Made by a program: the position numbers and the translations under genes. 64,000 nucleotides of DNA from the NCBI GenBank assembly GCA_937921695.1, contig CAKZTZ010000007.1:49719-113718 (forward strand). The letters are read 5' to 3'. The stretch comes from an uncultured Sulfolobales archaeon (GTDB lineage: Archaea > Thermoproteota > Thermoprotei_A > Sulfolobales > Acidilobaceae). Positions 1 through 64,000 of the stretch are shown piece after piece. Position 1 is the first letter of the stretch, and every line of letters starts with the position of its first letter. The notes under the pieces were generated by a model that was not told the DNA's origin, made no database searches, and worked only from the letters and a program-made list of their open reading frames with translations.

Positions 1-609
1 TAACCCTTTGAGGCTCCTCGAGCTCCTGCAGTCCCCGAAAGAGGCTTCAGAGCCGCCCTCAGAGGCTTTAACATTGACGCACACGCTGGCGCTCGTAGCC
101 TTCTCCTCCACGCTCCCCCCGAAACTGTTGGCTATAACTCTCTCCCAGGCGCTTAAGCTCACGTCAGCCTCCACTACTTCAAGCTTGGGGTCTATCCTTC
201 TAGCTAAACTATTAGCCTCCAAAAGCCCTCTCGCAAGGCCCTCAACATCTGGATATTCAACGCTCTCATCGTAAACCCCGGAGACGGGGGAGGCTCCCAG
301 CCTCTCGGGCAGGCTATGCCACCAGGGGTCTTCGGCTGAAACCCTGGCTATCTTAACCACCCTCTCGGCCAGGGCTTCAACGTCAGCCTCCCTCTTGATG
401 GAGCCTCCCCCTACGGCGACTCTTCTGCCGACGGCTATCCTAAGGCCTAGAGCCGTGGCTTTACCCGCGCGCGCAACGTTAACCCTTCCCTTGATCACGT
501 CTATGGTCGTCTGCACCCCTGAGACTATATAGGCTTCAGCCTCGCTGGCCCCAAACTTTAAGGCTAGGTTGACCGCTTTCAAAGCGGTTTCCTCCAGGCT
601 ATGCTCCAC
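1..609 (-). CDS. pmbA: PmbA/TldE-family protein (TldD partner), N-terminal ~203 codons; the gene continues beyond the left edge
   Basis: Not in the ORF track because it is edge-truncated. My translation of the minus strand from GTG at 607-609 reads (M)EHSLEETALKAVNLALKFGASEAEAYIVSGVQTTIDVIKGRVNVARAGKATALGLRIAVGRR... and stays open to position 1. The start overlaps the tldD stop by 11 nt, the usual tldD-pmbA pairing. Confidence 0.65.
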   Translation of the reverse strand, partial: MEHSLEETALKAVNLALKFGASEAEAYIVSGVQTTIDVIKGRVNVARAGKATALGLRIAVGRRVAVGGGSIKREADVEALAERVVKIARVSAEDPWWHSLPERLGASPVSGVYDESVEYPDVEGLARGLLEANSLARRIDPKLEVVEADVSLSAWERVIANSFGGSVEEKATSASVCVNVKASEGGSEASFGDCRSSRSLKGL

Positions 610-1990
610 CCACGATCACCCTCTTAACCCTAACGTGGGGGCCTCCGAGGCCCACTCTAACCATCTGCCCTCCCTTCCCGCATCCTCCGAAGACGCTGGT
701 TTCAACCTTGAGGTCTCCCCCTATTCCGGTAATGTTCTTAAGTAGCTCCAGTATGTTGCCAGTTATAGCTACGCCCCTTACAAGCTCTACGGGCTCTCCA
801 TTCTTAACTATGTATGAGGGGCCTATGGTGAAAGTGAAGACGCCGTTAGAAGTGTCCACCTGCCCTCCCCCAACCATCCCTTTACCTTTTAAGTAGACTC
901 CGTTAAGCCCTTCAAAGAGCTCTTCAACCCTCCAATCTCCGGGTTCAATATAATAGTTTGTCTGCCTAACTATAGGCTCATTACCGTAACTTTGAGCCCT
1001 CCCGTTCCCCGTAAGCTCAAGGCCTACCTCCCGGGCTACAGCCCTACTAGTCAAGTAGCTTTTCAACACTCCACGTTCAACGATCAGGGTTTTCCTTTTA
1101 ACGACACCTTCATCATCAAAGTATACCGGATAACCCCCCTCGACAAGCCCCTCATCAACTATTGTAACCCCACTCCCAGCTATAGACTCGCCGATCTTAC
1201 CGGATATAACGGAACTCCCAGCGACTATGTGGTCGCCCTCACTCGCATGGCCTAGAGCTTCATGCACTAAAACCCCTACGACATCATTATCTATAACCGC
1301 CTCGTAGGAGCCTGGAGGAGCAGTCCCAGCTTTCACGACTTTCAAAGCCAGCCCATCGACATCGTCTGCGAACGCCCTTAAATCCATCGACTCCATAGTC
1401 TCAAATCCTCCAACGAAACTCTTCGAGTCGCCAACCCTCTCATAAATGCCTGCATACTTAGCTACTACAATATGTGAAAACCCGGAGAGTACTGTGAGGC
1501 TTTCAGCCTCAACACCTTCACTAGTCACAACATACCTATAATCCCTCTCGAAACCAAGCCTCGTAACAGCGGAGGAAATACCCTCCTTAGAAGAGCTCTC
1601 CCTATTAACTTCAAGGACCATATCAACCTTAACCCCGGGCTCTACAGAGAACGGGTCAATCATAAAGCTACTCCTAAAAGAGCCCCTCCAACCATCAACA
1701 AAACCAGGCTTAAAACTAGGCCTCGAAACCCTAGCCATGGAATACGCCCCCTCAACAGCAACCTTTAAACCCTCACGGCTCACATCGCTAGTGAAATAGA
1801 AACCCCTACCCCCACTCGAGTAAACCTCAACTCCAACACCCGAGTGAACACTAAAACTATAATCTCTCAAACTACCCCCATCAGCCATAACATGCTCCAA
1901 GAGCCTCTCATGAAACCTAACAATAACCAGGTCAACACCCATGTTTTCAGCATGCCTGAGAGCATCTAAAATTAAATCTTTCAAATACAA
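599..1990 (-). CDS. tldD: TldD-family zinc metalloprotease
   Basis: 463-aa ORF with the HExxxH motif in VLVHEALGHASEGD. The length and the Gly-rich C-terminal region are typical of TldD. It is followed by a PmbA-like gene. Confidence 0.85.
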   Translation of the reverse strand: MYLKDLILDALRHAENMGVDLVIVRFHERLLEHVMADGGSLRDYSFSVHSGVGVEVYSSGGRGFYFTSDVSREGLKVAVEGAYSMARVSRPSFKPGFVDGWRGSFRSSFMIDPFSVEPGVKVDMVLEVNRESSSKEGISSAVTRLGFERDYRYVVTSEGVEAESLTVLSGFSHIVVAKYAGIYERVGDSKSFVGGFETMESMDLRAFADDVDGLALKVVKAGTAPPGSYEAVIDNDVVGVLVHEALGHASEGDHIVAGSSVISGKIGESIAGSGVTIVDEGLVEGGYPVYFDDEGVVKRKTLIVERGVLKSYLTSRAVAREVGLELTGNGRAQSYGNEPIVRQTNYYIEPGDWRVEELFEGLNGVYLKGKGMVGGGQVDTSNGVFTFTIGPSYIVKNGEPVELVRGVAITGNILELLKNITGIGGDLKVETSVFGGCGKGGQMVRVGLGGPHVRVKRVIVGGA

Positions 1991-2507
1991 AATACATCAC
2001 CACATGAAAAGCCCTCCCCACACATAAGCTCTACTTTAGCGGTTTTTATAAAAGTTTATAAGAGTTTTATTAAATATCACTCCATATAAACTCATAATGG
2101 TCTTGAAACCATATACCCCCCCTACTACCCCAAAAAGGGGAGAGGGGCCTGTTGAGCCCCAAGGGCTTTAGGCTGATATCAGCCGATATGAGAGCCAAAC
2201 TCCTCATAAGAAGAACTTATCGTTTAAACTAAGGGGGTTCGCGCCTCATAGTGGTTGATACTACTTGATATTTGCAGCTCCTTAGCCCTTTCCCTCTTAG
2301 TAATGACTCATCCTAGGTGTCCCCACAGCCTTTATGGAGGGCTACTTTTCTGTGGAAGATATTCAGCCCTGGGAAACTGTACATTATGAACTCGGCTACT
2401 TTAAACTTTTATGAAGACAGTTTAAAGTTCCATAAGGCTTAGAGATAATTGTATGAAGTTTGATTAACGTTTCATTGATAATTCTAGTAGTGTAGAATAA
2501 ATTAAAG

Positions 2508-2515
2508 TTTAAAAG
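2508..2515 (+). promoter_or_regulatory. TATA-like box (tttaaaag) about 26 nt upstream of the GTG at 2537; suggests a leaderless transcript for the S-layer-like gene
   Basis: An A/T octamer centred about -26 from the start codon. No Shine-Dalgarno-like GGTG lies between them. Confidence 0.3.
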
Positions 2516-2536
2516 TCTTGAGGAAAGCTTAGGCTT

Positions 2537-5500
2537 GTGAGCGTGATGTTTGAGATGGTTGAGAGCAGGGTTGCCGCCCTCTTTGTTCTGGCTTTAATCG
2601 TGTTCTCTCTAAGCCCAGTGTCGCGGGCGGAGGCGGGGTTTCTGGTGTTGACTAACTCTATTGTGGTTCCTGAGGGTCTTGTTGGCTTTAGGCTTGACTA
2701 TAAGGGGGCTAGGGGTTCGGGTGTTCTCACTGGTTTGGGGTTGGAGTTCTATGTTTCTGGGGACGGTTCCCCGGTTATAAGGCCTTATGATGTTCTCGTT
2801 GCCAGGGTTGTTGCGTCTCCCGGGGTTGAGGCTGTTTTCGGGACTTTGAGGCTTCCTAGTAATGTTACACTTTATAGGCTCCTCTGGGCTTCTTCAGGGA
2901 CTCTTTATGTTAAGGTTACTGATGGTTTTGGAGTTGTTGTCGCCGGCGTTCCTGTTGATCTCAGTTTTTCTAAGCTTTCGAGGGCTTTACAGCTCTTTAA
3001 CACGAAGCTTTCCGCTGTTAACAATAGTAAGCTTGGGGTTTCAGACCGCACCGTGCTTATTATTGATTTGAGCCCTTACAATCTTGGAAGCATCCTGGGC
3101 GGTTTAGAGTATAATGTTACTAGGATATTATCTGAGGAGGCTACATTTAAGCTTTTAGAATATAGCAAGCTCCTAGGGGTCTACTATTCGGAAGTCTTCA
3201 GCACTGTCAGCGTTAATTCTCACGGCTTCATGTTCACAGCTTCCTTGAGAGGGTTAAAGGACTTCCCCCTAGAGGCGCCGGAGAAAGTTGATGGGAGGCT
3301 CGGCGTTAACATTAACTATGAAGACTTCAACCTCGAATATTTAGGCGGAGTGTATAGGAACTATACTAACGCCATAAAAGTCGAGGAGGGCAGGCAAGTC
3401 AACAGCCTGCCCCAAGACTTTGACTGGGAAGTCGACGTTAGAGTGAGCTTAACGTGGCCCAAGGATATAACCGTAGATATATACCCGAGCGTAACAGTAG
3501 ACTCTATCAACAGGAACACCGCTGGCAGGACGGGAGAGCTTAACGTAGGAGATAAGGTAAGCGTTACTTTGAGAAACTTCCCGGGGAACGCCGGGATACT
3601 AGGAGAATTCTATGTATACGGGCCGACACTACAACTCCTAGGTAATGTAAGCGTTGACCAGAAGACCGACGCTTCAGGCAGAGCGTCACTAACAATAACA
3701 CTACCACCCCTACCCTACGGGGGGAGGTTTATAGCCCTAGCTTTCAAAGCTGGGAGCGAGACCCTCTACAGGGGAATCCCCGCAGCCAACGCTACAACTA
3801 TGGAAATTTACAGGGAGCGCGTTATGCCTCATGTGTGGGCGTGGACTTTTAACATTAGAGGCGAAGTCTCTAAAGCTCATGATATAGCTCCTGGAACCTA
3901 CATCCTCGTTATAGGTAGGGGCTTCCTAGAAGAACGGTTAGAGTTCGAAATATATGATGCCCCTATGAAGAACAAGATTACAACACTAGTAGTTAGAGAA
4001 ATGATAGGGGTCCTCGGTAACGGGAGTTTCGCAGCCATAGTCCAAGTGCCTGGAGTCGGCCACGGGATTTCCCCGGAGCTCCACTCTAGCATTGTTACTT
4101 TAATGGTTAGAGGCATGTGGACAGCCTATAATGTAGGGTGGCTTTCCAACATAGCCGCAGACCCGGGGATACACTATCTAAGCATAGACCTCCACGGTGC
4201 AGCGGCCATGGTGTATATCAACCCTATCCCTGAGGTTGGCAGTGTCGTAGACCCGGCAGCTAGCAGGATAAGGCTAGGCTTAAACCCAGCTTATCCATAT
4301 AATGCTATGTGGGAGCCTGAAGCTAGGAGGGTCATCACTGTAGAAGCTATAGGATTGGATATAAGAAGGATTGGAGCTATAGCTAGAGTGTCCCTGGTTA
4401 GCCTTGAGAACGTGGTGCCCGGGGTAGGTGGTAGAGTTGAAGCCTCCCTATTCGACAGTCAGCCAGTAGTTTTAGGCTATTTCAAGGCAACCTATGGAGT
4501 ACCCGTGGTACCTCACACGCCTGGAGGCTACTTTGTTAAAGTCGAGAACATTAACACGTCATATGCTGTGGGGAGTGTTGGAGACAGAAGGTATACTGTT
4601 AGAGTTAACGCTACCATGGCCCTTATAGACCCTTGGGATAATGTTACTAAGAAGGAGATATTTTTAGTGTCGCCTCAGGACCTTAGGGCTGTAGGTTACG
4701 GGTGGGCAGCCAACTTAACCATATTATATGATGTTTCTCCAGTTGTAGGCGCTATTAACATATTCCTAGGCTCCTCTAATGTCAACGGCACTTTTATAGG
4801 GCAGGTTAACCTTACAGCGTACATAAAAGATCCTGGGGTTTACGAGGTGTTGTTTAAGCAGAGGGAGAATAGGACCTCGCCCGCTTACGAGCTGACTTCT
4901 AGGGTCACAGTGATAGTGAGGATAGTGCCTCCGCTCTCCGTGAAAATAGATGTGGGCCAGGCAGGCTACGGGGACTTGCCTGTAATAGTGTTTTTCTCAG
5001 TATTCTTCGGGAACAAACTAGCTACAATTGACAAGGTTAGAGATGTTGCTTTAGAAGTTCACGCTCCAGGCCTAGGGGTTGCCCTGGTGCCTCTAAAACC
5101 TCTAGATTCAGCGCTCCAGAGGGCAGTATATTACGCTATAGTAGATCCTGTATGGCTCTTCACCGGTAAAGTGCTAGGTTCTAGTTTAATGTTCATAGCT
5201 TATGCTGCAGCAAGGTTTGACCCTAAAGTTCCAGAGCAGGAAGCCCACACTACTGCTGCAACGCACGTGCCCCCGGTGACTCTAGCTAGCCAGATAGCTT
5301 TAGCGGCTTCCAGCGAGAAAGCGTTAGACGACATTCTCACCACCTTAAACTATCTACTAGCGAGGGTTAACATCCTCCAAGATTCTATGGAGTGGGGTTT
5401 CGAGCTTACTAGGAGGGACATAGCTAACGTTAGACTAATGATGTTAATAGTACAGTCAGGGTTCGAAAACGCTGTTAAGGCAATACTAGATATGAGTCGA

Positions 5501-6250
5501 GTTAGCGGGGAAATCCTCGCAACACTCTCAAGGGTTAACGCCACAATAGTCGGGGGCATAGCACTCGTCAGGGCGGACGTAGAGGGGCTCAGGGACTTCC
5601 TTAAAGCTGTTAACGCTAGCATAGCCAACATTATAGTTGGTAAGAGCGGGGAGGTCAAGGCGGCCATAGTAGACGCTCAAGGCCGGATAATGGGGGTTTT
5701 AGAAGCTAACACCCTAGCCTTAAAAGCAGTAGCAGGCAACATGTCTATACTAAGAGGAGACATAGCTGGGGCTTCCGCGCTAGTTAAATCGCTTTCAGAC
5801 GCTCTAGCAGCGTTTAGGCTCGAGACTTTAAGCATGAACACTGTTATAATCTCGACACTCGAATCTTTGAGAACAGATGTAAGCATTGTTAGAACTGAAG
5901 TATCTGAGTCTAAAGCTATCATAACCGGCTTAAAGGGGAGCGTCGAGAAAATAGACACGGCCCTCGTAAGGGTTCATGGGGAAATTTTAGCGGTCAGAGG
6001 GGCTGTTGAGAAGTTGAACGCTGAGATGCCTGATGTAGCTAGAAAAGGAGACTTGAGTGGTGCTGTCTCCAAGATAGAAACTTCAATACGAGAGGCTAGA
6101 AGCTCCCTAGAGGATAGTATAGGCGGTGCTGTAGAATCTATAGGGTTAACTGTGAGAAACTGGAGTCTAATCATAATAGCTGTTTTAATCCTCCTCACAA
6201 TAGCCTTCCTAGCAGCTACTCGGCTCCTAGCTAGGAGGGCTCCTCTCTAG
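2537..6250 (+). CDS. Large secreted, membrane-anchored surface glycoprotein; S-layer protein candidate (globular N-terminal ~900 aa, ~300-aa coiled-coil stalk, C-terminal TM anchor)
   Basis: 1237 aa. The N-terminal signal-like segment is VAALFVLALIVFSLSPVSRAEA. There are about 20 N-x-S/T sequons (NVTL, NYTN, ANATT, NINTS, ANLT, NVNGT, ENRTS, VNASI...). The Ala/Val/Leu/Ile/Ser-rich periodic region runs from about aa 900 to 1200. The terminal TM segment is NWSLIIIAVLILLTIAFLAATRLLARR. Confidence 0.6.
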   Translation: MSVMFEMVESRVAALFVLALIVFSLSPVSRAEAGFLVLTNSIVVPEGLVGFRLDYKGARGSGVLTGLGLEFYVSGDGSPVIRPYDVLVARVVASPGVEAVFGTLRLPSNVTLYRLLWASSGTLYVKVTDGFGVVVAGVPVDLSFSKLSRALQLFNTKLSAVNNSKLGVSDRTVLIIDLSPYNLGSILGGLEYNVTRILSEEATFKLLEYSKLLGVYYSEVFSTVSVNSHGFMFTASLRGLKDFPLEAPEKVDGRLGVNINYEDFNLEYLGGVYRNYTNAIKVEEGRQVNSLPQDFDWEVDVRVSLTWPKDITVDIYPSVTVDSINRNTAGRTGELNVGDKVSVTLRNFPGNAGILGEFYVYGPTLQLLGNVSVDQKTDASGRASLTITLPPLPYGGRFIALAFKAGSETLYRGIPAANATTMEIYRERVMPHVWAWTFNIRGEVSKAHDIAPGTYILVIGRGFLEERLEFEIYDAPMKNKITTLVVREMIGVLGNGSFAAIVQVPGVGHGISPELHSSIVTLMVRGMWTAYNVGWLSNIAADPGIHYLSIDLHGAAAMVYINPIPEVGSVVDPAASRIRLGLNPAYPYNAMWEPEARRVITVEAIGLDIRRIGAIARVSLVSLENVVPGVGGRVEASLFDSQPVVLGYFKATYGVPVVPHTPGGYFVKVENINTSYAVGSVGDRRYTVRVNATMALIDPWDNVTKKEIFLVSPQDLRAVGYGWAANLTILYDVSPVVGAINIFLGSSNVNGTFIGQVNLTAYIKDPGVYEVLFKQRENRTSPAYELTSRVTVIVRIVPPLSVKIDVGQAGYGDLPVIVFFSVFFGNKLATIDKVRDVALEVHAPGLGVALVPLKPLDSALQRAVYYAIVDPVWLFTGKVLGSSLMFIAYAAARFDPKVPEQEAHTTAATHVPPVTLASQIALAASSEKALDDILTTLNYLLARVNILQDSMEWGFELTRRDIANVRLMMLIVQSGFENAVKAILDMSRVSGEILATLSRVNATIVGGIALVRADVEGLRDFLKAVNASIANIIVGKSGEVKAAIVDAQGRIMGVLEANTLALKAVAGNMSILRGDIAGASALVKSLSDALAAFRLETLSMNTVIISTLESLRTDVSIVRTEVSESKAIITGLKGSVEKIDTALVRVHGEILAVRGAVEKLNAEMPDVARKGDLSGAVSKIETSIREARSSLEDSIGGAVESIGLTVRNWSLIIIAVLILLTIAFLAATRLLARRAPL

Positions 6251-6291
6251 CTCTCTTTCTTCTCATCTCTTTTCTCATGTAAACAGCTTAT

Positions 6292-7104
6292 ATGGGCTCA
6301 GCTACTAGTATATGGAGGGTGCCCTATTTGAATGTTGCCCTAGCCGTTAACGATGACGGCTTTGAAAGTGTCGGTTTAAGGATTCTCGTGGAGGAGTTGA
6401 ACCTAGCAGGGTATAGGGTTTATGTTTGCGCCCCCTCAACCCAGATGAGCGGTATTAGTAAGGCTGTGAGTTTCAAGAGGTTTGGCAGGGATGGGCGCGT
6501 CTCTTATAGGGAGGCTGTTTTTGCGGGCGCTGTTAAGTCTTGGGTTTTAAACGCTACCCCCGCGGAATCAGTCTTAATATGTCTTAAAGCCCTGCTCCCC
6601 GAGCCCCCCTCTATGGTAGTTTCAGGAGTTAACATGGGGCCTAACCTTGGCCTTGAGGATTTCTTGACTAGCGGGACTGTAGGGGCTGCTCTCGAAGCGT
6701 CGCTCCACGGAGTGCCCGGGATAGCTGTCAGCCTGGCAGCCCATAAAGTTTCAGAAGAGCTTCACTACAGGGTTGCGGCTAGGATAGCTTCAAAGTTAGC
6801 CGTTGAAATGTCCAGGTATAAGACGGGCTCTAACCTAGTCAACATTAACGTCCCCCCTAACCCTAAAGGAGTCATGATTACCAGGCTCGCGCTCAACCCT
6901 TACAGGCCTAAATTCAAGATCACCGGAGACTTGATAGAAGTTATAGATGATACTCTAGAAGAAAGATACTGGGATAGGGAGCCTGGCACAGACGTCTGGG
7001 CCGTTATGCAAGGATACGCCTCCATCACTCCTCTGAACGTGAACCCGTCAACCTTCGGGGCGGGCGAGGCATTTATAAAATTGAGTGAGATAATTCCTAA
7101 ATAG
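6292..7104 (+). CDS. surE: 5'/3'-nucleotidase SurE
   Basis: NDDG motif (LAVNDDGFESVGLRILVEEL) and SGVNMGPNLG, with typical length. The in-frame TTG at 6328 (LNVALAVNDDG) gives a more typical N-terminus than the track start. Confidence 0.85.
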   Translation: MGSATSIWRVPYLNVALAVNDDGFESVGLRILVEELNLAGYRVYVCAPSTQMSGISKAVSFKRFGRDGRVSYREAVFAGAVKSWVLNATPAESVLICLKALLPEPPSMVVSGVNMGPNLGLEDFLTSGTVGAALEASLHGVPGIAVSLAAHKVSEELHYRVAARIASKLAVEMSRYKTGSNLVNINVPPNPKGVMITRLALNPYRPKFKITGDLIEVIDDTLEERYWDREPGTDVWAVMQGYASITPLNVNPSTFGAGEAFIKLSEIIPK

Positions 7105-7132
7105 TAGGGTAGAGTAGGCTAGGTGGGGGGCC

Positions 7133-7948
7133 TTGGCTAGCAAGCAAGCTTACGCTATTATAGCAATATACCTTTTAGTTTTATCTAGCACGCCTCTCAT
7201 AGCAAACTTCCTAAGCGGTGAGGAATGGATAGGGTTCGACACAGGAGCTTACTATTATAAGAATGAGCACCTCGAAGTAAGGCTGGCGGGCCTCCCTGAA
7301 GGTGTTGGGAAACCTAGGATTTACGTTTACGCCCCCAACAGTTCCTATATGCCAGTATTAATTTTAGATGTTAACGATAGGGAGAGTACTGTTGAAGGCT
7401 TTAGCCTCTTCTATGACGTCATAGATGTTAAAATAATAGCGGCAAACAACACGCTATCAATGACGTATGTATTAGGGGATTTCAATATAACAAAGACTAT
7501 TATAACTGCAGACACCACGGTAACAATAGAATACCGTGCTACTGAGGCTGTGAGGTATAGTATAGTAGTTCATGGCAGGAACTACACGTCTGTAAACGGC
7601 TTATACCTGAGAGACTATATTAATAAAACGTTGAAACTTGAGAGAGTAGAGAGCGTTAACTTCGAGCTCCACAGTAAGCCTGTGGGTGTGGGTAGAGTAT
7701 ACTTGAACTTCTCGAGCCCTGTAGACATTGAGGTTGAAGAGGAGGTTAAGGGTGCAACTATTATAAGAGTGCTCTGGAAGGGTGAGAGGCTAAGTATGAC
7801 TGTTAGGGGCTATGTTGAGCCTCAAAAACTAAGCCCTGTAACATCCACTTTGTCAAGCTTATTAAACCATAGAGTAACCCCCATAATACTACCTTTAATA
7901 ACCTTAATGATAATACCCTTAGGGTGGATTATTTGGAGAAAGCTTTAA
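7133..7948 (+). CDS. Hypothetical bitopic surface protein (N-terminal signal/TM and C-terminal TM, several N-glycosylation sequons)
   Basis: 271 aa. The N-terminal hydrophobic segment is AYAIIAIYLLVLSSTPLIANFL and the C-terminal TM is VTPIILPLITLMIIPLGWIIW. Sequons include NSS, NNT, NIT, NYT, NKT and NFS. It overlaps the next gene by 25 nt. Confidence 0.5.
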   Translation: MASKQAYAIIAIYLLVLSSTPLIANFLSGEEWIGFDTGAYYYKNEHLEVRLAGLPEGVGKPRIYVYAPNSSYMPVLILDVNDRESTVEGFSLFYDVIDVKIIAANNTLSMTYVLGDFNITKTIITADTTVTIEYRATEAVRYSIVVHGRNYTSVNGLYLRDYINKTLKLERVESVNFELHSKPVGVGRVYLNFSSPVDIEVEEEVKGATIIRVLWKGERLSMTVRGYVEPQKLSPVTSTLSSLLNHRVTPIILPLITLMIIPLGWIIWRKL

Positions 7949-9228
7949 AACTAGCCCTCCTAGCGGCCACTCTAAGACTCATAGTAGCCCCATTCTTCGC
8001 CCACATATGGGATGTAGCCACTATTCAGGAGACCATGTTCTACACTTTTTCAGGAGAGAACGTCTACAGGATAGTCTACACTCTCTCGGAGAAAGTTCAG
8101 GAGAGCACGGGTCTCCAAACGCTCTTCTATGAGGGTTACGCTTACCTGCCACACTTAATACTCATAATATGCCCTTTTTATTTCCTATACACGCTGATAG
8201 GCGGGGATCCCAGGCCAATTAAGGGTATTGAGGGGTCGCTGGCGGTCAGCCTATATTATAAGATAAACTTCTACATGTCTGGAGACGTTTTCCTCTTCCT
8301 CTCTATAGTCAAGCTCCCAATGATAATAGCGGATTCCATCATAGTCTATACTTTATATAAGATCGGATACGGGAGGGCTGCAACAATATACGCTTTAAGC
8401 CCCTACGCAATATTCATAACAGGCATGTGGGGCATGTTCGACTCTATAGTAGCTTTATGCCTACTGCTCACACTAATACTCTTAGACCGTCAAAAGCATG
8501 CCCTAGCAGGGTTACTCTACGGTTTTAGCCTGGTTAAAATCTACGCTGCAATACCCCTCCCGGTTATCCTAGCCTTCTTGTTGAGGAGGGGGAAACGTTA
8601 CCTCATATTGTTCCTGGCGGGTTTCGCTGTCTCTCAAGTGCCCACGCTCTTATTCGCTCTCCTAGACTTCAAGTCCATGTTATACAGTGTATTCTTGGTT
8701 CACATGTTTAGGCAGCCTAGCGGTTTAACGCCCCTGAGGGTTTTGAACTTAGCTGAGAACATGGAGGTGTCAATAGTTGTGGGCCTGGTTCACACAGCGA
8801 TCTCAATAGCTGTCTACATAGCCATACTATATGTTCTAGTCAAATATAGGGTTGATATGTGGAACGCCTTCACAATACTCCTACTCTACTTCCTAGCCTT
8901 CAGTAAGGTCGTCCACGAGCAATACTACATCCCACTATACCCTCTTATGCTTTTTAAGGATGAGAGGAGGGCTAGAATTGTAGAAGCTTTATTCCTAGTT
9001 TATGGTGTTATTAATGTAGGTGTTTTCCTCCCAGCTCCCATAGCTCTCTTCATAATAGATTACAGGTTTGTCAAGTTCCATTCAAGCCTAATATATAGTG
9101 ACCTGGGGCTTCTACTAGCAAACATGATAGGCCCCATACTCATGTTCGCTTTATCCTTGACTGTGTTCATGGTTATTCTTAAGATTCTTTTAAATAGTTT
9201 AAAGTCTTCCCTAACACCTTCTAGGTAG
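7924..9228 (+). CDS. Polytopic integral membrane protein, possibly a GT-C-type glycosyltransferase
   Basis: 434 aa with about 11 hydrophobic helices and an acidic residue in the first loop (FFAHIWDVATIQE). The function is inferred only from topology, length and context next to surface-protein genes. Confidence 0.4.
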   Translation: MDYLEKALKLALLAATLRLIVAPFFAHIWDVATIQETMFYTFSGENVYRIVYTLSEKVQESTGLQTLFYEGYAYLPHLILIICPFYFLYTLIGGDPRPIKGIEGSLAVSLYYKINFYMSGDVFLFLSIVKLPMIIADSIIVYTLYKIGYGRAATIYALSPYAIFITGMWGMFDSIVALCLLLTLILLDRQKHALAGLLYGFSLVKIYAAIPLPVILAFLLRRGKRYLILFLAGFAVSQVPTLLFALLDFKSMLYSVFLVHMFRQPSGLTPLRVLNLAENMEVSIVVGLVHTAISIAVYIAILYVLVKYRVDMWNAFTILLLYFLAFSKVVHEQYYIPLYPLMLFKDERRARIVEALFLVYGVINVGVFLPAPIALFIIDYRFVKFHSSLIYSDLGLLLANMIGPILMFALSLTVFMVILKILLNSLKSSLTPSR

Positions 9229-9246
9229 TGAAAGCATGCTTCCAGA

Positions 9247-10278
9247 CTATGAGCCTTCTATAAGCTTCTTACCAGTGAGCCTGGCAAGTTCAAGAGACTC
9301 CTCATAGAAACCTTTAAGCGTTCTCGCAGCTTCATCCATACTCTTCTCCTGCTCGTCGTAAACGCTTTTCAAAGTGTCTAATACTATTTTCTTTGCAAGC
9401 AGCTTCATCAATAGTTTCCTCCTCTTAGCCATTCTAGCGGTTTTATCCCCGGAGCCTATCAAATATTCTAAGTGTTTATCCACCACGTCAACCAAATCCC
9501 TTATCCCCATGCCTAGGACAGCGCTAGTCTTAACCACCAGAGGCTTCCAAGCGCCCCCCCTCCCTATATCGCCCCTCTCAGCTACAAACGACATGTACTC
9601 GTATGTTTTAGAAGCTTCAGGCTTATCACTCTTATTAACCACATAAATATCGCCTATCTCTAGGACCCCGGCCTTCAAAGCCTGAACATCATCCCCGGCG
9701 CCGGGCATAGTAACCACTATTATAGTATCAGCAGCATCCATAACAGCGGTCTCATCCTGGCCCACACCCACAGTCTCAACTATGATCTTATCATAGCCTA
9801 GAGAGTCGAAAGCCTCAATCATCGCTAGAGCGGCTAGGCTAAGCCCCCCCTCAAAGCCCGCCGTAGAGACGCTCCTTATAAACACTCCAGGATCAGTAGC
9901 ATGGTCTTGCATCCTCAACCTATCGCCTAGAAGGGCTCCCGAGCTTAAAGGACTAGTAGGGTCAATAGCTATAACTGCAACCCTATAACCCTTATCCCTA
10001 AAAGCTTTAATAAGCCTAGATATAAGACTACTCTTCCCAGACCCGGGTATCCCAGTAATCCCTATAACCTGAGCCCTACCACTACTATTAGAGGCCAAAT
10101 ACTCTACCATCCAAGCATTACTCCCACTCAAATCCTCAAGTAACGTTAAAATCCTACCCAAAGCCCTCCTATCCCCGTTCTTCGCCCTCTCCACAAGACT
10201 CAGAAAGCCGCTCTCCTCCAACAACGCGCCCCCCAGAGCTTTGAAGCCCAGAAGCTTTAAAAACTCCTTCACTCTCAT
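9247..10278 (-). CDS. meaB: Methylmalonyl-CoA mutase-associated G-protein chaperone MeaB/ArgK
   Basis: P-loop GITGIPGSGKSSLISRL, ETVGVGQDE and VVNKSDK (NKxD). Mutase genes are nearby. Confidence 0.9.
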   Translation of the reverse strand: MRVKEFLKLLGFKALGGALLEESGFLSLVERAKNGDRRALGRILTLLEDLSGSNAWMVEYLASNSSGRAQVIGITGIPGSGKSSLISRLIKAFRDKGYRVAVIAIDPTSPLSSGALLGDRLRMQDHATDPGVFIRSVSTAGFEGGLSLAALAMIEAFDSLGYDKIIVETVGVGQDETAVMDAADTIIVVTMPGAGDDVQALKAGVLEIGDIYVVNKSDKPEASKTYEYMSFVAERGDIGRGGAWKPLVVKTSAVLGMGIRDLVDVVDKHLEYLIGSGDKTARMAKRRKLLMKLLAKKIVLDTLKSVYDEQEKSMDEAARTLKGFYEESLELARLTGKKLIEGS

Positions 10279-10282
10279 AAAC

Positions 10283-10756
10283 TCACTTTAAAACCTTCCC
10301 ACGGCGCAAAGGGGGATCAACAACCTCCCACGGCTCAATCTCCCCTTCTACGACGACGAACATGGGATGGGGATTGAACATCTTAACTCCCTTGAACCTA
10401 TCATATCTCTCCAGGTCCCTTCTACGCAGTTTCTCGAGGAGATGCGCTGTCTCATACTCCAGTTGCCCGGTAGTCACTGTTATCGTGATGGGAGTAGAAT
10501 AGGGGCTCAGCTTGCCCCTATCAAACCTGTAACCCCTCATTTCAGCCTCAATGTAGACCGCCTCCAGGTACCGGTTTATCGCATCCAAGGGAGATGCAGA
10601 CCTTTTAAACCTCTCCAGCTGCGGGTGATTCTTATAGCCCCTCGTTCCCCCCATAAGGACTTTCCTCGCCAAGAGAGCCTCGCGCCATAATGCGACTAAA
10701 CCCTTAGCATCCAGGTACATGGGGTGAATAGACCAGAGCCTCACGCCCAACCCCAC
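10283..10756 (-). CDS. Pyrimidine-dimer DNA glycosylase (T4 endonuclease V-like, Pyr_excise family) protein
   Basis: The N-terminus RLWSIHPMYLDAKGLVALWREALLARKVL...GYKNHPQLERFK matches the conserved start of this family. Confidence 0.7.
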   Translation of the reverse strand: MGLGVRLWSIHPMYLDAKGLVALWREALLARKVLMGGTRGYKNHPQLERFKRSASPLDAINRYLEAVYIEAEMRGYRFDRGKLSPYSTPITITVTTGQLEYETAHLLEKLRRRDLERYDRFKGVKMFNPHPMFVVVEGEIEPWEVVDPPLRRGKVLK

Positions 10757-11244
10757 TATATTCCCTGTTAAACTCGCGTAAAACTTATAATAATATTTTT
10801 AGAGCTGCCTCCAGAGCCTAGCATCATAAGGATGAGAGTCAAAAATACTTATAGCATCGGGCTCCGTGACGAGTCTCGCCTAACCCTCCCAGTAAGGTAG
10901 AGAAGCCTGGTTTTCAAATACTCTAACATTCTCTTTAAAATTTGTCAGACCCTCAATGAAAGCCAGGTTGTTTAAGACTAGAGTAAAAATTCCGCGTTTC
11001 GCCAGCATGGTTGTTTAGGGCTGCTTAAGAGCATATAATGCGAACTATGATTATTCAGAGTCATACTAGGGCTTTCACGCTATGCTTCTATGATTGACTG
11101 TTGAAAGCGGCATAAGACGACCCCCATGGTGTTCGCCTATGGAGCCCCCGGTTGACTGGAGAAGCCGAGCCCAATAACCATGGGGAAGAGCTTAAAACAC
11201 CAGTGACATTAAGTTTCGGCGACCAAGGCTCTAATAAGTGGAAC

Positions 11245-11694
11245 TTAGATTTGTTTGAGTTTGGTTTTCTCCGAGGCTATGTTTTCTAGTTTTTCTATGA
11301 TTTCTTTTAGTGGGGTTCCGGGTAGGAAGAATTCCCTTATGCCTATGGTTTTTAGAGTTTCTATGTCGATGAGTGGTATGCTTCCTCCCATGACTACTGG
11401 TATGTCTTCTGCTCCTTGTTCTCTGAGTTTTTCTAGGAGTTTTCTGGCTACGTATATGTGTGAGCCTTCGTGATGACTTACCCCTATTATGTCCACGTCT
11501 TCCTGGACTGCTGCCGCTACTACCTGGTCTACTGTTTGCCTGAGCCCTGTGTATATGACTTCGAAACCGGCGTCTCTCAATGCTCTGGCTATGACCTTGG
11601 CTCCTCTATCGTGGCCGTCTAAGCCTATTTTGGCTACTAGTACTTTGATCTTCTTCTTAGTAGTGTGGGGGCTCGGAGTATGTGCCGTAGACAT
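11245..11694 (-). CDS. Methylmalonyl-CoA mutase, cobalamin-binding small subunit
   Basis: B12-binding DxHxxG motif in [18 protein letters not shown], 149 aa. It overlaps the catalytic-subunit gene by 38 nt. Confidence 0.9.
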
Positions 11695-13357
11695 TTTTCA
11701 AAACCCCCATTATTTCTCCTAGTGTAGCGTAGGCTTTCACAGCGTTGAGGACGTAGGGCACTATGTTCTCCCCCCTCTCCGCTGCTTTCTCGAGTTCTCC
11801 TAGGGTCCTCCTCCACTTGGCTTCATCCCTCATAGACCTTACTTTCCTAACTCTCTCTTTCTGCCTCTTCTCTATTTCCTCCTGGTTGAATTCTAGGAGG
11901 GGTACTCGCCTGATCTCTTCAATCTCCTCTTCTTGGAAAATATTGACCCCCACTATTAGCCTCTTACCCTCCTCTACCTCCTTCTGGAACCTGTATGAGG
12001 CTTCCTCTACCTCCCTCTGGGGATAGCCTTTCTTAACAGCTTCCAGCATTCCCCCCATTTTCTCAATCCTCTCTATATACCTCCAAGCCCTCTCCTCCAT
12101 CTCATCTGTAAGCCACTCAACGAAATAACTCCCAGCCAGGGGGTCTATAACGTCGGCTACACCAGCCTCATAGGCTATTATCTGTTGAGTCCTCAAAGCT
12201 ATCTTAGCGGCGAACTCGCTCGGCACCCTGAAAGGCTCGTCGAAAGAGTTTGTGTGGAGACTCTGGCACCCTCCAAGGACTGCTGCTAAAGCCTCTATAG
12301 CAGTCCTAACAATGTTGATCCACGGCTGCTGGGGATACAAGGAGCACCCTGCTGTTTGAACGTGGAAGCGGAGCCACATACTCCTAGGGTTCCTGGCTCC
12401 AAACCAATCCTTCATTATTTTAGCCCACATCCTCCTAGCAGCTCTAAACTTAGCTATCTCCTCGAAGAAGTTTATGTGGGAGTCGAAGAAGAAGCTAAGC
12501 CTTGGGGCGAACTCGTCAACATCCATCCCCCGGGCTATTAGCTGCCTCACATACTCTATCCCATCCGCTAGTGTGAAAGCAAGCTCTTGGACTGCAGTAG
12601 CTCCAGCTTCCCTAATATGGTAGCCGCTTATACTTATAGGGTTCCATTTAGGCAAGTTTTTAACACTCCACTCTACAACATCCATGGCTACCTTAACAGC
12701 AGCCTCCGGGGGGAATACGTAGGTTTTCTGGGCTATAAACTCTTTAAGCGCATCATTCTGGGTCGTACCCCCGATCATATCGTAAGATACGCCCTGTTTC
12801 TCCGCTACAGCTACATAGAAAGAGAGGAGGACTGGTGCGGGCGGGTTTATAGTCATGTTAGTGGTGACTTCACCCATATTTATATCCCTAAAGACAACCT
12901 CCATGTCAACTATCGTGGGCACACTAACCCCCACAATACCAACCTCCCCCTCAGCTAGAGGGTCGTCGGGGTCTACACCTACTAGTGTAGGGTTGTCGAA
13001 TGCTAGGCTTAGTCCTGTCTCCCCAGCTTTTATAAGCATTTTAAGCCTTTCATTAGTCTCCTCGGGGCCCCCGTAGCCGCTGAACATCCTCATAGTCCAT
13101 AGTCTAGCCCTGTACATTGTAGCGTGTATTCCCCGAGTGAACGGGTATGTTCCGGGGAAGCCTAGCTTCTCCATATAGTCGAAGTCTTTCAAGTCTTCAG
13201 GAGTATATATGGGCTTGAGGACTATATTGCTCAAGGTTGTGAACTCTTCCCGTCTCTCAGGCATTCTTGAGAGCCATTGGGGTAGAACATTGCTCTCCCA
13301 TTCTGAGCGTTTCTTCACTATCTCTTCTAAAGCTTCCTTAGAGTAGAGTTTAACCAT
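11657..13357 (-). CDS. Methylmalonyl-CoA mutase, catalytic large subunit
   Basis: 566 aa with [26 protein letters not shown] and [18 protein letters not shown], typical of mutase TIM-barrel subunits. Confidence 0.9.
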
Positions 13358-13558
13358 CCCCTCTCACGCCTTGATTATTAAGGTTAAGCTGGAACTTTAT
13401 ATTTCTTTTAACGGGTTTATGTTTGGATACCGTGTCCAAAGATAAGGGTTAAAAGAACAGCAAGAAACAAGCCATAACTGAGGTGGCTTACAACGGTAAA
13501 ACTCTACGCAGAACCTCTTGATAAGCATGTTGAAGTCCCAGACTACCCTCAGAGAATA

Positions 13559-14350
13559 GTGAGCCTATCGCCCGCGATAACTGAAACCCTATACATGCTA
13601 GGCTTATCAGATAGGATAGCTGGTGTAAGCTTATACTGCAACAAGCCCCCTGAAGCCAAGTCTAAGCCTAGGGTTGGAAGCTACTGGAAAGTCCTCTACA
13701 GTAAACTCGAGCCCCTAAACCCGGACCTTATCCTCGTGACCACTGGAGCCCAACTTGCTGTCTTAAGGGAGCTACTCGATAAAGGCTACACAGTATACCC
13801 TATATCGCTTCCAGTAACCCTCTATGGGATCCTGGACCAGATAATTAAAGTTGGGATAGTGGTGGGCGAGGCTGACAAGGCTAGGAGTCTCTCCTATAGT
13901 CTAGGGGAAGAGTTAGAGGCTTTGAAGGGGGTTCTAGAAGGTTTAAGAGTACACATTGAGATAGACCTGGGAGGCCCCGTGGCCCCAGGGGCTGTAACTT
14001 ACTTGGCTGATGCTTTCAAATACATGGGCGCCTCTACAACCTTCGATAGTGTGAGGGTTCATGAAAGGATTATAGATGGTAAGAGCGTGGCTGACGCCTG
14101 GATCATAGACCCAGACCCTAAGATTATCAAGGATTTCAACCCTGACGTTTACATATACGAGATCCCTTATGGTGGCCGGGCTAGCTTTGAATGGGTTTTC
14201 GAGAAGCTTAAAAGTAGGGGGCTTGAAGGCTTAGAGGCTGTTAGGAGGGGGAGGCTTCTGGTCTTAGAGCCAGATAGCCTAGCTCACTATGGCCCCTCCC
14301 TAATCCCGACCTTAGCTGGCCTCGTTGCTAAGATTAAAGCCTTGTTCTAA
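13559..14350 (+). CDS. BtuF/FhuD-like (class III periplasmic-binding-protein fold) cobalamin/siderophore-binding protein homolog lacking a signal peptide
   Basis: (R)IVSLSPAITETLYMLGLSDRIAGVS is the typical first strand-helix of this fold. The reading frame is open upstream to 13478 (..VKLYAEPLDKHVEVPDYPQRIV) with no ATG, GTG or TTG in frame, so the true start is uncertain. Confidence 0.6.
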   Translation: MSLSPAITETLYMLGLSDRIAGVSLYCNKPPEAKSKPRVGSYWKVLYSKLEPLNPDLILVTTGAQLAVLRELLDKGYTVYPISLPVTLYGILDQIIKVGIVVGEADKARSLSYSLGEELEALKGVLEGLRVHIEIDLGGPVAPGAVTYLADAFKYMGASTTFDSVRVHERIIDGKSVADAWIIDPDPKIIKDFNPDVYIYEIPYGGRASFEWVFEKLKSRGLEGLEAVRRGRLLVLEPDSLAHYGPSLIPTLAGLVAKIKALF

Positions 14351-15446
14351 CCCTCTAGTATTGGGGGGTTCAAGAGCTATTGACACTAGGGTTTTCAAAG
14401 TCGACCCTGTCAGGCCTGAGAGGGAGATAGTAGAGTATGCAGCTGGAGTCATAAGAGCGGGGGGTCTCGTAGCTTTCCCCACAGAGACTGTCTATGGTTT
14501 AGGGGCTGACGCTTTCAATGCAAGCTCTGTCGCCAGGATATATGAGGTTAAAGGTAGGCCTTTAGATAATCCTGTTATTGTCCACATATCAGACTTCAAC
14601 CAGCTGGACATGGTAGCCTCCAGGGTCCCGGAAGAGGCTTACAAGCTTGCCGAGAAACTCTGGCCAGGACCCCTCACGCTCCTACTACCTAGGAGCTTAA
14701 AAGTGCCCAGAGAGGTGACTGCAGGGCTTGAAACAGTGGCTGTTAGGATGCCGGCACACCCTGTAGCCCTCGAGCTGATTAAGGTCTCGAAAACCCCCAT
14801 AGCGGCGCCAAGCGCCAACATATCTGGGAAACCTAGCCCTACGAGGGGAGACCATGTAGTTAGAGACTTATACTCCAAAGTTGAAGTGATACTAGATGGG
14901 GGGGAGACTCTTTACGGTGTCGAATCCACTATAATAAATATTCTGACAGACCCCCCGAAACTCCTTAGGCCAGGGGCTTACCCCGTTGAGGTTATAGAGG
15001 AGATCCTTGGGAGGAGAATAGAAGTTCCAGATTTCGCTAGAGGGCTTGGGGAGGCGCCTCAAGCCCTGGCTCCCGGGATGAAGCACAGGCATTACGCTCC
15101 AAACACTGAGTTAATCCTAGTAGAGTCTATAAAGGGGGATATCGACGCTGTTAGGGGGGCTGTGGCTAGAGAGGCTGAAAAACTGGCTAGAGAAGGGTTG
15201 AAGGTTGCAATAATATCGTTCAAGGAGCACTCAAGCTTCTATGAGGGTGTTAAAGCTCAAATACTGGAGCTAGGGTCTCGGGGGAACATGTTCGAGATAG
15301 CTAGGAACTTGTTCCACACGTTGAGGGTCCTAGATATGTTAAACGTGGACGTAGCCATAGTTGAGTGTGTTGAAGAGAGGGGGTTAGGGCTTGCTATTAT
15401 GAACAGGCTGAGGAAAGCTTCATCAAAGAGGATTGCTCTACCCTGA
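14325..15446 (+). CDS. sua5: L-threonylcarbamoyladenylate synthase Sua5 (YrdC domain plus Sua5 C-terminal domain)
   Basis: FPTETVYGLGADAFN and APSANISGKPSPT. An alternative TTG start at 14361 avoids overlap with the upstream gene. Confidence 0.85.
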   Translation: MLRLKPCSNPLVLGGSRAIDTRVFKVDPVRPEREIVEYAAGVIRAGGLVAFPTETVYGLGADAFNASSVARIYEVKGRPLDNPVIVHISDFNQLDMVASRVPEEAYKLAEKLWPGPLTLLLPRSLKVPREVTAGLETVAVRMPAHPVALELIKVSKTPIAAPSANISGKPSPTRGDHVVRDLYSKVEVILDGGETLYGVESTIINILTDPPKLLRPGAYPVEVIEEILGRRIEVPDFARGLGEAPQALAPGMKHRHYAPNTELILVESIKGDIDAVRGAVAREAEKLAREGLKVAIISFKEHSSFYEGVKAQILELGSRGNMFEIARNLFHTLRVLDMLNVDVAIVECVEERGLGLAIMNRLRKASSKRIALP

Positions 15447-15450
15447 ACTC

Positions 15451-16593
15451 CTACTTAGGCCTTATTCTGCCTAGTAGGCTCCTGACTATAACCATTCTCT
15501 GAATCTCGTTAGTCCCATCGCCTATCTCAACCATTTTTATATCCCTGTAAAGCCTCTCAACTATACTCTCCTTGCTATAACCTATCCCACCCATAACCTG
15601 CATTGCCATCCTCACGAGATCCACCCCCCTCGAGGCTACATAGAGTTTAGCCATGCTAGCATACCTTATATAGTCCGGGTGGCCCTCATCAGCTTTCCTA
15701 GCAGCCTCATAAAGTAACAGCTTAGAGGTTTCCAGGAGTACTGCCATCTCAGATATCAAGTACTGGACCATTTGATGCTCTATTATAGGGACGTCCATAC
15801 TAGTCCTCTGTTTAGAGTATTCGAAAGCTTCCTCGAAAGCTGCCTGCATTATACCGAGGGCTGTTGCGGAAGTAGTTATCCTACCCTCGTTCAAGGTCAT
15901 CATGGCTATTTTGAAGCCCCCACCCAACTCCCCAATCAGATTCTCCCTTGGAACCCTACAATCCTCAAACTTAACCTCAGAAGTCCCACTACCTCTATAA
16001 CCTAGCATCTCAAGTTTTGAGATTTTAACACAAGGCTCCCTATCAACTACTAGGAGCGATATCCCCCTATGACGGTCTTCGGGCCTCCCAGTTCTAACAG
16101 CTACAATGAAGAAGTCAGCGTAGGGAGCGTTTGTTATGTATGTTTTAGTCCCGTTAACTAGGAACTCGCCCCCATCAAGCTCGGCCCTAGTCGTTATAGC
16201 TGCTGCGTCACTACCGCAGCAAGGCTCTGTGAGGGCGAACGCTCCAATACCCCCTTTAGCAAGCAATGATAAGTATTTCTCCTTAAGCTCTATGCTGCCA
16301 TAGGTAGCTATAGGGTAAGGTACCATGGAGCCGCTCACTGTAGCCATAATCCCTACAGCGCTGCTAACTCTAGAGAGCTCCTCAATAGCCACAACACTCT
16401 CCAGGACGCTGAGACCGGGGCCCCCATAATCCTCCGGGACTCTAAGGGCGAAATACCCCATGCTAGCAACATCTTTAAGAACATCCTCTGGGACCCTGTT
16501 CGACTCATCTATAACCTTAGCTACACCCTTCAACCTCTTCTCGGCAAACTCCCTAACGCTACTCCTCAAAACTCCAACGTTGGGAGCCTCCAA
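15451..16593 (-). CDS. Acyl-CoA dehydrogenase
   Basis: 380 aa with LTEPCCGSDAAAITTRA and a C-terminal EIGDGTNEIQRMVI. Confidence 0.9.
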   Translation of the reverse strand: MEAPNVGVLRSSVREFAEKRLKGVAKVIDESNRVPEDVLKDVASMGYFALRVPEDYGGPGLSVLESVVAIEELSRVSSAVGIMATVSGSMVPYPIATYGSIELKEKYLSLLAKGGIGAFALTEPCCGSDAAAITTRAELDGGEFLVNGTKTYITNAPYADFFIVAVRTGRPEDRHRGISLLVVDREPCVKISKLEMLGYRGSGTSEVKFEDCRVPRENLIGELGGGFKIAMMTLNEGRITTSATALGIMQAAFEEAFEYSKQRTSMDVPIIEHQMVQYLISEMAVLLETSKLLLYEAARKADEGHPDYIRYASMAKLYVASRGVDLVRMAMQVMGGIGYSKESIVERLYRDIKMVEIGDGTNEIQRMVIVRSLLGRIRPK

Positions 16594-16758
16594 CTGGAAT
16601 CGCCGAGGTAATTAAGGTTATTAGAGGTTAAAAGAAAGCATCTTAATAGTTGGAACTTGAAAACCTATTTTTATATGCTAAAACAGTTGGTTTTATATTT
16701 TATGAAATATAATAAATGCTAATGGTTAAAGGCTTAAAGCTAACATTTTATAAAATGG

Positions 16759-17946
16759 GTGCTAAGTGATCCTATGATTCTCACGGCTAGTAGGAGATGG
16801 TGGGCTAAGAACGCGTTATACGTTTACGCTATAGTTTTAGGGCTGGCCTCCGGCCTCATGACATATGTGCTCTACTTTTTTGGCGGCAGAGGTAGCTTTT
16901 GGGGGATAACCACTGGTGAGTCTAAGATTGGAGGGTTGGCGTGGAGCTATTTCATTGACCCGGGCATAGCGAATACTTATTATCATCAGGTTTTCAAGCT
17001 AGTTAACCCGTTATCCGACCCTACGCAAATGATCGTTATTGGAATACTTTTGGGAGGACTTTTAGCCTCCCTAGCTTTAGGCGAGTTTACGATAAGACAT
17101 TTTCCCAACTCCTGGATGGCTGTTCAAGCCCTTATAGGGGGCTTTCTACTAGGCTACGGGGCTAGAATGGCTCTAGGTTGCAACATAGGCAATTACTTGT
17201 CAGCATGGTCTTCAGCGGGTGTGAACGCTGTAGCCTTCACTGCTGGAATAATACCTGGAGTGTGGGTTGGAACTCTCATAGTTGAAAGGTTTTTCCTCCT
17301 CAAAGCTAGGCCTTTGAGGTTCACGGTTATAATACCTGTTTGGGCTCAACGCTTTCTCCTCATTTTAGCCCTCATACTCGTAGCGTTACTCTTCTATTAC
17401 GGTATGGGGGTTGCGGTCAAGATATGGCTTGTGTTTGGCGTGGTTTTCGGGTTCATAGGTTATCTTTCTAAAATATGCTGGGCTACGGGGTTCAGGGAAA
17501 TTACTAACCCCTTGTATGGTGGAGGTAGAATGCTATTAGCTACCGCCCTAGCTATATTATTATACACTCTTTCAACATGGCCTCTGGTAGCCTCGGGGGC
17601 TCCAGTCTCTCTGGCCTTAGCAGGGGGAGTTGGAGTATTACAGGTATTCCTGGGAGGCATCTTATTTGGCGCTGGCATGGGGGTTGCTGGTGCATGCATC
17701 TTTAGTAGTGAGTGGAGGGCTGCTAGTGGTAGCGTCTACTCTATGATAGTCCTCTTCTCAACTATATTCATAGGAATGCCTGTGCTAGCATATCACTATG
17801 AGTTCTACGTTAAAACAATCCTTCAGCCCCTAGCAGGGCTCAGCTTCTATCATTTGATTGGGCCTTTAGGGGTTTTAGTCCCCTTAGCTTACGTTTTAGC
17901 CTTAATAGTTCTAGTGAGGTTGAGGGTTGGGAGGTTTTTCCCATAG
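16759..17946 (+). CDS. YeeE/YedE-family sulfur (thiosulfate/selenium-related) transport membrane protein
   Basis: Polytopic membrane protein with the two family Cys motifs GARMALGCNIGN and GVAGACIFSSEW. Confidence 0.7.
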   Translation: MLSDPMILTASRRWWAKNALYVYAIVLGLASGLMTYVLYFFGGRGSFWGITTGESKIGGLAWSYFIDPGIANTYYHQVFKLVNPLSDPTQMIVIGILLGGLLASLALGEFTIRHFPNSWMAVQALIGGFLLGYGARMALGCNIGNYLSAWSSAGVNAVAFTAGIIPGVWVGTLIVERFFLLKARPLRFTVIIPVWAQRFLLILALILVALLFYYGMGVAVKIWLVFGVVFGFIGYLSKICWATGFREITNPLYGGGRMLLATALAILLYTLSTWPLVASGAPVSLALAGGVGVLQVFLGGILFGAGMGVAGACIFSSEWRAASGSVYSMIVLFSTIFIGMPVLAYHYEFYVKTILQPLAGLSFYHLIGPLGVLVPLAYVLALIVLVRLRVGRFFP

Positions 17947-18939
17947 CTTCATAAGCTCGTCTTCCACATAGGGCTCCTCATATCTTTCTCTAGCCCCACT
18001 CTTCCTATGGAGCTCTACTAGGTATCCTTCGTAGCTTTTAACCCTACCTATCACTGTAGCCTTCACTCCTAGTTTTTCAAGTTTCTCAACGGCTTTTCCC
18101 GTTAGACCCTCTGGTATCGTAGCTACTAGGACCCCGGAGCTTATAAGCTTCACCGGATCTATGTCCATAGCTTTGCACAGTACTTTCGTCTCTTCAGATA
18201 CTGGTATTCTCTCCTCCCACACTTCTATAGTCTTCCTGGAGGCGTACGCTATTTCCGTCAACCCTCCTAGGAGGCCTCCCTCGGTAGGGTCGTGCATAGA
18301 GTTAGCCATTCTTTCCTCGGCTAGCATTAGCGCCTCTTTGACGACGCTTACTAGTTTAATATACTCGGAAGCTCTATTTATAACGTGTCTTGGGACTCCG
18401 CGGGTTTCAAGTTCTCCCCTGAAATCAGAGGCTAGTATACTAGTCCCTTCTATTCCAGCGGTTTTAGTCATTAAGACCATGTCTCCCGCCTTAGCTCCTC
18501 CAGTGACTACGAGCTTACTCTTTTCCACGAGCCCCAGAGTTGTCATGGAAACCATGGGCCTCTCTAAGCCCGGGGTATACTCCGTGTGCCCCCCCACGAT
18601 CATAGCTTCAAGCTCTCGAGCGGCCTCATCTATCTGGCCAGTAACCCTGTCTATGTCACTCTCAGAGAACCAGGGGGGCAAGTATAATGCTGGGAGGAGC
18701 CATCTAGGCTTAGCCCCCCTAACAGCTACATCGTTGCCCGATATGTGTACGGAAAGCCACCCTATGTTCTCCACAGCCCCCGTTATAGGGTCGACGTGAG
18801 CTACTAGGAGAGCATCTCCACCCAAATCTATTATAGCTGAATCCTCGCCCACAGCAGGCCCTACGAGGACGGAGGGGTCTCTAAAGCCTACTCTCGAAAA
18901 CACGTATTTAGCTAAGATCTCAACCCTCAACTTAACCAT
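17911..18939 (-). CDS. PurM-fold (AIR synthase-related; HypE/ThiL/SelD-like) ATP-dependent protein, specificity unknown
   Basis: VGEDSAIIDLGGDALLVAHVDPITG and GGHTEYTPG. It has no HypE C-terminal PRIC motif and no SelD N-terminal Cys motif. Confidence 0.6.
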   Translation of the reverse strand: MVKLRVEILAKYVFSRVGFRDPSVLVGPAVGEDSAIIDLGGDALLVAHVDPITGAVENIGWLSVHISGNDVAVRGAKPRWLLPALYLPPWFSESDIDRVTGQIDEAARELEAMIVGGHTEYTPGLERPMVSMTTLGLVEKSKLVVTGGAKAGDMVLMTKTAGIEGTSILASDFRGELETRGVPRHVINRASEYIKLVSVVKEALMLAEERMANSMHDPTEGGLLGGLTEIAYASRKTIEVWEERIPVSEETKVLCKAMDIDPVKLISSGVLVATIPEGLTGKAVEKLEKLGVKATVIGRVKSYEGYLVELHRKSGARERYEEPYVEDELMKLWEKPPNPQPH

Positions 18940-19014
18940 AAACCCTAACCCCTCAAAATGTTAGAGGATCCACTATTAAAAGCTCTTACCCATAAACTAT
19001 CCTGGTGAAAACTG

Positions 19015-19932
19015 TTGGAGGCAAGAAGCTACAGCCTTCTCAGGGACCCCCTAGATATTAGAATATCGCCTTCTCCCGAGGGTGAAATCGTTATACTTGG
19101 AGTTCCATGGGACTGGTCTACTGCGGGGAGGCCGGGGGCCCGTTTCGCCCCCGGCAAGGTTAGGAGCTGGATCTATAGGTTTACCGGGCACGCCCCGGGC
19201 TCGAGGGATTTCAAGTGTAGATTTAACGACCTAGGGGATGTTGAAGTAGCCCCTGGAGACTTAATAGTTACATCTCGCAGGATAGTTGATGCGGCCCGCC
19301 TAGCATATTCTAAAGGGGAGCTCGCTGTATTTCTAGGGGGAGACCACTCTATAACTAGGTGGCTCCTCGAGCCTCTAGCTTCAGAGCCTCTAGGCATACT
19401 AGTTTTAGATGCTCACTATGATTTGAGGAGTGTCAGCGAAGGCTATACTAGCGGCTCATGGCTCTGGGACTTACACTTGGCGCATAAGGGTAGCGTTTAC
19501 GCAGCCATAATAGGTGTCAGTGACTTCGCAAACCCTGAATACATGGCTTCTAGGGCTAGGGAGGCTGGGTTCACTGTTGTTCCAAGGTATAAGCTTATTG
19601 AGGATCTTGACGCTGCTTATGAAGCTGTCGACCGACTTAAAAGCCTGGGGGCTAGGAATTATTATGTCAGCTTAGATATAGACCATTTACATGCTAGCTA
19701 CGCTCCAGGCGTTAACTCTCTGAACCCTATGGGTATGACTCCATGGGAGAGCCTTAAAATATTAGAGTATGCGGGGAGAACCCTTAAGCCTGGAGGTTTA
19801 GACTTGGTGGAGCTCGTCCCGGAAGCTGATGTAGCCGATATAACAGCGTCTACAGCTTCTAAGCTTCTACTATACTCTATTAACAGTGTCCTGGGGGGTT
19901 GTGGGGGTGAAAGCAGACCTTATAATATATAA
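19015..19932 (+). CDS. hutG: Ureohydrolase-family enzyme, formiminoglutamase (HutG)-like / agmatinase-like
   Basis: Mn ligand motifs GGDHSIT, LDAHYDLR and SLDIDHL. The HutG call rests on the adjacent hutI. Confidence 0.65.
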   Translation: MEARSYSLLRDPLDIRISPSPEGEIVILGVPWDWSTAGRPGARFAPGKVRSWIYRFTGHAPGSRDFKCRFNDLGDVEVAPGDLIVTSRRIVDAARLAYSKGELAVFLGGDHSITRWLLEPLASEPLGILVLDAHYDLRSVSEGYTSGSWLWDLHLAHKGSVYAAIIGVSDFANPEYMASRAREAGFTVVPRYKLIEDLDAAYEAVDRLKSLGARNYYVSLDIDHLHASYAPGVNSLNPMGMTPWESLKILEYAGRTLKPGGLDLVELVPEADVADITASTASKLLLYSINSVLGGCGGESRPYNI

Positions 19933-21145
19933 TATTGGGGAGCTCGTAACTTTCCACAACGGCCCCCTAGCTAGGGTTTCCGAAGATAACGCTGTCATCA
20001 TCAGGGATGCCGGGGTGGCTGTCAGGGATGGGGTTATAGTAGCTGTGGGTAAGTCTAGAGATGTAAAGTCCAGGTTTGAAGGGGAAGCGTTAAACGCTCA
20101 AGGCCTCCTAGCGACTCCAGGCTTAGTAGACCCCCATACCCACCTAGTCTTCGCAGGCTCGCGGGAGGACGAGTTTAACCTCAAACTCCAAGGGGTTAGC
20201 TATAGTGAGATCTTAGCTAGGGGGGGAGGCATATATAGGACTGTAAAGGCCACGCTAGAAGCTAGCTTTGAAGACCTCCTGTCGAAAGCAATTGAGACAG
20301 CTAGTCTCATGTTAAACCATGGAACAACAACTGTTGAAGTTAAAAGCGGGTACGCTTTAAGCCTAGAGGGGGAGCTTAAGATGCTTAAAGTAGCTAAGGC
20401 TCTCGGAGAAGCCTCGAGTATAACTGTGATACCTACTCTCCTAGCCCATGTACCACCCCGGGAGTATAGGGAGTCTAGCTTTGAATACGCCAGGTACTTC
20501 GCTGAAGTAATAGTCCCAACGGTTTCAAAAGAGAATCTAGCGGCTTACATCGACGTTTTCTGCGATAGGGGTGCCTTCAACGTTGACGAGTCTAGAATCA
20601 TAATAGAGGCGGGGCTTAAACACGGGCTCAAAGCTAGGATGCATGCAGACCAGCTAGCCTACATAGGCTGCTCGAAACTAGCAGAAGAACTCCCAATAGA
20701 CTCCCTCGACCACCTAGAGAAGATGCCGGAAGAGAACGCTAGAATACTAGCTGAGAGAGGAGTCACAGCAGTTTTAACGCCAACAAGCATAATGGCAATG
20801 ATGGAACCCAAAAAACCCCCAGTAGAAGCCCTAAGGAAGGCTGGAGTTGTAATAGCTATAGCGTCAGACTATAACCCTAACAACATGACACCATTACAGC
20901 AGACAGCAATGGATATAGCCCCCTACATTCTAAACTTAACCCCGCTAGAAGCCCTAGCAGCAGCCACTATAAACGCTGCTAGAAGCCTAAACATACACCA
21001 TAAACTCGGATCTATAAGTGAAGGCTACAAAGCCGACATAGTCCTCTGGGATCTCGAGAACTATAAATGGATAGGGTACACGTGGGGCTACAATAAAGCC
21101 CTACTAGTAGTGAAAGATGGTAAGATAGTGCGCGGGAAAACATAG
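19886..21145 (+). CDS. hutI: Imidazolonepropionase HutI
   Basis: VDPHTHLVFAGSREDEF, RMHADQL and an amidohydrolase-type C-terminal region. The start is more likely the GTG at 19907 (VKADLIIYNIG...). Confidence 0.85.
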   Translation: MSWGVVGVKADLIIYNIGELVTFHNGPLARVSEDNAVIIRDAGVAVRDGVIVAVGKSRDVKSRFEGEALNAQGLLATPGLVDPHTHLVFAGSREDEFNLKLQGVSYSEILARGGGIYRTVKATLEASFEDLLSKAIETASLMLNHGTTTVEVKSGYALSLEGELKMLKVAKALGEASSITVIPTLLAHVPPREYRESSFEYARYFAEVIVPTVSKENLAAYIDVFCDRGAFNVDESRIIIEAGLKHGLKARMHADQLAYIGCSKLAEELPIDSLDHLEKMPEENARILAERGVTAVLTPTSIMAMMEPKKPPVEALRKAGVVIAIASDYNPNNMTPLQQTAMDIAPYILNLTPLEALAAATINAARSLNIHHKLGSISEGYKADIVLWDLENYKWIGYTWGYNKALLVVKDGKIVRGKT

Positions 21146-21231
21146 TTTAATATCTCCCCCCTCATTTTATCTTATATAACACATACCAATGGATAAAAAC
21201 GTGAAGAAACACGTGAACCCCGGGTGGTTGT

Positions 21232-21483
21232 TTGAGTCTCCAGCTTAGGGAAGAGGGGGTCTACCAGCTGGATTTGAAAGGCTATGTTTGCCCTTATCCT
21301 CAAATAATGACCCTACAGGCTTTAAAGGGGCTGCGCGTAGGCGATGTTCTCGAAGTTTTAACTGATAATCCCCCGTCTTGCGAGAATGTCCCGGCAGTTG
21401 TTAGGAGGGAGGGTCATGAGGTTCTCGGTGTTGAAAAGATAGGGGTGGGGGTTTGGAGGATCAGGATTAGGAAAGCACGTTAA
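21232..21483 (+). CDS. tusA: TusA/SirA-like sulfur carrier protein
   Basis: 83 aa with the CPxP active-site motif in LDLKGYVCPYPQIMT. Confidence 0.75.
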   Translation: MSLQLREEGVYQLDLKGYVCPYPQIMTLQALKGLRVGDVLEVLTDNPPSCENVPAVVRREGHEVLGVEKIGVGVWRIRIRKAR

Positions 21484-21490
21484 GCTTCTC

Positions 21491-23632
21491 CTACATGTAT
21501 GCGTCGAGCCCTTTGCCTTCGCTCTTACTTATTTTGAGGGCTTCTTCTTTCCTTCCTAAGTATTCTAGGATTTCCCGCACTATCCCCGGGCCTATCCCCG
21601 GTATTTTTAGTAAGTCTTGGGGGCTTGCTAGTGCTAGCTCGTGTATCGCCTTGTACCCTGCTTCGTATAGTCTCCTAGCTCTTACTCTACCTATTTTAGG
21701 TATCGCTACTAGGGGTATTAGTTCGGGTTTGATCCCATGTCTTATCCTCTTAGCTAGGATTTTAAGGTTGCTCGATATTTCCCTGCTAAAGCCTAGGACT
21801 TGGATTACGTTGGAGAGCCCTGAGGCTATCCATTCTGCGTTGTCCACTATCATAGCTATGTCTCCGGGGCCCACGTTATACCTCTGGAGGAGCTCGTCTT
21901 CCGAGACTTCGTTGATCCAATCGTATATTATGAGCGCTATTTTAACAGCTCTAACCTCTTTGGGGTCCATCCAGTCTATAGAGTCTACGAGCTTTGGAGC
22001 CTCGTCGAGAATCCTTTCTATGAGGTCTGACTCTTCCCTCTTAGGCACTGGGAGCGTCGTCATGTCGGGCATTGAAGCCACGAGGAGGGAGAGCTCTACG
22101 TCCCCGTAGCCTCTAAGCCTCCCCATAATAGCTCTAGCCTTGGGGGCTGTCTCAGGGTCTAGGTAGTTCCTTGAAACCTCGAAGCCTAGGAGTGTAGCTT
22201 TATACTCGTTACCTGAGCCTTCTATAAGCCCCCACTCTATGAGGTCTCTTATAGCTCTAGACACTTGTGATCTAAGGCTTGCAACACTGTTCTGCATAGA
22301 GTATAGGGTTCTCTCCATAACTCTAGTTATGTTCTTAAGGTCTACGGCGAACCCTGAAGCTATGAGGCCTAGGATCATGTGCCTCAAACCCCTCAAGCCT
22401 CCGAGAGAGCTCTCAACCCTCTCTATGTCGCCTTCAATATATGTCTCCACGAGATCCTCAATATCCTCTGAGCTGCTAGATATGATTATGGCTTCACCGT
22501 AAGGATCTAAGCCCGGCCTCCCAGCCCTGCCTGCAAGCTGCTTATACTCGTAGACCCCTATAGGCCTCATAATCCCCCCTTCATATCTTAAAACATCATC
22601 AACTATAACCCTCCTCGCCGGCAGGTTGACGCCGGCTGCTAGCGTTGGAGTAGCATATATTACAGCTAAGCCTTTCCTCCTGAAAGCATCCTCAATTATG
22701 ATCCTCTGCTCGTTGGAAAGCCCAGCATGATGATAGGCCACCCCTCTGGACACGAGGTTTGAAAGCTCCTCCCTGAGAATCCTCGGGCCCCCACTATCCA
22801 TGAGCTCCCCGGCAGCTTCCCTCGCTATTTTATCGTCGAAGTTTAGTTTATGGCTGAAACTTGAAGCTCTATGAGCTAGGTTAACAACCCTCCTCCTAGA
22901 CTGTGAGAAAACGAGAGACTGCCCCCCTTCCCTAGAGCAGTCTATAGCCAGGTCCACGTCCGGGAAACCTACTACCTCGGGTATCTTCCTAGAACTCCCG
23001 TCATGATAGCGTATCTCACCCTTCCAGTAGACTCCTTCATAGAGGGGTACTGGCCTCCAACTGTCAACTATGAGCTTCGCATTAAGCCACTCGGCGAGCT
23101 CCTCAGCGTTAGGTATTGTAGCGCTTAGGGCGACAACTTGCAAGCCTCCCCGGGCGGCTAGGATCTTAGCTATGAGGGACTCGAGTACAGGCCCCCTCTC
23201 TGGATCCCCTACATAGTGGAGCTCGTCCACCACTAGAACGTTAATGCTTTCAATAGTTGAAGGCTCGTTTCTCAGTATAGAGTCTAGCTTCTCATATGTT
23301 GTAACTACCACGTCGCCTCTAACGCTTGAAACCTCATAGTCTCCTATGCTAATCCCCACACTATAGCCTAGGGGTTCTAGAACTTTGAACTCTCTATGTT
23401 TCTCTAGGGCTACGCTCCTTAATGGTGTCGTGTAGAAGGCTCTGCCCCCAGTCTCCGCCAGCCTATTGACTATGGCTATGAGCCCTATTAATGTTTTACC
23501 GGAAGCTGTGGGCGCCGCTACTACGAGGTTTACCCCTTTCTCAACCCCGGCCTCGAGAGCCTTAACCTGTGGGGGGTAGAGGCTCTTATAGCCTAAGGCT
23601 TCTAGGAGTCTTCCCGTAGCTTTTGTAGGCAT
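21491..23632 (-). CDS. hel308: Ski2-family DNA helicase Hel308/Hjm
   Basis: Helicase motifs VAAPTASGKTLIG, VVDELHYVGD, SATIPNAEE and HHAGLSNEQR. The C-terminal HhH-like region is PKIGRVRARRLYEAGY...IPGIGPGI. Confidence 0.9.
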   Translation of the reverse strand: MPTKATGRLLEALGYKSLYPPQVKALEAGVEKGVNLVVAAPTASGKTLIGLIAIVNRLAETGGRAFYTTPLRSVALEKHREFKVLEPLGYSVGISIGDYEVSSVRGDVVVTTYEKLDSILRNEPSTIESINVLVVDELHYVGDPERGPVLESLIAKILAARGGLQVVALSATIPNAEELAEWLNAKLIVDSWRPVPLYEGVYWKGEIRYHDGSSRKIPEVVGFPDVDLAIDCSREGGQSLVFSQSRRRVVNLAHRASSFSHKLNFDDKIAREAAGELMDSGGPRILREELSNLVSRGVAYHHAGLSNEQRIIIEDAFRRKGLAVIYATPTLAAGVNLPARRVIVDDVLRYEGGIMRPIGVYEYKQLAGRAGRPGLDPYGEAIIISSSSEDIEDLVETYIEGDIERVESSLGGLRGLRHMILGLIASGFAVDLKNITRVMERTLYSMQNSVASLRSQVSRAIRDLIEWGLIEGSGNEYKATLLGFEVSRNYLDPETAPKARAIMGRLRGYGDVELSLLVASMPDMTTLPVPKREESDLIERILDEAPKLVDSIDWMDPKEVRAVKIALIIYDWINEVSEDELLQRYNVGPGDIAMIVDNAEWIASGLSNVIQVLGFSREISSNLKILAKRIRHGIKPELIPLVAIPKIGRVRARRLYEAGYKAIHELALASPQDLLKIPGIGPGIVREILEYLGRKEEALKISKSEGKGLDAYM

Positions 23633-23649
23633 GTGCTTCTACAGCCTCT

Positions 23650-25737
23650 CTATACTGGGCTGTAGCATTGGGGTCTAACCTCTATTATTAACCCTTGCTG
23701 GCGCATTTTCTCTATAACCTCCGTTATCTTAGACTCTTCAACCCTCTGTTTTGAAGTCACCTCTGACACTATGTCCTGGACCTTGACGCATCTTCCCCCC
23801 TCACTGCGCCTCTTTATAGTATCTAAGACTATGGCCATGAGCCTTCTCGCTGTGAACCCGGCTCCTGTCATTATCGTTGTAACGTCTATAGTTCCACTCT
23901 CAATGTCTAAGCCTACGCTCTGGAGGAATGCTGACATGAGCCTTATAGCTGCGGCCGCATCCTCTTCTGTGACTTCACTCTTAAGGGTCATCCTTGCATG
24001 GGCTTCAGCCAGCCTTATTATTGCTTCAAGCTGCCTGGCTGTTATGGGTATTGGGGATTGGGAGCCCTGGCTCACATATTGTAGTGCCGAGCTCCTAGTT
24101 TCAACGAAGAACTCTTCTATGAGATCCCTAGCTTGGGGCGTTAGCCTCGGCCTTACATATCTCCTAGCGTATATAACGTATTTTTTGAGGAGCTCCGGGT
24201 CTATCTCAGGCTTAAACCTCTCAGCTACACTGTGAGCTTCTAAAATGTGCTTAGCGAGCTGCCTATCCCTCTCAACCCCTATTATATCTCTAACTACGAA
24301 TATAAGGTCGAACCTCGATAGAATAGTGGGGGGTAGGTTAACGTTATCTATAAAACTCCTCTGGGGATCGTAAACCCCAAGCTTGGGGTTACCGGCGGCT
24401 AATATTGAAGTTCTAGCGTTAAGCCTTGCAACAATGCCCGCCTTAGAAATGCTTATATGCTGCTGCTCCATAGCCTCATGTATAGCGACCCTATCATCTT
24501 TCTCCATCTTATCAATCTCATCTATAACAGCAACACCTCCATCTGCGAGGACTAGAGCCCCAGCTTCTAAATAGTACTCTCCAGTCTTCGAATCCCTCAA
24601 CACAGCGGCCGTCAACCCGGCGGCCGTAGAGCCCTTCCCAGTAGTATATAGGGACCTGGGAGCTATCCTAGTAGCAGCCTGGAGTAGCTGGCTCTTAGCA
24701 ACCCCAGGGTCTCCCACGAAGAGGACGTGGATATCGCCTCTAATCCTCGTCCCGTCTGGGAGCGTTTTAGGGGTCCCCCCGAATAGGAGGAGGGCTATAG
24801 CCTCTTTCAAATCCCAGTAGCCGTATATGCTGGGAGCTATGCTAGCTATGATCCTCTCTTTTACCCATGGGTCCCTCTGTAGCTCCTTTATCTTCTCCTC
24901 ATCCTCCCTCGATATACTAACTTCCTCTAGCACCCTCTCTGAAACTCTTAGACTGTTAGCTTCTATGTAGGGCTCGTAGAGGGGGCTCCTCTCCCCTGTG
25001 CTCTCTAGTTTAACTATGCCAACTACTGTAACCCTATCTCCAGGCCTGGCGGAGTCTACGAGGTCATAGGTTAGGTGGGCTTCAATACTCCTGGGCATTT
25101 GCCCTCCGGGCACGTCTTCAGGCTTCTCCTGGATTACGATCCTCTGCCAGTCTATATACTCTGATTTTTCCTTCAATAATAGGAATTTCCCCCCACCTTC
25201 TCCACACACTGGGCATATGCTTGGCCTCTCAACTCTCTCACCTATCTCCTCCTCTTCCTGGGGCCATGTGAATTCGGAGCCGCACTTCTCATGCCTGAAT
25301 ATGGCTTTAACCATTTTACTCCTTAGGGGGTGCATTCTCGTTATTATACCCTCTATCTGGACTAGTTTGCCCACATGCTCGCTCCTAATATCCCTTATCT
25401 TGTAAGTGTCGTATAGCCCAGCTACTCTAACTATGAACTTTTTCTTCTTCTCTACAAGCTCTATATTCTCTTGGGCTACAAGTTCTTTAACAGCCTCACC
25501 CGCATCCCTGAGGACTTCGGAGGGCTTATCTACAAGAAGGTAGGCGAGCTCCAAGTCATACTTGTAGAGGTCTGGAAACTCTATTATAAGGCTTCTAGCT
25601 CCAAACTCTATCATACGTCTAAGCCTATCAATATACTTGAACCTCCCACTCTCATCTCTAAAGTTAGATATGAAATCCCTAAACCTCTCAACGTAAACAG
25701 CCTCCGCCACACTGCCTACTTCAGCCACGCCCCCCAC
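23650..25737 (-). CDS. mcm: Replicative helicase MCM
   Basis: Zn motif HEKCGSEF...CPVCGEGG, Walker A FVGDPGVAKSQLL, Walker B AVIDEIDKM, SILAAGNP, and the arginine-finger region LSRFDLIFVV. No intein is present (695 aa). Confidence 0.95.
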   Translation of the reverse strand: MGGVAEVGSVAEAVYVERFRDFISNFRDESGRFKYIDRLRRMIEFGARSLIIEFPDLYKYDLELAYLLVDKPSEVLRDAGEAVKELVAQENIELVEKKKKFIVRVAGLYDTYKIRDIRSEHVGKLVQIEGIITRMHPLRSKMVKAIFRHEKCGSEFTWPQEEEEIGERVERPSICPVCGEGGGKFLLLKEKSEYIDWQRIVIQEKPEDVPGGQMPRSIEAHLTYDLVDSARPGDRVTVVGIVKLESTGERSPLYEPYIEANSLRVSERVLEEVSISREDEEKIKELQRDPWVKERIIASIAPSIYGYWDLKEAIALLLFGGTPKTLPDGTRIRGDIHVLFVGDPGVAKSQLLQAATRIAPRSLYTTGKGSTAAGLTAAVLRDSKTGEYYLEAGALVLADGGVAVIDEIDKMEKDDRVAIHEAMEQQHISISKAGIVARLNARTSILAAGNPKLGVYDPQRSFIDNVNLPPTILSRFDLIFVVRDIIGVERDRQLAKHILEAHSVAERFKPEIDPELLKKYVIYARRYVRPRLTPQARDLIEEFFVETRSSALQYVSQGSQSPIPITARQLEAIIRLAEAHARMTLKSEVTEEDAAAAIRLMSAFLQSVGLDIESGTIDVTTIMTGAGFTARRLMAIVLDTIKRRSEGGRCVKVQDIVSEVTSKQRVEESKITEVIEKMRQQGLIIEVRPQCYSPV

Positions 25738-26311
25738 CTTTCGAAGTTAGAGTTTTAAGATACTCCCTCCAAGCCTCCACAGCTTTAACCATGTGATTAT
25801 AAACTATAGCCTCTTCCGGGGACATTTTATCTCTAACATTCTCAGCTAGGGAATAAGCCAGCCTTAATATCTTTGAAAGCCTAGTCTCCCCTATGTCGAG
25901 CAAGTTCTTCTCAGCCACCTCTCTATCCCTAAGTAGCGTGCCGCTCGGAGCCTCTCTAATAAGCCTGTCGAGCTTCTCAATAAACTCGCTAGACCTCAAA
26001 TAAAAGTCTTGGGGTATAGGGTTAATTTGATCCCCCACCCTCCTCCTCTCCCTAAAATGAACTGTATTAATATAGTCGACATCAATAGGAGACTCCTTCA
26101 CCTCGACAAAACCAAGACCTTTCAAAAGCCTAGCCTGCCACCTAGGAAGCTCTATCTCATCACCCCTCTTAACGTCTAGGGTTCCGGAAGGCGTGGGAAG
26201 CCCCGCATAATCCTTAAGGAAAATAACTCTAACCCTCTTAACTTCATAGTCCAGCCTAATCAACTCTAGCCTCTCTTTAAACAACAAACCCCCCACTATA
26301 GTGTGGAACAT
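25721..26311 (-). CDS. gins23: GINS subunit, Gins23-type (beta domain N-terminal, helical domain C-terminal)
   Basis: 196 aa immediately upstream of mcm and overlapping it by 17 nt, as in the crenarchaeal gins23-mcm operon. The N-terminal beta-rich segment is VRVIFLKDYAGLPTPSGTLDVKRGDEIELPRWQARLLKGLGFVEV, followed by a helical part. Confidence 0.55.
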   Translation of the reverse strand: MFHTIVGGLLFKERLELIRLDYEVKRVRVIFLKDYAGLPTPSGTLDVKRGDEIELPRWQARLLKGLGFVEVKESPIDVDYINTVHFRERRRVGDQINPIPQDFYLRSSEFIEKLDRLIREAPSGTLLRDREVAEKNLLDIGETRLSKILRLAYSLAENVRDKMSPEEAIVYNHMVKAVEAWREYLKTLTSKGGGRG

Positions 26312-26514
26312 CCGAGGGAAATAAAGGAATTAGCCCGCCCTAGAAACCACCAGCACATAACCGCCCGCTCCCCGGAGAATACCTATAACTTCTAGTAGCC
26401 AGAAAATAAACATGCAATTGTCGAGGCGGGTTTAACTCTACAGCTAGAACCCTCAAACCTTCTACTCAGCCTGGTCTCATATGGCTTCCTGTTAACTCAG
26501 ACCTCTCTACTTAT

Positions 26515-27882
26515 CTAGTAGTAATAGTCTAAGCCTCTGCCTCCTTTCTTCTTAGTGGTTTTATCTTCTTTTGGTTTTTTATCCTCTACTTCCTCCGGTT
26601 TGGCTCTTCTTATTTTCTCTATGGCTTTGACTATGTCATTGGTTTTTGGGCCCGCTAAATATTCTATCATCTCTTTATCTAGCTTGTAGCCTAATGCTAG
26701 TCTCGCGGCCATAGCAGGGTCCGCCTCGTTCCTAAATATTACTGTGAGCACTGGGATTATCTCGTTTTTAACAGTCCTCTTAGATGTTAAGAGTCTACGC
26801 GCTAGGTGTTCCGCTAGTTTCTCCCTAAGTTCCCTCTTAGCTTTTAGCTGGCTCATTAGCCTTATCCTCTCGGGGAACCCGTATTTAGCCCCTGATATTT
26901 CCCCGCTCACTCTAGCGAAGGCTACCCCCGGGCCTATGAGGTCGAACACGTATGATAGGAGTGCCCATTCTCCACTCTTGCTCCTGTTTAGGAATACTGT
27001 GGCCCTCGCCAGGGACTCGTATGCTCTGTAAAGGTCGTATGGGTCGCTGTATTTTCTCGGTATGTTATCGTTGAGCCATGCTATGAGCGTTTCATAGTCC
27101 TCATCGCTCTGAGTCACAGCTTTCTTAGCCATCCATGCTTGTTTCGCATATAGTACTCCGCTCAGGGTTCTCCATATGTTTAGTGTTTTCTCCCTTCCTT
27201 TGAGGAGGGCTCTAGCCAAGTCTAGGGTGACTTCCCTATAGCCTTCAGCTATTGTTTGTAGGTCGTTTACTGCTGCTCTAGCATCCCCCATGCTCTTATC
27301 AGCTATATATGAGAGTGCTTCTTTATCGCATTTCAGCCTCTCAGACTCGCATATCCTCTGGAGTAATGTGATTATCTGGGTATTAGTGAGTTCTCTGAAT
27401 TCCACCATTAACGAGTATTCTCTTAAATCCCTCAACTGCTCTTTCCATGGGTCGTTTGCAGTCATTACTATAGGGTTTAGGGTCTCTTTTACAATGTTCA
27501 CTAGGGCCTCAATACCTCCTTCGTCAGCTTTAGGGTCTAGGCCGTCGACTTCATCCATGAGTATTATGAGGCCCCTCCTGAACAATGGCCTCTTTTTAGC
27601 CGCTACAGCCACGGTCCTCTCTATGTCGCTCTTCCTCCTGTAATCGCTGGCGTTGAGCTCGAGGACTTCCATGTTAAGCTCTCTAGCTAGAGCTTCAACA
27701 AGGCTTGTTTTGCCTACCCCCGGGGGCCCGTGGAGTAGGGCTACCCTCTTAGCTGGTATTCTGCCTTTCAACCATTCTTCAAGCCATTCCCTGAGGGTTT
27801 TCTTAGCTTGTTCCTGGCCTATGATCTCTTCAACCCTGCGCGGCCTATACTTTATTATCCACGGTAGCCTCCTCTCAGACAC
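26515..27882 (-). CDS. rfcL: Replication factor C large subunit
   Basis: IIKYRPRRVEEIIGQ, Walker A LLHGPPGVGKTSLV, Walker B ILMDEVDGL, and a Lys-rich C-terminal tail ending GGRGLDYYY. Confidence 0.9.
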   Translation of the reverse strand: MSERRLPWIIKYRPRRVEEIIGQEQAKKTLREWLEEWLKGRIPAKRVALLHGPPGVGKTSLVEALARELNMEVLELNASDYRRKSDIERTVAVAAKKRPLFRRGLIILMDEVDGLDPKADEGGIEALVNIVKETLNPIVMTANDPWKEQLRDLREYSLMVEFRELTNTQIITLLQRICESERLKCDKEALSYIADKSMGDARAAVNDLQTIAEGYREVTLDLARALLKGREKTLNIWRTLSGVLYAKQAWMAKKAVTQSDEDYETLIAWLNDNIPRKYSDPYDLYRAYESLARATVFLNRSKSGEWALLSYVFDLIGPGVAFARVSGEISGAKYGFPERIRLMSQLKAKRELREKLAEHLARRLLTSKRTVKNEIIPVLTVIFRNEADPAMAARLALGYKLDKEMIEYLAGPKTNDIVKAIEKIRRAKPEEVEDKKPKEDKTTKKKGGRGLDYYY

Positions 27883-28857
27883 TTAAGATACCCTCTTACC
27901 TAGTAGGGATAGCCATGCTATGAGGGCTGAGAGCTGTATATCGTCATCGCTACCCTCTACAAGCCTATAGTGTACTTCACCCACATAATCCGCTATGAGA
28001 ACCCTATACTCTTCTGGAATGTTAAGCTCCTGGCTGAATACTTCCCTGTGTATTTGTCTCACTATATCCTCTCCGCTTAAACCATAATCTATCATAAGCC
28101 TTCTAGCTAGCTCCCTAGCCTCCATGAACTTGCCTGAGAGCGCGAGCTTAATCATATCCCTAACCTCTCTAGGCCTAGCCATGCCCACAACGCGGAAAAC
28201 AGAGTCTACTGTTACCTTACCTAGGCTTGCTGCCGCCTGGAGGATGTTTATAGCTTTCCTCATATCCCCCTCGCTTATCTCATATATAGCGTCTAGAGCT
28301 TCATACTCGTATTTAACGCCCTCCCCCTCAGATATGAACCTGAGCCTCTCAACAATATCATCCTTCTTAAGCGGCACAAACCTGAGGAAGGCACACCTAC
28401 TCTGTATAGGGTCTATTATCTTGGAGGGGTAGTTAGCCACTAGTATAAACCTTGTAGACCCGGAATAAAGCTCCATAAGCCTCCTAAGAGCCTGCTGGGC
28501 ATCCCCCGTCATATTATCAGCCTCGTCGAGGAGGACAATCTTGAAAGGAACCCCCTCAGGAGCCCTACTCCTAGCGAACTCCTTAACCTTCTCCCTAATA
28601 ACGTTAATACCCCTCTCATCGCTAGCATTAAGCTCCAACATGTACTGCCTATAGTTCTCACCATAAAGATCGTGGGCGAGAGCGTGCGCAGCAGTAGTCT
28701 TACCGGTACCTGGGGGGCCTGCGAAGAGCAGGTGGGGAATATTCCTCTCCTTAACAAACTGTTTAAGCCTTGTAACCACATCAGTCTGGTTAACGATCTC
28801 GTCAAGACTCCTAGGCCTATACTTCTCAACCCACAATATCTCAGCTACGCTCAACAC
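27883..28857 (-). CDS. rfcS: Replication factor C small subunit
   Basis: WVEKYRPRSLDEIV, LFAGPPGTGKTT, VLLDEADNMT and the SRC motif IQSRCAFLRF. It abuts rfcL with no gap. Confidence 0.95.
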   Translation of the reverse strand: MLSVAEILWVEKYRPRSLDEIVNQTDVVTRLKQFVKERNIPHLLFAGPPGTGKTTAAHALAHDLYGENYRQYMLELNASDERGINVIREKVKEFARSRAPEGVPFKIVLLDEADNMTGDAQQALRRLMELYSGSTRFILVANYPSKIIDPIQSRCAFLRFVPLKKDDIVERLRFISEGEGVKYEYEALDAIYEISEGDMRKAINILQAAASLGKVTVDSVFRVVGMARPREVRDMIKLALSGKFMEARELARRLMIDYGLSGEDIVRQIHREVFSQELNIPEEYRVLIADYVGEVHYRLVEGSDDDIQLSALIAWLSLLGKRVS

Positions 28858-29001
28858 CTAACACCTCAACTATACAGCCGCCTTCTAGCTATTTTCTACT
28901 CCATATTCTTTAAAGGGTTAGCCTGTGTTTTAAATATTCATAGTAGCCCCCCGGCATCTAACATAGTTACGCGCACATTGCTAGCTATTAATTAAAGGTT
29001 A

Positions 29002-29457
29002 TTATAGGGGGGTCTTAGTTTTTGATAGCACCATTATATCCGTTATTTTCGTCGTCGGATACTGGCCCCTCTCGTCTTTCTCATACTTTTTAACCATATC
29101 CCATACTGTTAGGAGGGCTGAAGCGACCCCCGTTATGGCTTCCATTTCCACACCTGTCTCCGCTTTCGTTTTAACTGTGACTGTCACTTCTACATAGTCT
29201 TCTCCATAGTTGAAGTTAACGTTGACAGCAGTTATTGGTATTGGGTGGCATAGTGGGAGTATTTGGGGCGTGTTCTTAACTGCGAGTATAGCTGCTATTG
29301 AAGCTACACTCTCCACATCCCCTTTTTCCACTGTTTTCTCTCTTATCATTTTGACTGTTTCAGGCTTCAACATTATTTTCCCAGAAGCTATGGCCTCCCT
29401 ATATACGGGTTCTTTTAGAGTGATATCCACCATGCGGGCTCCATTCAACTGTTTCAC
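29002..29457 (-). CDS. moaC: Cyclic pyranopterin monophosphate synthase MoaC
   Basis: MVDITLKEPVYREA, LPLCHPIPIT and GVEMEAITG. Confidence 0.9.
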   Translation of the reverse strand: MKQLNGARMVDITLKEPVYREAIASGKIMLKPETVKMIREKTVEKGDVESVASIAAILAVKNTPQILPLCHPIPITAVNVNFNYGEDYVEVTVTVKTKAETGVEMEAITGVASALLTVWDMVKKYEKDERGQYPTTKITDIMVLSKTKTPL

Positions 29458-29515
29458 CCCTAACTTACATGTTTATAAACTGTTAAATAATCTAGTCTAG
29501 TATTCTATTAGGGGT

Positions 29516-30787
29516 GTGCTTTGTTTGAGCTCTATAGAAGGGTTTAAGTCTCTAACTAGCATAGAGGAAGTTTTAAGGGAAGCCGGGAACCTGTTGACTC
29601 ACAAGCCTTCTATGATTAAAGTTCACATAGGGGAAGCTTTAGGTAGGTATCTTGCAGAAGACATTATAGCCCCCTTCAACCTGCCCCCCCATAATAGGTC
29701 TGTCGTAGACGGTTATGCTGTGAGGAGCAAGGACACTTTCGGGGCCTCCCCTTCAAACCCTGTGATCCTTAAGGTGAAAGGTTTCGTTAGGGTAGGCGAG
29801 AACCTTGGCTTAGAAGTTGGGGAAGGCGAGGCTGTAGAGTTGTCGACCGGGGCTCCCATGCCTAAAGGTGCAGACTCTGTCGTTATGTATGAGAAAGCTA
29901 GGAGGGTCGGGGATTTTATCGAGGTTCTAGAGCCTGTGCCCCCCATGGCTAACGTCTCTAGGGTCGGGGAGGATGTTAGGGAGGGTGAGAGGATCCTAGC
30001 TAGGGGTGTTAGGCTAGCCCCCTGGGATATAGCTGTTCTCGCCTCCCTGGGTTATAAGAGTGTTAGGGTTTACAATGTTAATGTAGCTCTTATTAGTACT
30101 GGGAGCGAGCTCGTTGAGCTTGAAAACGTTGAGGATGCTAGGGGGGCTCTAGAAAGTGGTCTTGTTATTAACAGTAACAGGTATAGTATGGAGGGGCTCC
30201 TTAGGGATAACGGTTTTAACCCACACTATCTCGGCATAGTCCCGGATGATTTTGAAGCTATTAGAAACGTTATTATAAAGGCTTTGGAGAGCTATGACGC
30301 GGTAATAACCATGGGCGGGGCTTCTGTGGGTAAGCCCGACTATACCGTTAAAGCTGTCAAATCGCTAAACCCAGATTATCTCGCCCACGGTATCTTAATG
30401 AGGCCCGGGAGGGCTAACAGCCTCGCCGTAGTTGGGGGGAAGCCTGTGTTTATGCTGAGCGGGTTCCCCGTAGCTTCTATAGTTGGTTTTGAAGCCATAG
30501 CTAAGCCCCTACTACTCAGGATGGTTGGGGGGGTTGAGGAGCCTAAGCCTTTAGTTAAGGGGGTTTTAACGAGGAGGGTTAACACCCCCATCAATGTTAG
30601 GAGCTACGTTAGGGTTAAAGTATATAGGAGGAACGGGGAGGTCTATGTGGAGCCCCTAGCTTTAACAGGGAGCGGGATTCTAAGCACACTAGTCAGGGGT
30701 AATGGTATTTTAATAGTCCCCGAGAACAGGGAGGGTTATGATGAGGGTGACGTTGTCGAGGTCATCTTATTAAGGAGTATAGAGTGA
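29516..30787 (+). CDS. moeA: Molybdopterin molybdenum/tungsten transferase MoeA
   Basis: RSVVDGYAVR, ISTGSELVE and MGGASVGKPDY, 423 aa. Confidence 0.85.
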   Translation: MLCLSSIEGFKSLTSIEEVLREAGNLLTHKPSMIKVHIGEALGRYLAEDIIAPFNLPPHNRSVVDGYAVRSKDTFGASPSNPVILKVKGFVRVGENLGLEVGEGEAVELSTGAPMPKGADSVVMYEKARRVGDFIEVLEPVPPMANVSRVGEDVREGERILARGVRLAPWDIAVLASLGYKSVRVYNVNVALISTGSELVELENVEDARGALESGLVINSNRYSMEGLLRDNGFNPHYLGIVPDDFEAIRNVIIKALESYDAVITMGGASVGKPDYTVKAVKSLNPDYLAHGILMRPGRANSLAVVGGKPVFMLSGFPVASIVGFEAIAKPLLLRMVGGVEEPKPLVKGVLTRRVNTPINVRSYVRVKVYRRNGEVYVEPLALTGSGILSTLVRGNGILIVPENREGYDEGDVVEVILLRSIE

Positions 30788-30788
30788 G

Positions 30789-31538
30789 GTGCCGGGGTTG
30801 AACAGCCTCTTAGAGGGGTTTAGATTAGTAGAGTTAAAGGCTAGCTATTATGTTTCAGAAGGACTCCCACCCATGCCTTATGATTCTAGCTTTAAAGTTA
30901 ACGTTAACGGAGTATTCTACACAGACCTTGCAGCCTCGCCAGACTACATAGAGGACTCTATAGTGGGGCTACTAGCGGGTAACAACGCTATAAAGTCTAA
31001 GGGTGACATAATAAGCTTGAACATAGATAGAGAATCTAACACTATTGACGTTAAAATAGCTGGGGAAGTAGCTCCGAGGAGGCTTTTCATAGACGACTGT
31101 ATAGCCCTAGCTTCCCGAGGCTCTAAGGTGAAACCGGGTTTCAAGCTTGAGAGAGAGATACTAGACGCTCTCGTTGAAGATTTCGAGTCTAGGGGTAGGG
31201 GCTTCCAGGGCCTCCAAGCCACAGGGCTATACTCTAAAGATGATAAGGTTGCAATTATAGCTTTCGATGTGAGCCGTTACGTTTCAACGTGTAAAGCCAT
31301 AGGGAGGGCTCTCAGGGAAGATTTAAACCTCAAATCTTCAATAGCCATAGCTACAGGTAGGGCTACTGGGGATCTTGTAGCTTTACTGGCTAACGTGGGG
31401 GTCCCTGTTGTGATCGTTTCGAAGGGGCCTGTATACAGTGGCTTCGCAATGGCAGCCCTTCTAGGGGTTACACTCATAATCTATAGGAGGCTTGGAGAGT
31501 TCACTGTTCTAACATACCCTGAGAGGGTTGTGGGGTGA
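30789..31538 (+). CDS. fdhD: FdhD-family (molybdo/tungstopterin sulfurtransferase-like) protein, without the canonical Cys pair
   Basis: The N-terminal pattern FKVNVNGVFYTDLAASPDYIEDSIVGLLAGNNAIKS and the C-terminal ATGRATGDLVALLANVGVPVVIVSKGPVYSGFAMAALLGVTLI resemble FdhD. Only one Cys (FIDDCIALASRG) sits where the CxxC loop is expected. Confidence 0.5.
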   Translation: MPGLNSLLEGFRLVELKASYYVSEGLPPMPYDSSFKVNVNGVFYTDLAASPDYIEDSIVGLLAGNNAIKSKGDIISLNIDRESNTIDVKIAGEVAPRRLFIDDCIALASRGSKVKPGFKLEREILDALVEDFESRGRGFQGLQATGLYSKDDKVAIIAFDVSRYVSTCKAIGRALREDLNLKSSIAIATGRATGDLVALLANVGVPVVIVSKGPVYSGFAMAALLGVTLIIYRRLGEFTVLTYPERVVG

Positions 31539-33517
31539 CGGTATTGTCTAAGCGTGAGAGAGTTATTTATCATGAGCTTCTAACTCCTGAGGAGGGCTTA
31601 GCTAAGATACTTAAACATTTAGACGTTAAGCCTGTAGGCGTAGAGGAGGTTGACATATCTGAAGCTTATGGGAGAGTGTTAGCTGAAGACGTTTACTCCC
31701 CGGTTGATGTGCCCCCCTTCGACAGGTCTACTGTAGATGGTTACGCTGTGAGAGCTGAGGATCTCTATGGTGTCGACGAGTTGAACCCTGGGAGGCTCAG
31801 GGTCGTGGGCTCTGTGAAGCCCGGGGATAAGCCTGGGGGAGGTTTGAATCCTGGAGAGGCTATAGAGATTTCGACTGGAGCCCCCCTTCCAGGAGGGTCT
31901 AACGCTGTTGTTATGGTTGAGTATACTAAGCATGAAGGCGACTCTATCATAGTATATAGGTCTGTAGTTCCCGGGGAGAACGTTGTGAGCGCCGGCTCAG
32001 ACATAATGATGGGGGAGCTCGTCCTGAGGAGGTGCACAGTGCTCAGGGAGAGGGAGATAGGGGTCCTTGCAGCTGTGGGGCTCAGGAGGGTTAAAGTATA
32101 CGTTAAGCCCAGGGTAGCTGTAATATCGACGGGGGACGAGCTGGCGCCCCCAGGGGGCTCCTTGGAGCCTGGCATGATATACGATATTAACAGTTATAGT
32201 ATTGCAGCCTCCCTTAAAAGTCTCGGGGCAGACCCTGTAATACTTGGTATTGTGAGGGACGATCCCGGGGCTATGTCTAAGATTATTAGTGATGCTGAGG
32301 GAAGATATGACCTAGTCATAGTCTCCGGGGGTACTTCTGCGGGCCCCACAGATCTCGTGTATAGAGTTCTAGATAGTTTAGGGCCCCCGGGGACTATAGT
32401 CCACGGCCTCAAAGTTAAGCCTGGAAAACCTACTGTAGTAACAGTTTCTAGGAGTGGAAAGCTGATTATAGGGCTCCCAGGATATCCGGGCTCCGCGCTC
32501 ATGATATTCAACTTGATAGTTAAACCGTTAATATCTAGAATGCTATGCCTCCACACTCCAGAGCCCAAGGTTAAAGCCAGGCTAGCGGTGAGGGTTGAAG
32601 GAGCTAGGGGTAGGAGGGGCCTCCACCCTGTCAGCTTAATAGACACGGGAGCCGGCATAGTAGCTTATCCAATGCCCGCAGAGTCTGGAGCTATAAAGAG
32701 CCTAGCATACTCAGACGGCTTCATAGCGGTGCCTGAAACAGTGGAATATCTGGGTGAAGGGGAGACTGTGGAGGTCACGCTTTTCTCTAGCGAGTATAAG
32801 CCTGCAGACCTTTACATAGTTGGCAGCCACGATGTGGGGCTCGACAAGTTGATCCCCCTCACCGGCTTAAACGTTAAAGTCATAAACGTCGGCTCCCTGG
32901 AGGGGCTTAAAGCTGCTGCGAGAGGGGAGTCAGATATATCCGGGGTGCACTTAGTCGATGAGGAGACGGGGGAATATAACATACCATACCTTATAAGGTA
33001 TAATGTTAAGGGAGCTACCCTAATAAGAGGATATATGAGAGAGCAGGGCCTCATAGTATCTAAAGGCAACCCATATGGAGTTAGAGGGTTGGAAGACGTT
33101 CTAGACAAGAAGTTATGCATTGTCAACAGGAACAAAGGGTCTGGAACAAGAGCACTACTAGACTTGAAACTCAAGGAAATAGCCGTTGCCAGGGGCTTAA
33201 CCTTCGAGGAGATAACAGACTCCATCAAAGGATACTATTATGAAGTGAGGACACACACAGCAGTAGCGGCCGCAATAGCCCAAGGCAAGGCGGACGCAGG
33301 CCTAGGAATAAGGCTCGCAGCATCCCTCTACAACCTAGAATTCATAAGCCTAGGCTGGGAGCTCTACGACTTCCTAATACCTAAAACTAAACTAGACAAA
33401 GAGCCTGTCAAGAAATTCCTCGAAACCATTACAAGCGAAGAGTTCAAAAGAGAACTCTCAAAACTCCCAGGATACAGAATTCCAACAGACATGGGTAAAC
33501 CGGTATGGATAAGTTAA
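31535..33517 (+). CDS. moeA: MoeA fused to a C-terminal periplasmic-binding-protein-like (molybdate/tungstate-binding type) domain
   Basis: The first ~410 aa have the MoeA motifs RSTVDGYAVRAEDL, ISTGDELAPPG and VSGGTSAGPTD. The extra ~240-aa C-terminal domain (IVGSHDVGLDKL...NRNKGSGTR...) is PBP-like. Confidence 0.8.
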   Translation: MTVLSKRERVIYHELLTPEEGLAKILKHLDVKPVGVEEVDISEAYGRVLAEDVYSPVDVPPFDRSTVDGYAVRAEDLYGVDELNPGRLRVVGSVKPGDKPGGGLNPGEAIEISTGAPLPGGSNAVVMVEYTKHEGDSIIVYRSVVPGENVVSAGSDIMMGELVLRRCTVLREREIGVLAAVGLRRVKVYVKPRVAVISTGDELAPPGGSLEPGMIYDINSYSIAASLKSLGADPVILGIVRDDPGAMSKIISDAEGRYDLVIVSGGTSAGPTDLVYRVLDSLGPPGTIVHGLKVKPGKPTVVTVSRSGKLIIGLPGYPGSALMIFNLIVKPLISRMLCLHTPEPKVKARLAVRVEGARGRRGLHPVSLIDTGAGIVAYPMPAESGAIKSLAYSDGFIAVPETVEYLGEGETVEVTLFSSEYKPADLYIVGSHDVGLDKLIPLTGLNVKVINVGSLEGLKAAARGESDISGVHLVDEETGEYNIPYLIRYNVKGATLIRGYMREQGLIVSKGNPYGVRGLEDVLDKKLCIVNRNKGSGTRALLDLKLKEIAVARGLTFEEITDSIKGYYYEVRTHTAVAAAIAQGKADAGLGIRLAASLYNLEFISLGWELYDFLIPKTKLDKEPVKKFLETITSEEFKRELSKLPGYRIPTDMGKPVWIS

Positions 33518-33780
33518 AGTTCCCATAACATTTCAAATCAACCCCAGCAAGCCCCCACACCTTAGTGGGACCATAAGTGTTTCCCGCTTAAAATTTACTA
33601 AGGCTGGATTGAAATTAACAAGACCCGGACCCTCGGAAGCCGAGCACTCTAGGAAGAGCCGGGGCTGGCCCTCGACGAACCCGGGGAGATGAGTGTAAAT
33701 TGTCTCCAGCAGTAATAGAAGCTACTTATTACTAGGAGGCCTGAACCTCTAGGCCTATTAGCCTGGAGGGCTTTTGATGT

Positions 33781-34062
33781 TTAGCTTACGCTATATAGGG
33801 TTAATCCCCCGCCTGCGGGTGGGAACACGTCGATCAGGCTGTCTTTTTCCACTATGGTGTTTAGGCCGTTTAAGAGTCTATAGTTGTGTCCATTAATTAA
33901 TATAACGTAATTCTCAAGCCCCGTCTCTACTAGTGTTTTCCAGAGTTCCGGTATGCCCTCTAATAGTTCTGAGAGTTTAACGTCCTTTTCCGTATCGACT
34001 TCTTTAACGTTCCAGCCTAGTTTCTCTCTCAGGGTGGCGTAGATTCTAATTTTTATAGTCAA
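33781..34062 (-). CDS. moaD: MoaD/ThiS/SAMP-like beta-grasp sulfur-carrier protein with residues beyond the Gly-Gly
   Basis: 93 aa. It has a beta-grasp-like pattern and ends ...IDVFPPAGGGLTLYSVS, so the GG is internal. It is divergent from aor. Confidence 0.7.
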   Translation of the reverse strand: MTIKIRIYATLREKLGWNVKEVDTEKDVKLSELLEGIPELWKTLVETGLENYVILINGHNYRLLNGLNTIVEKDSLIDVFPPAGGGLTLYSVS

Positions 34063-34161
34063 CGCTATTCCTCCTCCTAGTATTGTTGATTCTGTTAGAC
34101 TTAAAAATTATAGGTATAGAAGGTGCTATGGGAGCATAAAGATTTATTAATACCCTCGAGC

Positions 34162-34171
34162 TAAAAATATA
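34162..34171 (+). promoter_or_regulatory. TATA-like box (taaaaatata) about 24 nt upstream of the ATG at 34190 of aor
   Basis: An A/T-rich decamer at promoter distance from the most plausible aor start (MPGGYMGRIIRVDLT). Confidence 0.3.
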
Positions 34172-36079
34172 GTGAGTAAGGTGAGTTTGATGCCTGGAGG
34201 TTATATGGGCCGCATTATAAGAGTTGACTTGACTAATCAGAAAGTTCATTTTGAAGAGCTTCCAGAGGATGTTCTCAAAACGTGGGTCGGCGGTAGGGGT
34301 CTTGGAGTCTACATTATGCTTAAAGAGGTTAACCCTAAGGTCGACCCGCTAAGCCCCGGGAACAAGGCTATAGTAGCTACTGGGCCTCTCACAGGGGTTC
34401 CGGGTCTCGTGGCCCCCGGTAGGTGGGCTTCCATAACCAAGTCCCCTCTAACTAACACTATACACGATTCCCATAGCGGCGGCAAGTTCGGGCCTGAGCT
34501 TAAGTTCGCTGGTTTCGATGCTGTCATAATAGAGGGTGCTAGTGAGAAGCCTGTTTACTTATGGGTTTACGATGGTAAAGCCGAGCTTAGGGATGCTAAG
34601 CACCTGTGGGGTAGGGATGTTTGGGATACTACTGATACTATTAAGGAGGAAATGGCTCCAGCCATAGGGAGGGATGACGCTGAGGACATTAAAGTCGCCG
34701 CTATAGGGCCGGCGGGCGAAAATCTCTCTAAAATAGCTGCGCTAATAAATGATAAAGCTAGAGCTGCAGGGAGGGGAGGCCATGGGGCCGTATGGGGCTC
34801 CAAGAAGTTTAAAGCTATAGCTGCCAGGGGGCACATGAAACCTAAAGCAGCTAAGGAAGACATGTATAGAGAGGTCGTCAGCAAATCAATAGGAATGGCT
34901 AGAAAATCCCCCATAACCTCTGAGGCTCTTCCAAAGTATGGCACTGCTGTTTTAGTTAATGTTATAAATGCTCACGGCGCCTACCCCACCAGGAACTTCC
35001 AGACTGGAGTCTTCCCAACAGCCGATAAGACAGGCGGGGAAACAATAGCCCGTGAAATACTAGATGAGAAGCTGCAAAAAGAAGAGATATGCTGGGGCTG
35101 TGTAATAGGATGCTCTAGAGGCACGAGAATCACAAAGCCCCCCTTCACCGGCGAGGGGGGAGGTCCTGAATATGAGACCGTGTGGTCTTTCGGAGCCCAG
35201 ACTGGAACTGACGATTTAGCAGCAATCACTAAAGCTCATTACTTAACTAATCAAGTGGGTGTAGACGCTATATCTATGGGTCACGTGATTGGGACTCTAA
35301 TGGAGCTTGTAGAGAAAGGCAAAGTTTCGAAAGAGAAGCTTAGGGGTCTTAAAGTTGAGTGGGGTAACGGTGAGGTCCTAGTTGAGTTAACGTGGAGGAC
35401 AGCGTACAGGTCTGGCATAGGTGATGATCTCGCCGAGGGCGCCTTAAGGCTTGCAACCAAGTATGGGGCCCCAGAGCTGGCAATGGTGGTGAGGGGGCAG
35501 GAGCTTCCAGCATATGATCCTAGGGGGGCTAAGGGTCACGGCTTAGCGTACGCTACTAGCAACAGGGGAGGCTGCCACTTAAGAGCTTACATAATAGCTC
35601 CCGAGATCCTGGGAGTCCCGGAGCTAATAGACAGGTTCTCCCCGGTGGGTAAAGGCAAATGGGTTAAACTCTTCCAGGACGTCTTCGCAACCCTAGACAG
35701 CCTTGTTGTATGTAAGTTCGTCACTTTCGCCTATTGGAGTGATGTTCTAGCAGAGCAGCTTTCCGCAGTCACCGGGTGGGACGTGTCTCAGGCGGAGTTT
35801 GAGACTATAGGAGAAAGAATATACAATGCTGAGAGAGCCTTCAACGTGCTAGCTTTCGGTGACGGCGAAGATTATGACACGCTACCTAAGAGGCTTCTAG
35901 AAGAGCCTATGCCTGAGGGCCCAGCTAAAGGCCATGTTGTAGAGCTGAAACCAATGCTAGAAGAATACTACAAGGTTAGAGGCTGGATTAAAGGGAGGCC
36001 AACAAGAGAGACTCTAGAAAAACTAGGACTTAAATGGGTAGCCGACAGGCTCGAAGCTGAAGGACTACTCCCAGCTTAA
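34172..36079 (+). CDS. aor: Tungsten-containing aldehyde:ferredoxin oxidoreductase (AOR family)
   Basis: GRIIRVDLT start, GGRGLGVYIM, the cluster motif CWGCVIGCSR, and ELPAYDPRGAKGHGLAYATSNRGGCHLRAY. The likely true start is the ATG at 34190. Confidence 0.9.
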   Translation: MSKVSLMPGGYMGRIIRVDLTNQKVHFEELPEDVLKTWVGGRGLGVYIMLKEVNPKVDPLSPGNKAIVATGPLTGVPGLVAPGRWASITKSPLTNTIHDSHSGGKFGPELKFAGFDAVIIEGASEKPVYLWVYDGKAELRDAKHLWGRDVWDTTDTIKEEMAPAIGRDDAEDIKVAAIGPAGENLSKIAALINDKARAAGRGGHGAVWGSKKFKAIAARGHMKPKAAKEDMYREVVSKSIGMARKSPITSEALPKYGTAVLVNVINAHGAYPTRNFQTGVFPTADKTGGETIAREILDEKLQKEEICWGCVIGCSRGTRITKPPFTGEGGGPEYETVWSFGAQTGTDDLAAITKAHYLTNQVGVDAISMGHVIGTLMELVEKGKVSKEKLRGLKVEWGNGEVLVELTWRTAYRSGIGDDLAEGALRLATKYGAPELAMVVRGQELPAYDPRGAKGHGLAYATSNRGGCHLRAYIIAPEILGVPELIDRFSPVGKGKWVKLFQDVFATLDSLVVCKFVTFAYWSDVLAEQLSAVTGWDVSQAEFETIGERIYNAERAFNVLAFGDGEDYDTLPKRLLEEPMPEGPAKGHVVELKPMLEEYYKVRGWIKGRPTRETLEKLGLKWVADRLEAEGLLPA

Positions 36080-36189
36080 AGCCTGAGCTGCTTTAATATT
36101 CAAAATCTTTTTCTCTCATCTTCTCTTAAACCCAGTCACGCTCGAAGTAAGAGCTAGTGTTAACCTCAACTAGGGGATCTAATCTTATT

Positions 36190-37296
36190 TTAGATGGGAC
36201 AGTATGAGAGCCTATGTAGGTAGGGGCAGTGAGCGCATGAGGGGGAGTTTCCGTGGCAGTCGTATTCATTGGAGAGTGTTAGGTGGCAGTAGTTTTGGAG
36301 CTCACAGTCTAGGCATGAGGGTATTGCTGTTAAGTATAGCATGAAGAGTGTCCTGAAATGCCTCCTCCAAATGTTTTCTAGGCTCTCTTTCTCTAAGTCT
36401 CCTATTACTACTTCTCTTACTGTGCGGGGGACATTGTTTACTATGGTGGTCCACGTTCTAGAATAGTAGAGGCATGGGGATATTTTACCATCACATCTCA
36501 CGTATAGGGCTTTGTTTGAGGCGAAGGGGCATGACCTGTGTGATGAGGGGTTTACGTTAGGCTTGGATATTTTAATCCCTGACTCCATTGATCTCACCCC
36601 TATGTATTCAATTTGCTTCCCGACTTTGAGCCTACATTCGGGGTCTCCTACGCAGTCTATAGTTGTGTCTCCCCCGATGTATGGTATGTAGTAGCTGAGG
36701 ATGATTTCCATAATGTTTAGGGCTCTAGCGTAATCGAATATGCTCGAGATCTCGTTGATGTTAAGCTTGTTTATGGTGAATATAGCTTTCACTACGGGTT
36801 TGAGGGAGCCCTTCTCGCTTTTAGCTTTAGAGAGGGCTATTAAACCCCTAGTTACGGCTGTGAGGCTGCCCCGCTTCCTTATCATGCTATATAGTTTAAC
36901 GTCGAAAGCGTCTATACTAACGTAGAGCTCGTCAACACCAATATCCACTATAGCTTTAGACATGCTCTCAAGCGTTGAACCGTTAGTGTTTAAAGCAACC
37001 TCAAAACCCCTAGCCTTAGCCTTCGAAAGGAAACCCAGTATGTTAGGGTTAACTGTAGGCTCCCCCCACCCTGTGAACATAAGCCTCTTCACCCCCAGAC
37101 GCTCAGCCTCCTCCAAGACCCTCTCGTAAAGAGAGGAACTCATGATACAGTTCATGTTAAAACTCCTAGCACCATACCTGAAACAATGTATACAAGAATA
37201 GTTGCATGCAGTGGAAACCTCTATAACCAGCTCCTTCGGCCTAGAATCCCCCCTCATACTCACAGTCCAGTCACTAAATACTAAAGAATCACCCAT
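36190..37296 (-). CDS. Radical SAM protein with a Cys-rich SPASM-like C-terminus; likely AOR/tungsten-cofactor maturase (Cmo-like)
   Basis: CxxxCxxC in STACNYSCIHCF. The C-terminal Cys clusters are CLDCELQNYCHL...CHGNSPSCAHCPY. The gene is adjacent to aor. Confidence 0.75.
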   Translation of the reverse strand: MGDSLVFSDWTVSMRGDSRPKELVIEVSTACNYSCIHCFRYGARSFNMNCIMSSSLYERVLEEAERLGVKRLMFTGWGEPTVNPNILGFLSKAKARGFEVALNTNGSTLESMSKAIVDIGVDELYVSIDAFDVKLYSMIRKRGSLTAVTRGLIALSKAKSEKGSLKPVVKAIFTINKLNINEISSIFDYARALNIMEIILSYYIPYIGGDTTIDCVGDPECRLKVGKQIEYIGVRSMESGIKISKPNVNPSSHRSCPFASNKALYVRCDGKISPCLYYSRTWTTIVNNVPRTVREVVIGDLEKESLENIWRRHFRTLFMLYLTAIPSCLDCELQNYCHLTLSNEYDCHGNSPSCAHCPYLHRLSYCPI

Positions 37297-37519
37297 ATAG
37301 AAAAACCCTCCACCTTATACTAGAACAGCAACTAATAAACTTGAACCTTAAAATATTAGGTTTCAGTTATGAAAACGCGAGCTAGCTCACAGCTCGACTG
37401 GGAGGCATGCTAGCAAACCCTAGTTCCTGGGAGGACCTCCATGTTAACGTTAAAGCATGCATCATAAAGTAATCTTTATAATTTTAAACTCGTAAAAGAT
37501 ATCTAGGGGGTCGACCTGA

Positions 37520-38122
37520 TTGAATACTAGGATCCTAGTAGTTATTGTGCTGATTCTCGCCATAATATTCTTGAGCATTAGTTTAATAGTGGAATACTAT
37601 TTCAGGGAGGTTATAGAGAGCTTGCTAGGCGCTTCTCACGGGGTAGAAGCTCACGCTAGATGCTACTCTTCAGAGTTAGGGTATAGGGAGAGGATCGGCG
37701 AGCCTCCAGTGCCTCTTAAAGCGAGCACAGTCATGATAGACGTGTGGAAACACTTCGATGGAGCCCTAGTAATTAACAAGGTTCGCGTAGATACGGGGGC
37801 GGGCCCTATAGAAGTCCCGATTACCGTATCAATTCCTGAAGGGATTCCTCCCCTCATAGTCCTGGGGACTGGGCATGCTGAAGTGGGCTACACTTCCGTG
37901 AGGGTTACAACTTATTTTGGGTCGGGAAACACGTTGTGGGGCAATGAAGGGTCGATACGAGTCTCTATAGAGGAGCCTATTGAAAGCCCTGAAAGCTTTT
38001 CGCACGTTAAAGATTACACTATAACACTATATTTCCAGAAACTGCATAGAGGAGCGTTCGATGTAACGTTAAAGGTTAAAGTGACACCCGAAAAACTACC
38101 TAAGTGCTCCCACTGGCCGTAA
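37520..38122 (+). CDS. Hypothetical protein with a single N-terminal TM helix
   Basis: 200 aa with the N-terminal segment ILVVIVLILAIIFLSISLIV. No motif was recognised. Confidence 0.4.
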   Translation: MNTRILVVIVLILAIIFLSISLIVEYYFREVIESLLGASHGVEAHARCYSSELGYRERIGEPPVPLKASTVMIDVWKHFDGALVINKVRVDTGAGPIEVPITVSIPEGIPPLIVLGTGHAEVGYTSVRVTTYFGSGNTLWGNEGSIRVSIEEPIESPESFSHVKDYTITLYFQKLHRGAFDVTLKVKVTPEKLPKCSHWP

Positions 38123-38337
38123 AACTTAAGTGAGAACATTAGACCTAGCCGTTGCCCACACGCCTAGGAGCTCCAAGAAATATAGATGTGCTTTACACGG
38201 CTCATAGAACTTTGAATAGGAGCTTCTACTCTTAGCGTTTAGGGGCCCGCACGCTCCGAGACATGTTAAGGGGTCGACCATACTAGAAGGTTGAAAGCAC
38301 ATAGGCCCGTTTATACTTTGGTTGCTAGCTTAGGCGT

Positions 38338-38601
38338 TTAGAGTGTTTCCAGCGTTTCTAGTAGTTTTTTGAGTTTGAGGGTTTGGGGGTTGTCTAGGTT
38401 TGCCTCGTATATGCGTAGTTTCCCATATCTTCTCTCTATAACTATGTTTGCTGTTTTGAGTTCTTCTAGGTGTTTTTCCACTCTCTTATGGTTTAACCCT
38501 GTTTCTCTCACTATTCTCGAAATGTTGGCTTGCCCGTTTTTGAATAGTATTTTTAGGATTTTCATTTTGCCTTTGCTTGTGAGGAGATCCTCTATCTTCA
38601 C
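38338..38601 (-). CDS. Small winged-helix (ArsR-like) DNA-binding protein
   Basis: 87 aa with KILKILFKNGQANISRIVRETGLNHKRVEKHLEELKTANIV. It lies 22 nt downstream of the orc1/cdc6 gene. Confidence 0.6.
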   Translation of the reverse strand: MKIEDLLTSKGKMKILKILFKNGQANISRIVRETGLNHKRVEKHLEELKTANIVIERRYGKLRIYEANLDNPQTLKLKKLLETLETL

Positions 38602-38623
38602 AGTCCAGCCCTCTGTTTTCCCA

Positions 38624-39850
38624 CTATCGCCTCTGCTGGTTTACCCTATCGAGGAGTATTGAGTCTACCGCTTCTCTGATCCTCTCTGCCGGTATTTCGG
38701 GGGGTAGCCTTATTAGGGTTGTTTTGCCTCTCATTCCTTTCCCTGAGAGTCTAGCTTCTATGAGCCCTATTGTTGTCAGGTTTTTGAGGTAAGCATGGAA
38801 CTGTGTGTGTCCTCGCGGCTCTTCTCCATAGAATATTGATAGTTCCTCGTATTTCTTCCTTAGGTCTCCAGTCGTAGTCCAGCCTCCTTTCTCCATTGTT
38901 TCGGCGGCAACCGCAGCCACTATTATGAGCTCGTGGGTTGACAGGTTTCTAAGGTCTCCAAGAGGTATGTAGGCTAGGGCGCTCTCAGATATAGCTCTCC
39001 TCACATGCTCTTCTCTTATCGTGTTTTGTTCTTCAGCCTCCGCCAGCTCCGCGGCCGTCCTCAGCGTTAGTATTGCTTTCCTAGCGCTGCCATCGCCCCC
39101 CTTATCGTCCCCGAAATATTCGCTTATCATATCTAGTAAATATTCATCCCAGGAGCCGGGCGTTAAACCCTCTTCAGCCCTCTGGACTAGTATTGTTTTG
39201 AGCTCCTCACTAGTGTATGGTTTGAGGTGTACTCTGAAGCCTATCTGGCTCTCTATCTGCGGGATCCTCTCCCTCATGTAGGGCATCACTCTGAAGTCGC
39301 TAGCTACTAGGAGGAAGCTCATCCTGTTAAGCTCGTCCTTTGAAGGAACTTCCTCATATACTCTTAGAAGGGTGTAAAGGTCGTCATCGCTCATTTTAGG
39401 CGAGAGTAGGAGGCTCTGAAACTCGTCTATTACGACTAAGGAGAAAGTATCTTTAATATATAAATAGTCGACTATCGCCTTAAGGACTTCGATAGGAGAA
39501 CTCCCCCTAACACTAACGTTGAGACCTAGCTGATCCACTATAACTGAAAGTACCTGGTGTAGTGTGGGGGCTCCAAAAGCGTTCACATATACTGGTTTAA
39601 AGTTCACCCCCCTACTCTTAGCGAACTCTGAAAGACCCCTGCCGACGTGCCAGGCTACGGTAGTTTTACCTATACCGACTCTCCCTATGGAGCCGTATAT
39701 TAGTGATACATCTGTAAACCCGGAGTATTCCTGGAGCCTCGTAGCGTACCTTGAAATTATCATTGATGCTTCCTCCCCTCTCACGAGGAGTTTTCTGGGC
39801 TTGTAGCTCTCGTCAAACACCATTCTATCTCTGAATATCCTACTCGACAC
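38624..39850 (-). CDS. cdc6: Orc1/Cdc6-family AAA+ initiator paralog
   Basis: N-terminal IFRDRMVFDESYKPRKLLVRGEE, Walker A GRVGIGKTTVA, Walker B VVIDEFQSL, and a C-terminal winged helix FHAYLKNLTTIGLIEARLSGKGMRGKTTLIRL. Confidence 0.8.
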   Translation of the reverse strand: MSSRIFRDRMVFDESYKPRKLLVRGEEASMIISRYATRLQEYSGFTDVSLIYGSIGRVGIGKTTVAWHVGRGLSEFAKSRGVNFKPVYVNAFGAPTLHQVLSVIVDQLGLNVSVRGSSPIEVLKAIVDYLYIKDTFSLVVIDEFQSLLLSPKMSDDDLYTLLRVYEEVPSKDELNRMSFLLVASDFRVMPYMRERIPQIESQIGFRVHLKPYTSEELKTILVQRAEEGLTPGSWDEYLLDMISEYFGDDKGGDGSARKAILTLRTAAELAEAEEQNTIREEHVRRAISESALAYIPLGDLRNLSTHELIIVAAVAAETMEKGGWTTTGDLRKKYEELSIFYGEEPRGHTQFHAYLKNLTTIGLIEARLSGKGMRGKTTLIRLPPEIPAERIREAVDSILLDRVNQQRR

Positions 39851-39913
39851 TCCTGGTCTACCCCCTCCTCAGGTTACCTAGTAGTGTGTAAGTAAAGTTT
39901 ATAATCATAAGCC

Positions 39914-40444
39914 TTAATCTACGTAGAGCAATGTGCAATTAAGCCCGCAAACCCTGGTAATACCATAGGCTACGATGAATAAGTCGTCTACAGACTCTAC
40001 AGCTATAGCCCTACTAGCCCTCCTTGAAACAGTAAATCCTAGACTTGAAACGTGGGAAGATACTTCCTCAGAACCTGAAATATTCTTACCATAACCCCTC
40101 ACGGTTACCATAACCCTTAAAGGAGTCCTGGGAGCTCCCTCTAGAAGTTCCAGGATAACATTAAACAATTCACCCCTACTAGGGCCCATTAAAACACGGG
40201 AAGCTGGGACAAGCCTCGACATGAAGGAGAACTCTATCTTTGAAGCTAAACTACTAACCCTATGGGCGTCGAGCCTCTCTGAAAGTACTAGTAGAACCCC
40301 GGGGAACCTCGTCTTCTCAACTTTAACGCCCTCATCCCCAGCTATGAAAGCGTCTAGAAGCTCCTCCTCAAGCCAGTAGTCTCTCGAGGGCTTACTCACA
40401 GCTAGCGCCTTGACGAGCTGGGGCATATGTCCGTTAGGGGGCAT
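39914..40444 (-). CDS. Hypothetical protein (possibly a THUMP-like RNA-binding fold)
   Basis: 176 aa with only weak resemblance by eye (FPGVLLVLSE...SRLVPASRVL). Its start region overlaps the nth stop by 43 nt. Confidence 0.35.
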   Translation of the reverse strand: MPPNGHMPQLVKALAVSKPSRDYWLEEELLDAFIAGDEGVKVEKTRFPGVLLVLSERLDAHRVSSLASKIEFSFMSRLVPASRVLMGPSRGELFNVILELLEGAPRTPLRVMVTVRGYGKNISGSEEVSSHVSSLGFTVSRRASRAIAVESVDDLFIVAYGITRVCGLNCTLLYVD

Positions 40445-41085
40445 TCAGGGCACCTCGGGCTCCTGGCTGTGCAGTATTTCCTACCTAGCGATATTATGAG
40501 CCTGTGGGCTTCCTCAGCTTTCTCCGAGCCAAAGTATTCTAGGAGGGCTCTAGACACTTTATCATAGTTTTTCTTATCCGATAAGCCCCACCTCAAAGCT
40601 ATCCTCATAGCGTGAGTGTCTACAGCGAAGAAGGGGGCTTTCCTGACTACTGAGAGGAAAACATCTACAGTCTTAGCCCCCACACCTTTAACCGATAGGA
40701 GCTTCTCTCTAAGCCTTATAGGATCCTCTTCTAATAGGAACTTCTCCCCTCCAAGAGCGTTTACAGCCTCAGCGGCAGCTTTGATAGTCTCGGCTTTCTG
40801 CTTCCAGAGCCCTGCAGGTTTAATAGCCTCAGCTATACTTTCAAAACTAGCTTCAACTATGTCGCTCAGCTTAACCCCAACTTTCCTCTTAAGGTTCATG
40901 AAGGCTCTTATCGAATTCTTATCGTTAGTGTTCTGGCTTAATATGACTCCTACGAGCACGGAGAAAGCCCCCTCCCCTCTCTTCTCAGCTACTAGGGCAG
41001 TATATTCCCTCCAGTCTACTCTCAACGCTCTTTTAAGCCTCTCTAAAACCTCGGGTCCCGCAGCTCTCTCAGCTATGCTACGCAC
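40402..41085 (-). CDS. nth: Endonuclease III (HhH-GPD DNA glycosylase with a 4Fe-4S cluster)
   Basis: ILSQNTNDKN, HhH VKGVGAKTVDVFL, and the Fe-S loop CTARSPRCPECPLTDIC. Confidence 0.85.
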   Translation of the reverse strand: MRSIAERAAGPEVLERLKRALRVDWREYTALVAEKRGEGAFSVLVGVILSQNTNDKNSIRAFMNLKRKVGVKLSDIVEASFESIAEAIKPAGLWKQKAETIKAAAEAVNALGGEKFLLEEDPIRLREKLLSVKGVGAKTVDVFLSVVRKAPFFAVDTHAMRIALRWGLSDKKNYDKVSRALLEYFGSEKAEEAHRLIISLGRKYCTARSPRCPECPLTDICPSSSRR

Positions 41086-41139
41086 TCTAACACACCTTTT
41101 TCGCCTTGTTAAAGTTTAAAGCTAAAACCTTGAAACTAA

Positions 41140-41595
41140 TTGTTCTGGTGGGAGCTCTTGGAGTGTAAGGCTGGCTTCGAGCATTTAGAGCATACTGCTG
41201 ACGTGCTCATCGAGGCTAGGGGTAGGAGTCTCTCGGAGGCTTTCGAATACGCTGGGCTCGCCACCTACGAGGTTATGACTGACACTAGCATGGTAGAGCC
41301 TAGGGTTAGGGTTGAGGTTAAAGTTGAGGGTGTAGACCTTTTCAACGCCCTCTACAGGTGGATAGAAGAGTTGATAGCATACACAGACTCGAGCAGGCTC
41401 GTCTTCAGCAAGTTTAAAGTACACAAGATAGAGATAGGCCACGATAATGTTAAGGTGGAAGCAGAGGCTTGGGGAGAATATTTCGACCTCAAGAAACACC
41501 CTAGCAGGACAGTAGTAAAAGCAATGACCTACGCTCAGATGGAGATGAGAGAAGAGAGAGGATGCTGGACTGTGAAGTTCGTGGTTGACATTTAA
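41140..41595 (+). CDS. Archease
   Basis: FEHLEHTADVLIEARGRSLSEAFE, and C-terminal KAMTYAQMEM...VKFVVDI. Confidence 0.85.
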   Translation: MFWWELLECKAGFEHLEHTADVLIEARGRSLSEAFEYAGLATYEVMTDTSMVEPRVRVEVKVEGVDLFNALYRWIEELIAYTDSSRLVFSKFKVHKIEIGHDNVKVEAEAWGEYFDLKKHPSRTVVKAMTYAQMEMREERGCWTVKFVVDI

Positions 41596-42143
41596 CCGCG
41601 ACCTTCAAGCTTAACCCTACAAGCAGGGCATAACCATGCATCCTTAGAGTCTACATCAGCAACGCTATTACTGAAGGACATTACACATTTAGGGTTAACG
41701 CAATGGCTTAAGCCAAGGAGATGGCCTAGCTCGTGCATAACCTCCTTGAGGAGCCTCGAGAGAAACCTTGAAGCATCACTGTCGGAAAGCCTCCACGTGT
41801 ATACTGTGGCAACGCCCAGGTCTGGCGTTGCGAGCCCGAAGACGAAGTTAAGCCCGCTAACGTAGCCGTCACCGGCTACGACGCCCACGACAACCCTATC
41901 TCCTGGCTTAACGTAGCCCTCGTAGGCCTCTTTTATGGCTGTGTTAACTTCGGGGGCTTTGATTTGCATTCTCTTCCAGTCGAAGTGTTTAGAGTAGTTT
42001 AGGGGGAGGGGCCATACTGCTACTCTAGCTTCAACCTTGGCTGGTAGCCTGTTCTCGAGTTCTCCAGCTATACTTTGTAAGTGTGGGAGGCTTACTGGGC
42101 CAACTGGCTGTAATACTACTTCTACTACTTTCACTAAGCCCAC
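41592..42143 (-). CDS. amzA: Archaemetzincin (AmzA) zinc metallopeptidase
   Basis: HELGHLLGLSHCVNPKCVMSF followed by CPACR. Confidence 0.85.
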   Translation of the reverse strand: MGLVKVVEVVLQPVGPVSLPHLQSIAGELENRLPAKVEARVAVWPLPLNYSKHFDWKRMQIKAPEVNTAIKEAYEGYVKPGDRVVVGVVAGDGYVSGLNFVFGLATPDLGVATVYTWRLSDSDASRFLSRLLKEVMHELGHLLGLSHCVNPKCVMSFSNSVADVDSKDAWLCPACRVKLEGRG

Positions 42144-42162
42144 CTCGCGGGCTTCACATCTA

Positions 42163-42741
42163 TTAATCTAGGGTAGCGTATAGGGTTAAGGCTTTTAGGT
42201 TTAAATCTCTGCCTGGTAGGGTTTCAACGGATTTCATTAGACTGCGGGGGCTTATGAAGTCTTTGATATGGGAAACCCTATAGGCGTATCCTAGGAGTAT
42301 AATGTTAGCAACCCTGGAGTCTCCCAGTTTCTTAGCTTCCTCCGAGGCGCTTAAGAAGTGGGCTTCAAGCCCTGCGGATTTAACTGCTTCAACTATATCC
42401 TCTAACTTTAAAGGCTTAACCCCCGGTATTGAAGGTGGTATTATGAGAGTGTCGCTTACTATGACACCTTTCCTCCTCATATATCCTATGTTCCTCAGGG
42501 TCTCCATAGCCTCCATGCTTATCATTATATCAGCCTCCCCCATAGGTATTAGGGGGGCCTCTATGTTCTCCCCTATCCTAACATGGACTATGACGCTGCC
42601 GCCCCTCTGGCTCAGCCCGTGAGTCTCAGCTACGAGAGCTTCTAAACCATCTAGTACAGCTGCCTCCCCTAATACTCTAGCTAGACTCAGTATCCCCTGA
42701 CCTCCTACTCCCCCAACTATTATGTTCAGGCTCCCCCTCAC
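42163..42741 (-). CDS. iorB: Indolepyruvate:ferredoxin oxidoreductase beta subunit
   Basis: IIVGGVGGQGILS, 192 aa. It overlaps iorA by 4 nt. Confidence 0.85.
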   Translation of the reverse strand: MRGSLNIIVGGVGGQGILSLARVLGEAAVLDGLEALVAETHGLSQRGGSVIVHVRIGENIEAPLIPMGEADIMISMEAMETLRNIGYMRRKGVIVSDTLIIPPSIPGVKPLKLEDIVEAVKSAGLEAHFLSASEEAKKLGDSRVANIILLGYAYRVSHIKDFISPRSLMKSVETLPGRDLNLKALTLYATLD

Positions 42742-44666
42742 AGCTCCATCCCCAGGATCCTACCCCATTCTGGGTCCCCGGGCTCTAAGACTCTTATAGC
42801 GTTGAACGGGCACACTTGCTCGCAAACACCGCATCCAACGCATAGGCTGGCATTTATAGATACTCTACCATCTTCTCCAGGCATTATTGCCGGGCAGTTG
42901 AAAGCCTTATAGCATATCCCGCATGCTCTACACTTATCACTGTCTACGATGTAGATGGGCCTCTTAACCTTAAGGCTTGAAGCCCTCCTCACAGCATCTA
43001 GTATGCACGCACCTCTAGCGACTACCACATGGGTTTCACCTTCATACACAACATCTCTAATAGCCTCTCTTATCTTAGCCTCCACCTCCCTAGCGTTGAA
43101 AGAGTTAGCTACACTCACACGACTAACCCCAAGGCCTTTAACAACATCCTCTATAACTAGCTTCCTAGCCTCCCTCCCTAAGGCGTCACGGCCGGAGCCC
43201 GGGTGGGGTTGGTGGCCTGTCATAGCTGTGGTCCCATTATCTAAGACTAGGACAATCATGGGGGCACCGTTATATATGGAGTTCACAATCTCGGGGAGGC
43301 CGGCGTGGAAGAATGTTGAATCGCCTATAGTGGCCACTATAACTTTATCTTTAACGACGTGGGCTAAACCGTTAGCCAGCCCTATACCACCCCCCATCTC
43401 TATGAGGGTGTCCTGAACGTTAAACGGGGGGTTCAGGCCTAGGCTATAGCATCCTATGTCTCCAGAGTATATGGCTTCCATCTTTGACATTTTAACAGCC
43501 CTTCTTAGGGCATAGAATACACTCCTATAAGGGCACCCAGGGCATAGTACTGGAGGCCTTGGGGGTGGCGTTATAGGGGGGTTTATGGGGGTCTCAGGGC
43601 TATAGTTTAACCCTAAGATAGAAGCTAGGGCTTTAGTTACCGCGTCGGCTTTAAGCTCCCCACTCTTCTTCAAGTGTCTTGAGGCTTTACCGTAAACCTT
43701 AACTCTCACATCTTCCTCATATAGAATGCTTTTAAGGAGGGTCTCGAATACAGGGTCTCCCTCCTCGACAACAACTATGGCGCTCCTACCTTCAGACTCT
43801 CTCAGTAATAGTTTCCTAGGTGGCGGTATGCTCGTCACTATTTTTAAGAGCCTCACACTATTTAGAGCTTTCAGTTTGAAGAGAGACTCTCTAGCATACC
43901 TATAGCCTAAGCCGACACCCACCACCAGGATTTTCGAGTCTTCAGGCCCCTCAACAGTATTAATAGGGTTCTCTGAGAGCATCTCTTCCATCCTCTCCCA
44001 CCTGGATAAGAGCTCCTCCTTCAACTTCCTAGCGTGCATCGGCACTATATTCCATCTTGAAACGTCCTTAGTGAAAACACCTGAAAGCCTCGGCCTCGCT
44101 AGGGCCCCTAGGGTTACTGGGGCTCTTGTGTGGGAGACTCTAGTAGTTGACCTTAAAATTACCGGGTGCTTCATGTTTTCGCTAAACTTTAAAGCCTCGA
44201 GAGTGCTCTCGCGAGCCTCCTGAGCTCCGGCGGGCTCAAATACAGGTATATAGGCGTGTACACCATACCACCTATTATCCTGCTCGTTCTGACTACTCCA
44301 CATCCCCGGGTCGTCCGCAGATACTATGAGGAAAGATGCTTCCACACCCGTATAGGCACTACTGAATAGGGGGTCTGACGCGACATTCAAGCCCACATGC
44401 TTCATAGTTACTATACTTGGAACCCCGGCCATAGCTGAGCCATACGCTGCTTCAAACGCTACTTTCTCGTTTACACTCCACTCTACATAGGGATAGCCTA
44501 GCCTTGAGGCCGCATATGCTAGGGCTTCGATAACTTCTGAGGAAGGTGTTCCAGGATATCCTGAAGCGAACCCCACACCATGCTCGAGGCAAGCTCTAGC
44601 TACAGCCACGTTTCCGAGCATGAGAGCCCTAGAGCCCAGCTCCCCTAAAACTTCAGGGTAGCTCAA
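42738..44666 (-). CDS. iorA: Indolepyruvate:ferredoxin oxidoreductase alpha subunit
   Basis: TPP motif IGDSTFFHAG and two C-terminal ferredoxin motifs, CRACGICYKAFNCP and CVGCGVCEQVCP. Confidence 0.9.
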   Translation of the reverse strand: MSYPEVLGELGSRALMLGNVAVARACLEHGVGFASGYPGTPSSEVIEALAYAASRLGYPYVEWSVNEKVAFEAAYGSAMAGVPSIVTMKHVGLNVASDPLFSSAYTGVEASFLIVSADDPGMWSSQNEQDNRWYGVHAYIPVFEPAGAQEARESTLEALKFSENMKHPVILRSTTRVSHTRAPVTLGALARPRLSGVFTKDVSRWNIVPMHARKLKEELLSRWERMEEMLSENPINTVEGPEDSKILVVGVGLGYRYARESLFKLKALNSVRLLKIVTSIPPPRKLLLRESEGRSAIVVVEEGDPVFETLLKSILYEEDVRVKVYGKASRHLKKSGELKADAVTKALASILGLNYSPETPINPPITPPPRPPVLCPGCPYRSVFYALRRAVKMSKMEAIYSGDIGCYSLGLNPPFNVQDTLIEMGGGIGLANGLAHVVKDKVIVATIGDSTFFHAGLPEIVNSIYNGAPMIVLVLDNGTTAMTGHQPHPGSGRDALGREARKLVIEDVVKGLGVSRVSVANSFNAREVEAKIREAIRDVVYEGETHVVVARGACILDAVRRASSLKVKRPIYIVDSDKCRACGICYKAFNCPAIMPGEDGRVSINASLCVGCGVCEQVCPFNAIRVLEPGDPEWGRILGMEL

Positions 44667-44725
44667 ACGCTGTCCCCCCTAAACTTAAATATTTCCTGTT
44701 AAAACTTAAATTAAGGTGCTATAAC

Positions 44726-45493
44726 ATGTATAAATACGTTAAGGTTAGTGTTGAAGAGGGCATCGGATGGATCATAATATCTAGGAGCGAGAAGCTTAAC
44801 GCCCTAAACAGCGAGCTCCTAGAAGAGCTAGTTAAAGCTGCTGGCGACTTCGACTCTAGAGAAGACGTTAAAATAATAGTTTTAACAGGAGAGGGCAGAG
44901 CCTTCTCGGCCGGGGCAGACCTCTCAGAGCCAGCTTCAGCCTCAACCCCTGAAGAAGCAGGCAGAGTATTCAGAAACCTAGCCAAACTAGTGAAGAGACT
45001 ATTCAACCTGGAGAAACCACTAATAATAGCTTTAAACGGTGACGCCTACGGGGGAGGAGCAGAGCTAATATGGGCGGCAGACCTAGTGCTAGCTGTGGAG
45101 AACGCTAAACTAGTCTGGCCCGAAGCTAGATGGGGCTATAATGCTCCAATCCTAGCAGCCCTGGGGCCGAGCATATTAGGTCCTTCGAGAACAGCACTCC
45201 TCGCCATGACGGCGGAGCCTCTAACAGCTAAAGAAGCACACCACTACGGGCTAATAGCTAAGCTAGCCCCAAACCAGGAAAGCCTCAAAGAGGAAGTGAA
45301 GAAGATAGCGAAAACAATAATGGAGAGTTCACCCCAGGGAATAAAATCAATAAAGAACGCATTGAGATTAGCGAAAACAAGCCCACTAATAGAGCTAGGC
45401 ATAAGCGAACTAGAAAGACTAGCAAGAGGGAGAGAAGCAATAGAAGCAGCTAAAGCCTTCATATCCAAGAGAAAACCAGAATATAAATGGTAA
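44726..45493 (+). CDS. Enoyl-CoA hydratase/isomerase (crotonase) family
   Basis: LTGEGRAFSAGADL and AYGGGAELIWAADL. Confidence 0.85.
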   Translation: MYKYVKVSVEEGIGWIIISRSEKLNALNSELLEELVKAAGDFDSREDVKIIVLTGEGRAFSAGADLSEPASASTPEEAGRVFRNLAKLVKRLFNLEKPLIIALNGDAYGGGAELIWAADLVLAVENAKLVWPEARWGYNAPILAALGPSILGPSRTALLAMTAEPLTAKEAHHYGLIAKLAPNQESLKEEVKKIAKTIMESSPQGIKSIKNALRLAKTSPLIELGISELERLARGREAIEAAKAFISKRKPEYKW

Positions 45494-45532
45494 ATAAATA
45501 CTATCCTGGTCTAAGATAGGCTCGCGACTTTT

Positions 45533-46174
45533 CTACATGCTTTCAGGCTGCTGTTTTCTCGGCTCCTCACCGGCGCCATGCTCTGGGGTTGGCGGCTGCA
45601 CGGTCTCAGTGGGGGGTTTTATGCTGGTAAATGCTATTGCTAGTACTATCATGCCGGCTAGTAGGGCGAACGCTCCAATAACTATTATTATCGTAGCGGC
45701 GCCTACGAGCATTAATATGCCTGATATCCTAAATAGTTTTTCTCCAGACTTCTCCGCTAGTATGCTTAACGACTTATACATGAAATAGTATGCTGCAATA
45801 AGGATGACTATAAGTATGATGAGAGCGAGGAGAACCGTGCCGGCGACGCTAGATATTGAAGCTCCACCAGCTAAAGAAGCGAGAGCAGCGGCCCCCATTA
45901 AAGTCATGAGTATACCGCCAACTAGTATTAAGGCTATAAAATATAGAGCATACTTAAATATCGCCTCCTCCTGGTAGAACTTTGAAAACAAATAGAGCGA
46001 ATACGCAATACAAGCCCAGCCTACAAATGTAACTATAGTTAAGATATAGGATAGTAATAGGGGTAGCTGAGTGAAAGCAAAGAAGTAGTTCGCAAACATT
46101 GCTACCAGGACTATTATGACACCGGCAAGCCCGAAATTCTTAGCTCTATGGAAATCTTGTAACACTTTTAACAC
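45533..46174 (-). CDS. Hypothetical polytopic membrane protein
   Basis: 213 aa with about 5 hydrophobic helices and a Pro/Glu-rich C-terminal tail. Confidence 0.5.
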   Translation of the reverse strand: MLKVLQDFHRAKNFGLAGVIIVLVAMFANYFFAFTQLPLLLSYILTIVTFVGWACIAYSLYLFSKFYQEEAIFKYALYFIALILVGGILMTLMGAAALASLAGGASISSVAGTVLLALIILIVILIAAYYFMYKSLSILAEKSGEKLFRISGILMLVGAATIIIVIGAFALLAGMIVLAIAFTSIKPPTETVQPPTPEHGAGEEPRKQQPESM

Positions 46175-46496
46175 CGTAGTCTAACGTTTAAAGGGGATTT
46201 AAATATTTCTAGTTCCATTATGTGGGGTCTTCACCGGTAATACTCCTGCCTGCAATATCCTCGATAGTTTTCCTGTCGATCTAAGGATTACGTAACGCTT
46301 TAACATTGAAGTCTGCGGGGGAGTTTTATCTTGAAGACATCCTTGTAAGTCATAAAGAACGTGTTAAGATAAGCTCCGCCGGCGGAGTTGGCATAAGCTA
46401 GCTAGGGAAGCTGGTGAGGGGGAAGGTTGTTAAAGCTTTCACTTCTCAAGGAAAAAGCATGAATATAAGTTGTAAACTAATGGGTGATTTACAAGC

Positions 46497-46740
46497 CTAT
46501 GTATGCTTTAATAACATCAGATTTTTGGTGAAAACATATCCTTTAGGTCCTTCTAAGACTATCCTGTCCCGTTCTAGCATGTATATGTACTCTGCTTTCT
46601 CAAGAGCTATGGCCACATTCTGCTCCACTAAGAATATTGACATGCCCGTGCTTGTACAAGCCGTCACTCAAGATTCTAATGGCAAAAGCGCCTTAAGAAT
46701 AGTTCTTAGCGGTCTAGAAACGGGAGGATTTAAAGTTTGG
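46497..46740 (-). pseudogene. Remnant of a LivF/LivG-type ABC transporter ATPase (C-terminal part only, frameshifted)
   Basis: My minus-strand translation gives ..IFLVEQNVAIALEKAEYIYMLERDRIVLEGPKGYVF..*, which compares with the E. coli LivF region TIFLVEQNANQALKLADRGYVLENGHVVL. The preceding ..ILSDGLYKHGHVN is in another frame and stops lie upstream. No Walker A part is present. Confidence 0.55.
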
Positions 46741-46787
46741 AAGTTACTAGGCATAGTGTATATGTGAGGAGGGGAGGTTGAAGGTTT

Positions 46788-47249
46788 ATGGGGGAATATT
46801 ACTTTGAAGATCTCCCTGTAGGGTTTAAGTATAGGAGCCCGTATGGTAGAACTATTACTGATGTGGATAATATTTGGTTTACTCTTTTAACTAACAATGT
46901 AAACCCTATACATTTTGATAAGGTTTATGTTGAGAGGAATTATGGAGGTGAACCTTTCTATGGGAATCTCGTTGTTAACGGTTTACTCACTCTCGCAATT
47001 GTCACGGGACTTACTACTGAACTCTCAGCTAGAGGCTTCATGGTAGGGCTTGAAAACGTGAGATGGCTTAAACCCGTATTCTCAGGGGACACTTTAACTG
47101 CAGAGTGTGATGTTGTCGAGGCTAGGCCTTCTAAGAGTATGCCGGGCTTTGGCCTGGTTAAGTTGAGAACTAAGGGGTATAACCAGAGAGGGGAAGTTGT
47201 AGTGGAGTTTGACAGGGTTATAATTGTTCCTAGGAGAACTAGAGGTTGA
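46788..47249 (+). CDS. MaoC-like (R)-specific enoyl-/mesaconyl-/itaconyl-CoA hydratase (single hot-dog), copy A
   Basis: 153 aa with NVNPIHFDKVYVE and the hot-dog fold pattern. It is a paralog of 53883..54353. Confidence 0.8.
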   Translation: MGEYYFEDLPVGFKYRSPYGRTITDVDNIWFTLLTNNVNPIHFDKVYVERNYGGEPFYGNLVVNGLLTLAIVTGLTTELSARGFMVGLENVRWLKPVFSGDTLTAECDVVEARPSKSMPGFGLVKLRTKGYNQRGEVVVEFDRVIIVPRRTRG

Positions 47250-47295
47250 GAAGGAGCCCCCCATACCTTAGTAGTTTGCAAAAGCCCTATGTAGC
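46800..47295 (+). repeat. Direct repeat copy A: maoC-like CDS from codon 5 through the stop, plus a truncated citE-like start (TTGAGAAGGAGCC...)
   Basis: It aligns by eye with 53904..54415 at roughly 85% nt identity, including a 73-nt perfect run (46998-47070 = 54102-54174). Confidence 0.8.
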
Positions 47296-47836
47296 CTGCT
47301 CTTCATTTCCTTTGAGTTGTTTATGGATTACCTGGTGCCGTCCAGGTCTTCTTACATTTTCTAGTGGCGTTTCTTGCTAAAGCACTTTCTATGGTTTCAT
47401 TAGCTATTCATAATTTTTAAATACTGATTCCTCCTTTTCTCCATAGCTGTCAACTCTCTGAAAGCTCTGGATTTGGAGCTAAATTTTATAATCTAAAGTT
47501 GTGATGCTTCACAGAACTATGGAATGAACTTTACGTAGTTGGAGTACTATGTAAAATTATAGTTCTAACTATAAAGCTAGTCTGGTAACTTGACAACAGT
47601 AGTAACACAATCTAGGTTGCCAAGTTGTCAAGTCAACAACCAGCCTTAATACTATACGCTTGCGAGCTATGGGTTACGTGTTAGGGATCGTTAATTTGCG
47701 ATGTCAGCATAATAGCTATCATAGTATTATTATGGTTGTTTTGCCTCAGGAATGTAATTTTTTAGATTAAGCATAAATCTTATATAAAGTTTATAAAGTT
47801 ACTTAGTAAAGCTGAAGGTAAGGAGGAAGGGCTTAT

Positions 47837-49180
47837 ATGAGTGTGACGAGAGACTTAGCGGATTTCGTCGTCAACACGAGTTATGAAGACCTTCCGGGGG
47901 AAGTCATAGAGCGTGCAAAACTTTGTATTTTAGACTGGCTTGGCTGCGCCTTAGCCGGTTCATTGGAGCCTCCAGCTAAAATAATAACTTCGATTATAGA
48001 GAAAACTGGAGGAAGGGAGGAATCCACTGTAATTGGTACGCGTGTAAAAACTTCCTCTATGAATGCAGCGTTGGCTAACGGAATATTTGGGCATGCTGTT
48101 GAATTGGATGATATACATGAAACGGCCATCATTCACCCGGCAGCACCAGTCCTCCCGGCAGCTTTAGCTGTTGCTGAGCATGTAAATGCGGGAGGTCAAG
48201 ATTTTATAACATCGGTTGTTCTAGGTTACGAGGTTGGGATAAGAGTTGGGATGGCTATAAACCCTTCACACTACCAGTTTTGGCATACCACCGGTACTGC
48301 TGGTACTTTTGGAGCTGCCGCTGCGGCGGGGAAAATTCTAGGTTTAAACATTGAAGAAATGGTGTACGCCTTGGGAATCGCCGGGACACAGGCAGCCGGC
48401 TTAATTGAGGTTTTTGGGACTATGAGTAAACCTTTCAATGCAGGAAAGGCTGCTGAAAATGGAGTCTGGGCCGCACTATTAGCTAAGGAGGGCTTTACCA
48501 GCTCAAGATCTATACTTGAGGCTGAGAAGGGATATTGTAGGGCTGCCGCCAGGGAGTGCGACCTCAACAGAATAACTGAAAACTTAGGAAGGGAATTTGA
48601 AATAATGAATAACATCTTTAAGATCCACGCCTCATGCGGTCACACACACGGCGCTATTGATGCTGTTATCCAGTTATCTAAAGAGCAAGGCATTAAACCT
48701 GAAGATGTTGATAGGATTGTGGTGAGAACATATCCTATTGCTGTTGATGTTGTCGGCAAAAACTATGAACCAAAGACAGCCCCCGAGGCAAAGTTCAGTC
48801 TACCCTACTGTTTAGCGGTTGCGCTAATTTATGGTAAGGTTGGTCTAACAGAGTTCTCTGAAGAGAAGCTGCGCGATCTAAAAATCCGGAAACTTTCAAA
48901 AAGAGTCACAGTCATGGTTGACCCGGAATATACTAGTGCTCGATTAGGGCCCGCCAAGGTTACCCTGTACACTATAGATGGGAAGGAGTTTACGTGCCGT
49001 GTAGATATTCCAAAGGGTTATCCCAAGAACCCGGTAACTAGAGAGGAGCTTGAGGGAAAATTCGTAGACCTAGCCTCTCTTGTATTACCTAGTGAGAGAG
49101 TTAAGGAAATCGCAAGGACTGTAAATAGCTTAGAAAAACTCGACAGGATAACGTTTCTAGCCGATCTTCTACGTAAATGA
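47837..49180 (+). CDS. MmgE/PrpD-family protein (2-methylcitrate dehydratase / cis-aconitate decarboxylase superfamily)
   Basis: 447 aa with the N-terminus LADFVVNTSYEDLPGEVIERAKLCILDWLGCALAG, plus HAVELDD and FKIHASCGHTHGAIDA. It is preceded by the SD-like aaggaggaag. Confidence 0.85.
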   Translation: MSVTRDLADFVVNTSYEDLPGEVIERAKLCILDWLGCALAGSLEPPAKIITSIIEKTGGREESTVIGTRVKTSSMNAALANGIFGHAVELDDIHETAIIHPAAPVLPAALAVAEHVNAGGQDFITSVVLGYEVGIRVGMAINPSHYQFWHTTGTAGTFGAAAAAGKILGLNIEEMVYALGIAGTQAAGLIEVFGTMSKPFNAGKAAENGVWAALLAKEGFTSSRSILEAEKGYCRAAARECDLNRITENLGREFEIMNNIFKIHASCGHTHGAIDAVIQLSKEQGIKPEDVDRIVVRTYPIAVDVVGKNYEPKTAPEAKFSLPYCLAVALIYGKVGLTEFSEEKLRDLKIRKLSKRVTVMVDPEYTSARLGPAKVTLYTIDGKEFTCRVDIPKGYPKNPVTREELEGKFVDLASLVLPSERVKEIARTVNSLEKLDRITFLADLLRK

Positions 49181-49712
49181 ATACCGTTAACAGCTCAAAC
49201 AACATAATTGACCTGGAGGAGGCTTTAAAGATTATTAACGCCTTCAAGGTGCATTCTAAAGTCGGGAAGAGCTGATAGCCGCCATGAATATTACTAAAAA
49301 CCTTGCTAGAACACCAAGAAAACGACCTTGTTAATCATGGGAGAATGTTAAACCATATTATTATAGTTAACACGATGTGACAGCCGCTAACTGTTGAAAC
49401 CTTTTGGGGGAAACCGGGGTTCAACAAGCTTGAGATAATCGGTGGATAGTTTATTATTTAAATCGTGGGACCCTAACCAGCTTCATAAAGATTGTAGAGC
49501 TACATACAGAAGGAAAGAAATATCTAACTTTATACTATACAGAAAAAGTATGTGCCATCAAAACTAACTAAAAATTATCCATGACAACTCTGATCTCACT
49601 CTTTAAATACTCTTTATGATGGCGTCATAGAAGGTTTCTGGAAAAAGTTAGAGGCTAGAAGCATATCTAGAATTAATATTGGGAATGCTACTTTTACTTA
49701 TGCCGATAACCA

Positions 49713-50627
49713 TCACATATCAGCATTAGATTTTAAGGCCGTCCTTTTAATGATTATCTCATAGGTCATCAGTATTTCCTTAGCTATCTTATATGTGGCC
49801 TCATCAATCATCCTTCCCTCAACAGAGATGGCGCCCAAGCCTATTGCTTTAGCCTTCTCATAAGCTTCAACTATCTTCTTAGCTAAGTTAACGTCTTTCT
49901 CTGAGGGGGAGAAGATTTGATTAATGGGCTCAATATGCGCCGGGTGGATGCACATCTTGCCTTTAAATCCTAAGCTCAACGCTATTCGGGATTCTTTAAT
50001 TAACCCTTCTTTATCCGTTATAAGGCCAAGGAATGGAGTATCTATAGCTGGAACTTCAGCTAATCTCGAAGCTAACGCTATACGTGATCTGGCGTAGAGG
50101 ATTTCAGTTTGTTCAGGGGATAGGGAGAAATAACTTAGCCCGAGATCACGCATGTAATCAGCAGCCCCGAATCCTACGGCGATCAAGCGTTCACTCGCTG
50201 TGACTATTTCATTTACGTTCAAGACCCCCCTAGCGCTCTCAATGAGAGGAATTATTCCAGTTTCGGCTAATCTTTTTTCCCTCTCCTCACTCTCTATAAG
50301 TTTCTCTAGTTTCGAAACATCGTCTCTTGATTCTGATTTGGGGAGCATGATGGCGTCAACGCCTTCCTGGACGGCAAACTTGAGGTCTTCTCGTGTTAGG
50401 CCTGTGGTTAGCCCGTTTACTCTAATAACAACATTGTGGCCAGCTTCTTTTAATAATCCAATAGCGTCTTTAACGAGCCATCTAGCCGTCTCTTTCTCCT
50501 CCATGGGAACAGCGTCTTCCAAGTCCAGTATAATAGCGTCTGGTTTCTCTTCTTTAGCGCTCTGAATAAACCTCCAGTTGTTTGCGGGAACGAAGAGCAT
50601 GGACCTAAGTGGTTTTAATCGACCCAT
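49713..50627 (-). CDS. citE: CitE/HpcH-family acyl-CoA lyase (citryl-/malyl-/citramalyl-CoA lyase type)
   Basis: RSMLFVPANNWRF, IILDLEDAVP, and IPLIESARGVLNVNEI...GFGAADY. Confidence 0.85.
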   Translation of the reverse strand: MGRLKPLRSMLFVPANNWRFIQSAKEEKPDAIILDLEDAVPMEEKETARWLVKDAIGLLKEAGHNVVIRVNGLTTGLTREDLKFAVQEGVDAIMLPKSESRDDVSKLEKLIESEEREKRLAETGIIPLIESARGVLNVNEIVTASERLIAVGFGAADYMRDLGLSYFSLSPEQTEILYARSRIALASRLAEVPAIDTPFLGLITDKEGLIKESRIALSLGFKGKMCIHPAHIEPINQIFSPSEKDVNLAKKIVEAYEKAKAIGLGAISVEGRMIDEATYKIAKEILMTYEIIIKRTALKSNADM

Positions 50628-50638
50628 ATTATAGCCCC

Positions 50639-51535
50639 CTATTTCCTAAGTATTTTAGCTGCGGTTAAGGCCAATTCTTGAGGTTTGCCGACCACATAAG
50701 CCCCCGCGTCTCTAAGGGCTTTTTCTTTAATTTCAGCGGTGTCTCTTCTACGTTGAACAATCGCGCTGGCGTGCGAGAATCTGATGCCACTAGGTAATGT
50801 TCTTCCAGCAATATAAACTACAAGCGGCTTCGTATATTTGCCCTCTTTAATTACTTCTGCAACCTCGCTTTCCATAACTCCACCAATTTCTCCAAATAGC
50901 ACAACAAGGTCTGTTTCAGGATCTTTTTCGAAAAGCTCCAGATATTCAGCAGCAGTTGTGCCCACAATTACTTCAGTCCCTGTGTGAACAGCAGTACTTA
51001 TTCCTAAACCCTGCCTGGATATAGTCCATGAGACTGTAGTTACTTGCCCCCCGCTTCTCGATATTACACCTACATGTCCAGGCTTAAACGCTTCTCTCGC
51101 AAGCTCCTTCGCACCTCCAATCCAGCCGCACAAAGCTTTCCCAGGGCTGATGATTCCTAGAGATCCGGGACCAATTATCCTAGCGCCTTTCTCCTTAGCT
51201 CTGGCTATGATTTCCAAAATGTCATGTAATGGAACTCGCTCAACAGGCATCACTAAAGTCTTTATTCCAGCCTCTAAGGCTTCTATAGCAGCACTTTTAA
51301 CTAGTGGGGCTGGAACAAATGTTGCGCTCATATCTATAGGCCCATGTTCCTTAACAGCTTCCTTAACAGTATTATATACCGGCACACCCCAGACCCGCTC
51401 GCCTCCACGGCCGGGGGTAACCCCTGCAACAACTTTTGTACCATATTCAACCATGAGCCTGGTGGCGAACTCTCCTGTTCTACCCGTTATACCTTGCACG
51501 AGCACAGTGGTTTTCTCATCTATGATTATAGCCAT
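50639..51535 (-). CDS. Succinyl-CoA synthetase alpha-like subunit (CoA-binding and phosphohistidine domains), divergent
   Basis: It is collinear with SucD: VLVQGITGRTGEF, GVTPGRGG and VISRSGG. The active-site His is in FSHASAIV (SucD has GHAGA), and HTGTEV sits where SucD has GIGGDP. Confidence 0.8.
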   Translation of the reverse strand: MAIIIDEKTTVLVQGITGRTGEFATRLMVEYGTKVVAGVTPGRGGERVWGVPVYNTVKEAVKEHGPIDMSATFVPAPLVKSAAIEALEAGIKTLVMPVERVPLHDILEIIARAKEKGARIIGPGSLGIISPGKALCGWIGGAKELAREAFKPGHVGVISRSGGQVTTVSWTISRQGLGISTAVHTGTEVIVGTTAAEYLELFEKDPETDLVVLFGEIGGVMESEVAEVIKEGKYTKPLVVYIAGRTLPSGIRFSHASAIVQRRRDTAEIKEKALRDAGAYVVGKPQELALTAAKILRK

Positions 51536-51544
51536 ATTACCACC

Positions 51545-53158
51545 TCAAATAAGCTCCCCATACTTTCTTCTAAACTCTTCCAGGCCGCGAACCGGGAGTT
51601 CAACAGTTATCGCCTTTCCTCCATATAGCTCGCATACCACCTCACATGCTAGGCACTCGTTACAAGTTCTTTTAAGCTCTTCAGGACTTCCTGTTAAGGC
51701 GATTTTCCCGCCAACTATTCTTAAGCACGGCCTTCCATACCACCTATCCGCCTTCACACATGCAAAACCACATTTAGGCGCGATACACTTGCTGAGGTCG
51801 ATGAACACCTTACCGGTCTGAGTTTCAAAAGATAAATATTCTTTGGGGCTAATGATCCGCTCTTCTTCTAGGAGAACGCTGGGGCCGCCTATCCGCTCTT
51901 TTTCCCTTCTATACTCCTCTACTAATGCTATCATTCTATCAGCGATAAAATCCACATCATATATGTGGTCACGTCCATAGAGTTCCCAGCGTAACGGTAA
52001 ATCCCTTAATCCTTCCCTTATAATCCTATGAGTTTCACGCTCTTTATTTCCAGCTATTAATATTAAGACTGGAAAACCAGGTCTTTTCTTAGCCTCTTCT
52101 CTAAACGCCTTTACAATGGCATAGGCGTGATACCACTGTTCTTGGTTAGCAAGAACCGCTCCAGCTAAGCAGTAGCCCTCAATCCCGGGAATCGAAAGTA
52201 TGAGCTTTACGACCCTGTAGACTTTTGATGCAGCGGGATTCCCGCTAGTATCCACATAGGTGGCTAGCTTAAGCCCCTTTCGCATTAAAGCGTCAGCTGC
52301 AAGCATAGCTGCGCCCCCGCCTATGCCATGAAAAGCTATGTAGCCCCCTTTTCTTATCTCATCAATATTAGGGTTTAGCTGTACAAAATAGCTGACCCCC
52401 CTATAGTCTCCCTCCTCTATCTCCTTCCATGCGGTAATCTCAAGCTCCATAGGAGGCCTCATCATATCGCGGGGTACCTCTATTTTAAACTCGGGATGGC
52501 GGAACACGGAATTATCGTCTATTGTTATTCTGCAGTCTCCTGCAACCAACCGCCCCTCCCTAGTTAAAATGATCGGATTTATCTCTACTACACTGGCATC
52601 TGTTTTCACAAACACTTCATATAGTTTGCAAGCAATATTACTTAGCAAATCTACCGTATTATGTGGAACTTCAAGCTTTGATACTAGCCTTTGCGCGTCG
52701 GGAAGCTGGAGTCCACGAAGGTAGTCTATATCTATTGAAGATATTTTTTCCGGATATTTCTCCGCCACCTCCTCTACATCCACACCTCCCTCAGTGCTGA
52801 ATAGAATGGTTGGGCCCTTAACCTTGTAGGAGTCGTTAACGATTATGCTTAGGAAGAATTCCTTTTCCACATCGAGCCTCTCTTCTACCAAGACTTTCTC
52901 TACCTTCAAACCTCTAATTTCTCCCCCTAACATTTCCCATGCTATACTTTCAGCCTCCTGAGGGGAATCTGCAAACTTTATTCCACCAGCCTTAAACCGA
53001 CCAGTAGTCAAAACTTGCGCCTTAATCACAACAGGTTTGCCGATTCTCTCAGCTATCTTCATAGCTTCATGCGGGGTGGACGCTACCTCGCCTTCAGGAA
53101 CGGGGATACCAACGCTTTTAAGCAAATTTTTACATTGATACTCATATAATCGGACCAT
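51545..53158 (-). CDS. Succinyl-CoA synthetase beta / ATP-citrate-lyase-beta-like ATP-grasp subunit fused to a C-terminal ~95-aa 8-Cys ferredoxin-like domain
   Basis: ATP-grasp start YEYQCKNLLKSVGIPVP...VVIKAQVLTTGR and IAFHGIGGGAAMLAADAL. The C-terminal extension reads FIDLSKCIAPKCGFACVKADRWYGRPC...CNECLACEVVCE. Confidence 0.8.
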   Translation of the reverse strand: MVRLYEYQCKNLLKSVGIPVPEGEVASTPHEAMKIAERIGKPVVIKAQVLTTGRFKAGGIKFADSPQEAESIAWEMLGGEIRGLKVEKVLVEERLDVEKEFFLSIIVNDSYKVKGPTILFSTEGGVDVEEVAEKYPEKISSIDIDYLRGLQLPDAQRLVSKLEVPHNTVDLLSNIACKLYEVFVKTDASVVEINPIILTREGRLVAGDCRITIDDNSVFRHPEFKIEVPRDMMRPPMELEITAWKEIEEGDYRGVSYFVQLNPNIDEIRKGGYIAFHGIGGGAAMLAADALMRKGLKLATYVDTSGNPAASKVYRVVKLILSIPGIEGYCLAGAVLANQEQWYHAYAIVKAFREEAKKRPGFPVLILIAGNKERETHRIIREGLRDLPLRWELYGRDHIYDVDFIADRMIALVEEYRREKERIGGPSVLLEEERIISPKEYLSFETQTGKVFIDLSKCIAPKCGFACVKADRWYGRPCLRIVGGKIALTGSPEELKRTCNECLACEVVCELYGGKAITVELPVRGLEEFRRKYGELI

Positions 53159-53185
53159 GAAACTATCACCCCTAGATATAGAGCT

Positions 53186-53195
53186 TTTTAAAAAG
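53186..53195 (-). promoter_or_regulatory. A/T box (tttttaaaaa) about 30 nt upstream of the operon start at 53158, with an SD-like GGGGTGA (rc of 53167-53173)
   Basis: Read on the minus strand: ...ctttttaaaaagctctatatctaggggtgatagttcATG. Confidence 0.3.
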
Positions 53196-53663
53196 TAAGG
53201 TTTTATTTTTATTTATGCATTCCAAAACTGAATATGTCAAGGTATTGAGGGAAGTCGAACGAGTCTAGAAGCTTCAGCATGGTTGCGCGTGTCTTTTCCC
53301 CTCTTGTACATGCTTGGGCGCGGGCTCTCTACACCTAACCACTGTCCATGAGCTCGCTTGGGGCTCTATACATTTAGCTAGTGTCTTCACGATAATAGGG
53401 TTAAAATTATTTTAGAAGCATTGCCGATAACCGTTATCGGGATAACGCTTACTATAACAGCCTAGCCCTTTAAGAACAACTAAATTTAATCAATACCTTA
53501 TCATGTAGAGTTACATTAGCTCGCTTATTACCTTCAACGTTCAATAGGGCCTCTTACGTGCTCAAGAGAAAGCTTTTGTATCCATCAGTATTTTAAAGAT
53601 CTTGAGGCTCTCCTCAAATTTCTCCAGTAGTTCGGACAGTTTAAGAACCTGTGTTACTTGAGG

Positions 53664-53740
53664 TGGCGCTCCAAGAGGGGGATTTGAACCCCCGACCACC
53701 CGGTCTTCAGCCGGGCGCTCTCCCGCTGAGCTATGGTGCT
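53664..53740 (-). pseudogene. tRNA-Phe-derived pseudo-tRNA / att-like remnant
   Basis: The 57-nt core (53677-53733), from the D-arm through the GAA anticodon arm to the T-arm, is 100% identical to the intact tRNA-Phe at 57004-57078. The flanks (5' AGCACCA; 3' UCUUGGAGCGCCA) cannot form a 7-bp acceptor stem. Confidence 0.6.
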
Positions 53741-53882
53741 CTCTCATCTGCTTTAAGAGAGTAGGAAATATAAAGTTTCAACTTGTTTGGGTTTATGCTT
53801 CTAGTGATGGAAAAATGAATAGTCCTTGATTAAGCTAGAAGTGCATCAGCGTTAAAACCTTCATACGCTTATAAAGGGAAAG

Positions 53883-54353
53883 ATGGCGTTTGTGAGGGAG
53901 TTATACTTTGAAGACCTCCCTGTGGGGTTCAAATATAGGAGCCCGTATGGTAGAACTATTACCGATGTGGATAATATTTGGTTTACTCTTTTAACTAACA
54001 ATGTTAACCCTATACATTTTGATAAGGTCTACGTTGAGAGGAATTATGAGGGCGAGTCTTTCCACGGGAGGCCAGTCGTCAATGGCCTACTAACTCTAGC
54101 TATTGTCACGGGACTTACTACTGAACTCTCAGCTAGAGGCTTCATGGTAGGGCTTGAAAACGTGAGATGGCTTAGCCTCGTATTCTCAGGAGATACTTTA
54201 ACAGGTGAGTGTGAAGTAGTAGAAGCTAGGCCCTCCAAGAGCAGACCGGAATACAGCATTATCAGGTTAAAGACTAAAAGATATAACCAGAAAGGGGAGG
54301 TTGTAATGGAGTTCGACAAGATAATAATGGTCCCTAGGAGGGCTGGAGGTTGA
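53883..54353 (+). CDS. MaoC-like hydratase, copy B
   Basis: 156 aa, about four-fifths identical by eye to copy A (YFEDLPVGFKYRSPYGRTITDVDNIWFTLLTNNVNPIHFDKVYVERNY...). Confidence 0.75.
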   Translation: MAFVRELYFEDLPVGFKYRSPYGRTITDVDNIWFTLLTNNVNPIHFDKVYVERNYEGESFHGRPVVNGLLTLAIVTGLTTELSARGFMVGLENVRWLSLVFSGDTLTGECEVVEARPSKSRPEYSIIRLKTKRYNQKGEVVMEFDKIIMVPRRAGG

Positions 54354-54415
54354 GAAGAAGCCTCCTTTATACCCCGGCTAACAACGAGAAAATGCTTAGG
54401 AAAGCCCCTACACTT
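53904..54415 (+). repeat. Direct repeat copy B (maoC-like CDS plus the start of the citE pseudogene)
   Basis: See copy A (46800..47295). Confidence 0.8.
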
Positions 54416-55239
54416 GGAGCTGATGTCCTAATAGTAGATCTCAAAGATGCTGCTCTTAGAGTTTAAGGGGAGGCTAGAGCTTTAATTGGGAGACTATTTA
54501 GAGACCCTGGGTATGTTGAGAGTTTGAAGGGAGTCAAGGAAGTATGTGTAAGGGTTAATAGTCTATCGAGCCCTGAGGGGCTCAGAGATTTAGCCTTAAT
54601 AGTAGAACTGGAGAGAGTAAACTGTATAGTTGTGCCTAAAGCTGAAGGGGGCATACCATTCCTCTATAAAGCTACAGGTAAAAGATTGATTGCCATAGTG
54701 GAGACGCTAAAGGTCTCATCAGGGTAGAAGATATAGTGGCTTCCGAGGGCATCGAAGCTATAGCCCTTGGTATTGCAAATTTAGCTTTAAGCCTTAAGGG
54801 ATCTAGGGAGGCCTACGAGAATAACCTCTACATTAGAACTCTCATAGCAGCTGCCGCCAGGGCTTACGGCCTAGACCTATAGACAAGGTTTACTTTAAAG
54901 TTGACGATGCCGAAGGTTTCAAAGCTGAAGCCTTAGAAGCTAGAGCACTCGGCTATTCAGGCAACAAGTAATACACCAGGTTGAAATAGCTAGTAAAATA
55001 TTCAACCCAACACGGGAGGAAATAGGGTGGGCTAGAGAAGCGTGAGAGTATACGAAGAACCAGTTAAAAGCTGGTGGGGAGCTGTGAGATACAAAGGTGA
55101 GCTTATAGACCACGTTCACTACAAGATAGCCAGAAGAATCCTAGAAACGTTAAAACTTAACTCGCACCTTTTTCATGCTGAAAGAAGATTTAAGCCTCAT
55201 AGACTCAAAATCTCTCATTTCAGCATTCTCTCTTACTGA
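54350..55239 (+). pseudogene. citE: Disrupted citE-family lyase gene (in-frame TAA at 54464-54466 plus at least three frameshifts)
   Basis: Stitching frames by eye gives LRRSLLYTPANNEKMLRKAPTLGADVLIVDLKDAALRV*GEARAL...VVPKAEGG...IAIVETLKG / LIRVEDIVASEGIEAIALGIANLALSL...AAAARAYGLDL / IDKVYFKVDDAEGFKAEALEARALGYSGKQVIH / EIASKIFNPTREEIGWA / VYEEPVKSWWGAVRYKGELIDHVHYKIARRILE. This is collinear with the intact CitE at 49713..50627. The TTG start overlaps the maoC-B stop. Confidence 0.75.
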
Positions 55240-55288
55240 AACCTATCAAGGTCTCCCCCTACTATAACGTTTACTCTAGGAATTCAAT

Positions 55289-56461
55289 CTACTTCTTCCA
55301 GATCCAATACTCGTAGCCGTAGGGTGGCTGTTTTAACATCCTTTCTTTAATTAGATAATCTATTGTCTCGGTGAAAGCTAGATGATAGAACCAGGAGAAA
55401 AACTCTGCAAAACTAGAGTACCCGCTTGCTTTAAGTTTTTTAAAGGTATTCTGGATTTCGTCTAGGTTCTTATAGATTACATTGAAGATATGAGTAGACA
55501 TGTAGTTTATGAAGCTGTCAATAATGTTCATGTCTTCTCTCGTGTAAACTGGAGCTTGTGGATTGAGGTTTTCATCTAAGTATAGCCATTCTTTCAGGTA
55601 TTTCGCTGACTCCTCACCTATCTCGTAACCACTCTCATAGTATTTCCTCTCGTATTCTCTAAGGATCTTCGACACTTTGTCATCCAATTTCTTCATGACG
55701 ACATCTCTCTCGTGAACTGGAAGTTCCACAAATTTTTTATAGGCTTTTGAAGGGTCATTTTCACCCATTATCTCCATTAGAAGTTTAATTAGAGAGTCGG
55801 GCGGGGAAGTTCTCCGCCTCTCTTTCTCCCCTCCAAAACTTGCGAACCCATATTCGCTTAACTCACCATAATGCATCCCGTACCGGCCTAGATATTCCAT
55901 GCCACCCTCTACGCCCCACATGTAATATTGGCCACCTTTCCTTGCAGGCGCTCTCAACATAATTCTCCCCTCTTCCCCAAACTTCTTCAACATACCTACG
56001 TCCAGCGAGTAAGCGCCTACCAGGACAAACCCGACCCTATCAAAGCTGAATCTAGGTGAGATGGAAAGCTTACGGTATGTCTCCATGACAACATCCCAAC
56101 GAGCCTTATAGACTTCTCCAAGTTCAACCCCCAAACGCCTGGCAGCATTCCTCGTTCTCCGCACCTCCTCCCTTAACGCGATAAAGAAACCTGGAACTAT
56201 ACGCCCCTCTTTCTCTACTACAAACTCTGCTTCCTTCAGATGCCTTAGGTGACTCTCCACATCCCGCTCTGGAACATTAAGTAGTTTAGCTATACTTCTC
56301 ACAGAATAACCCTTATGAAGCCCTATTACAATACCTTTACGAACTTGCTCTCGGAAAATAACAAAAGGATCGTATTCCAAACAATAACTACCAGCAATAA
56401 TCACGTTAAACCTCGCAGCCCTCTCATTTAAATCCTTAATAAGCCCCACGGTCATGATCAC
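55289..56461 (-). CDS. Hypothetical protein with an N-terminal winged-helix domain and an unknown ~290-aa C-terminal domain
   Basis: 390 aa with the wHTH-like GYSVRSIAKLLNVPERDVESHLRHLKEAEFVVEKEGRI. Codon usage is foreign (AAA/GAA-rich, CGN Arg codons). Confidence 0.5.
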   Translation of the reverse strand: MIMTVGLIKDLNERAARFNVIIAGSYCLEYDPFVIFREQVRKGIVIGLHKGYSVRSIAKLLNVPERDVESHLRHLKEAEFVVEKEGRIVPGFFIALREEVRRTRNAARRLGVELGEVYKARWDVVMETYRKLSISPRFSFDRVGFVLVGAYSLDVGMLKKFGEEGRIMLRAPARKGGQYYMWGVEGGMEYLGRYGMHYGELSEYGFASFGGEKERRRTSPPDSLIKLLMEIMGENDPSKAYKKFVELPVHERDVVMKKLDDKVSKILREYERKYYESGYEIGEESAKYLKEWLYLDENLNPQAPVYTREDMNIIDSFINYMSTHIFNVIYKNLDEIQNTFKKLKASGYSSFAEFFSWFYHLAFTETIDYLIKERMLKQPPYGYEYWIWKK

Positions 56462-57003
56462 CTTTACATAAATAAAGGAGCCTATCTTACCCTTATAACT
56501 CTATTCTTAACACAATATTTAAACTACACGTCCCAGACATAATTGTAAACCCGTATAACAATGGACTTAGCACATTTGATCTTAAAGATAACTAAGCTTC
56601 ATAAACCCATCATAACCACATCACATAGCGCTCCTCCGCTAATGTATTTAATGATATTTCTATATGCTTTTATTTCTGTTAACAGGATTAGTTCCCACCC
56701 CTTCATTAGCTCCAAGAGCGTGAAATCATGTAGAGCTCAATGCTGGGGGCTTCTATATGTTTTGCGAGGCCTCCCTATTCGTAGTGTGTGTCGCCTGAAG
56801 GCTTTAGGGTATAGGTGGGTGACGGTTTTATAGACCTAGTGCCTCTCCATAATGAGCACTGCTATATACGCGCATTCATATAAACTTATCGTTACTCCTA
56901 TAGCAGCCTCATTGAAATATGTTTGCTCTTACCACTACTAACACTTTTCCCATTAAACTCTGCTTAGACTCTGCATTTCTGTTCTCTTTACTAGGATCAT
57001 ATA

Positions 57004-57078
57004 TGGTGCCGCCGGGGGGATTTGAACCCCCGACCACCCGGTCTTCAGCCGGGCGCTCTCCCGCTGAGCTACGGCGGC
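57004..57078 (-). tRNA. tRNA-Phe (anticodon GAA), CCA encoded, no intron
   Basis: Folded by hand: GCCGCCG-UA-GCUC-AGCGGGA-GAGC-G-CCCGG-CUGAAGA-CCGGG-UGGUC-GGGGG-UUCAAAU-CCCCC-CGGCGGC-A-CCA, a perfect cloverleaf. Confidence 0.9.
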
Positions 57079-57164
57079 CCCTATGTATTTTTGGAGAGTG
57101 GGGGATTTAAAGTTTTAGCTTGCTAGAGTCTATGTTTTAACTTTAAAATGTTTAATAGGTTTAA

Positions 57165-58460
57165 TTGTTCCTTTTGATGTTTAGAGTTGAGTGGTTTAGT
57201 GTGGTTAGGGTAAGGGTTCTTGGTAGTGGTAGGGAAGTTGGTAGGGCTGCTATTCTTGTTGAGAGTAGTGGTGGTTCTCTATTGTTAGATTATGGTGTTA
57301 ATTTTGATGAGCGTGATAATCCAGTGTTCCCGGAGCATGTTAGGCCTAGGGATCTTTCTGGTGTAGTGTTGACTCACAGCCATTTGGATCATGTTGGTGC
57401 CGCCCCTATGCTCTATACTAGTGTTAGGCCCCCGCTTTACGCTACTCCTTTAACTTTGAGTGTTTCCAGGCTCCTCCTCTATGATATGATTAAACTTAAT
57501 GGGCCCAACCTGGCTTTTGACGAGACTGTAGTCAACGATATGTTATCTTCAGCCTCCCCACTCAGCTATGGGGAGTATGTTGAGGCTGAGGGTTTCAGGT
57601 TTAAGTTGCTGCCTTCAGGCCATATTCCTGGGAGTGCTAGTGTTCTCGTAGACTTAAATGGTAAGACTCTACTTTACACTAGTGATGTTAACGTTATAAA
57701 CACTAAGCTCATGAAGCCCGCTGAGCTTGAAGGTGTTGAGGCTAACGTTGTAATAATAGAGTCTACTTATGGAAACGCGAACCACCCGCCCCGGGAGGAG
57801 ACTGAGGCTAGGTTCGTAAACTCTGTGAGAGAAGTAGTAGAGTCTGGGGGTGTTGTTCTAGTCCCTGTTTTCAGCGTTAGCAGGGGCCAGGAGATAATGT
57901 GTGTCTTAGCCTATAATGGTGTGGAGGCTCCAGTTTGGGTTGACGGTATGGTTAAAGACGTGGCGGAGCTCTACTTAAACCACCCCGAGTATATAAGGCT
58001 TAACGGGATCCTAGCTAAGGCTATGAGCGAGTACAATATTGTCAGGGGATGGCATGATAGGAGACTAGCATACGGGGAGCCCGGGGTCATAGTATCGAGC
58101 TCCGGGATGCTCAAAGGGGGGCCGAGCCTTTATTATTTAAGGAAGATAGCTGAAAACCCGAAAAACGCCGTTTTCCTAGTGAGCTTCCAGGGGAAAGGAA
58201 CCCCAGGGAGGCAAATACTAGAGAGTGGGACAGCACTTCTGGAAGAAATACCGGTAAGAGCTAGAGTAGAATGGTTCGACTTCTCAAGCCACATAGACCA
58301 GAAAGGTATAATAAAACTAGTTAAAAACCTGAAAAACGTCGAGAAAATAATCCTAGTACACGGCACGTCTAAAGCGCAAGAAGCCCTAACAACTAAAATA
58401 AGGGAAGAACTAGATCTAGAACCGTTAACCCCAGCTACAGGGGAGACAATAGAAATATAG
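57165..58460 (+). CDS. Metallo-beta-lactamase / beta-CASP ribonuclease (aCPSF2-like, no KH domains)
   Basis: VRVLGSGREVGRAAILVE and HxHxDH in LTHSHLDHVGAAP, with C-terminal beta-CASP-like motifs (SSHIDQ, LVHG). The start is more likely the GTG encoding VRVRVLGSG, about 12 codons downstream of the track start. Confidence 0.8.
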   Translation: MFLLMFRVEWFSVVRVRVLGSGREVGRAAILVESSGGSLLLDYGVNFDERDNPVFPEHVRPRDLSGVVLTHSHLDHVGAAPMLYTSVRPPLYATPLTLSVSRLLLYDMIKLNGPNLAFDETVVNDMLSSASPLSYGEYVEAEGFRFKLLPSGHIPGSASVLVDLNGKTLLYTSDVNVINTKLMKPAELEGVEANVVIIESTYGNANHPPREETEARFVNSVREVVESGGVVLVPVFSVSRGQEIMCVLAYNGVEAPVWVDGMVKDVAELYLNHPEYIRLNGILAKAMSEYNIVRGWHDRRLAYGEPGVIVSSSGMLKGGPSLYYLRKIAENPKNAVFLVSFQGKGTPGRQILESGTALLEEIPVRARVEWFDFSSHIDQKGIIKLVKNLKNVEKIILVHGTSKAQEALTTKIREELDLEPLTPATGETIEI

Positions 58461-58641
58461 CCACGCTTAAACTTAAAGAGTTAAAACTAGGGGTTAACGG
58501 GCCCTCATAATCCTTTAAAGCCCCGTTAAAATAAAGCTTCTCACGCTGGAGCAGAGTGGAACAAGATGGTGAAGTTTCTAGCTTAAGGTAGCCCTCAAAT
58601 AAAGATATCCCAGAGAGGCTCCTCCTGTGAAGCTTAGCTGT

Positions 58642-58857
58642 TTACTGTTTCTTATCAACTTCCACTACTTGTTTGCACGCTATCTTACTTAGAACTTCCT
58701 GTAGTTTATCTTCTGTAGTCTTGAAAGTGTAGAGGTATCTTCTAGTTCTAGCTTTAACTTTAACAATGTTAGTTTTTCTAACCCTTTTAACTCTACATTC
58801 TGAAGCTCTCTTCGCTATCTCCGCAAAAGTTTCCAGGTCTTTTACCTCTATGGGCAT
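58642..58857 (-). CDS. rpl38e: Ribosomal protein eL38
   Basis: 71 aa. MPIEVKDLETFAEIAKRA...VKVKARTRRYLYTFKT is collinear with eukaryotic L38 (..KFKVRCSRYLYTLV..). Confidence 0.75.
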   Translation of the reverse strand: MPIEVKDLETFAEIAKRASECRVKRVRKTNIVKVKARTRRYLYTFKTTEDKLQEVLSKIACKQVVEVDKKQ

Positions 58858-58971
58858 GTTCTCCGCCCTTCAGCGTTTTAGCTTTTTCGAGGGCTATTAA
58901 GCGTTTAATGCTATGCCCGGTTTACGTTTAAGTGTGGGGGTTCTTTTGAAATTTAAAAGCTCCTATGTTAC

Positions 58972-59256
58972 ATGGGTGTGAGGGGTGCGCTGGTTTTGGC
59001 TGAGGAACGCATTGTGATTAAGGTTGGGGAGAGGGAGGTTGAGATTAACGAGGAGACTTTAAGTGTTTTAAGGAAGTATAAGAGGACTGAGATGACTCTA
59101 GAGCAGCTGGCGGCAGCTTTAGGCCTTGAAGGCTGGGATGAGGCTTACGAGCTTGTGAAGAAGATCCCCGCATGGCTTATGGATGTGGATCCTACGATGT
59201 GGAAGACTATATTCAGCAAGTATGCCCAGGAGCTTAAGAGGGAACTTGAAAGCTAG
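58972..59256 (+). CDS. Hypothetical 94-aa protein
   Basis: An ORF with coding-like composition and no recognised motif. It ends at a TAG that is in frame with the following GNAT domain. Confidence 0.4.
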   Translation: MGVRGALVLAEERIVIKVGEREVEINEETLSVLRKYKRTEMTLEQLAAALGLEGWDEAYELVKKIPAWLMDVDPTMWKTIFSKYAQELKRELES

Positions 59257-59478
59257 GGTGGTATAATATTTAGGATCATAGTCAAGCAGGAGGAAGGCCT
59301 GACGCTCAGGTTATTATCGGAGGAGTTTTCGAGATATCATAGGGTTTTCGCTCGAGCAGCCTTAGAGAATAGTGGTGTAGGTCTTATAGCAACCGTCAAC
59401 GAGAAGATAGCTGGCTCCGCTATAGGGTACCTCGCGGGCCTCAAGCCGCCAAAAATAGGGGTTATATATTATGTTTAC

Positions 59479-59841
59479 GTGAAGAGGGAGCATAGAGGCC
59501 GAGGGTTGGGTAAAATCCTAGTAGCCTCCCTGGAGGAGCTCCTCGAAAACATGGGGGCTGAAATATTCGTAGCGTCTACGAGCGAGCACAACATAGTCTC
59601 GAGGAACCTGTTCAAAAACATGGGGTACTCGGAGCTCACATGGGAAAGCGTTGAGGAGCTTTTAGGTAGTGAGGAAGCGAGGGCCCTAGAGATGGCCAGT
59701 TGTAGCTATGAAGACGACGTGGTTATGGTTAAGCCTTACGCTAAACTCTCAGAGATAAAACTTAACATTGGAAACTACGAGAGCCTATGGTATGACATAT
59801 GCTACAGACCTTGGATAGAATATAGGAACATGAAATATTAG
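59479..59841 (+). CDS. GNAT-family N-acetyltransferase (coordinates are the track ORF; the homology extends upstream to 59257)
   Basis: The acetyl-CoA motif VKREHRGRGLGKILV lies at the very start of the track ORF. Upstream in the same frame, from 59257, IIFRIIVKQEEGLTLRLLSEEFSRYHRVFARAALENSGVGLIATVNEKIAGSAIGYL... looks like the GNAT N-terminal half but has no ATG, GTG or TTG. Confidence 0.6.
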   Translation: MKREHRGRGLGKILVASLEELLENMGAEIFVASTSEHNIVSRNLFKNMGYSELTWESVEELLGSEEARALEMASCSYEDDVVMVKPYAKLSEIKLNIGNYESLWYDICYRPWIEYRNMKY

Positions 59842-59889
59842 AAAGCTCAAACTTAAAGTCCCAGTCTAGTGGGCGCGGGGATTGGTAGA

Positions 59890-60891
59890 TTAGATGAGCG
59901 CTCTCCAAGGCTCTCTTTTGAGCTTCTTCCATCCGCTCCATTGTTTCAGGATTTTTAGCGCATTCTCCTCCATTATGGCTTTTTTGGCTTTCCACGTTAT
60001 GTTTAGCCTTAGTATCCCTTCTATAGCGTCATCTATTTCAAGACCTGTGACCATGGGGTAGTCGCTTCCGAATAATAGTTTGTCGTAGCCTACTTCATCT
60101 ACAGCCCTCTCCACGAAGTAGGGGTCTGTTGCTGAAGTATCTGCGTACACGTTGTCTTCTGATAGGGTTTCTAGCGCTTCTTTAAAGTATATCCCCGGGT
60201 TTAGGGCGCTGTATGAGCCTAAGTGCGCTATTATGAACTTAGCGTCTCTCACGGTTCTCGCAGCCCTAGCTACATATGATGGTCTGGCTTTCGAGCAGAA
60301 TGCTGGGAACTCCCATATGCCGGGGTCGCAGCCTGTGTGGACTATTACTACACCCCCTATACTTGCTATAGTCTCATATAGGGGTCGCAGTTTGTCCTCG
60401 TCGGGTCTCGTGAAGTGTAGTGTTGGGAATATTTTAACTCCAAGTATCGCTTCGCCCATGTTCTTAAGCTTCTCAACGTTCTCCGAGACTCTGGCGTCAG
60501 GGTTATAGCTTGCAACAGGTATCAGGAGGGGTTTTTCCCCACTTTCAGCTGCAATTACAGCTTTAGCGAAAACCTCGGAGTCCTTGGAGTAATCGTTTAG
60601 TATCCTTATATGCTCTTTTATAGCCTTCTCAGGGTTTAACACTATACTGTGCAGGTACATGATCTTAGACATCATAAGGTAATCTAGAGACTCTGAGGCC
60701 GCCCTCCATATCTTGTCGGGGCTAACATTCTCTAGGAATGTTTTAACCCCAAACTCTACGTTAATAACAACTCCCACCTTAACCCCCGCATAGCTTAAAG
60801 CTTCTAGGAGTTTCTGGGAAGCTTCTAAAGCCCCCCTAGGTTCTAGGGGTAGGTGCACGTGGAAGTCTACTATGTTAAAGTCCCAGCCCAC
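59890..60891 (-). CDS. Amidohydrolase-2 family metal-dependent hydrolase (TIM barrel)
   Basis: IVDFHVHLP, VIVHTGCDPG, IIAHLG and LFGSDYP. Confidence 0.75.
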   Translation of the reverse strand: MGWDFNIVDFHVHLPLEPRGALEASQKLLEALSYAGVKVGVVINVEFGVKTFLENVSPDKIWRAASESLDYLMMSKIMYLHSIVLNPEKAIKEHIRILNDYSKDSEVFAKAVIAAESGEKPLLIPVASYNPDARVSENVEKLKNMGEAILGVKIFPTLHFTRPDEDKLRPLYETIASIGGVVIVHTGCDPGIWEFPAFCSKARPSYVARAARTVRDAKFIIAHLGSYSALNPGIYFKEALETLSEDNVYADTSATDPYFVERAVDEVGYDKLLFGSDYPMVTGLEIDDAIEGILRLNITWKAKKAIMEENALKILKQWSGWKKLKREPWRALI

Positions 60892-60967
60892 TTATAGCAC
60901 CAGAGTATACGGTATTCCCAAGCCGAGGTTTTAAGCGTTAGGGTCAACATTATATCAAGGGGTTTAC

Positions 60968-61870
60968 ATGGAGTTCTCCCATTGGCTTTCAATGTTGAAA
61001 AGGCTCTCCAGCGTCGCAGGCTCCCTAGACTATTTCGACTACGACGCTAGCCCCCTGAACGGCTTCATAGTCAACATAGACGGCTACGCTGCTTCAAGCT
61101 CGAAGCCCCCCTGGGTTAGCTGGAGCGACTGGGGGTGGAGGGCTCTCGTAGCTTCAGCTTCAGACGTGGCCGCTAGTGGGGGTAAGCCTATAGCTGTAGT
61201 CTATAGTGTTGGGGTTGAGAGTTTCGAGCGGGCTCTCGAGATAGCTGTTGGAGTTAGAGAGGCCTCAGAGTGGGCTGGGGTTATAGTGTTGAAGGCTGAC
61301 ACTAACAGGAGCAGTGTAGACTCCTGGATAGATGTTACTGTTATAGGTGTTTCGGAGAGGCCATTGTCGAGGAGGGGGGCTAGGCCCGGCGATTTCCTAG
61401 TGCAGGTAGGCTGTATAGGTTATGGTTTCGTGGCTGATAAGGCTTTGAAAGGCCTCATAGACATAAACAAGTACCCTGAAACCCTAGAGTATACTAGGAG
61501 GCCGAAGCCACCTTTAAACATGGGGTTAACGGTTTCAAAATGCGGGGCTAGGGCTGCCATAGATAATAGTGATGGGTGGGCCTCCACTTTATACCAGCTA
61601 GCTGAGGCTAGCGGGGTTAAAATAGTTGTTGAAGACGTGCTTGCAACAAGAGAAGCCCTAGAACTAGCGGCGAGCTTGTCGGAAGATCTAATGGAGAGCT
61701 GGGAAGACTACAACCTAGCTGTTGCTGCCGGCTCTGAGGAGGCTGAATGTATACTCAGAGAATGTCGTGGGGCCGGCGTCCCTTGCAGTATAGTTGGGAA
61801 GTTTGAAACTGGGGGAGGCGTCTACTTTAGGTCTAAGAGGTTAGAGCCCTTGGGCTGGACTTGGTTTTAA
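60968..61870 (+). CDS. thiL: PurM-fold protein, thiamine-monophosphate kinase (ThiL)-like
   Basis: 300 aa with WSDWGWRALVASASDVAASGGKPIAVVYSVGV and AIDNSDGW. Confidence 0.5.
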   Translation: MEFSHWLSMLKRLSSVAGSLDYFDYDASPLNGFIVNIDGYAASSSKPPWVSWSDWGWRALVASASDVAASGGKPIAVVYSVGVESFERALEIAVGVREASEWAGVIVLKADTNRSSVDSWIDVTVIGVSERPLSRRGARPGDFLVQVGCIGYGFVADKALKGLIDINKYPETLEYTRRPKPPLNMGLTVSKCGARAAIDNSDGWASTLYQLAEASGVKIVVEDVLATREALELAASLSEDLMESWEDYNLAVAAGSEEAECILRECRGAGVPCSIVGKFETGGGVYFRSKRLEPLGWTWF

Positions 61871-61946
61871 ACTTTAACTTGGCAGTTGAAAGTATTGGTG
61901 GCTGTGTGAACATGTATTTTTAACTTTTAGATTTACAATAAATGTT

Positions 61947-63704
61947 ATGGTGTCCCATGTGACTGTAGAAGTTGTTGAACACGATATTGTGATAGTGGGC
62001 TCCGGTATAGCCGGTCTTAGAGCTGCAGTGGAGATTAAGAGGAACTATGGCGATAAGCTCAACGTCGGCCTTATAAGCAAGGTTCAACTTATGAGGAGCC
62101 ATAGTGTAGCTGCTGAGGGGGGCACTGCAGCAGTCCTCTATAGAGAGGAGGGTGACAGCTACGCTCTACACGCATGGGATACTGTTAAAGGCTCAGACTT
62201 CCTCGCCGACCAGGATGTTGTGTGGCTTATGGTTAAGCTTGCTGCGGAGGAAGTTAGGCTCTTAGAGCATTGGGGGCTGCCTTGGAGTAGGAGGCCTGAC
62301 GGTAGGATAGCTTTGAGGCCTTTCGGCGGTCATAGCTTTAATAGGACTTTATATGCAGCTGATAAGACTGGATTCTATGAGATGCAAACCCTCTATAATA
62401 AGCTCCTCGAGTATGATGGCTGGGAGAGGTATGATGAGTGGTTTGTAACTAATATATATGTTGATGAGGGGGAGTTTAAGGGGCTATTCACTTTAAACCC
62501 GAGGGATGGGAATATATACTTGTTCAAGGCTAAGGCAGCCATACTAGCTACTGGAGGCGCCGGGAGGCTCTATAGTTTCACTACATACTCACACTCTGTA
62601 ACTGGAGACGGGCTTGCAATGGCGATGAGGGCCGGCATACCTTTAAAAGACATGGAGTTCATACAGTTCCACCCAACAGGCCTAGTGCCTAGTGGGATCC
62701 TGATAACCGAAGGTGCTAGGGGCGAGGGCGGCTATCTTATAAACAATAAGGGTGAGAGGTTCATGGCTAGATATGCGCCCCAGAAGATGGAGCTAGCCCC
62801 TAGGGATATAGTGTCTAGGGCTATTATGAGGGAGATAGTGGAGGGTAAGGGTTTCATAGATGAAGTCTCGGGCCTCGAGTATGTACAGTTAGACCTCAGA
62901 CACTTAGGCGAAGACAAGATAAACGATAAGCTCCCAGCTGTGAGAGAGATAGCTTTGAAACACGCAGGCATAGACCCTGTGGAGGAGCCTATACCGATAA
63001 GGCCCGTAGCCCACTACACTATGGGCGGAATACACACTGATACTTACTATAGGGTTTTAGATAAGGATGGCAGATGGATCAGGGGGTTATTCGCTGCGGG
63101 CGAAGTAGCTGCGGCGAGCATACATGGGGCTAACAGGCTAGGCTCTAACAGCACCACGGAATGCCTAGTTTCAGGCCGCATCACCGGAATACTGGCTGCA
63201 GAATATGCCCTCAAAGCTGAGGAGGCTAAGGAGCCTCCGAGAGATAGAGTTGCGGCTGAGGAAGACTGGGTATACTCTCTCGTTAAAAGGGAGAGCGGGA
63301 CTCCCAGTTACATGGTAAGGAGGGAGCTCCAGGACACTATGGGCTCTAAGTTCTACGTCTTCAGGACCGAAGACGGTATGAGGGACGGCTTGCTTAAGAT
63401 AGTTAAACTCAGGAATATAATGAGGAGCGACGCTTACGTCGAGGACAAGTCTAGGGTTTACAATACAGACCTCATACTGGCACTAGAAACGGTAAACATG
63501 CTGGACATAGCTCTAGTTATAGCTAAAGGCGCTATAACTAGGCTGGAGAGTAGAGGGGCCCATTACAGGCTAGATTATACTAAGAGAGATGACGTCGACT
63601 GGCTTAAACACACGCTAGCTTTAAGATATGGAGAGGATGACGTCAGCCTATACTATGAGCCTGTAAGAATAACAACTTGGAAGCCTACTGAGAGAAAGTA
63701 TTAG
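61947..63704 (+). CDS. sdhA: Succinate dehydrogenase/fumarate reductase flavoprotein subunit
   Basis: FAD fold VIVGSGIAGLRAA, SHSVAAEGG, FHPTGL, HYTMGGI and ESRGAHYR. Confidence 0.9.
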   Translation: MVSHVTVEVVEHDIVIVGSGIAGLRAAVEIKRNYGDKLNVGLISKVQLMRSHSVAAEGGTAAVLYREEGDSYALHAWDTVKGSDFLADQDVVWLMVKLAAEEVRLLEHWGLPWSRRPDGRIALRPFGGHSFNRTLYAADKTGFYEMQTLYNKLLEYDGWERYDEWFVTNIYVDEGEFKGLFTLNPRDGNIYLFKAKAAILATGGAGRLYSFTTYSHSVTGDGLAMAMRAGIPLKDMEFIQFHPTGLVPSGILITEGARGEGGYLINNKGERFMARYAPQKMELAPRDIVSRAIMREIVEGKGFIDEVSGLEYVQLDLRHLGEDKINDKLPAVREIALKHAGIDPVEEPIPIRPVAHYTMGGIHTDTYYRVLDKDGRWIRGLFAAGEVAAASIHGANRLGSNSTTECLVSGRITGILAAEYALKAEEAKEPPRDRVAAEEDWVYSLVKRESGTPSYMVRRELQDTMGSKFYVFRTEDGMRDGLLKIVKLRNIMRSDAYVEDKSRVYNTDLILALETVNMLDIALVIAKGAITRLESRGAHYRLDYTKRDDVDWLKHTLALRYGEDDVSLYYEPVRITTWKPTERKY

Positions 63705-63717
63705 GGGGTGGCGTGTT

Positions 63718-64000
63718 TTGAGCGTTAAAGGAAGGTTTCTAGGTAGGATGTTAGATAACAGGTTGGGGTTGAAAGCTAGTATAAGCCCGTGGGCTGTGAA
63801 CGCCCCTAACAACCCTGAGAGGCTTGCGTTCATTCTACATAGGATAACGGGGATTCTGTTAGCAGGCTTCATAACAATACATATTATATCTACTAACACC
63901 CCGGCGAGGGCCGGCTGGGAGGCTTGGGTTGAAGAGGTTGAAAGGCTCAGCGGTATCAACATTATTTCGCTCTTGTTCTTCATAGCTATGGGGGCTTTAG
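63718..64000 (+). CDS. sdhC: Probable succinate dehydrogenase membrane-anchor (cytochrome b, SdhC-like) subunit, N-terminal part; runs off the right edge
   Basis: My translation from the TTG at 63718 reads LSVKGRFLGRMLDNRLGLKASISPWAVNAPNNPERLAFILHRITGILLAGFITIHIIS..., with the HRxxG helix typical of SdhC. It is open to the window end. Confidence 0.45.
   Translation, partial: MSVKGRFLGRMLDNRLGLKASISPWAVNAPNNPERLAFILHRITGILLAGFITIHIISTNTPARAGWEAWVEEVERLSGINIISLLFFIAMGAL

Follow-up and report, generated by a model that had tools for sequence, protein, structure and literature searches.

A mobile thiokinase and CitE-type lyase operon with an attached PrpD-like gene in a Sulfolobales archaeon: a possible 2-hydroxy-dicarboxylate module

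CcsAB together with Ccl of Hydrogenobacter thermophilus, and ATP-citrate lyase (ACL), follow a common logic: an ADP-forming thiokinase of the succinyl-CoA synthetase (SCS) family couples a hydroxy acid to CoA, after which a lyase releases acetyl-CoA from the ester. The serine cycle (MtkAB with malyl-CoA lyase) and the anaerobic malyl-CoA pathway of glyoxylate fermenters combine a thiokinase of the SCS family with a lyase of the CitE family, in reversible, ATP-linked steps. Characterised Mtk is not known to have an Fe-S domain. In Yersinia ripABC and in Ich-Ccl pairs, a small MaoC hydratase is directly followed by a CitE-family lyase. The itaconate/methylsuccinate cluster of P. aeruginosa and Cupriavidus necator (Ict, Ich, Ccl, Mcd, Msi; PMC12290011) combines a PrpD-family protein of the His/Tyr two-base type with a lyase of the CitE family and a CoA-activating enzyme, which in that cluster is a CaiB-type CoA transferase.

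The locus described here is in a 64,000-nt stretch (the window) of the genome of an uncultured Sulfolobales archaeon. It would share the logic of CcsAB and ATP-citrate lyase, and its thiokinase beta subunit has a C-domain of ACL/citryl-CoA synthetase (CCS) type. It differs from CcsAB and Ccl in having a CitE-type lyase (TIM-barrel HpcH/CitE) and not a citrate-synthase-type one, in an 8-Cys ferredoxin-like domain that is carried by the beta subunit or accompanies it, in its acid-binding loop motifs, and in the PrpD-family gene attached in some genomes; its substrate is a prediction. Unlike the P. aeruginosa and C. necator cluster, it has an ATP-dependent thiokinase, and its conserved part contains neither an acyl-CoA dehydrogenase nor a hydratase. 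It occurs in anaerobic archaea and bacteria, whereas Pseudomonadota account for 96% of the methylsuccinate isomerases described (PMC12290011). It differs from MtkAB in that the thiokinase gives 161 bits with the NCBIfam malate-CoA ligase (MtkA) model, far below the cut-off of 604, versus 248 bits with the SucC model, and no glycolate dehydrogenase (GlcD/E/F) homologs are found within 10 kb of any of roughly 90 loci examined. No published characterisation of a module of iron-sulfur thiokinase and CitE was found in the literature.

A first-pass annotation placed four enzyme families of a C5-dicarboxylate route at 46788–53158. Profile matches bear out the four: MaoC, MmgE/PrpD, an SCS-like alpha/beta thiokinase and a CitE lyase. 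Not listed at that stage were a second MaoC copy, a citE pseudogene, a tRNA-Phe remnant and the 8-Cys domain of the beta subunit. The features are as follows.

46788–47249, forward strand: maoC-A, a MaoC gene (153 aa; PF01575, 58.8 bits)
47250–47836, no strand: AT-rich non-coding spacer from maoC-A to the PrpD-like gene (sequence read)
47837–49180, forward strand: MmgE/PrpD-family gene (PF03972, 281 bits; PF19305, 162 bits)
49713–50627, reverse strand: CitE/HpcH-family acyl-CoA lyase gene (PF03328, 180 bits)
50639–51535, reverse strand: thiokinase alpha subunit gene, SCS-alpha-like, SucD-like (NCBIfam sucD, 275 bits)
51545–53158, reverse strand: thiokinase beta subunit gene, SCS-beta-like (537 aa)
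51842–53158, reverse strand: beta subunit core, ATP-grasp and ACL/citryl-CoA-synthetase-type acid-binding domain (PF08442, PF16114)
51548–51841, reverse strand: beta subunit C-terminal 8-Cys ferredoxin-like domain (translation)
53664–53739, reverse strand: tRNA-Phe remnant (Rfam match to model positions 7–64 only)
53883–54353, forward strand: maoC-B, second MaoC copy (similarity to maoC-A)
about 54356–55150, forward strand: decayed citE-family gene (pseudogene) after maoC-B (HpcH_HpaI matches)
57004–57078, reverse strand: intact tRNA-Phe(GAA) (Rfam)

The span holding all four families is within 6.4 kb. The beta, alpha and CitE genes are only 9 and 11 bp apart and therefore form one operon, with CitE as the last gene. 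The PrpD-like gene is convergent to this operon at a distance of 532 bp. maoC-A lies 587 bp upstream of the PrpD-like gene, and the AT-rich spacer between them has no open reading frame of 60 aa or more and no Rfam match.

Further copies of the beta-alpha-CitE trio come from Nezhaarchaeales, Bathyarchaeia and Ignisphaera loci, and another five archaeal genomes have it as well; only some of these have PrpD beside it. A close PrpD-like gene is not adjacent in four of the five further archaeal modules examined; therefore the core works without the isomerase. Thus the beta-alpha-CitE operon is the conserved unit, and some genomes but not others have a PrpD-like gene attached to it. About 15 species, most of them annotated as Thermodesulfobacteriota or “Deltaproteobacteria”, have a parallel PrpD-beta-alpha-CitE operon (PrpD identity 40%–47%).

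Carriers of the module are sparse: 8 of 301 genomes of the phylum, and none of six genomes of the same family. The GC content is 0.40–0.46 across 46–58 kb of the window and 0.48–0.49 on either side, and the intact tRNA-Phe(GAA) forms the right-hand end of the low-GC stretch. The tRNA-Phe remnant copies 60 nt of this tRNA, with an identical core and the acceptor stem lost, which suggests an att-like integration mark. In an 81%-identical relative, the module genes are in another arrangement and an integrase fragment is near. The sparse carriers, low GC, tRNA-Phe remnant and rearranged relative indicate that the module is horizontally acquired and mobile.

The adjacency of maoC probably results from insertion beside a resident maoC. 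maoC-A is of the single hot-dog (R)-hydratase type, RipB/Ich-like; RipB_Ich is its best NCBIfam model (120 bits), with the cut-off of 340 missed. JGI labels some of its homologs itaconyl-CoA hydratase. Its nearest relatives are in Sulfolobales, Desulfurococcaceae and Acidilobaceae. It appears to be resident because a contig with an 85%-identical MaoC keeps the order IorAB-ECH...MaoC, identical to the surroundings of maoC-A. maoC-B encodes an 83% identical protein (88% DNA identity over the first 300 nt), and the repeat alignment stops about 15 nt past the maoC stop codon, inside the spacer. The pseudogene that follows shows HpcH_HpaI matches at 54356–54646 (with an in-frame TAA inside) and 54706–54879, and a C-terminal match at 55042–55149 in another frame; its similarity to the module CitE is distant. 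The closest relatives of MaoC are part of a two-gene maoC-citE operon; an intact homologous operon is found at another locus (L108), where RipC_Ccl is the best model for the lyase. maoC-B and the pseudogene are thus the remnant of a separate maoC-citE pair (ripBC-like, Ich/Ccl-like). It is this unit only that resembles Yersinia ripABC, and it differs in its scores, none of which reaches an equivalog cut-off, in having no CoA transferase beside it and in its broken lyase gene. The two closest carrier genomes (95% and 100% complete) gave no MaoC homolog, and none lies within 10 kb of the module in the other loci examined. MaoC is therefore a neighbour of the module, outside its conserved core, and its proposed part as a pathway partner is not supported.

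The alpha subunit misses the sucD cut-off of 336 bits. Its phosphohistidine loop is kept as SHASA, and His255 aligns with the histidine of GHAGA in E. coli SucD; relative to SucD there is a 6-aa insert, and GTEVIVG replaces GGDP. The beta core matches PF08442 (198 bits) and PF16114, Citrate_bind (36.6 bits, cut-off 26.8), with no match to PF00549. The controls, the genome's own SucC and E. coli SucC, show the reverse pattern: Ligase_CoA is matched instead, and Citrate_bind and the Fe-S domain are absent. The best solved match of the C-domain is the large subunit of citryl-CoA synthetase (6hxq_B). The module's clade has its own loop motifs, ANQEQW and ILIAGNKE, and in it the ACL/CCS motif positions ANFT/ANNT and RR read ANQE and LI. 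These positions presumably include Thr348 and Arg379 of human ACLY, which reportedly bind citrate in the ACLY-citrate structure of Sun et al. from 2010. The acid domain of ACL/CCS type points to a 2-hydroxy acid as the probable thiokinase substrate, and this speaks against the earlier proposal that the SCS-like enzyme activates itaconate.

The C-terminal domain of the beta subunit has eight cysteines (Cx4Cx3Cx10C ... CxxCxxCxxxC), and Fer4 Pfam matches to it are sub-threshold (20 bits). In Bathyarchaeia and other genomes, this domain is a gene of its own (96–110 aa) between beta and alpha. JGI names some of the copies “ferredoxin-like protein FixX”.

The CitE protein has citrate lyase beta (citE) as its best NCBIfam match (247 bits, cut-off 443), and RipC_Ccl gives 193 bits (cut-off 375); both cut-offs are missed. 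It shares 36% identity with E. coli CitE, and both have the RVN, IES and GAxDY motifs. Its PDB neighbours are roughly equidistant: malyl-CoA lyase (5ugr, 153 bits, the best solved match), CitE (134), CLYBL (121) and RipC (116).

The PrpD-like protein stands apart from true 2-methylcitrate dehydratases: it gives 59 bits with E. coli PrpD (1szq), 195 bits with iminodisuccinate epimerase and 128 bits with cis-aconitate decarboxylase (CAD), and it misses every NCBIfam PrpD cut-off. The first-pass annotation held that grouping with those dehydratases, and a prpC/prpB set elsewhere in the genome, would count against its route. There is no such grouping, so the PrpD-like gene gives no objection of that kind; as for the set, PrpB is present and PrpC was not found in this genome, which is 86.6% complete. 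Residues specific to human CAD (roles in PMC6789909) are replaced: Thr97 by Ile93, His277 by Cys267 and Tyr318 by Val305. The residues with described roles in P. aeruginosa methylsuccinate isomerase (PMC12290011), His88, Glu91, His102, Tyr148, His152, Lys202 and Lys266, are all present with matching spacing (7/7) as His86, Glu89, His100, Tyr146, His150, Lys198 and Lys262, and all are invariant across 18 archaeal homologs. Tyr146 aligns with Tyr145 of iminodisuccinate epimerase; E. coli PrpD is without it. The active site thus has neither the CAD nor the PrpD signature, and retains the two-base His/Tyr set seen in both iminodisuccinate epimerase and methylsuccinate isomerase. The replaced CAD residues and the extra catalytic Tyr of the epimerase/isomerase members speak against the supposed conversion of cis-aconitate to itaconate. 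In a quick tree with unfinished search and long branches, the protein is in an archaeal clade. It belongs to an iminodisuccinate-epimerase/methylsuccinate-isomerase-like subfamily and is predicted to be a two-base (His100/Tyr146) isomerase of a free substituted succinate.

Within 6 kb of genes of this subfamily, SCS-beta-like genes are found at 41 of 88 loci, Sdh/Tfr-like genes at 23, acyl-CoA dehydrogenase (ACAD) genes at 15 and class I fumarase-like genes at 11. The subfamily recurs beside CitE lyases and CoA-activating enzymes in C5-dicarboxylate-type clusters with two gene sets. One is ACAD, CaiB, MaoC and CitE, as in the characterised methylsuccinate/itaconate cluster (PMC12290011); plasmid-borne relatives with about 40% identity are inside clusters of this type. 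The other is Sdh/Tfr, FumA, thiokinase and CitE, which could carry out the same chemistry on free acids. Uptake genes (TAXI-TRAP or MFS transporters) flank the module.

The conserved unit is tentatively read as a horizontally mobile catabolic module that activates and splits a 2-hydroxy-dicarboxylate, with a C5 substrate as first guess, and not as a four-enzyme itaconate pathway; we would put this at somewhat below an even chance. Of the C5 route first proposed, the citramalate/mesaconate variant is still the leading substrate guess, in view of the CitE and CoA-activating neighbours of the subfamily, and the itaconate steps and the role of MaoC are dropped. Against a C5 substrate is the lack of an acyl-CoA dehydrogenase gene beside the PrpD-like gene here, unlike the methylsuccinate isomerase genes, which always adjoin one (PMC12290011). 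The citE match and some of the neighbours point to citrate, and the fumarase and Sdh neighbours may be ordinary TCA genes, which would favour malate/malyl-CoA.

A citrate-type (C6) module is rather unlikely. Here citryl-CoA synthetase and a CitE citryl-CoA lyase would form a non-fused analogue of ATP-citrate lyase, with the CitE type replacing the citrate-synthase-type Ccl. Imported citrate would be split to acetyl-CoA and oxaloacetate, or, in the opposite direction, the module would serve as a (methyl)citrate synthase that yields ATP. The task of the PrpD-like protein would be to supply the accepted form from a related tricarboxylate, be it cis-aconitate, a 2-methylcitrate stereoisomer or a product of tricarballylate oxidation. 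The Citrate_bind and 6hxq_B matches and the citE model favour this. So do several neighbours: in Nezhaarchaeales, genes for an OAD-beta subunit and a biotin carrier come next in the operon, a combination known from citrate fermentation in bacteria, and a TAXI-TRAP importer is encoded upstream; CitG adjoins CitE in one genome (G193); and a PrpD-like gene adjoins TcuA on a Halorussus plasmid. The source genome encodes an AcnA-type aconitase and, on another contig, PrpB, a true methylisocitrate lyase (414 bits, cut-off 354); it also has a paralog of PrpD type that shares 31% identity with E. coli PrpD. Citrate synthase was not found in 8 of 8 carrier genomes, the source genome among them, as against 139 of 301 genomes overall and six of six of the same family. 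However, AcnA-type aconitase is missing in all five other carriers tested and PrpB is above the cut-off in none of seven, so that the absence of citrate synthase looks like a lineage trait and not a replacement; the incompleteness of the source genome also weakens the argument. The ACL/CCS motifs are replaced, and citrate is prochiral and therefore needs no isomerase.

A malate-type (C4) module is also unlikely. It would consist of an ATP-forming malate thiokinase and malyl-CoA lyase, in the manner of the anaerobic malyl-CoA pathway by which glyoxylate or glycolate is fermented: glyoxylate and acetyl-CoA would give malyl-CoA and then malate and ATP, fumarase and fumarate reductase neighbours would lead on to succinate, and a possible task of the PrpD-like protein would be the interconversion of D- and L-malate or of a related acid. 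Physiologically, this pathway has been described in Syntrophobotulus glycolicus and Moorella sp. HUC22-1, as cited in PMC8092247. TfrA-like or SdhCAB genes and an archaeal fumarase that is near-canonical (272.6 bits, cut-off 276) are among the neighbours, and the best solved CitE match is malyl-CoA lyase. Set against this are the low malate-CoA ligase score, the missing GlcD/E/F homologs and the lack of an evident glyoxylate source. The tested methylsuccinate isomerases, although of a different clade, are without malate isomerase activity (PMC12290011).

The route first proposed assigns the decarboxylation of cis-aconitate to the PrpD homolog, the activation of itaconate to the SCS-like enzyme, the hydration of itaconyl-CoA to MaoC and the cleavage of citramalyl-CoA to CitE; it is very improbable. 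The closeness of the four families, the RipB/Ich model and JGI labels, and the ability of succinyl-CoA synthetase to activate itaconate (PMC12290011) speak for it; in the source genome only, MaoC could use the module's intact CitE, its own partner citE being decayed. The active-site residues and the epimerase likeness of the PrpD-like protein, the ACL/CCS-type acid domain, and a MaoC that is adjacent by insertion and missing beside the module at the other loci examined all speak against it. Least credible of all are chance neighbours with housekeeping roles (an extra succinyl-CoA synthetase together with a 2-methylcitrate dehydratase and an unrelated aldolase), in line with the public annotations of the proteins as subunits of succinyl-CoA synthetase and as 2-methylcitrate dehydratase, and with a canonical SdhA gene (964 bits, cut-off 826) 9 kb from the module, but against the missed NCBIfam equivalog cut-offs, the canonical SucCD pair (contig C28) and PrpD-type paralog elsewhere in the genome, the SucC controls, and the synteny of the trio across several archaeal lineages with a bacterial parallel.

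For the 2-hydroxy-dicarboxylate module, the analysis shows the gene content, the pattern of conservation, the types of domain and the residue signatures; the substrate, direction and role of the Fe-S domain are inferred from these, and the substrate is the least certain part. By family likeness and neighbours, we would guess citramalate first, then citrate or malate. The C5 substrate would be (R)- or (S)-citramalate, or methylsuccinate converted by way of mesaconate to (S)-citramalate; the latter route would use the Sdh/Tfr-like and class I fumarase-type enzymes encoded beside the module in other genomes. In the subset of genomes that have it, including the source genome, the PrpD-family accessory would act as a free-acid epimerase/isomerase via His100/Tyr146, possibly as a hydro-lyase, and would supply the stereoisomer accepted by the thiokinase. 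The ADP-forming thiokinase of the succinyl-/citryl-CoA-synthetase family would then join CoA, via phosphohistidine, to the -CH2-COO- arm of the free acid, and the CitE-type lyase would cleave the CoA ester to acetyl-CoA and a 2-oxoacid; the C5 products would be pyruvate and acetyl-CoA. MaoC would be dispensable for this route, the module having presumably landed next to tRNA-Phe, beside the two maoC copies and the citE pseudogene. The thiokinase and lyase steps would be reversible, and therefore the module could also run towards ATP formation.

The source assembly was reconstructed from a metagenome (1.39 Mb, 34 contigs, completeness 86.6%), and profile matches to Orc1/Cdc6, archaemetzincin and DUF996 are archaeal markers within the window. 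Profile matches also bear out the first-pass annotation in its listing of four enzyme families at 46788–53158, from which it had built a route from cis-aconitate through itaconate, itaconyl-CoA and citramalyl-CoA to pyruvate and acetyl-CoA.

Genes of the four enzyme families
46788–47249, + strand, MaoC protein (maoC-A)
47837–49180, + strand, MmgE/PrpD protein (PrpD-like)
49713–50627, − strand, CitE/HpcH lyase
50639–51535, − strand, SCS-alpha-like protein
51545–53158, − strand, SCS-beta-like protein, 537 aa

Intergenic gaps of 9 bp (beta to alpha) and 11 bp (alpha to CitE) indicate an operon, and the PrpD-like gene is convergent with it. Between maoC-A and the PrpD-like gene are 587 bp of AT-rich, non-coding sequence. 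An Rfam search of the two long spacers gave no riboswitch or other RNA.

The beta-alpha-CitE trio is found elsewhere, and often with the PrpD-like gene. Archaeal homologs of the PrpD-like protein are widespread, in Nezhaarchaeales and Bathyarchaeia among others. The gene again adjoins beta-alpha-CitE on one contig of each of these two groups (74% identity in Nezhaarchaeales, 59% in Bathyarchaeia), and no MaoC gene is present within 10 kb of the module in either contig. In Bathyarchaeia a gene of its own (99 aa), placed between beta and alpha, encodes the cysteine-rich domain that ends beta here. A neighbourhood survey of 80 species-representative loci shows the complete set of PrpD, beta, alpha and CitE in five archaeal loci, and a same-strand operon of the four in about 15 species, mostly annotated as Thermodesulfobacteriota or "Deltaproteobacteria". 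The thiokinase of the bacterial operons belongs to a different clade (32% identical). A search for the C-terminal half of beta found it in 8 of 301 genomes sampled across the phylum and in no same-family genome (0 of 6). Four of five further archaeal carriers have the trio, as beta-(Fd)-alpha-CitE where Fd is the ferredoxin-like domain, and no adjacent close PrpD-like gene. In a relative with 81% identity the PrpD-like gene is divergent from the operon and not convergent, and the surroundings include an integrase fragment and a gene for a DNA methylase. Together, these distributions indicate that the trio is the core, that PrpD is accessory and that the whole unit is mobile. The module is real, conserved and mobile. 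Its archaeal carriers come from several lineages (Nezhaarchaeales, Bathyarchaeia, Desulfurococcales-type), and anaerobic bacteria have a parallel form.

The thiokinase is not an ordinary SucCD. Both subunits miss the SucCD equivalog cut-offs (beta 248 bits, cut-off 370; alpha 275 bits, cut-off 336), and the C-terminal half of beta gives no match to PF00549 (Ligase_CoA) but matches PF16114 (Citrate_bind) with 36.6 bits (cut-off 26.8). In control searches, PF00549 is matched by SucC of the same genome (contig C28; 82 bits) and by E. coli SucC (114 bits), and neither matches Citrate_bind. The N-terminal half of beta is an ordinary ATP-grasp domain, and the alpha subunit retains its phosphohistidine, as SHASA. 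The module alpha subunits (window 50639–51535; loci L003 and L066) share a 6-aa insert after the GG loop, and the archaeal ones have GTEVIVG for GGDP and SHASA for GHAGA of SucD.

The solved structures that match the C-terminal domain of beta are, in order, the citryl-CoA synthetase large subunit (6hxq_B, E = 4e-12), Chlorobium ACL, and then SCS. Two loop motifs, ANQEQW and ILIAGNKE, are specific to the clade, and ACL and CCS have ANFT/ANNT and RR in these places. The citrate contacts of human ACLY (Asn346, Thr348 and Arg379) would lie in these motifs, which read ANQE and LI here, a weak point against citrate. An acid domain of ACL/CCS type suggests a citrate-like 2-hydroxy acid as the substrate, for example malate, citramalate or citrate, and not itaconate or succinate. 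The last ~95 residues of beta contain eight cysteines in a ferredoxin-like pattern, with sub-threshold Fer4 matches. The characterised members of the SCS family are not known to have an iron-sulfur domain of their own.

The nearest structures of the CitE protein (Mcl, CitE, CLYBL and RipC) are about equidistant and do not discriminate between substrates. Of the malate thiokinase and malyl-CoA lyase models, NF010647 (MtkA; 161 bits, cut-off 604) and NF041626 (86 bits, cut-off 500) are both missed. The thiokinase has no lyase partner of the citrate synthase family; its partner is of the CitE/HpcH type, and PF00285 was not found in the 86.6%-complete genome.

The PrpD-like protein scores 195 bits against iminodisuccinate epimerase, 190 against B. 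subtilis "IRG1" (function unknown), 128 against cis-aconitate decarboxylase (CAD/Irg1/ACOD1) and 59 against E. coli PrpD, to which it is 23% identical. All NCBIfam PrpD equivalogs are missed (87 bits, cut-off 575; 69, cut-off 458; 56, cut-off 950), and no prpB or prpC gene is near the module. It is therefore not a true 2-methylcitrate dehydratase. A quick, unfinished tree places E. coli PrpD outside the PrpD-like subfamily, together with a paralog on contig C22 of the same genome which is 31% identical to E. coli PrpD, shares its LDFNDT..HPSD motif and is of PrpD type.

An identification as CAD, the first step of the proposed itaconate route, is not upheld by the active site. The hCAD core residues Asp93, His103, His159, Lys207 and Lys272 (PMC6789909) align with Glu89, His100, His150, Lys198 and Lys262; this core is common to all MmgE/PrpD members and so does not discriminate. 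Thr97, His277 and Tyr318 are specific to mammalian CAD, where each is required for activity (PMC6789909), and are replaced here by Ile93, Cys267 and Val305. Fungal CAD also differs, at 4 of 8 sites (PMC6789909), so the replacements lower the CAD claim and are not decisive; the bit scores, 128 for CAD and 195 for the epimerase, count against it as well.

Tyr146 of the PrpD-like protein aligns with Tyr145 of iminodisuccinate epimerase, and E. coli PrpD has no tyrosine at this position. Seven residues of P. aeruginosa (S)-(R)-methylsuccinate isomerase (Msi), i.e. the catalytic histidine, the additional catalytic tyrosine and five carboxylate-binding residues (roles from PMC12290011), are all present with matching spacing: His86, Glu89, His100, Tyr146, His150, Lys198 and Lys262. 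They are kept among 18 archaeal homologs. Members that carry the tyrosine use a two-base mechanism, and CAD a one-base mechanism (PMC12290011). On these residues the protein is predicted to be an epimerase or isomerase acting on a free substituted succinate, and less probably a hydro-lyase. Msi genes always adjoin a methylsuccinyl-CoA dehydrogenase (ACAD) gene (PMC12290011). No ACAD gene is adjacent to the PrpD-like gene in the window, where the nearest one, at about 15.5–16.6 kb, is ~30 kb off. In the quick, unfinished tree, which was built without an experimentally tested isomerase sequence, the protein falls in an archaeal clade apart from the clade of genes linked to ACAD, CaiB, CitE and MaoC.

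MaoC is a neighbour of the module by insertion and not a partner. The first-pass annotation had placed it in one route with CitE, but an Ich (MaoC) and Ccl (CitE) pairing is not conserved with the module. The two genomes with the closest modules (G165 and G045, 95% and 100% complete) gave no MaoC match, three other carriers have a 40% identical MaoC on another contig than the module, and no MaoC gene lies within 10 kb of the PrpD-thiokinase-CitE module in the other loci examined. In genomes G151 (C7:389–3568) and G193 (C2:159428–162475), both carriers of the module, the only MaoC homolog (~40% identity) has a LeuC-like large-subunit gene of the aconitase family as a neighbour, at about 2 kb or less; the thiokinase module lies on another contig.

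The nearest relatives of MaoC are found in Sulfolobales, Desulfurococcaceae and Acidilobaceae. One of them (74% identical) sits in an overlapping two-gene maoC-citE operon whose lyase has RipC_Ccl as its best model. Contig L110, with an 85% identical MaoC, has the same IorAB-ECH...MaoC order as the window, and from this shared order maoC-A looks resident. The window has an IorA-like (642 aa, TPP and two 4Fe-4S) and IorB-like oxidoreductase pair directly upstream, at 42163–44666, followed by a crotonase-family enoyl-CoA hydratase at 44726–45493.

A second copy, maoC-B, is located beyond the beta gene, in a 3.3-kb segment (53664–57078) bounded by a tRNA-Phe remnant and an intact tRNA-Phe.

Features of the tRNA-Phe-bounded segment
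53664–53739, tRNA-Phe remnant, repeats 60 nt of the intact tRNA-Phe, acceptor stem lost
53883–54353, maoC-B, 83% protein identity to maoC-A
54356–54646 (in-frame TAA) and 54706–54879, HpcH matches of a decayed citE-family gene directly after maoC-B, C-terminal piece in another frame
55289–56461, − strand, 390-aa open reading frame without Pfam or NCBIfam match
57004–57078, intact tRNA-Phe

The DNA similarity of maoC-A and maoC-B breaks off about 15 nt past the stop codon. The segment has the appearance of an integrated element or of a rearranged att site, and no integrase was found in it. The GC content is 0.40–0.46 at 46–58 kb, versus 0.48–0.49 on either side, and no third tRNA-Phe remnant turned up at the left border of this low-GC stretch. 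Of the two Orc1/Cdc6 genes seen in this genome, one is in the window at 38624–39850, ~7 kb upstream of the low-GC stretch, and the other is on contig C26 (L015:2836–4101).

maoC-B and the citE pseudogene are the remnant of an Ich/Ccl-like pair. Itaconate degradation has only two enzymes of its own, the hydratase and the lyase (PMC12290011), and thus the window once held a small C5-CoA unit. This former unit is not part of the module, and its lyase gene is no longer intact. One may speculate that MaoC could still use the intact CitE of the module in this genome.

The genes around the module in other genomes bear on its substrate. TAXI-TRAP or MFS transporters flank it. In Nezhaarchaeales an OAD-beta subunit and a biotin carrier extend the operon upstream, CitG adjoins CitE in one carrier (G193), and in another (G288) CitE is followed by a near-canonical class I fumarase of two subunits. 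In Ignisphaera and bacterial loci a TfrA/NadB-like flavoprotein that is below every cut-off is adjacent. This is a soluble 530-aa protein of the SdhA/TfrA/NadB family (L066:9733–11322 and L073:761–2362), and its best match is TfrA (335 and 274 bits, cut-off 718). In the bacterial operons SdhCAB follows, or in one case precedes within the same operon. Among 88 PrpD-like loci the neighbours within 6 kb are SCS-beta-like (41), Sdh/Tfr-like (23), ACAD (15) and fumarase-like (11). Some plasmid-borne relatives (~40% identity) are in ACAD, CaiB, CitE and MaoC clusters of the described methylsuccinate/itaconate type; another is in a MaoC-PrpD-CitE operon, and another adjoins TcuA.

Two parallel gene sets thus accompany the subfamily. 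The CoA-ester set would use a transferase, an acyl-CoA dehydrogenase, a MaoC hydratase and a lyase. The free-acid set could do the same chemistry with an Sdh/Tfr-type dehydrogenase and a fumarase-type hydratase, followed by the thiokinase and the lyase. This parallel is the main reason for ranking the C5 series (methylsuccinate, mesaconate, citramalate) first, and by analogy we infer that it may be the substrate class.

A module for citrate (C6) is a rather unlikely alternative. The CCS-like domain, the OAD partner, CitG and the TcuA neighbour agree with it. The last of these is on a plasmid of Halorussus aquaticus (L119, NZ_CP100402.1, 7001–10390), where a PrpD-like gene (39% identity) has an MFS transporter on one side and TcuA, annotated as tricarballylate dehydrogenase, on the other; some subfamily members may thus handle tricarboxylates. 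A further point is that citrate synthase (PF00285) is absent from all eight carrier genomes versus present in all six same-family genomes. This complementarity cannot be taken as strong evidence, however: the other carriers are also without an AcnA-type aconitase and PrpB, the same-family genomes are too diverged for synteny, so that a deletion is undemonstrable, and the genome studied here is 86.6% complete.

A malate (C4) module is rather unlikely as well. It has a physiological precedent in the anaerobic malyl-CoA pathway, and the ordinary fumarase and fumarate reductase neighbours fit it. Against this, the MtkA model scores poorly, and a link to glycolate dehydrogenase is not seen, as no GlcD/E/F homolog is found near any module examined.

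Among the carriers the genome studied here is an exception. It has a true PrpB (contig C1:112282–113001, L124:6226–7182; 414 bits, cut-off 354), the PrpD-type paralog (contig C22, L016:8457–9839) and a 901-aa AcnA-type aconitase (contig C26, L015:16896–19601), and a citrate or methylcitrate synthase (PF00285) was not found in the 86.6%-complete assembly. The first-pass annotation had raised the case of a true PrpD in the window with a prpC/prpB set elsewhere; the PrpD-like protein does not cluster with true PrpD, PrpB is present, and PrpC is not seen. A methylcitrate cycle, which PrpB and the paralog brought to mind, was rejected, since none of the seven other carriers has PrpB above the cut-off. 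AcnA, PrpB and a PrpD-type paralog without a synthase prompt the unusual idea that the module could be the (methyl)citrate-forming step. The Fe-S thiokinase and CitE would then replace citrate/methylcitrate synthase, converting acetyl- or propionyl-CoA and oxaloacetate to (methyl)citrate with a gain of ATP, and epimerisation of the 2-methylcitrate stereoisomer made by CitE would fall to the attached PrpD-like protein. We consider this quite improbable. The itaconate route of the first-pass annotation is very improbable too, as the PrpD-like protein lacks the CAD signature and MaoC is not conserved with the module.

In logic the module agrees with each of the closest described systems, which are CcsAB/Ccl with ACL, the Pseudomonas/Cupriavidus itaconate-methylsuccinate cluster, and Mtk/Mcl, and it lacks a defining feature of each. 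It has the ACL-type citrate-binding domain of citryl-CoA synthetase/ACL, but its lyase is of the CitE/HpcH type and not of the citrate synthase family. The two-base residues of Msi and iminodisuccinate epimerase are present, but the adjacent ACAD gene is absent. Unlike Mtk/Mcl, it misses the MtkA and malyl-CoA lyase models and has no GlcDEF context. The literature search found no characterisation of the module, no CitE-type citryl-CoA lyase and nothing specific for archaea.

With an iron-sulfur domain of its own, the thiokinase would stand apart from the characterised members of the SCS family, and the PrpD-like gene would extend a newly recognised isomerase branch of MmgE/PrpD into archaea. 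The present labels (succinyl-CoA synthetase, citrate lyase beta and 2-methylcitrate dehydratase) are misleading, and such mislabelling skews TCA and propionate pathway calls in metagenome-assembled genomes. If the module replaces the synthase, it would be a new way of running the citrate-forming step of central metabolism. If citramalate, malate or citrate is split or formed via a CoA ester with ATP coupling, the module would represent an uncharacterised route between acetyl-CoA and 2-oxoacids.

Follow-up and report, generated by a model that had tools for sequence, protein, structure and literature searches.

What does an operon that joins a ligase-like pair of subunits to a CitE-type lyase do in an uncultured Sulfolobales archaeon? 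The operon lies in the 64-kb stretch of DNA analysed here, which we call the window as a whole. The initial annotation described three co-directional genes for a beta-like subunit, an alpha-like subunit and a CitE lyase, spaced by only 9 and 11 nt, and the coordinates of the open reading frames match this description exactly:

51545..53158, minus strand: beta-like subunit gene (537-aa ORF)
50639..51535, minus strand: alpha-like subunit gene (298-aa ORF)
49713..50627, minus strand: gene for a CitE-family acyl-CoA C-C lyase (304-aa ORF)

The gap between beta and alpha (9 nt, 51536-51544) and that between alpha and CitE (11 nt, 50628-50638) each contain a Shine-Dalgarno-like GGTGG or GGGGG motif, and the beta-(FeS)-alpha-CitE order recurs in 53 of the 58 related archaeal and bacterial loci that are long enough to judge. 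This spacing and conserved order argue that the ligase and CitE are coupled. The gene types are likewise borne out by Pfam, which assigns ATP-grasp_2 (198 bits) and Citrate_bind (33.9 bits, gathering score 26.8) to beta, CoA_binding and Succ_CoA_lig (the phosphohistidine domain) to alpha, and HpcH_HpaI (180 bits) to CitE.

Together, alpha and beta likely form an ADP-forming acid-CoA ligase of the succinyl-CoA/citryl-CoA synthetase superfamily, as judged from these Pfam matches, from matches to NCBIfam models and to PDB sequences and folds, and from the conserved catalytic features His255, GEIGG, the GxTGxxG CoA motif and EINP (beta residues 192-195). The best PDB match of alpha is A. pernix SucD (278 bits, compared with 175 bits for CcsB), and the AF2 model of beta (pLDDT 85.8) has Thermus SucC (3ufx) as its best fold match. 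The initial annotation held that the pair is not an ordinary SucCD, and profile searches and phylogenies, both of which it had proposed, agree. Alpha scores 275 bits against NCBIfam SucD (cut-off 336), and beta scores 248 bits against SucC (cut-off 370) and 161 bits against MtkA (cut-off 604). In neighbor-joining trees with bootstrapping, alpha forms a separate clade (100% bootstrap) outside SucD/MtkB, and beta forms a distinct clade outside SucC/MtkA. Because both subunits score below the curated cut-offs and fall in clades of their own, they represent a distinct family. Alpha is marked by the family-specific features GPGSLG, a 6-aa insert, SRSGGQ, HTGTEV (residues 184-189) and FSHASA (residues 253-258, including His255). 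The deviant motifs HTGTEV and FSHASA, as well as HGIGGGAAML of beta (residues 277-286), are present as had been reported and are kept across archaea and bacteria.

Judged by its sequence, beta is a mosaic of three parts, the last of which is a ferredoxin-like module of about 100 aa:

52484..53158, minus strand: beta residues 1-225, SucC-like ATP-grasp (nucleotide) half
51893..52483, minus strand: beta residues 226-422, CcsA/ACL-like substrate/CoA-ligase domain
51548..51838, minus strand: beta residues 441-537, ferredoxin-like domain of the 2x[4Fe-4S] type

The ATP-grasp half is 45% identical to Thermus SucC and falls on the SucC/Mtk side with 100% bootstrap support, yet it remains outside the SucC/Mtk clade proper. 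When searched alone, the substrate domain matches CcsA best (6hxq_B, 49.8 bits), followed by AclB (35.1) and Thermus SucC (27.9), in keeping with the earlier view that the HGIGGGAAML segment is closer to the ACL type than to SucC. Its GGGxx, SGNP and ANxx loops and its RPPxE..DYRG insert are common to CcsA, and its loops are unlike those of MtkA and SucC. However, the Arg pair of CcsA (RR) and ACLY (R378/R379) is replaced by Leu/Ile, which speaks against a substrate with a third carboxylate. ACLY R379 reportedly has a role in citrate binding.

The extra Cys-rich domain noted at the outset proved to be a confidently folded ferredoxin-like domain (pLDDT 95.3 when modelled alone by AF2), joined to the remainder of beta by a low-confidence linker at residues 424-438. 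Foldseek returned weak matches (E at least 0.07), of which the best-ranked are mostly Fe-S ferredoxin-type domains, and the domain has no Pfam match (including Fer4) and no PDB sequence match. Two Cys motifs, C458-x4-C463-x3-C467-x3-D471 and C499-x2-C502-x2-C505-x3-C509, suggest that the module binds Fe-S clusters. Stand-alone forms mostly have Cx2Cx4Cx3C as the first motif rather than the Cx4Cx3Cx3D of this beta, and the second motif is lost in one bacterial subgroup. A search of 1.84 billion proteins found only 68 representatives; the ones examined either stand alone, with a length of about 100 aa, or form the C-terminus of a beta protein of this family. The module is either fused to beta or encoded by a small ORF between beta and alpha. 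This accessory is obligatory in the family, specific to it and flexibly tethered; its role might be structural, redox gating or electron transfer.

CitE falls below all curated NCBIfam cut-offs (citE, 247 bits against 443; RipC/Ccl, 193 against 375; haloarchaeal malyl-CoA lyase, 86 against 500), and its PDB matches are nearly equidistant (malyl-CoA lyase 5ugr, 153 bits; Deinococcus CitE, 134; CLYBL, 121; RipC, 116).

Conserved neighbours provide further clues. The ligase family occurs widely among anaerobic archaea and bacteria, with carriers in Bathyarchaeia, Nezhaarchaeota, Thermosphaera, Ignisphaera, Desulfobacteraceae and Syntrophales, lineages that we take to be anaerobes. The initial annotation knew of no characterised crenarchaeal system of this kind. 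Literature searches indeed turned up no description of an Fe-S-tagged ligase with CitE, but the family is not peculiar to crenarchaea. It is an uncharacterised, widespread relative of succinyl-CoA/citryl-CoA synthetase. The genes usually found near those of the ligase encode a PrpD-family protein, paralogues resembling TfrAB and fumarase, and transporters; in this window MaoC hydratases are present instead. Among 27 long loci, a PrpD-family homologue lies within 10 kb in 18, making it the commonest conserved partner of the ligase and lyase genes. MFS, TAXI-TRAP or Liv-type ABC transporter genes occur in 16, and MaoC in only two. The MFS gene is on the strand of beta in 18 of 18 loci, bacterial loci include sigma-54 activators, and PrpF and AcnX are neighbours in three loci each. 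Each partner enzyme scores under its curated equivalog cut-off, including the TfrAB-like and class-I-fumarase-like paralogues, although the fumarase alpha subunit comes close (270 against 276). In locus L019 the operon occurs together with genes for MaoC, an ACAD and a family-III CoA-transferase, and next to the Thermosphaera operon are a TfrA-like gene and a cluster for an Mvh/Hdr-like hydrogenase. Malate dehydrogenase, aconitase, CitD, CitF and glyoxylate-handling genes are absent among the recurrent neighbours.

Within the window, the operon is flanked by the following features:

47837..49180, plus strand: MmgE/PrpD-family protein, 447 aa, convergent with the operon (Pfam MmgE_PrpD_N and MmgE_PrpD_C)
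46788..47249, plus strand: MaoC-type (R)-hydratase, copy 1, 153 aa, RipB/Ich-like (Pfam MaoC_dehydratas and MC_hydratase)
53883..54353, plus strand: MaoC-type hydratase, copy 2, 156 aa, divergent from the beta gene
54356..55149, plus strand: degraded second CitE-like pseudogene, directly downstream of MaoC copy 2
53664..53739, minus strand: tRNA-Phe-like fragment, about 500 nt upstream of the beta start

The PrpD-family protein is on the epimerase/decarboxylase side of its family and is not PrpD proper (IDS epimerase, 195 bits; B. subtilis 'IRG1', 190; cis-aconitate decarboxylase, 128; PrpD, only 59). The top NCBIfam model of MaoC copy 1 is RipB_Ich (120 bits, cut-off 340), followed by mesaconyl-CoA hydratase. 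Copy 2 is 83% identical to it in protein sequence, and the two share a 300-nt DNA repeat of 88% identity. The pseudogene aligns with the operon CitE by blastx at residues 8-100 (32% identity, E 6e-8, with an in-frame stop), weakly at 203-223 (E 9.4) and at 253-288 (42%, E 6e-4), and its stretch holds no ORF of at least 80 aa. The PrpD-like, MaoC (copy 1) and CitE proteins are 39-42%, 45-47% and 38% identical, respectively, to members of plasmid-borne PrpD/ACAD/MaoC clusters of Deinococcus and Rubrobacter, the former of which also has a CoA-transferase and a CoA ester lyase. No acyl-CoA dehydrogenase gene adjoins the operon in the window. A canonical SdhA is encoded 9 kb from the operon.

The claim of foreign codon usage receives moderate support. 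GC3 is 0.36-0.44 in the PrpD-like, CitE, alpha and beta genes compared with about 0.50 elsewhere in the window, in relative codon-usage distance these genes exceed core genes of comparable length about twofold, and GC drops to 0.40-0.44 across 46-58 kb. The tRNA-Phe-like fragment shares a 60-nt core (98% identity) with the intact tRNA-Phe at 57004-57078; its Rfam match is confined to model positions 7-64 and both acceptor-stem halves are unlike the intact copy. The operon, in this low-GC3 segment beside the fragment, was probably acquired by transfer, and the fragment may be the edge of the acquired segment.

We favour, with moderate confidence, an ATP-dependent catabolic module that activates and then cleaves a substituted malate, most likely derived from a C5-branched dicarboxylate. 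Following the mechanism of the family, ATP bound in the ATP-grasp half of beta would phosphorylate His255 of alpha, the phosphate would move to a carboxylate in the CcsA/ACL-like domain, and CoA would displace it. CitE would then split the 3-hydroxy-3-carboxy-acyl-CoA into acetyl-CoA and a 2-oxoacid. In most genomes the acid might be citramalate, which the fumarase-like and TfrAB-like paralogues would form from mesaconate or methylsuccinate, with the PrpD-family protein as an isomerase. In this genome, itaconate or mesaconate might first be activated, and the adjacent MaoC enzymes would then hydrate the CoA ester, with pyruvate and acetyl-CoA as products of the route. If so, anaerobes could use ATP to activate a malate-like organic acid and gain acetyl-CoA and a 2-oxoacid from it.

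Several observations point to C5-branched dicarboxylates. The conserved PrpD-family, TfrAB-like and fumarase-like partners, together with MaoC here, went unremarked in the initial annotation and fit such a pathway, and the scores of the Tfr-like and fumarase-like paralogues below their cut-offs fit a substituted succinate, fumarate and malate series. The choice is further supported by the RipB/Ich-like MaoC genes that flank the operon and the second, now decayed MaoC-CitE pair, by the frequent PrpD-family partner on the epimerase/decarboxylase side, and by the homology to the Deinococcus/Rubrobacter clusters along with L019. Known itaconate/methylsuccinate clusters include a methylsuccinate isomerase of the PrpD family, and activation of itaconate by SCS is likewise known (PMC12290011). 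The transporters suggest the cleavage direction and, with the co-directional MFS genes and the sigma-54 activators, the catabolism of an imported acid. Because MaoC is so rare among the long loci, the CoA-level route would be lineage-specific and the ligase would accept different acids in different genomes. Against a C5 substrate, CitE is about equally distant from malyl-, citramalyl- and citryl-type lyases, and the oxidation of methylsuccinate to mesaconate is thermodynamically hard in strict anaerobes. The Mvh/Hdr-like genes beside the Thermosphaera locus suggest reduction instead of oxidation.

The PrpF and AcnX neighbours, the CcsA-like domain and the citE model as top NCBIfam match of CitE fit aconitate or citrate equally well. 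The module might therefore cleave citrate in two ATP-dependent steps, by a citryl-CoA synthetase and a CitE citryl-CoA lyase that yields oxaloacetate and acetyl-CoA, or run in reverse as an ATP-yielding citrate synthase. PrpD, PrpF and AcnX would supply aconitate-type tricarboxylates, and the fumarase-like and Tfr-like enzymes would reduce C4 acids derived from oxaloacetate. Citrate_bind exceeds its gathering score, PrpF acts on methylaconitate to judge by its NCBIfam name only, and PrpD-family members are known to act on tricarboxylates (2-methylcitrate dehydratase and cis-aconitate decarboxylase; PMC12290011). Nevertheless, this alternative appears unlikely given the missing Arg pair, an alpha subunit far nearer SucD than CcsB, a CitE well under the citE cut-off, the lack of malate dehydrogenase, aconitase, CitD and CitF among recurrent neighbours, and the absence of any role for the MaoC/Ich-like hydratases of the window.

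Malate thiokinase with malyl-CoA lyase, in which the fumarase-like enzyme would provide malate for conversion through malyl-CoA to glyoxylate and acetyl-CoA, or the reverse, shares its logic and gene adjacency with the serine-cycle mcl-mtkA-mtkB cluster. The best PDB sequence match of CitE (5ugr) is a malyl-CoA/beta-methylmalyl-CoA lyase, and the TfrA-like, TfrB-like and fumarase-like partners correspond to the canonical succinate, fumarate and malate enzymes, with the fumarase alpha subunit near its threshold. This reading seems quite improbable, since the MtkA score is far below its cut-off, both subunits are outside the Mtk/Suc clade, the substrate loops of beta are unlike those of MtkA and SucC, PrpD, PrpF, AcnX and MaoC are left without a role, and glyoxylate-handling genes do not recur.

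SCS-type ligases are reversible, and CitE might instead join acetyl-CoA to a 2-oxoacid while the ligase hydrolyses the thioester and forms ATP. The unsaturated product would then be an electron sink for the Tfr-like reductase, with the ferredoxin module connecting the ligase to this redox chemistry. The presumed anaerobic lifestyle of the carriers and the Thermosphaera hydrogenase and TfrA-like genes suit this scheme, which also gives the otherwise unexplained Fe-S module a purpose. However, the module is present without a nearby Tfr-like gene in this window and in Nezhaarchaeota locus L001, and the uptake transporters, co-directional MFS genes and sigma-54 activators indicate catabolism, making the condensing direction very improbable. 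Finally, a divergent TCA-cycle succinyl-CoA synthetase with CitE nearby by chance is hardly credible: SucC and SucD lead among both NCBIfam models and fold matches, SdhA is near, and the 64-kb window has no other sucCD, but the scores and clades, the replaced succinate-site and phosphohistidine-loop motifs (conserved over two domains of life), the obligatory Fe-S module, the recurrent CitE linkage and the probably acquired, low-GC3 segment all speak against it.

Several known systems can be compared with the proposed C5-acid module. The ferredoxin-like module has its best, weak structural matches in the Fe-S domain of archaeal RNA polymerase subunit D and in small 2[4Fe-4S] ferredoxins, with which it has a two-motif Cys pattern in common, but its first-motif spacing is unusual and it is found only with this ligase family. 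SucCD (ADP-forming; Thermus 3ufx and Aeropyrum pernix 2yv2) is the best overall sequence and fold match of alpha and beta, with the same ATP-grasp and CoA-binding Rossmann folds, phosphohistidine and GEIGG. Relative to SucCD, the window alpha has GPNCPG changed to GPGSLG, GIGGDP to HTGTEV and MGHAGA to FSHASA, plus the 6-aa insert, whereas beta has a CcsA-like substrate domain and the extra ferredoxin-like domain; both subunits score below equivalog cut-offs, occupy their own clades and are linked to CitE.

CcsAB (Hydrogenobacter thermophilus, 6hxq) and the CCS module of ACL follow the same logic of an ATP-dependent ligase and then a separate lyase, and the GGGxx, SGNP, ANxx and RPPxE..D[YH]RG elements of CcsA recur in beta, as does Citrate_bind above its threshold. 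In fold, the partner lyase here is a CitE-type HpcH/HpaI TIM barrel, in contrast to the citrate-synthase-like Ccl, and the ligase lacks the Arg pair and has a SucCD-like alpha and ATP-grasp half in addition to the ferredoxin module. The initial annotation drew a parallel with malate thiokinase plus lyase, and such a pairing of neighbouring genes is already known for malate: MtkAB and Mcl combine an SCS-type ligase with a neighbouring CitE-type lyase that together activate and cleave a hydroxy-dicarboxylate, and mcl-mtkA-mtkB are adjacent on an Aminobacter plasmid. That gene order differs from the present one, MtkAB falls within the SucCD clade and has no Fe-S module, and its partners are serine-cycle genes rather than PrpD, Tfr-like, fumarase-like and MaoC proteins.

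The mammalian itaconate route employs IRG1, SCS, a hydratase and CLYBL. Clusters for itaconate/methylsuccinate degradation consist of Ict, Ich, Ccl, Mcd and an MmgE/PrpD isomerase (PMC12290011). No window protein reaches the RipB or RipC equivalog cut-offs, and most related loci use free-acid Tfr-like and fumarase-like enzymes, not MaoC. Even so, the family make-up of these clusters is matched in the window by the PrpD-family protein, the MaoC/Ich-like hydratase and the CitE/Ccl-like lyase, with a dedicated ATP-dependent ligase in place of the CoA-transferase.

The beta-like, alpha-like and CitE-like proteins encoded together in the window belong to a system that membership tests place outside SucCD, MtkAB, CcsAB, citrate lyase beta and RipC. 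The three genes are arranged as follows:

53158..51545, minus strand: beta-like ORF, 537 aa, with Pfam ATP-grasp_2 and Citrate_bind
51535..50639, minus strand: alpha-like ORF, 298 aa, with Pfam CoA_binding and Succ_CoA_lig
50627..49713, minus strand: CitE-like ORF, 304 aa, with Pfam HpcH_HpaI

The initial annotation had described three co-directional genes with gaps of 9 and 11 nt, and the ORFs are present exactly in this arrangement, with the 11-nt gap lying between alpha and CitE. A G-rich motif resembling a Shine-Dalgarno sequence stands before each start codon, and the region 5' of the beta gene includes an A/T-rich stretch. The protein motifs pointed out at the same time are found in the window proteins and are also kept in every archaeal and bacterial family member examined. 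Family genes carry the automatically assigned names "succinyl-CoA synthetase" and "citrate lyase beta" at JGI and NCBI, so reconstructions would miscount them as TCA or citrate-lyase genes. Such miscounting would affect Bathyarchaeia, Nezhaarchaeota, Desulfurococcales, Desulfobacteraceae and Syntrophales.

The best NCBIfam models are SucC for beta and SucD for alpha, and both proteins fall below the curated cut-offs of the respective equivalogs (beta, 248 bits against 370 for NF001913; alpha, 275 bits against 336 for NF004230). Neighbor-joining trees with 100 bootstraps were built for each subunit with a small reference set comprising Klebsiella SucCD, Aminobacter MtkAB, the SCS of Thermus, Aeropyrum and Methanocaldococcus, Hydrogenobacter CcsA, and an ACL-like pair from Caballeronia. 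A clade with 100% support holds SucC, MtkA and Thermus SucC but no family betas, and the operon-linked betas form a clade of their own outside it. The operon alphas likewise group by themselves with 100% support and do not fall in the 93%-supported clade that unites SucD and MtkB with a second, unrelated alpha from locus L012, which derives from a Desulfobacteraceae genome. Both subunits therefore lie outside the SucCD clade, a conclusion for which these small trees suffice, although deeper branching is not settled by them.

The SCS catalytic skeleton is intact in alpha (H255, G215-EIGG, and GITGRTG at 15-21, which is the GxTGxxG CoA motif), and the ATP-grasp glutamate is kept in beta (E192-INP). 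Around these residues, alpha carries GPGSLG, HTGTEV and FSHASA where SucD has GPNCPG, GIGGDP and MGHAGA, and beta carries HGIGGGA, DTSGNP and LANQEQW where SucC has NGAGLAM, D[VI]GGGA and FGGI. These replacements are kept across archaeal and bacterial members. The earlier opinion that the pair is not ordinary SucCD is thus borne out by sub-cut-off scores, separate clades and replaced motifs, and these observations together with the CitE linkage lead us to reject a housekeeping SucCD. No second sucCD is present in the 64-kb window.

Beta is a mosaic. Its ATP-grasp half (residues 1-225) is 45% identical to Thermus SucC, whereas the C-terminal domain (residues 226-400) shows 30% identity to CcsA and only 19-22% to SucC and MtkA. 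When searched alone against PDB sequences, the C-terminal domain scores highest with CcsA (49.8 bits), followed by AclB (35.1 bits) and Thermus SucC (27.9 bits), and Pfam Citrate_bind (PF16114) matches beta at 33.9 bits, above its gathering score of 26.8. These results agree with the initial suggestion that the HGIGGGAAML segment of beta is nearer the ACL type than SucC. Features common to this domain and CcsA are a GGGxx loop, an SGNP loop, an ANxx loop and an RPPxE..D[YH]RG insert. The one robust point in a neighbor-joining tree of the domain is that it falls outside the SucC/Mtk clade; the tree does not settle how it branches relative to CcsA and AclB. Alpha is nearer archaeal SucD than CcsB (278 bits with A. 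pernix SucD, 175 bits with CcsB).

These likenesses bring citrate cleavage by the ligase and CitE into consideration as an alternative function. The arginine pair that follows the fourth strand in CcsA (RR) and ACLY (R378/R379) is replaced by Leu/Ile (ILI-AGNKE) in all family members, and the single arginine of SucC is likewise missing from the operon family. Work by Sun and colleagues from 2010 is said to identify R379 of ACLY as a citrate ligand. The missing pair speaks against a third carboxylate on the substrate, and we regard citrate cleavage as a live alternative of fairly low probability. A malate thiokinase acting with its lyase would share the pairing with a CitE-type protein and is likewise a live alternative, of somewhat lower probability. 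Beta scores only 161 bits with NCBIfam MtkA, far below the cut-off of 604, and the neighbor-joining trees place MtkA and MtkB beside Klebsiella SucC and SucD, away from the operon family.

The lyase itself matches Pfam HpcH_HpaI with 180 bits over protein residues 8-229, covering profile positions 1-221 of 221. It falls below all subfamily cut-offs (247 against 443 for citE, 193 against 375 for RipC, and 86 against 500 for haloarchaeal Mcl), and it is roughly equally similar to its various PDB relatives. The lack of CitD and CitF among the neighbors leads us to reject a classical citrate lyase complex. CitG is found only in Nezhaarchaeota loci, on the opposite strand.

The extra Cys-rich domain of beta, proposed originally as an Fe-S fusion, is supported by its Cys motifs and its confidently predicted fold. 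Residues 441-537 are modeled with a pLDDT of 95 alone and 80-89 in the full model, and a disordered linker (residues 424-438) separates this tail from the rest of beta. Two four-ligand motifs are present, C458/C463/C467/D471 and C499/C502/C505/C509. Among 30 homologs, C1, C3 and C8, the ligands of one cluster, are invariant; ligands of the second cluster vary, and the second Cys motif is lost in one bacterial subgroup. Pfam Fer4 gave no match to the tail at E < 0.01, a PDB sequence search returned nothing but a chance cytochrome c match, and Foldseek yielded no significant match (best E-value 0.07). The top-ranked weak Foldseek matches are mostly Fe-S domains of the ferredoxin type, including those of archaeal RNAP subunit D, RnfB, FwdF and clostridial ferredoxin, and the nonsignificant match to C. 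acidurici ferredoxin has a TM-score of 0.66 normalized by target length.

Only 68 relatives of the tail turned up when 1.84 billion representative proteins were scanned exhaustively with HMMER. Judging from 27 inspected sequences and the lengths of most others, these are either stand-alone proteins of ~90-110 aa or the C-terminus of the same beta family. The module is fused to beta in 33 of 62 loci and is a small ORF between beta and alpha in 27 of the 62. The Fe-S module is thus obligatory for, and specific to, the ligase/CitE system, and it is predicted to bind Fe-S clusters. Among the acyl-CoA synthetases of the SCS/CCS/ACL superfamily, none known to us has a ferredoxin module as an obligatory part. 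Its presence raises the question of whether the module serves as a redox switch, as an electron relay to a neighboring Tfr-like reductase, or as an assembly element.

Scans of genomes and metagenomes found the beta gene at 75 loci, with carriers that include Bathyarchaeia, Nezhaarchaeota, Thermosphaera, Ignisphaera, Desulfobacteraceae, Desulfosarcinaceae, Syntrophales and Dehalococcoidia. Of the 58 loci with enough sequence, 53 have alpha and CitE after beta on the same strand. Among the five exceptions, at least one reflects an ORF-calling miss, with tblastn detecting alpha in locus L015; the exceptional loci L036, L040 and L042 do list an alpha ORF. The wider neighborhood was tallied at the 27 loci with long flanks.

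Genes recurring around the operon at 27 long-flank loci
MmgE/PrpD-family gene: 18 loci
Transporter (MFS, TAXI-TRAP or Liv-type ABC): 16 loci
TfrA-like flavoprotein: 14 loci
TfrB-like Fe-S/CCG protein: 12 loci
Class-I fumarase-like alpha and beta: 10 and 11 loci, respectively
MaoC: 2 loci, namely the window and L019, a locus from another genome

The Tfr-like and fumarase-like neighbors are paralogs that score below their equivalog cut-offs. At fewer loci, PrpF, AcnX, family-III CoA-transferase (at four loci other than the window) and sigma-54 activators recur. Among the ORFs checked around the window operon there was no CoA-transferase, hence none of the family-III type used for itaconate.

Several collected loci show additional associations. 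In Thermosphaera (L006, 9350-15679), the operon and a TfrA-like gene adjoin HdrB-like (CCG), HdrC-like, MvhD and HdrA-like genes, together with large and small [NiFe]-hydrogenase subunits and a fumarase beta subunit; this Mvh/Hdr-like hydrogenase cluster may be an H2-dependent reductase for an unsaturated acid. The Desulfobacteraceae MAG locus L012 (4880-8418) has a second SCS-like pair, below the SucC and SucD cut-offs, that adjoins another PrpD-family gene. Its beta has CcsA-like loops (GGGGAS, GGNP and a DHRG insert), and the pair looks like a further uncharacterized paralogous ligase system. A deltaproteobacterial locus (L003, 10001-15318) encodes a 421-aa beta homolog with 60% identity but neither alpha nor CitE. 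The small Fe-S ORF persists there as a remnant, and the adjoining genes are hydantoinase A/B-like and HGD-D. In two Bathyarchaeia loci (L004 and L005), a LUD-domain protein follows the operon, and the surroundings encode a creatininase-family protein and several pyrogallol-transhydroxylase-like molybdopterin oxidoreductases, each with a four-cluster Fe-S subunit.

Within the window, the operon sits among the following features:

46784-47083 and 53888-54187: 300-nt direct repeat, 88% identity, formed by two MaoC hydratase genes (46788..47249 and 53883..54353, both plus strand)
47837..49180, plus strand: PrpD-like gene
53664-53739, minus strand: tRNA-Phe(GAA)-like copy matching only Rfam model positions 7-64, with both acceptor-stem halves replaced
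54356-55149, plus strand: remains of a second CitE-like gene, interrupted by an in-frame stop and matched in fragments, directly after MaoC copy 2
57004-57078, minus strand: intact tRNA-Phe(GAA) with a perfect acceptor stem and CCA
61947-63704, plus strand: canonical SdhA/FrdA flavoprotein, 964 bits against a cut-off of 826

The two MaoC copies, spaced by 7104 nt, bracket the PrpD-like gene and the operon, so that MaoC genes lie on both operon sides. Their best NCBIfam model is RipB_Ich, at 120 and 111 bits against a cut-off of 340, and MaoC copy 2 with the decayed CitE is probably a former RipB/RipC-like pair. The PrpD-like protein scores 195 bits with IDS epimerase and 59 with PrpD, values that reject its assignment as a 2-methylcitrate dehydratase. 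Searching plasmids with this protein by tblastn returned hundreds of MmgE/PrpD proteins at ~40% identity, among which only gene contexts are informative. Plasmid clusters of Deinococcus and Rubrobacter, taken together, hold PrpD, ACAD, CoA-transferase, CoA ester lyase and MaoC, and against members of these clusters the window proteins show identities of 39-42% (PrpD-like), 45-47% (MaoC) and 38% (CitE). The window SdhA is distinct from the TfrA-like paralogs that lie beside the operon in other genomes, and the window ends before any SdhB.

The foreign codon usage noted for the operon region is moderately supported: codon usage deviates, GC between 46000 and 58000 is 0.40-0.44 compared with about 0.48, and GC3 is 0.36-0.47. 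The host belongs to the Thermoprotei: its MCM shares 96% identity with the MCM encoded by a "Thermoprotei archaeon" MAG, and the next relatives, including Acidilobaceae and Desulfurococcales MAGs, are at 70-81%. The nearest named relatives of beta are from Bathyarchaeia (71-72%), and Desulfurococcales copies are only 57-60% identical. This disparity between host and operon relatives, together with the low GC, suggests that horizontal acquisition of the operon is plausible. The operon region abuts a copy of a 60-nt tRNA-Phe core that is common, at 98% identity, to both tRNA-Phe copies; the intact gene lies 3.3 kb from the operon-side copy, which is either a pseudo-tRNA or the scar of a recombination event. 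The island yielded no integrase or viral gene, and PHROGs gave no matches for island ORFs, including the 390-aa HTH protein. This ORF (55289-56461, minus strand) lies between the two tRNA-Phe copies and has a weak HTH signal only, with no Pfam or PHROG family.

Elsewhere in the window, 9247-13357 (minus strand) encodes a methylmalonyl-CoA mutase large subunit (850 bits) and a MeaB GTPase, separated by a 157-aa ORF with no NCBIfam match. A 1237-aa ORF (2537-6250, plus strand) has no Pfam match (E <= 1e-5) and no PHROG match. Genes for a MoeA-PBP fusion and an aldehyde:ferredoxin oxidoreductase lie in a tungsten/molybdenum cofactor neighborhood (31535-37296), which also encodes a tungsten-cofactor radical-SAM maturase-like protein scoring 340 bits (cut-off 380).

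An SCS-type ligase mechanism with an invariant CitE partner would make an "activate, then cleave" module, whose products would be acetyl-CoA and a 2-oxoacid. The partner set might then represent a paralogous version of the succinate to fumarate to malate to malyl-CoA branch operating on a substituted substrate, with a PrpD-like protein from the epimerase/decarboxylase side of its family, then Tfr-like, fumarase-like, ligase and lyase members. The transporters and inducible regulators suggest that an imported acid is catabolized. C5-branched dicarboxylates are the favored substrates. A PrpD-family methylsuccinate isomerase is a proven part of itaconate/methylsuccinate clusters and itaconate activation by SCS is known (PMC12290011), and both precedents favor this choice. 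So do the two RipB/Ich-like MaoC hydratases and the decayed MaoC-CitE pair in the window, the resemblance of its PrpD-like, MaoC and CitE proteins to the plasmid-cluster members, and the loss of the arginine pair, which argues against a third carboxylate.

A more ambitious reading is offered tentatively, as a possibility well short of probable. The system might be a previously unrecognized third SCS/CCS/ACL lineage, a SucCD/CcsAB mosaic with a CitE lyase, that constitutes a redox-gated or electron-coupled CoA ligase needing its ferredoxin module. With PrpD-, Tfr- and fumarase-like paralogs, it would form a complete "shadow TCA branch" by which anaerobic archaea and bacteria turn substituted succinates, such as methylsuccinate and possibly tricarballylate or alkylsuccinates, into acetyl-CoA and a 2-oxoacid.

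No description of a beta-(FeS)-alpha-CitE operon was found in the literature searched. What is new is a ligase lineage of the SCS/CCS superfamily that has a ferredoxin module of its own and is firmly tied to a CitE lyase. The obligatory Fe-S module and the SucC/CcsA mosaic are likely to surprise specialists, and the system is widespread. A natural mosaic of this kind bears on the origin of citryl-CoA synthetase and ATP-citrate lyase from SCS. Once its function is defined, the system would represent an additional ATP-dependent pathway for branched or substituted dicarboxylates in anoxic and geothermal settings, and pathway engineering would benefit from a thermostable CoA ligase for citramalate or itaconate together with its lyase.

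The overall logic of the system is precedented, as it works like MtkAB with Mcl and like CcsAB with Ccl. Coupling to a CitE-type lyase is also seen with malate thiokinase, in the order mcl-mtkA-mtkB at reference locus L020, whereas in the operon described here CitE follows the ligase genes. Compared with the itaconate pathway (Ict/Ich/Ccl), the CoA-transferase step would logically be filled here by the ligase. The small subunit of CcsAB and ACL is of the CcsB type, whereas the alpha subunit here is SucD-like. Similarly, the partner lyase of CcsAB, Ccl, has a citrate-synthase fold, whereas the partner here belongs to the HpcH_HpaI/CitE family.
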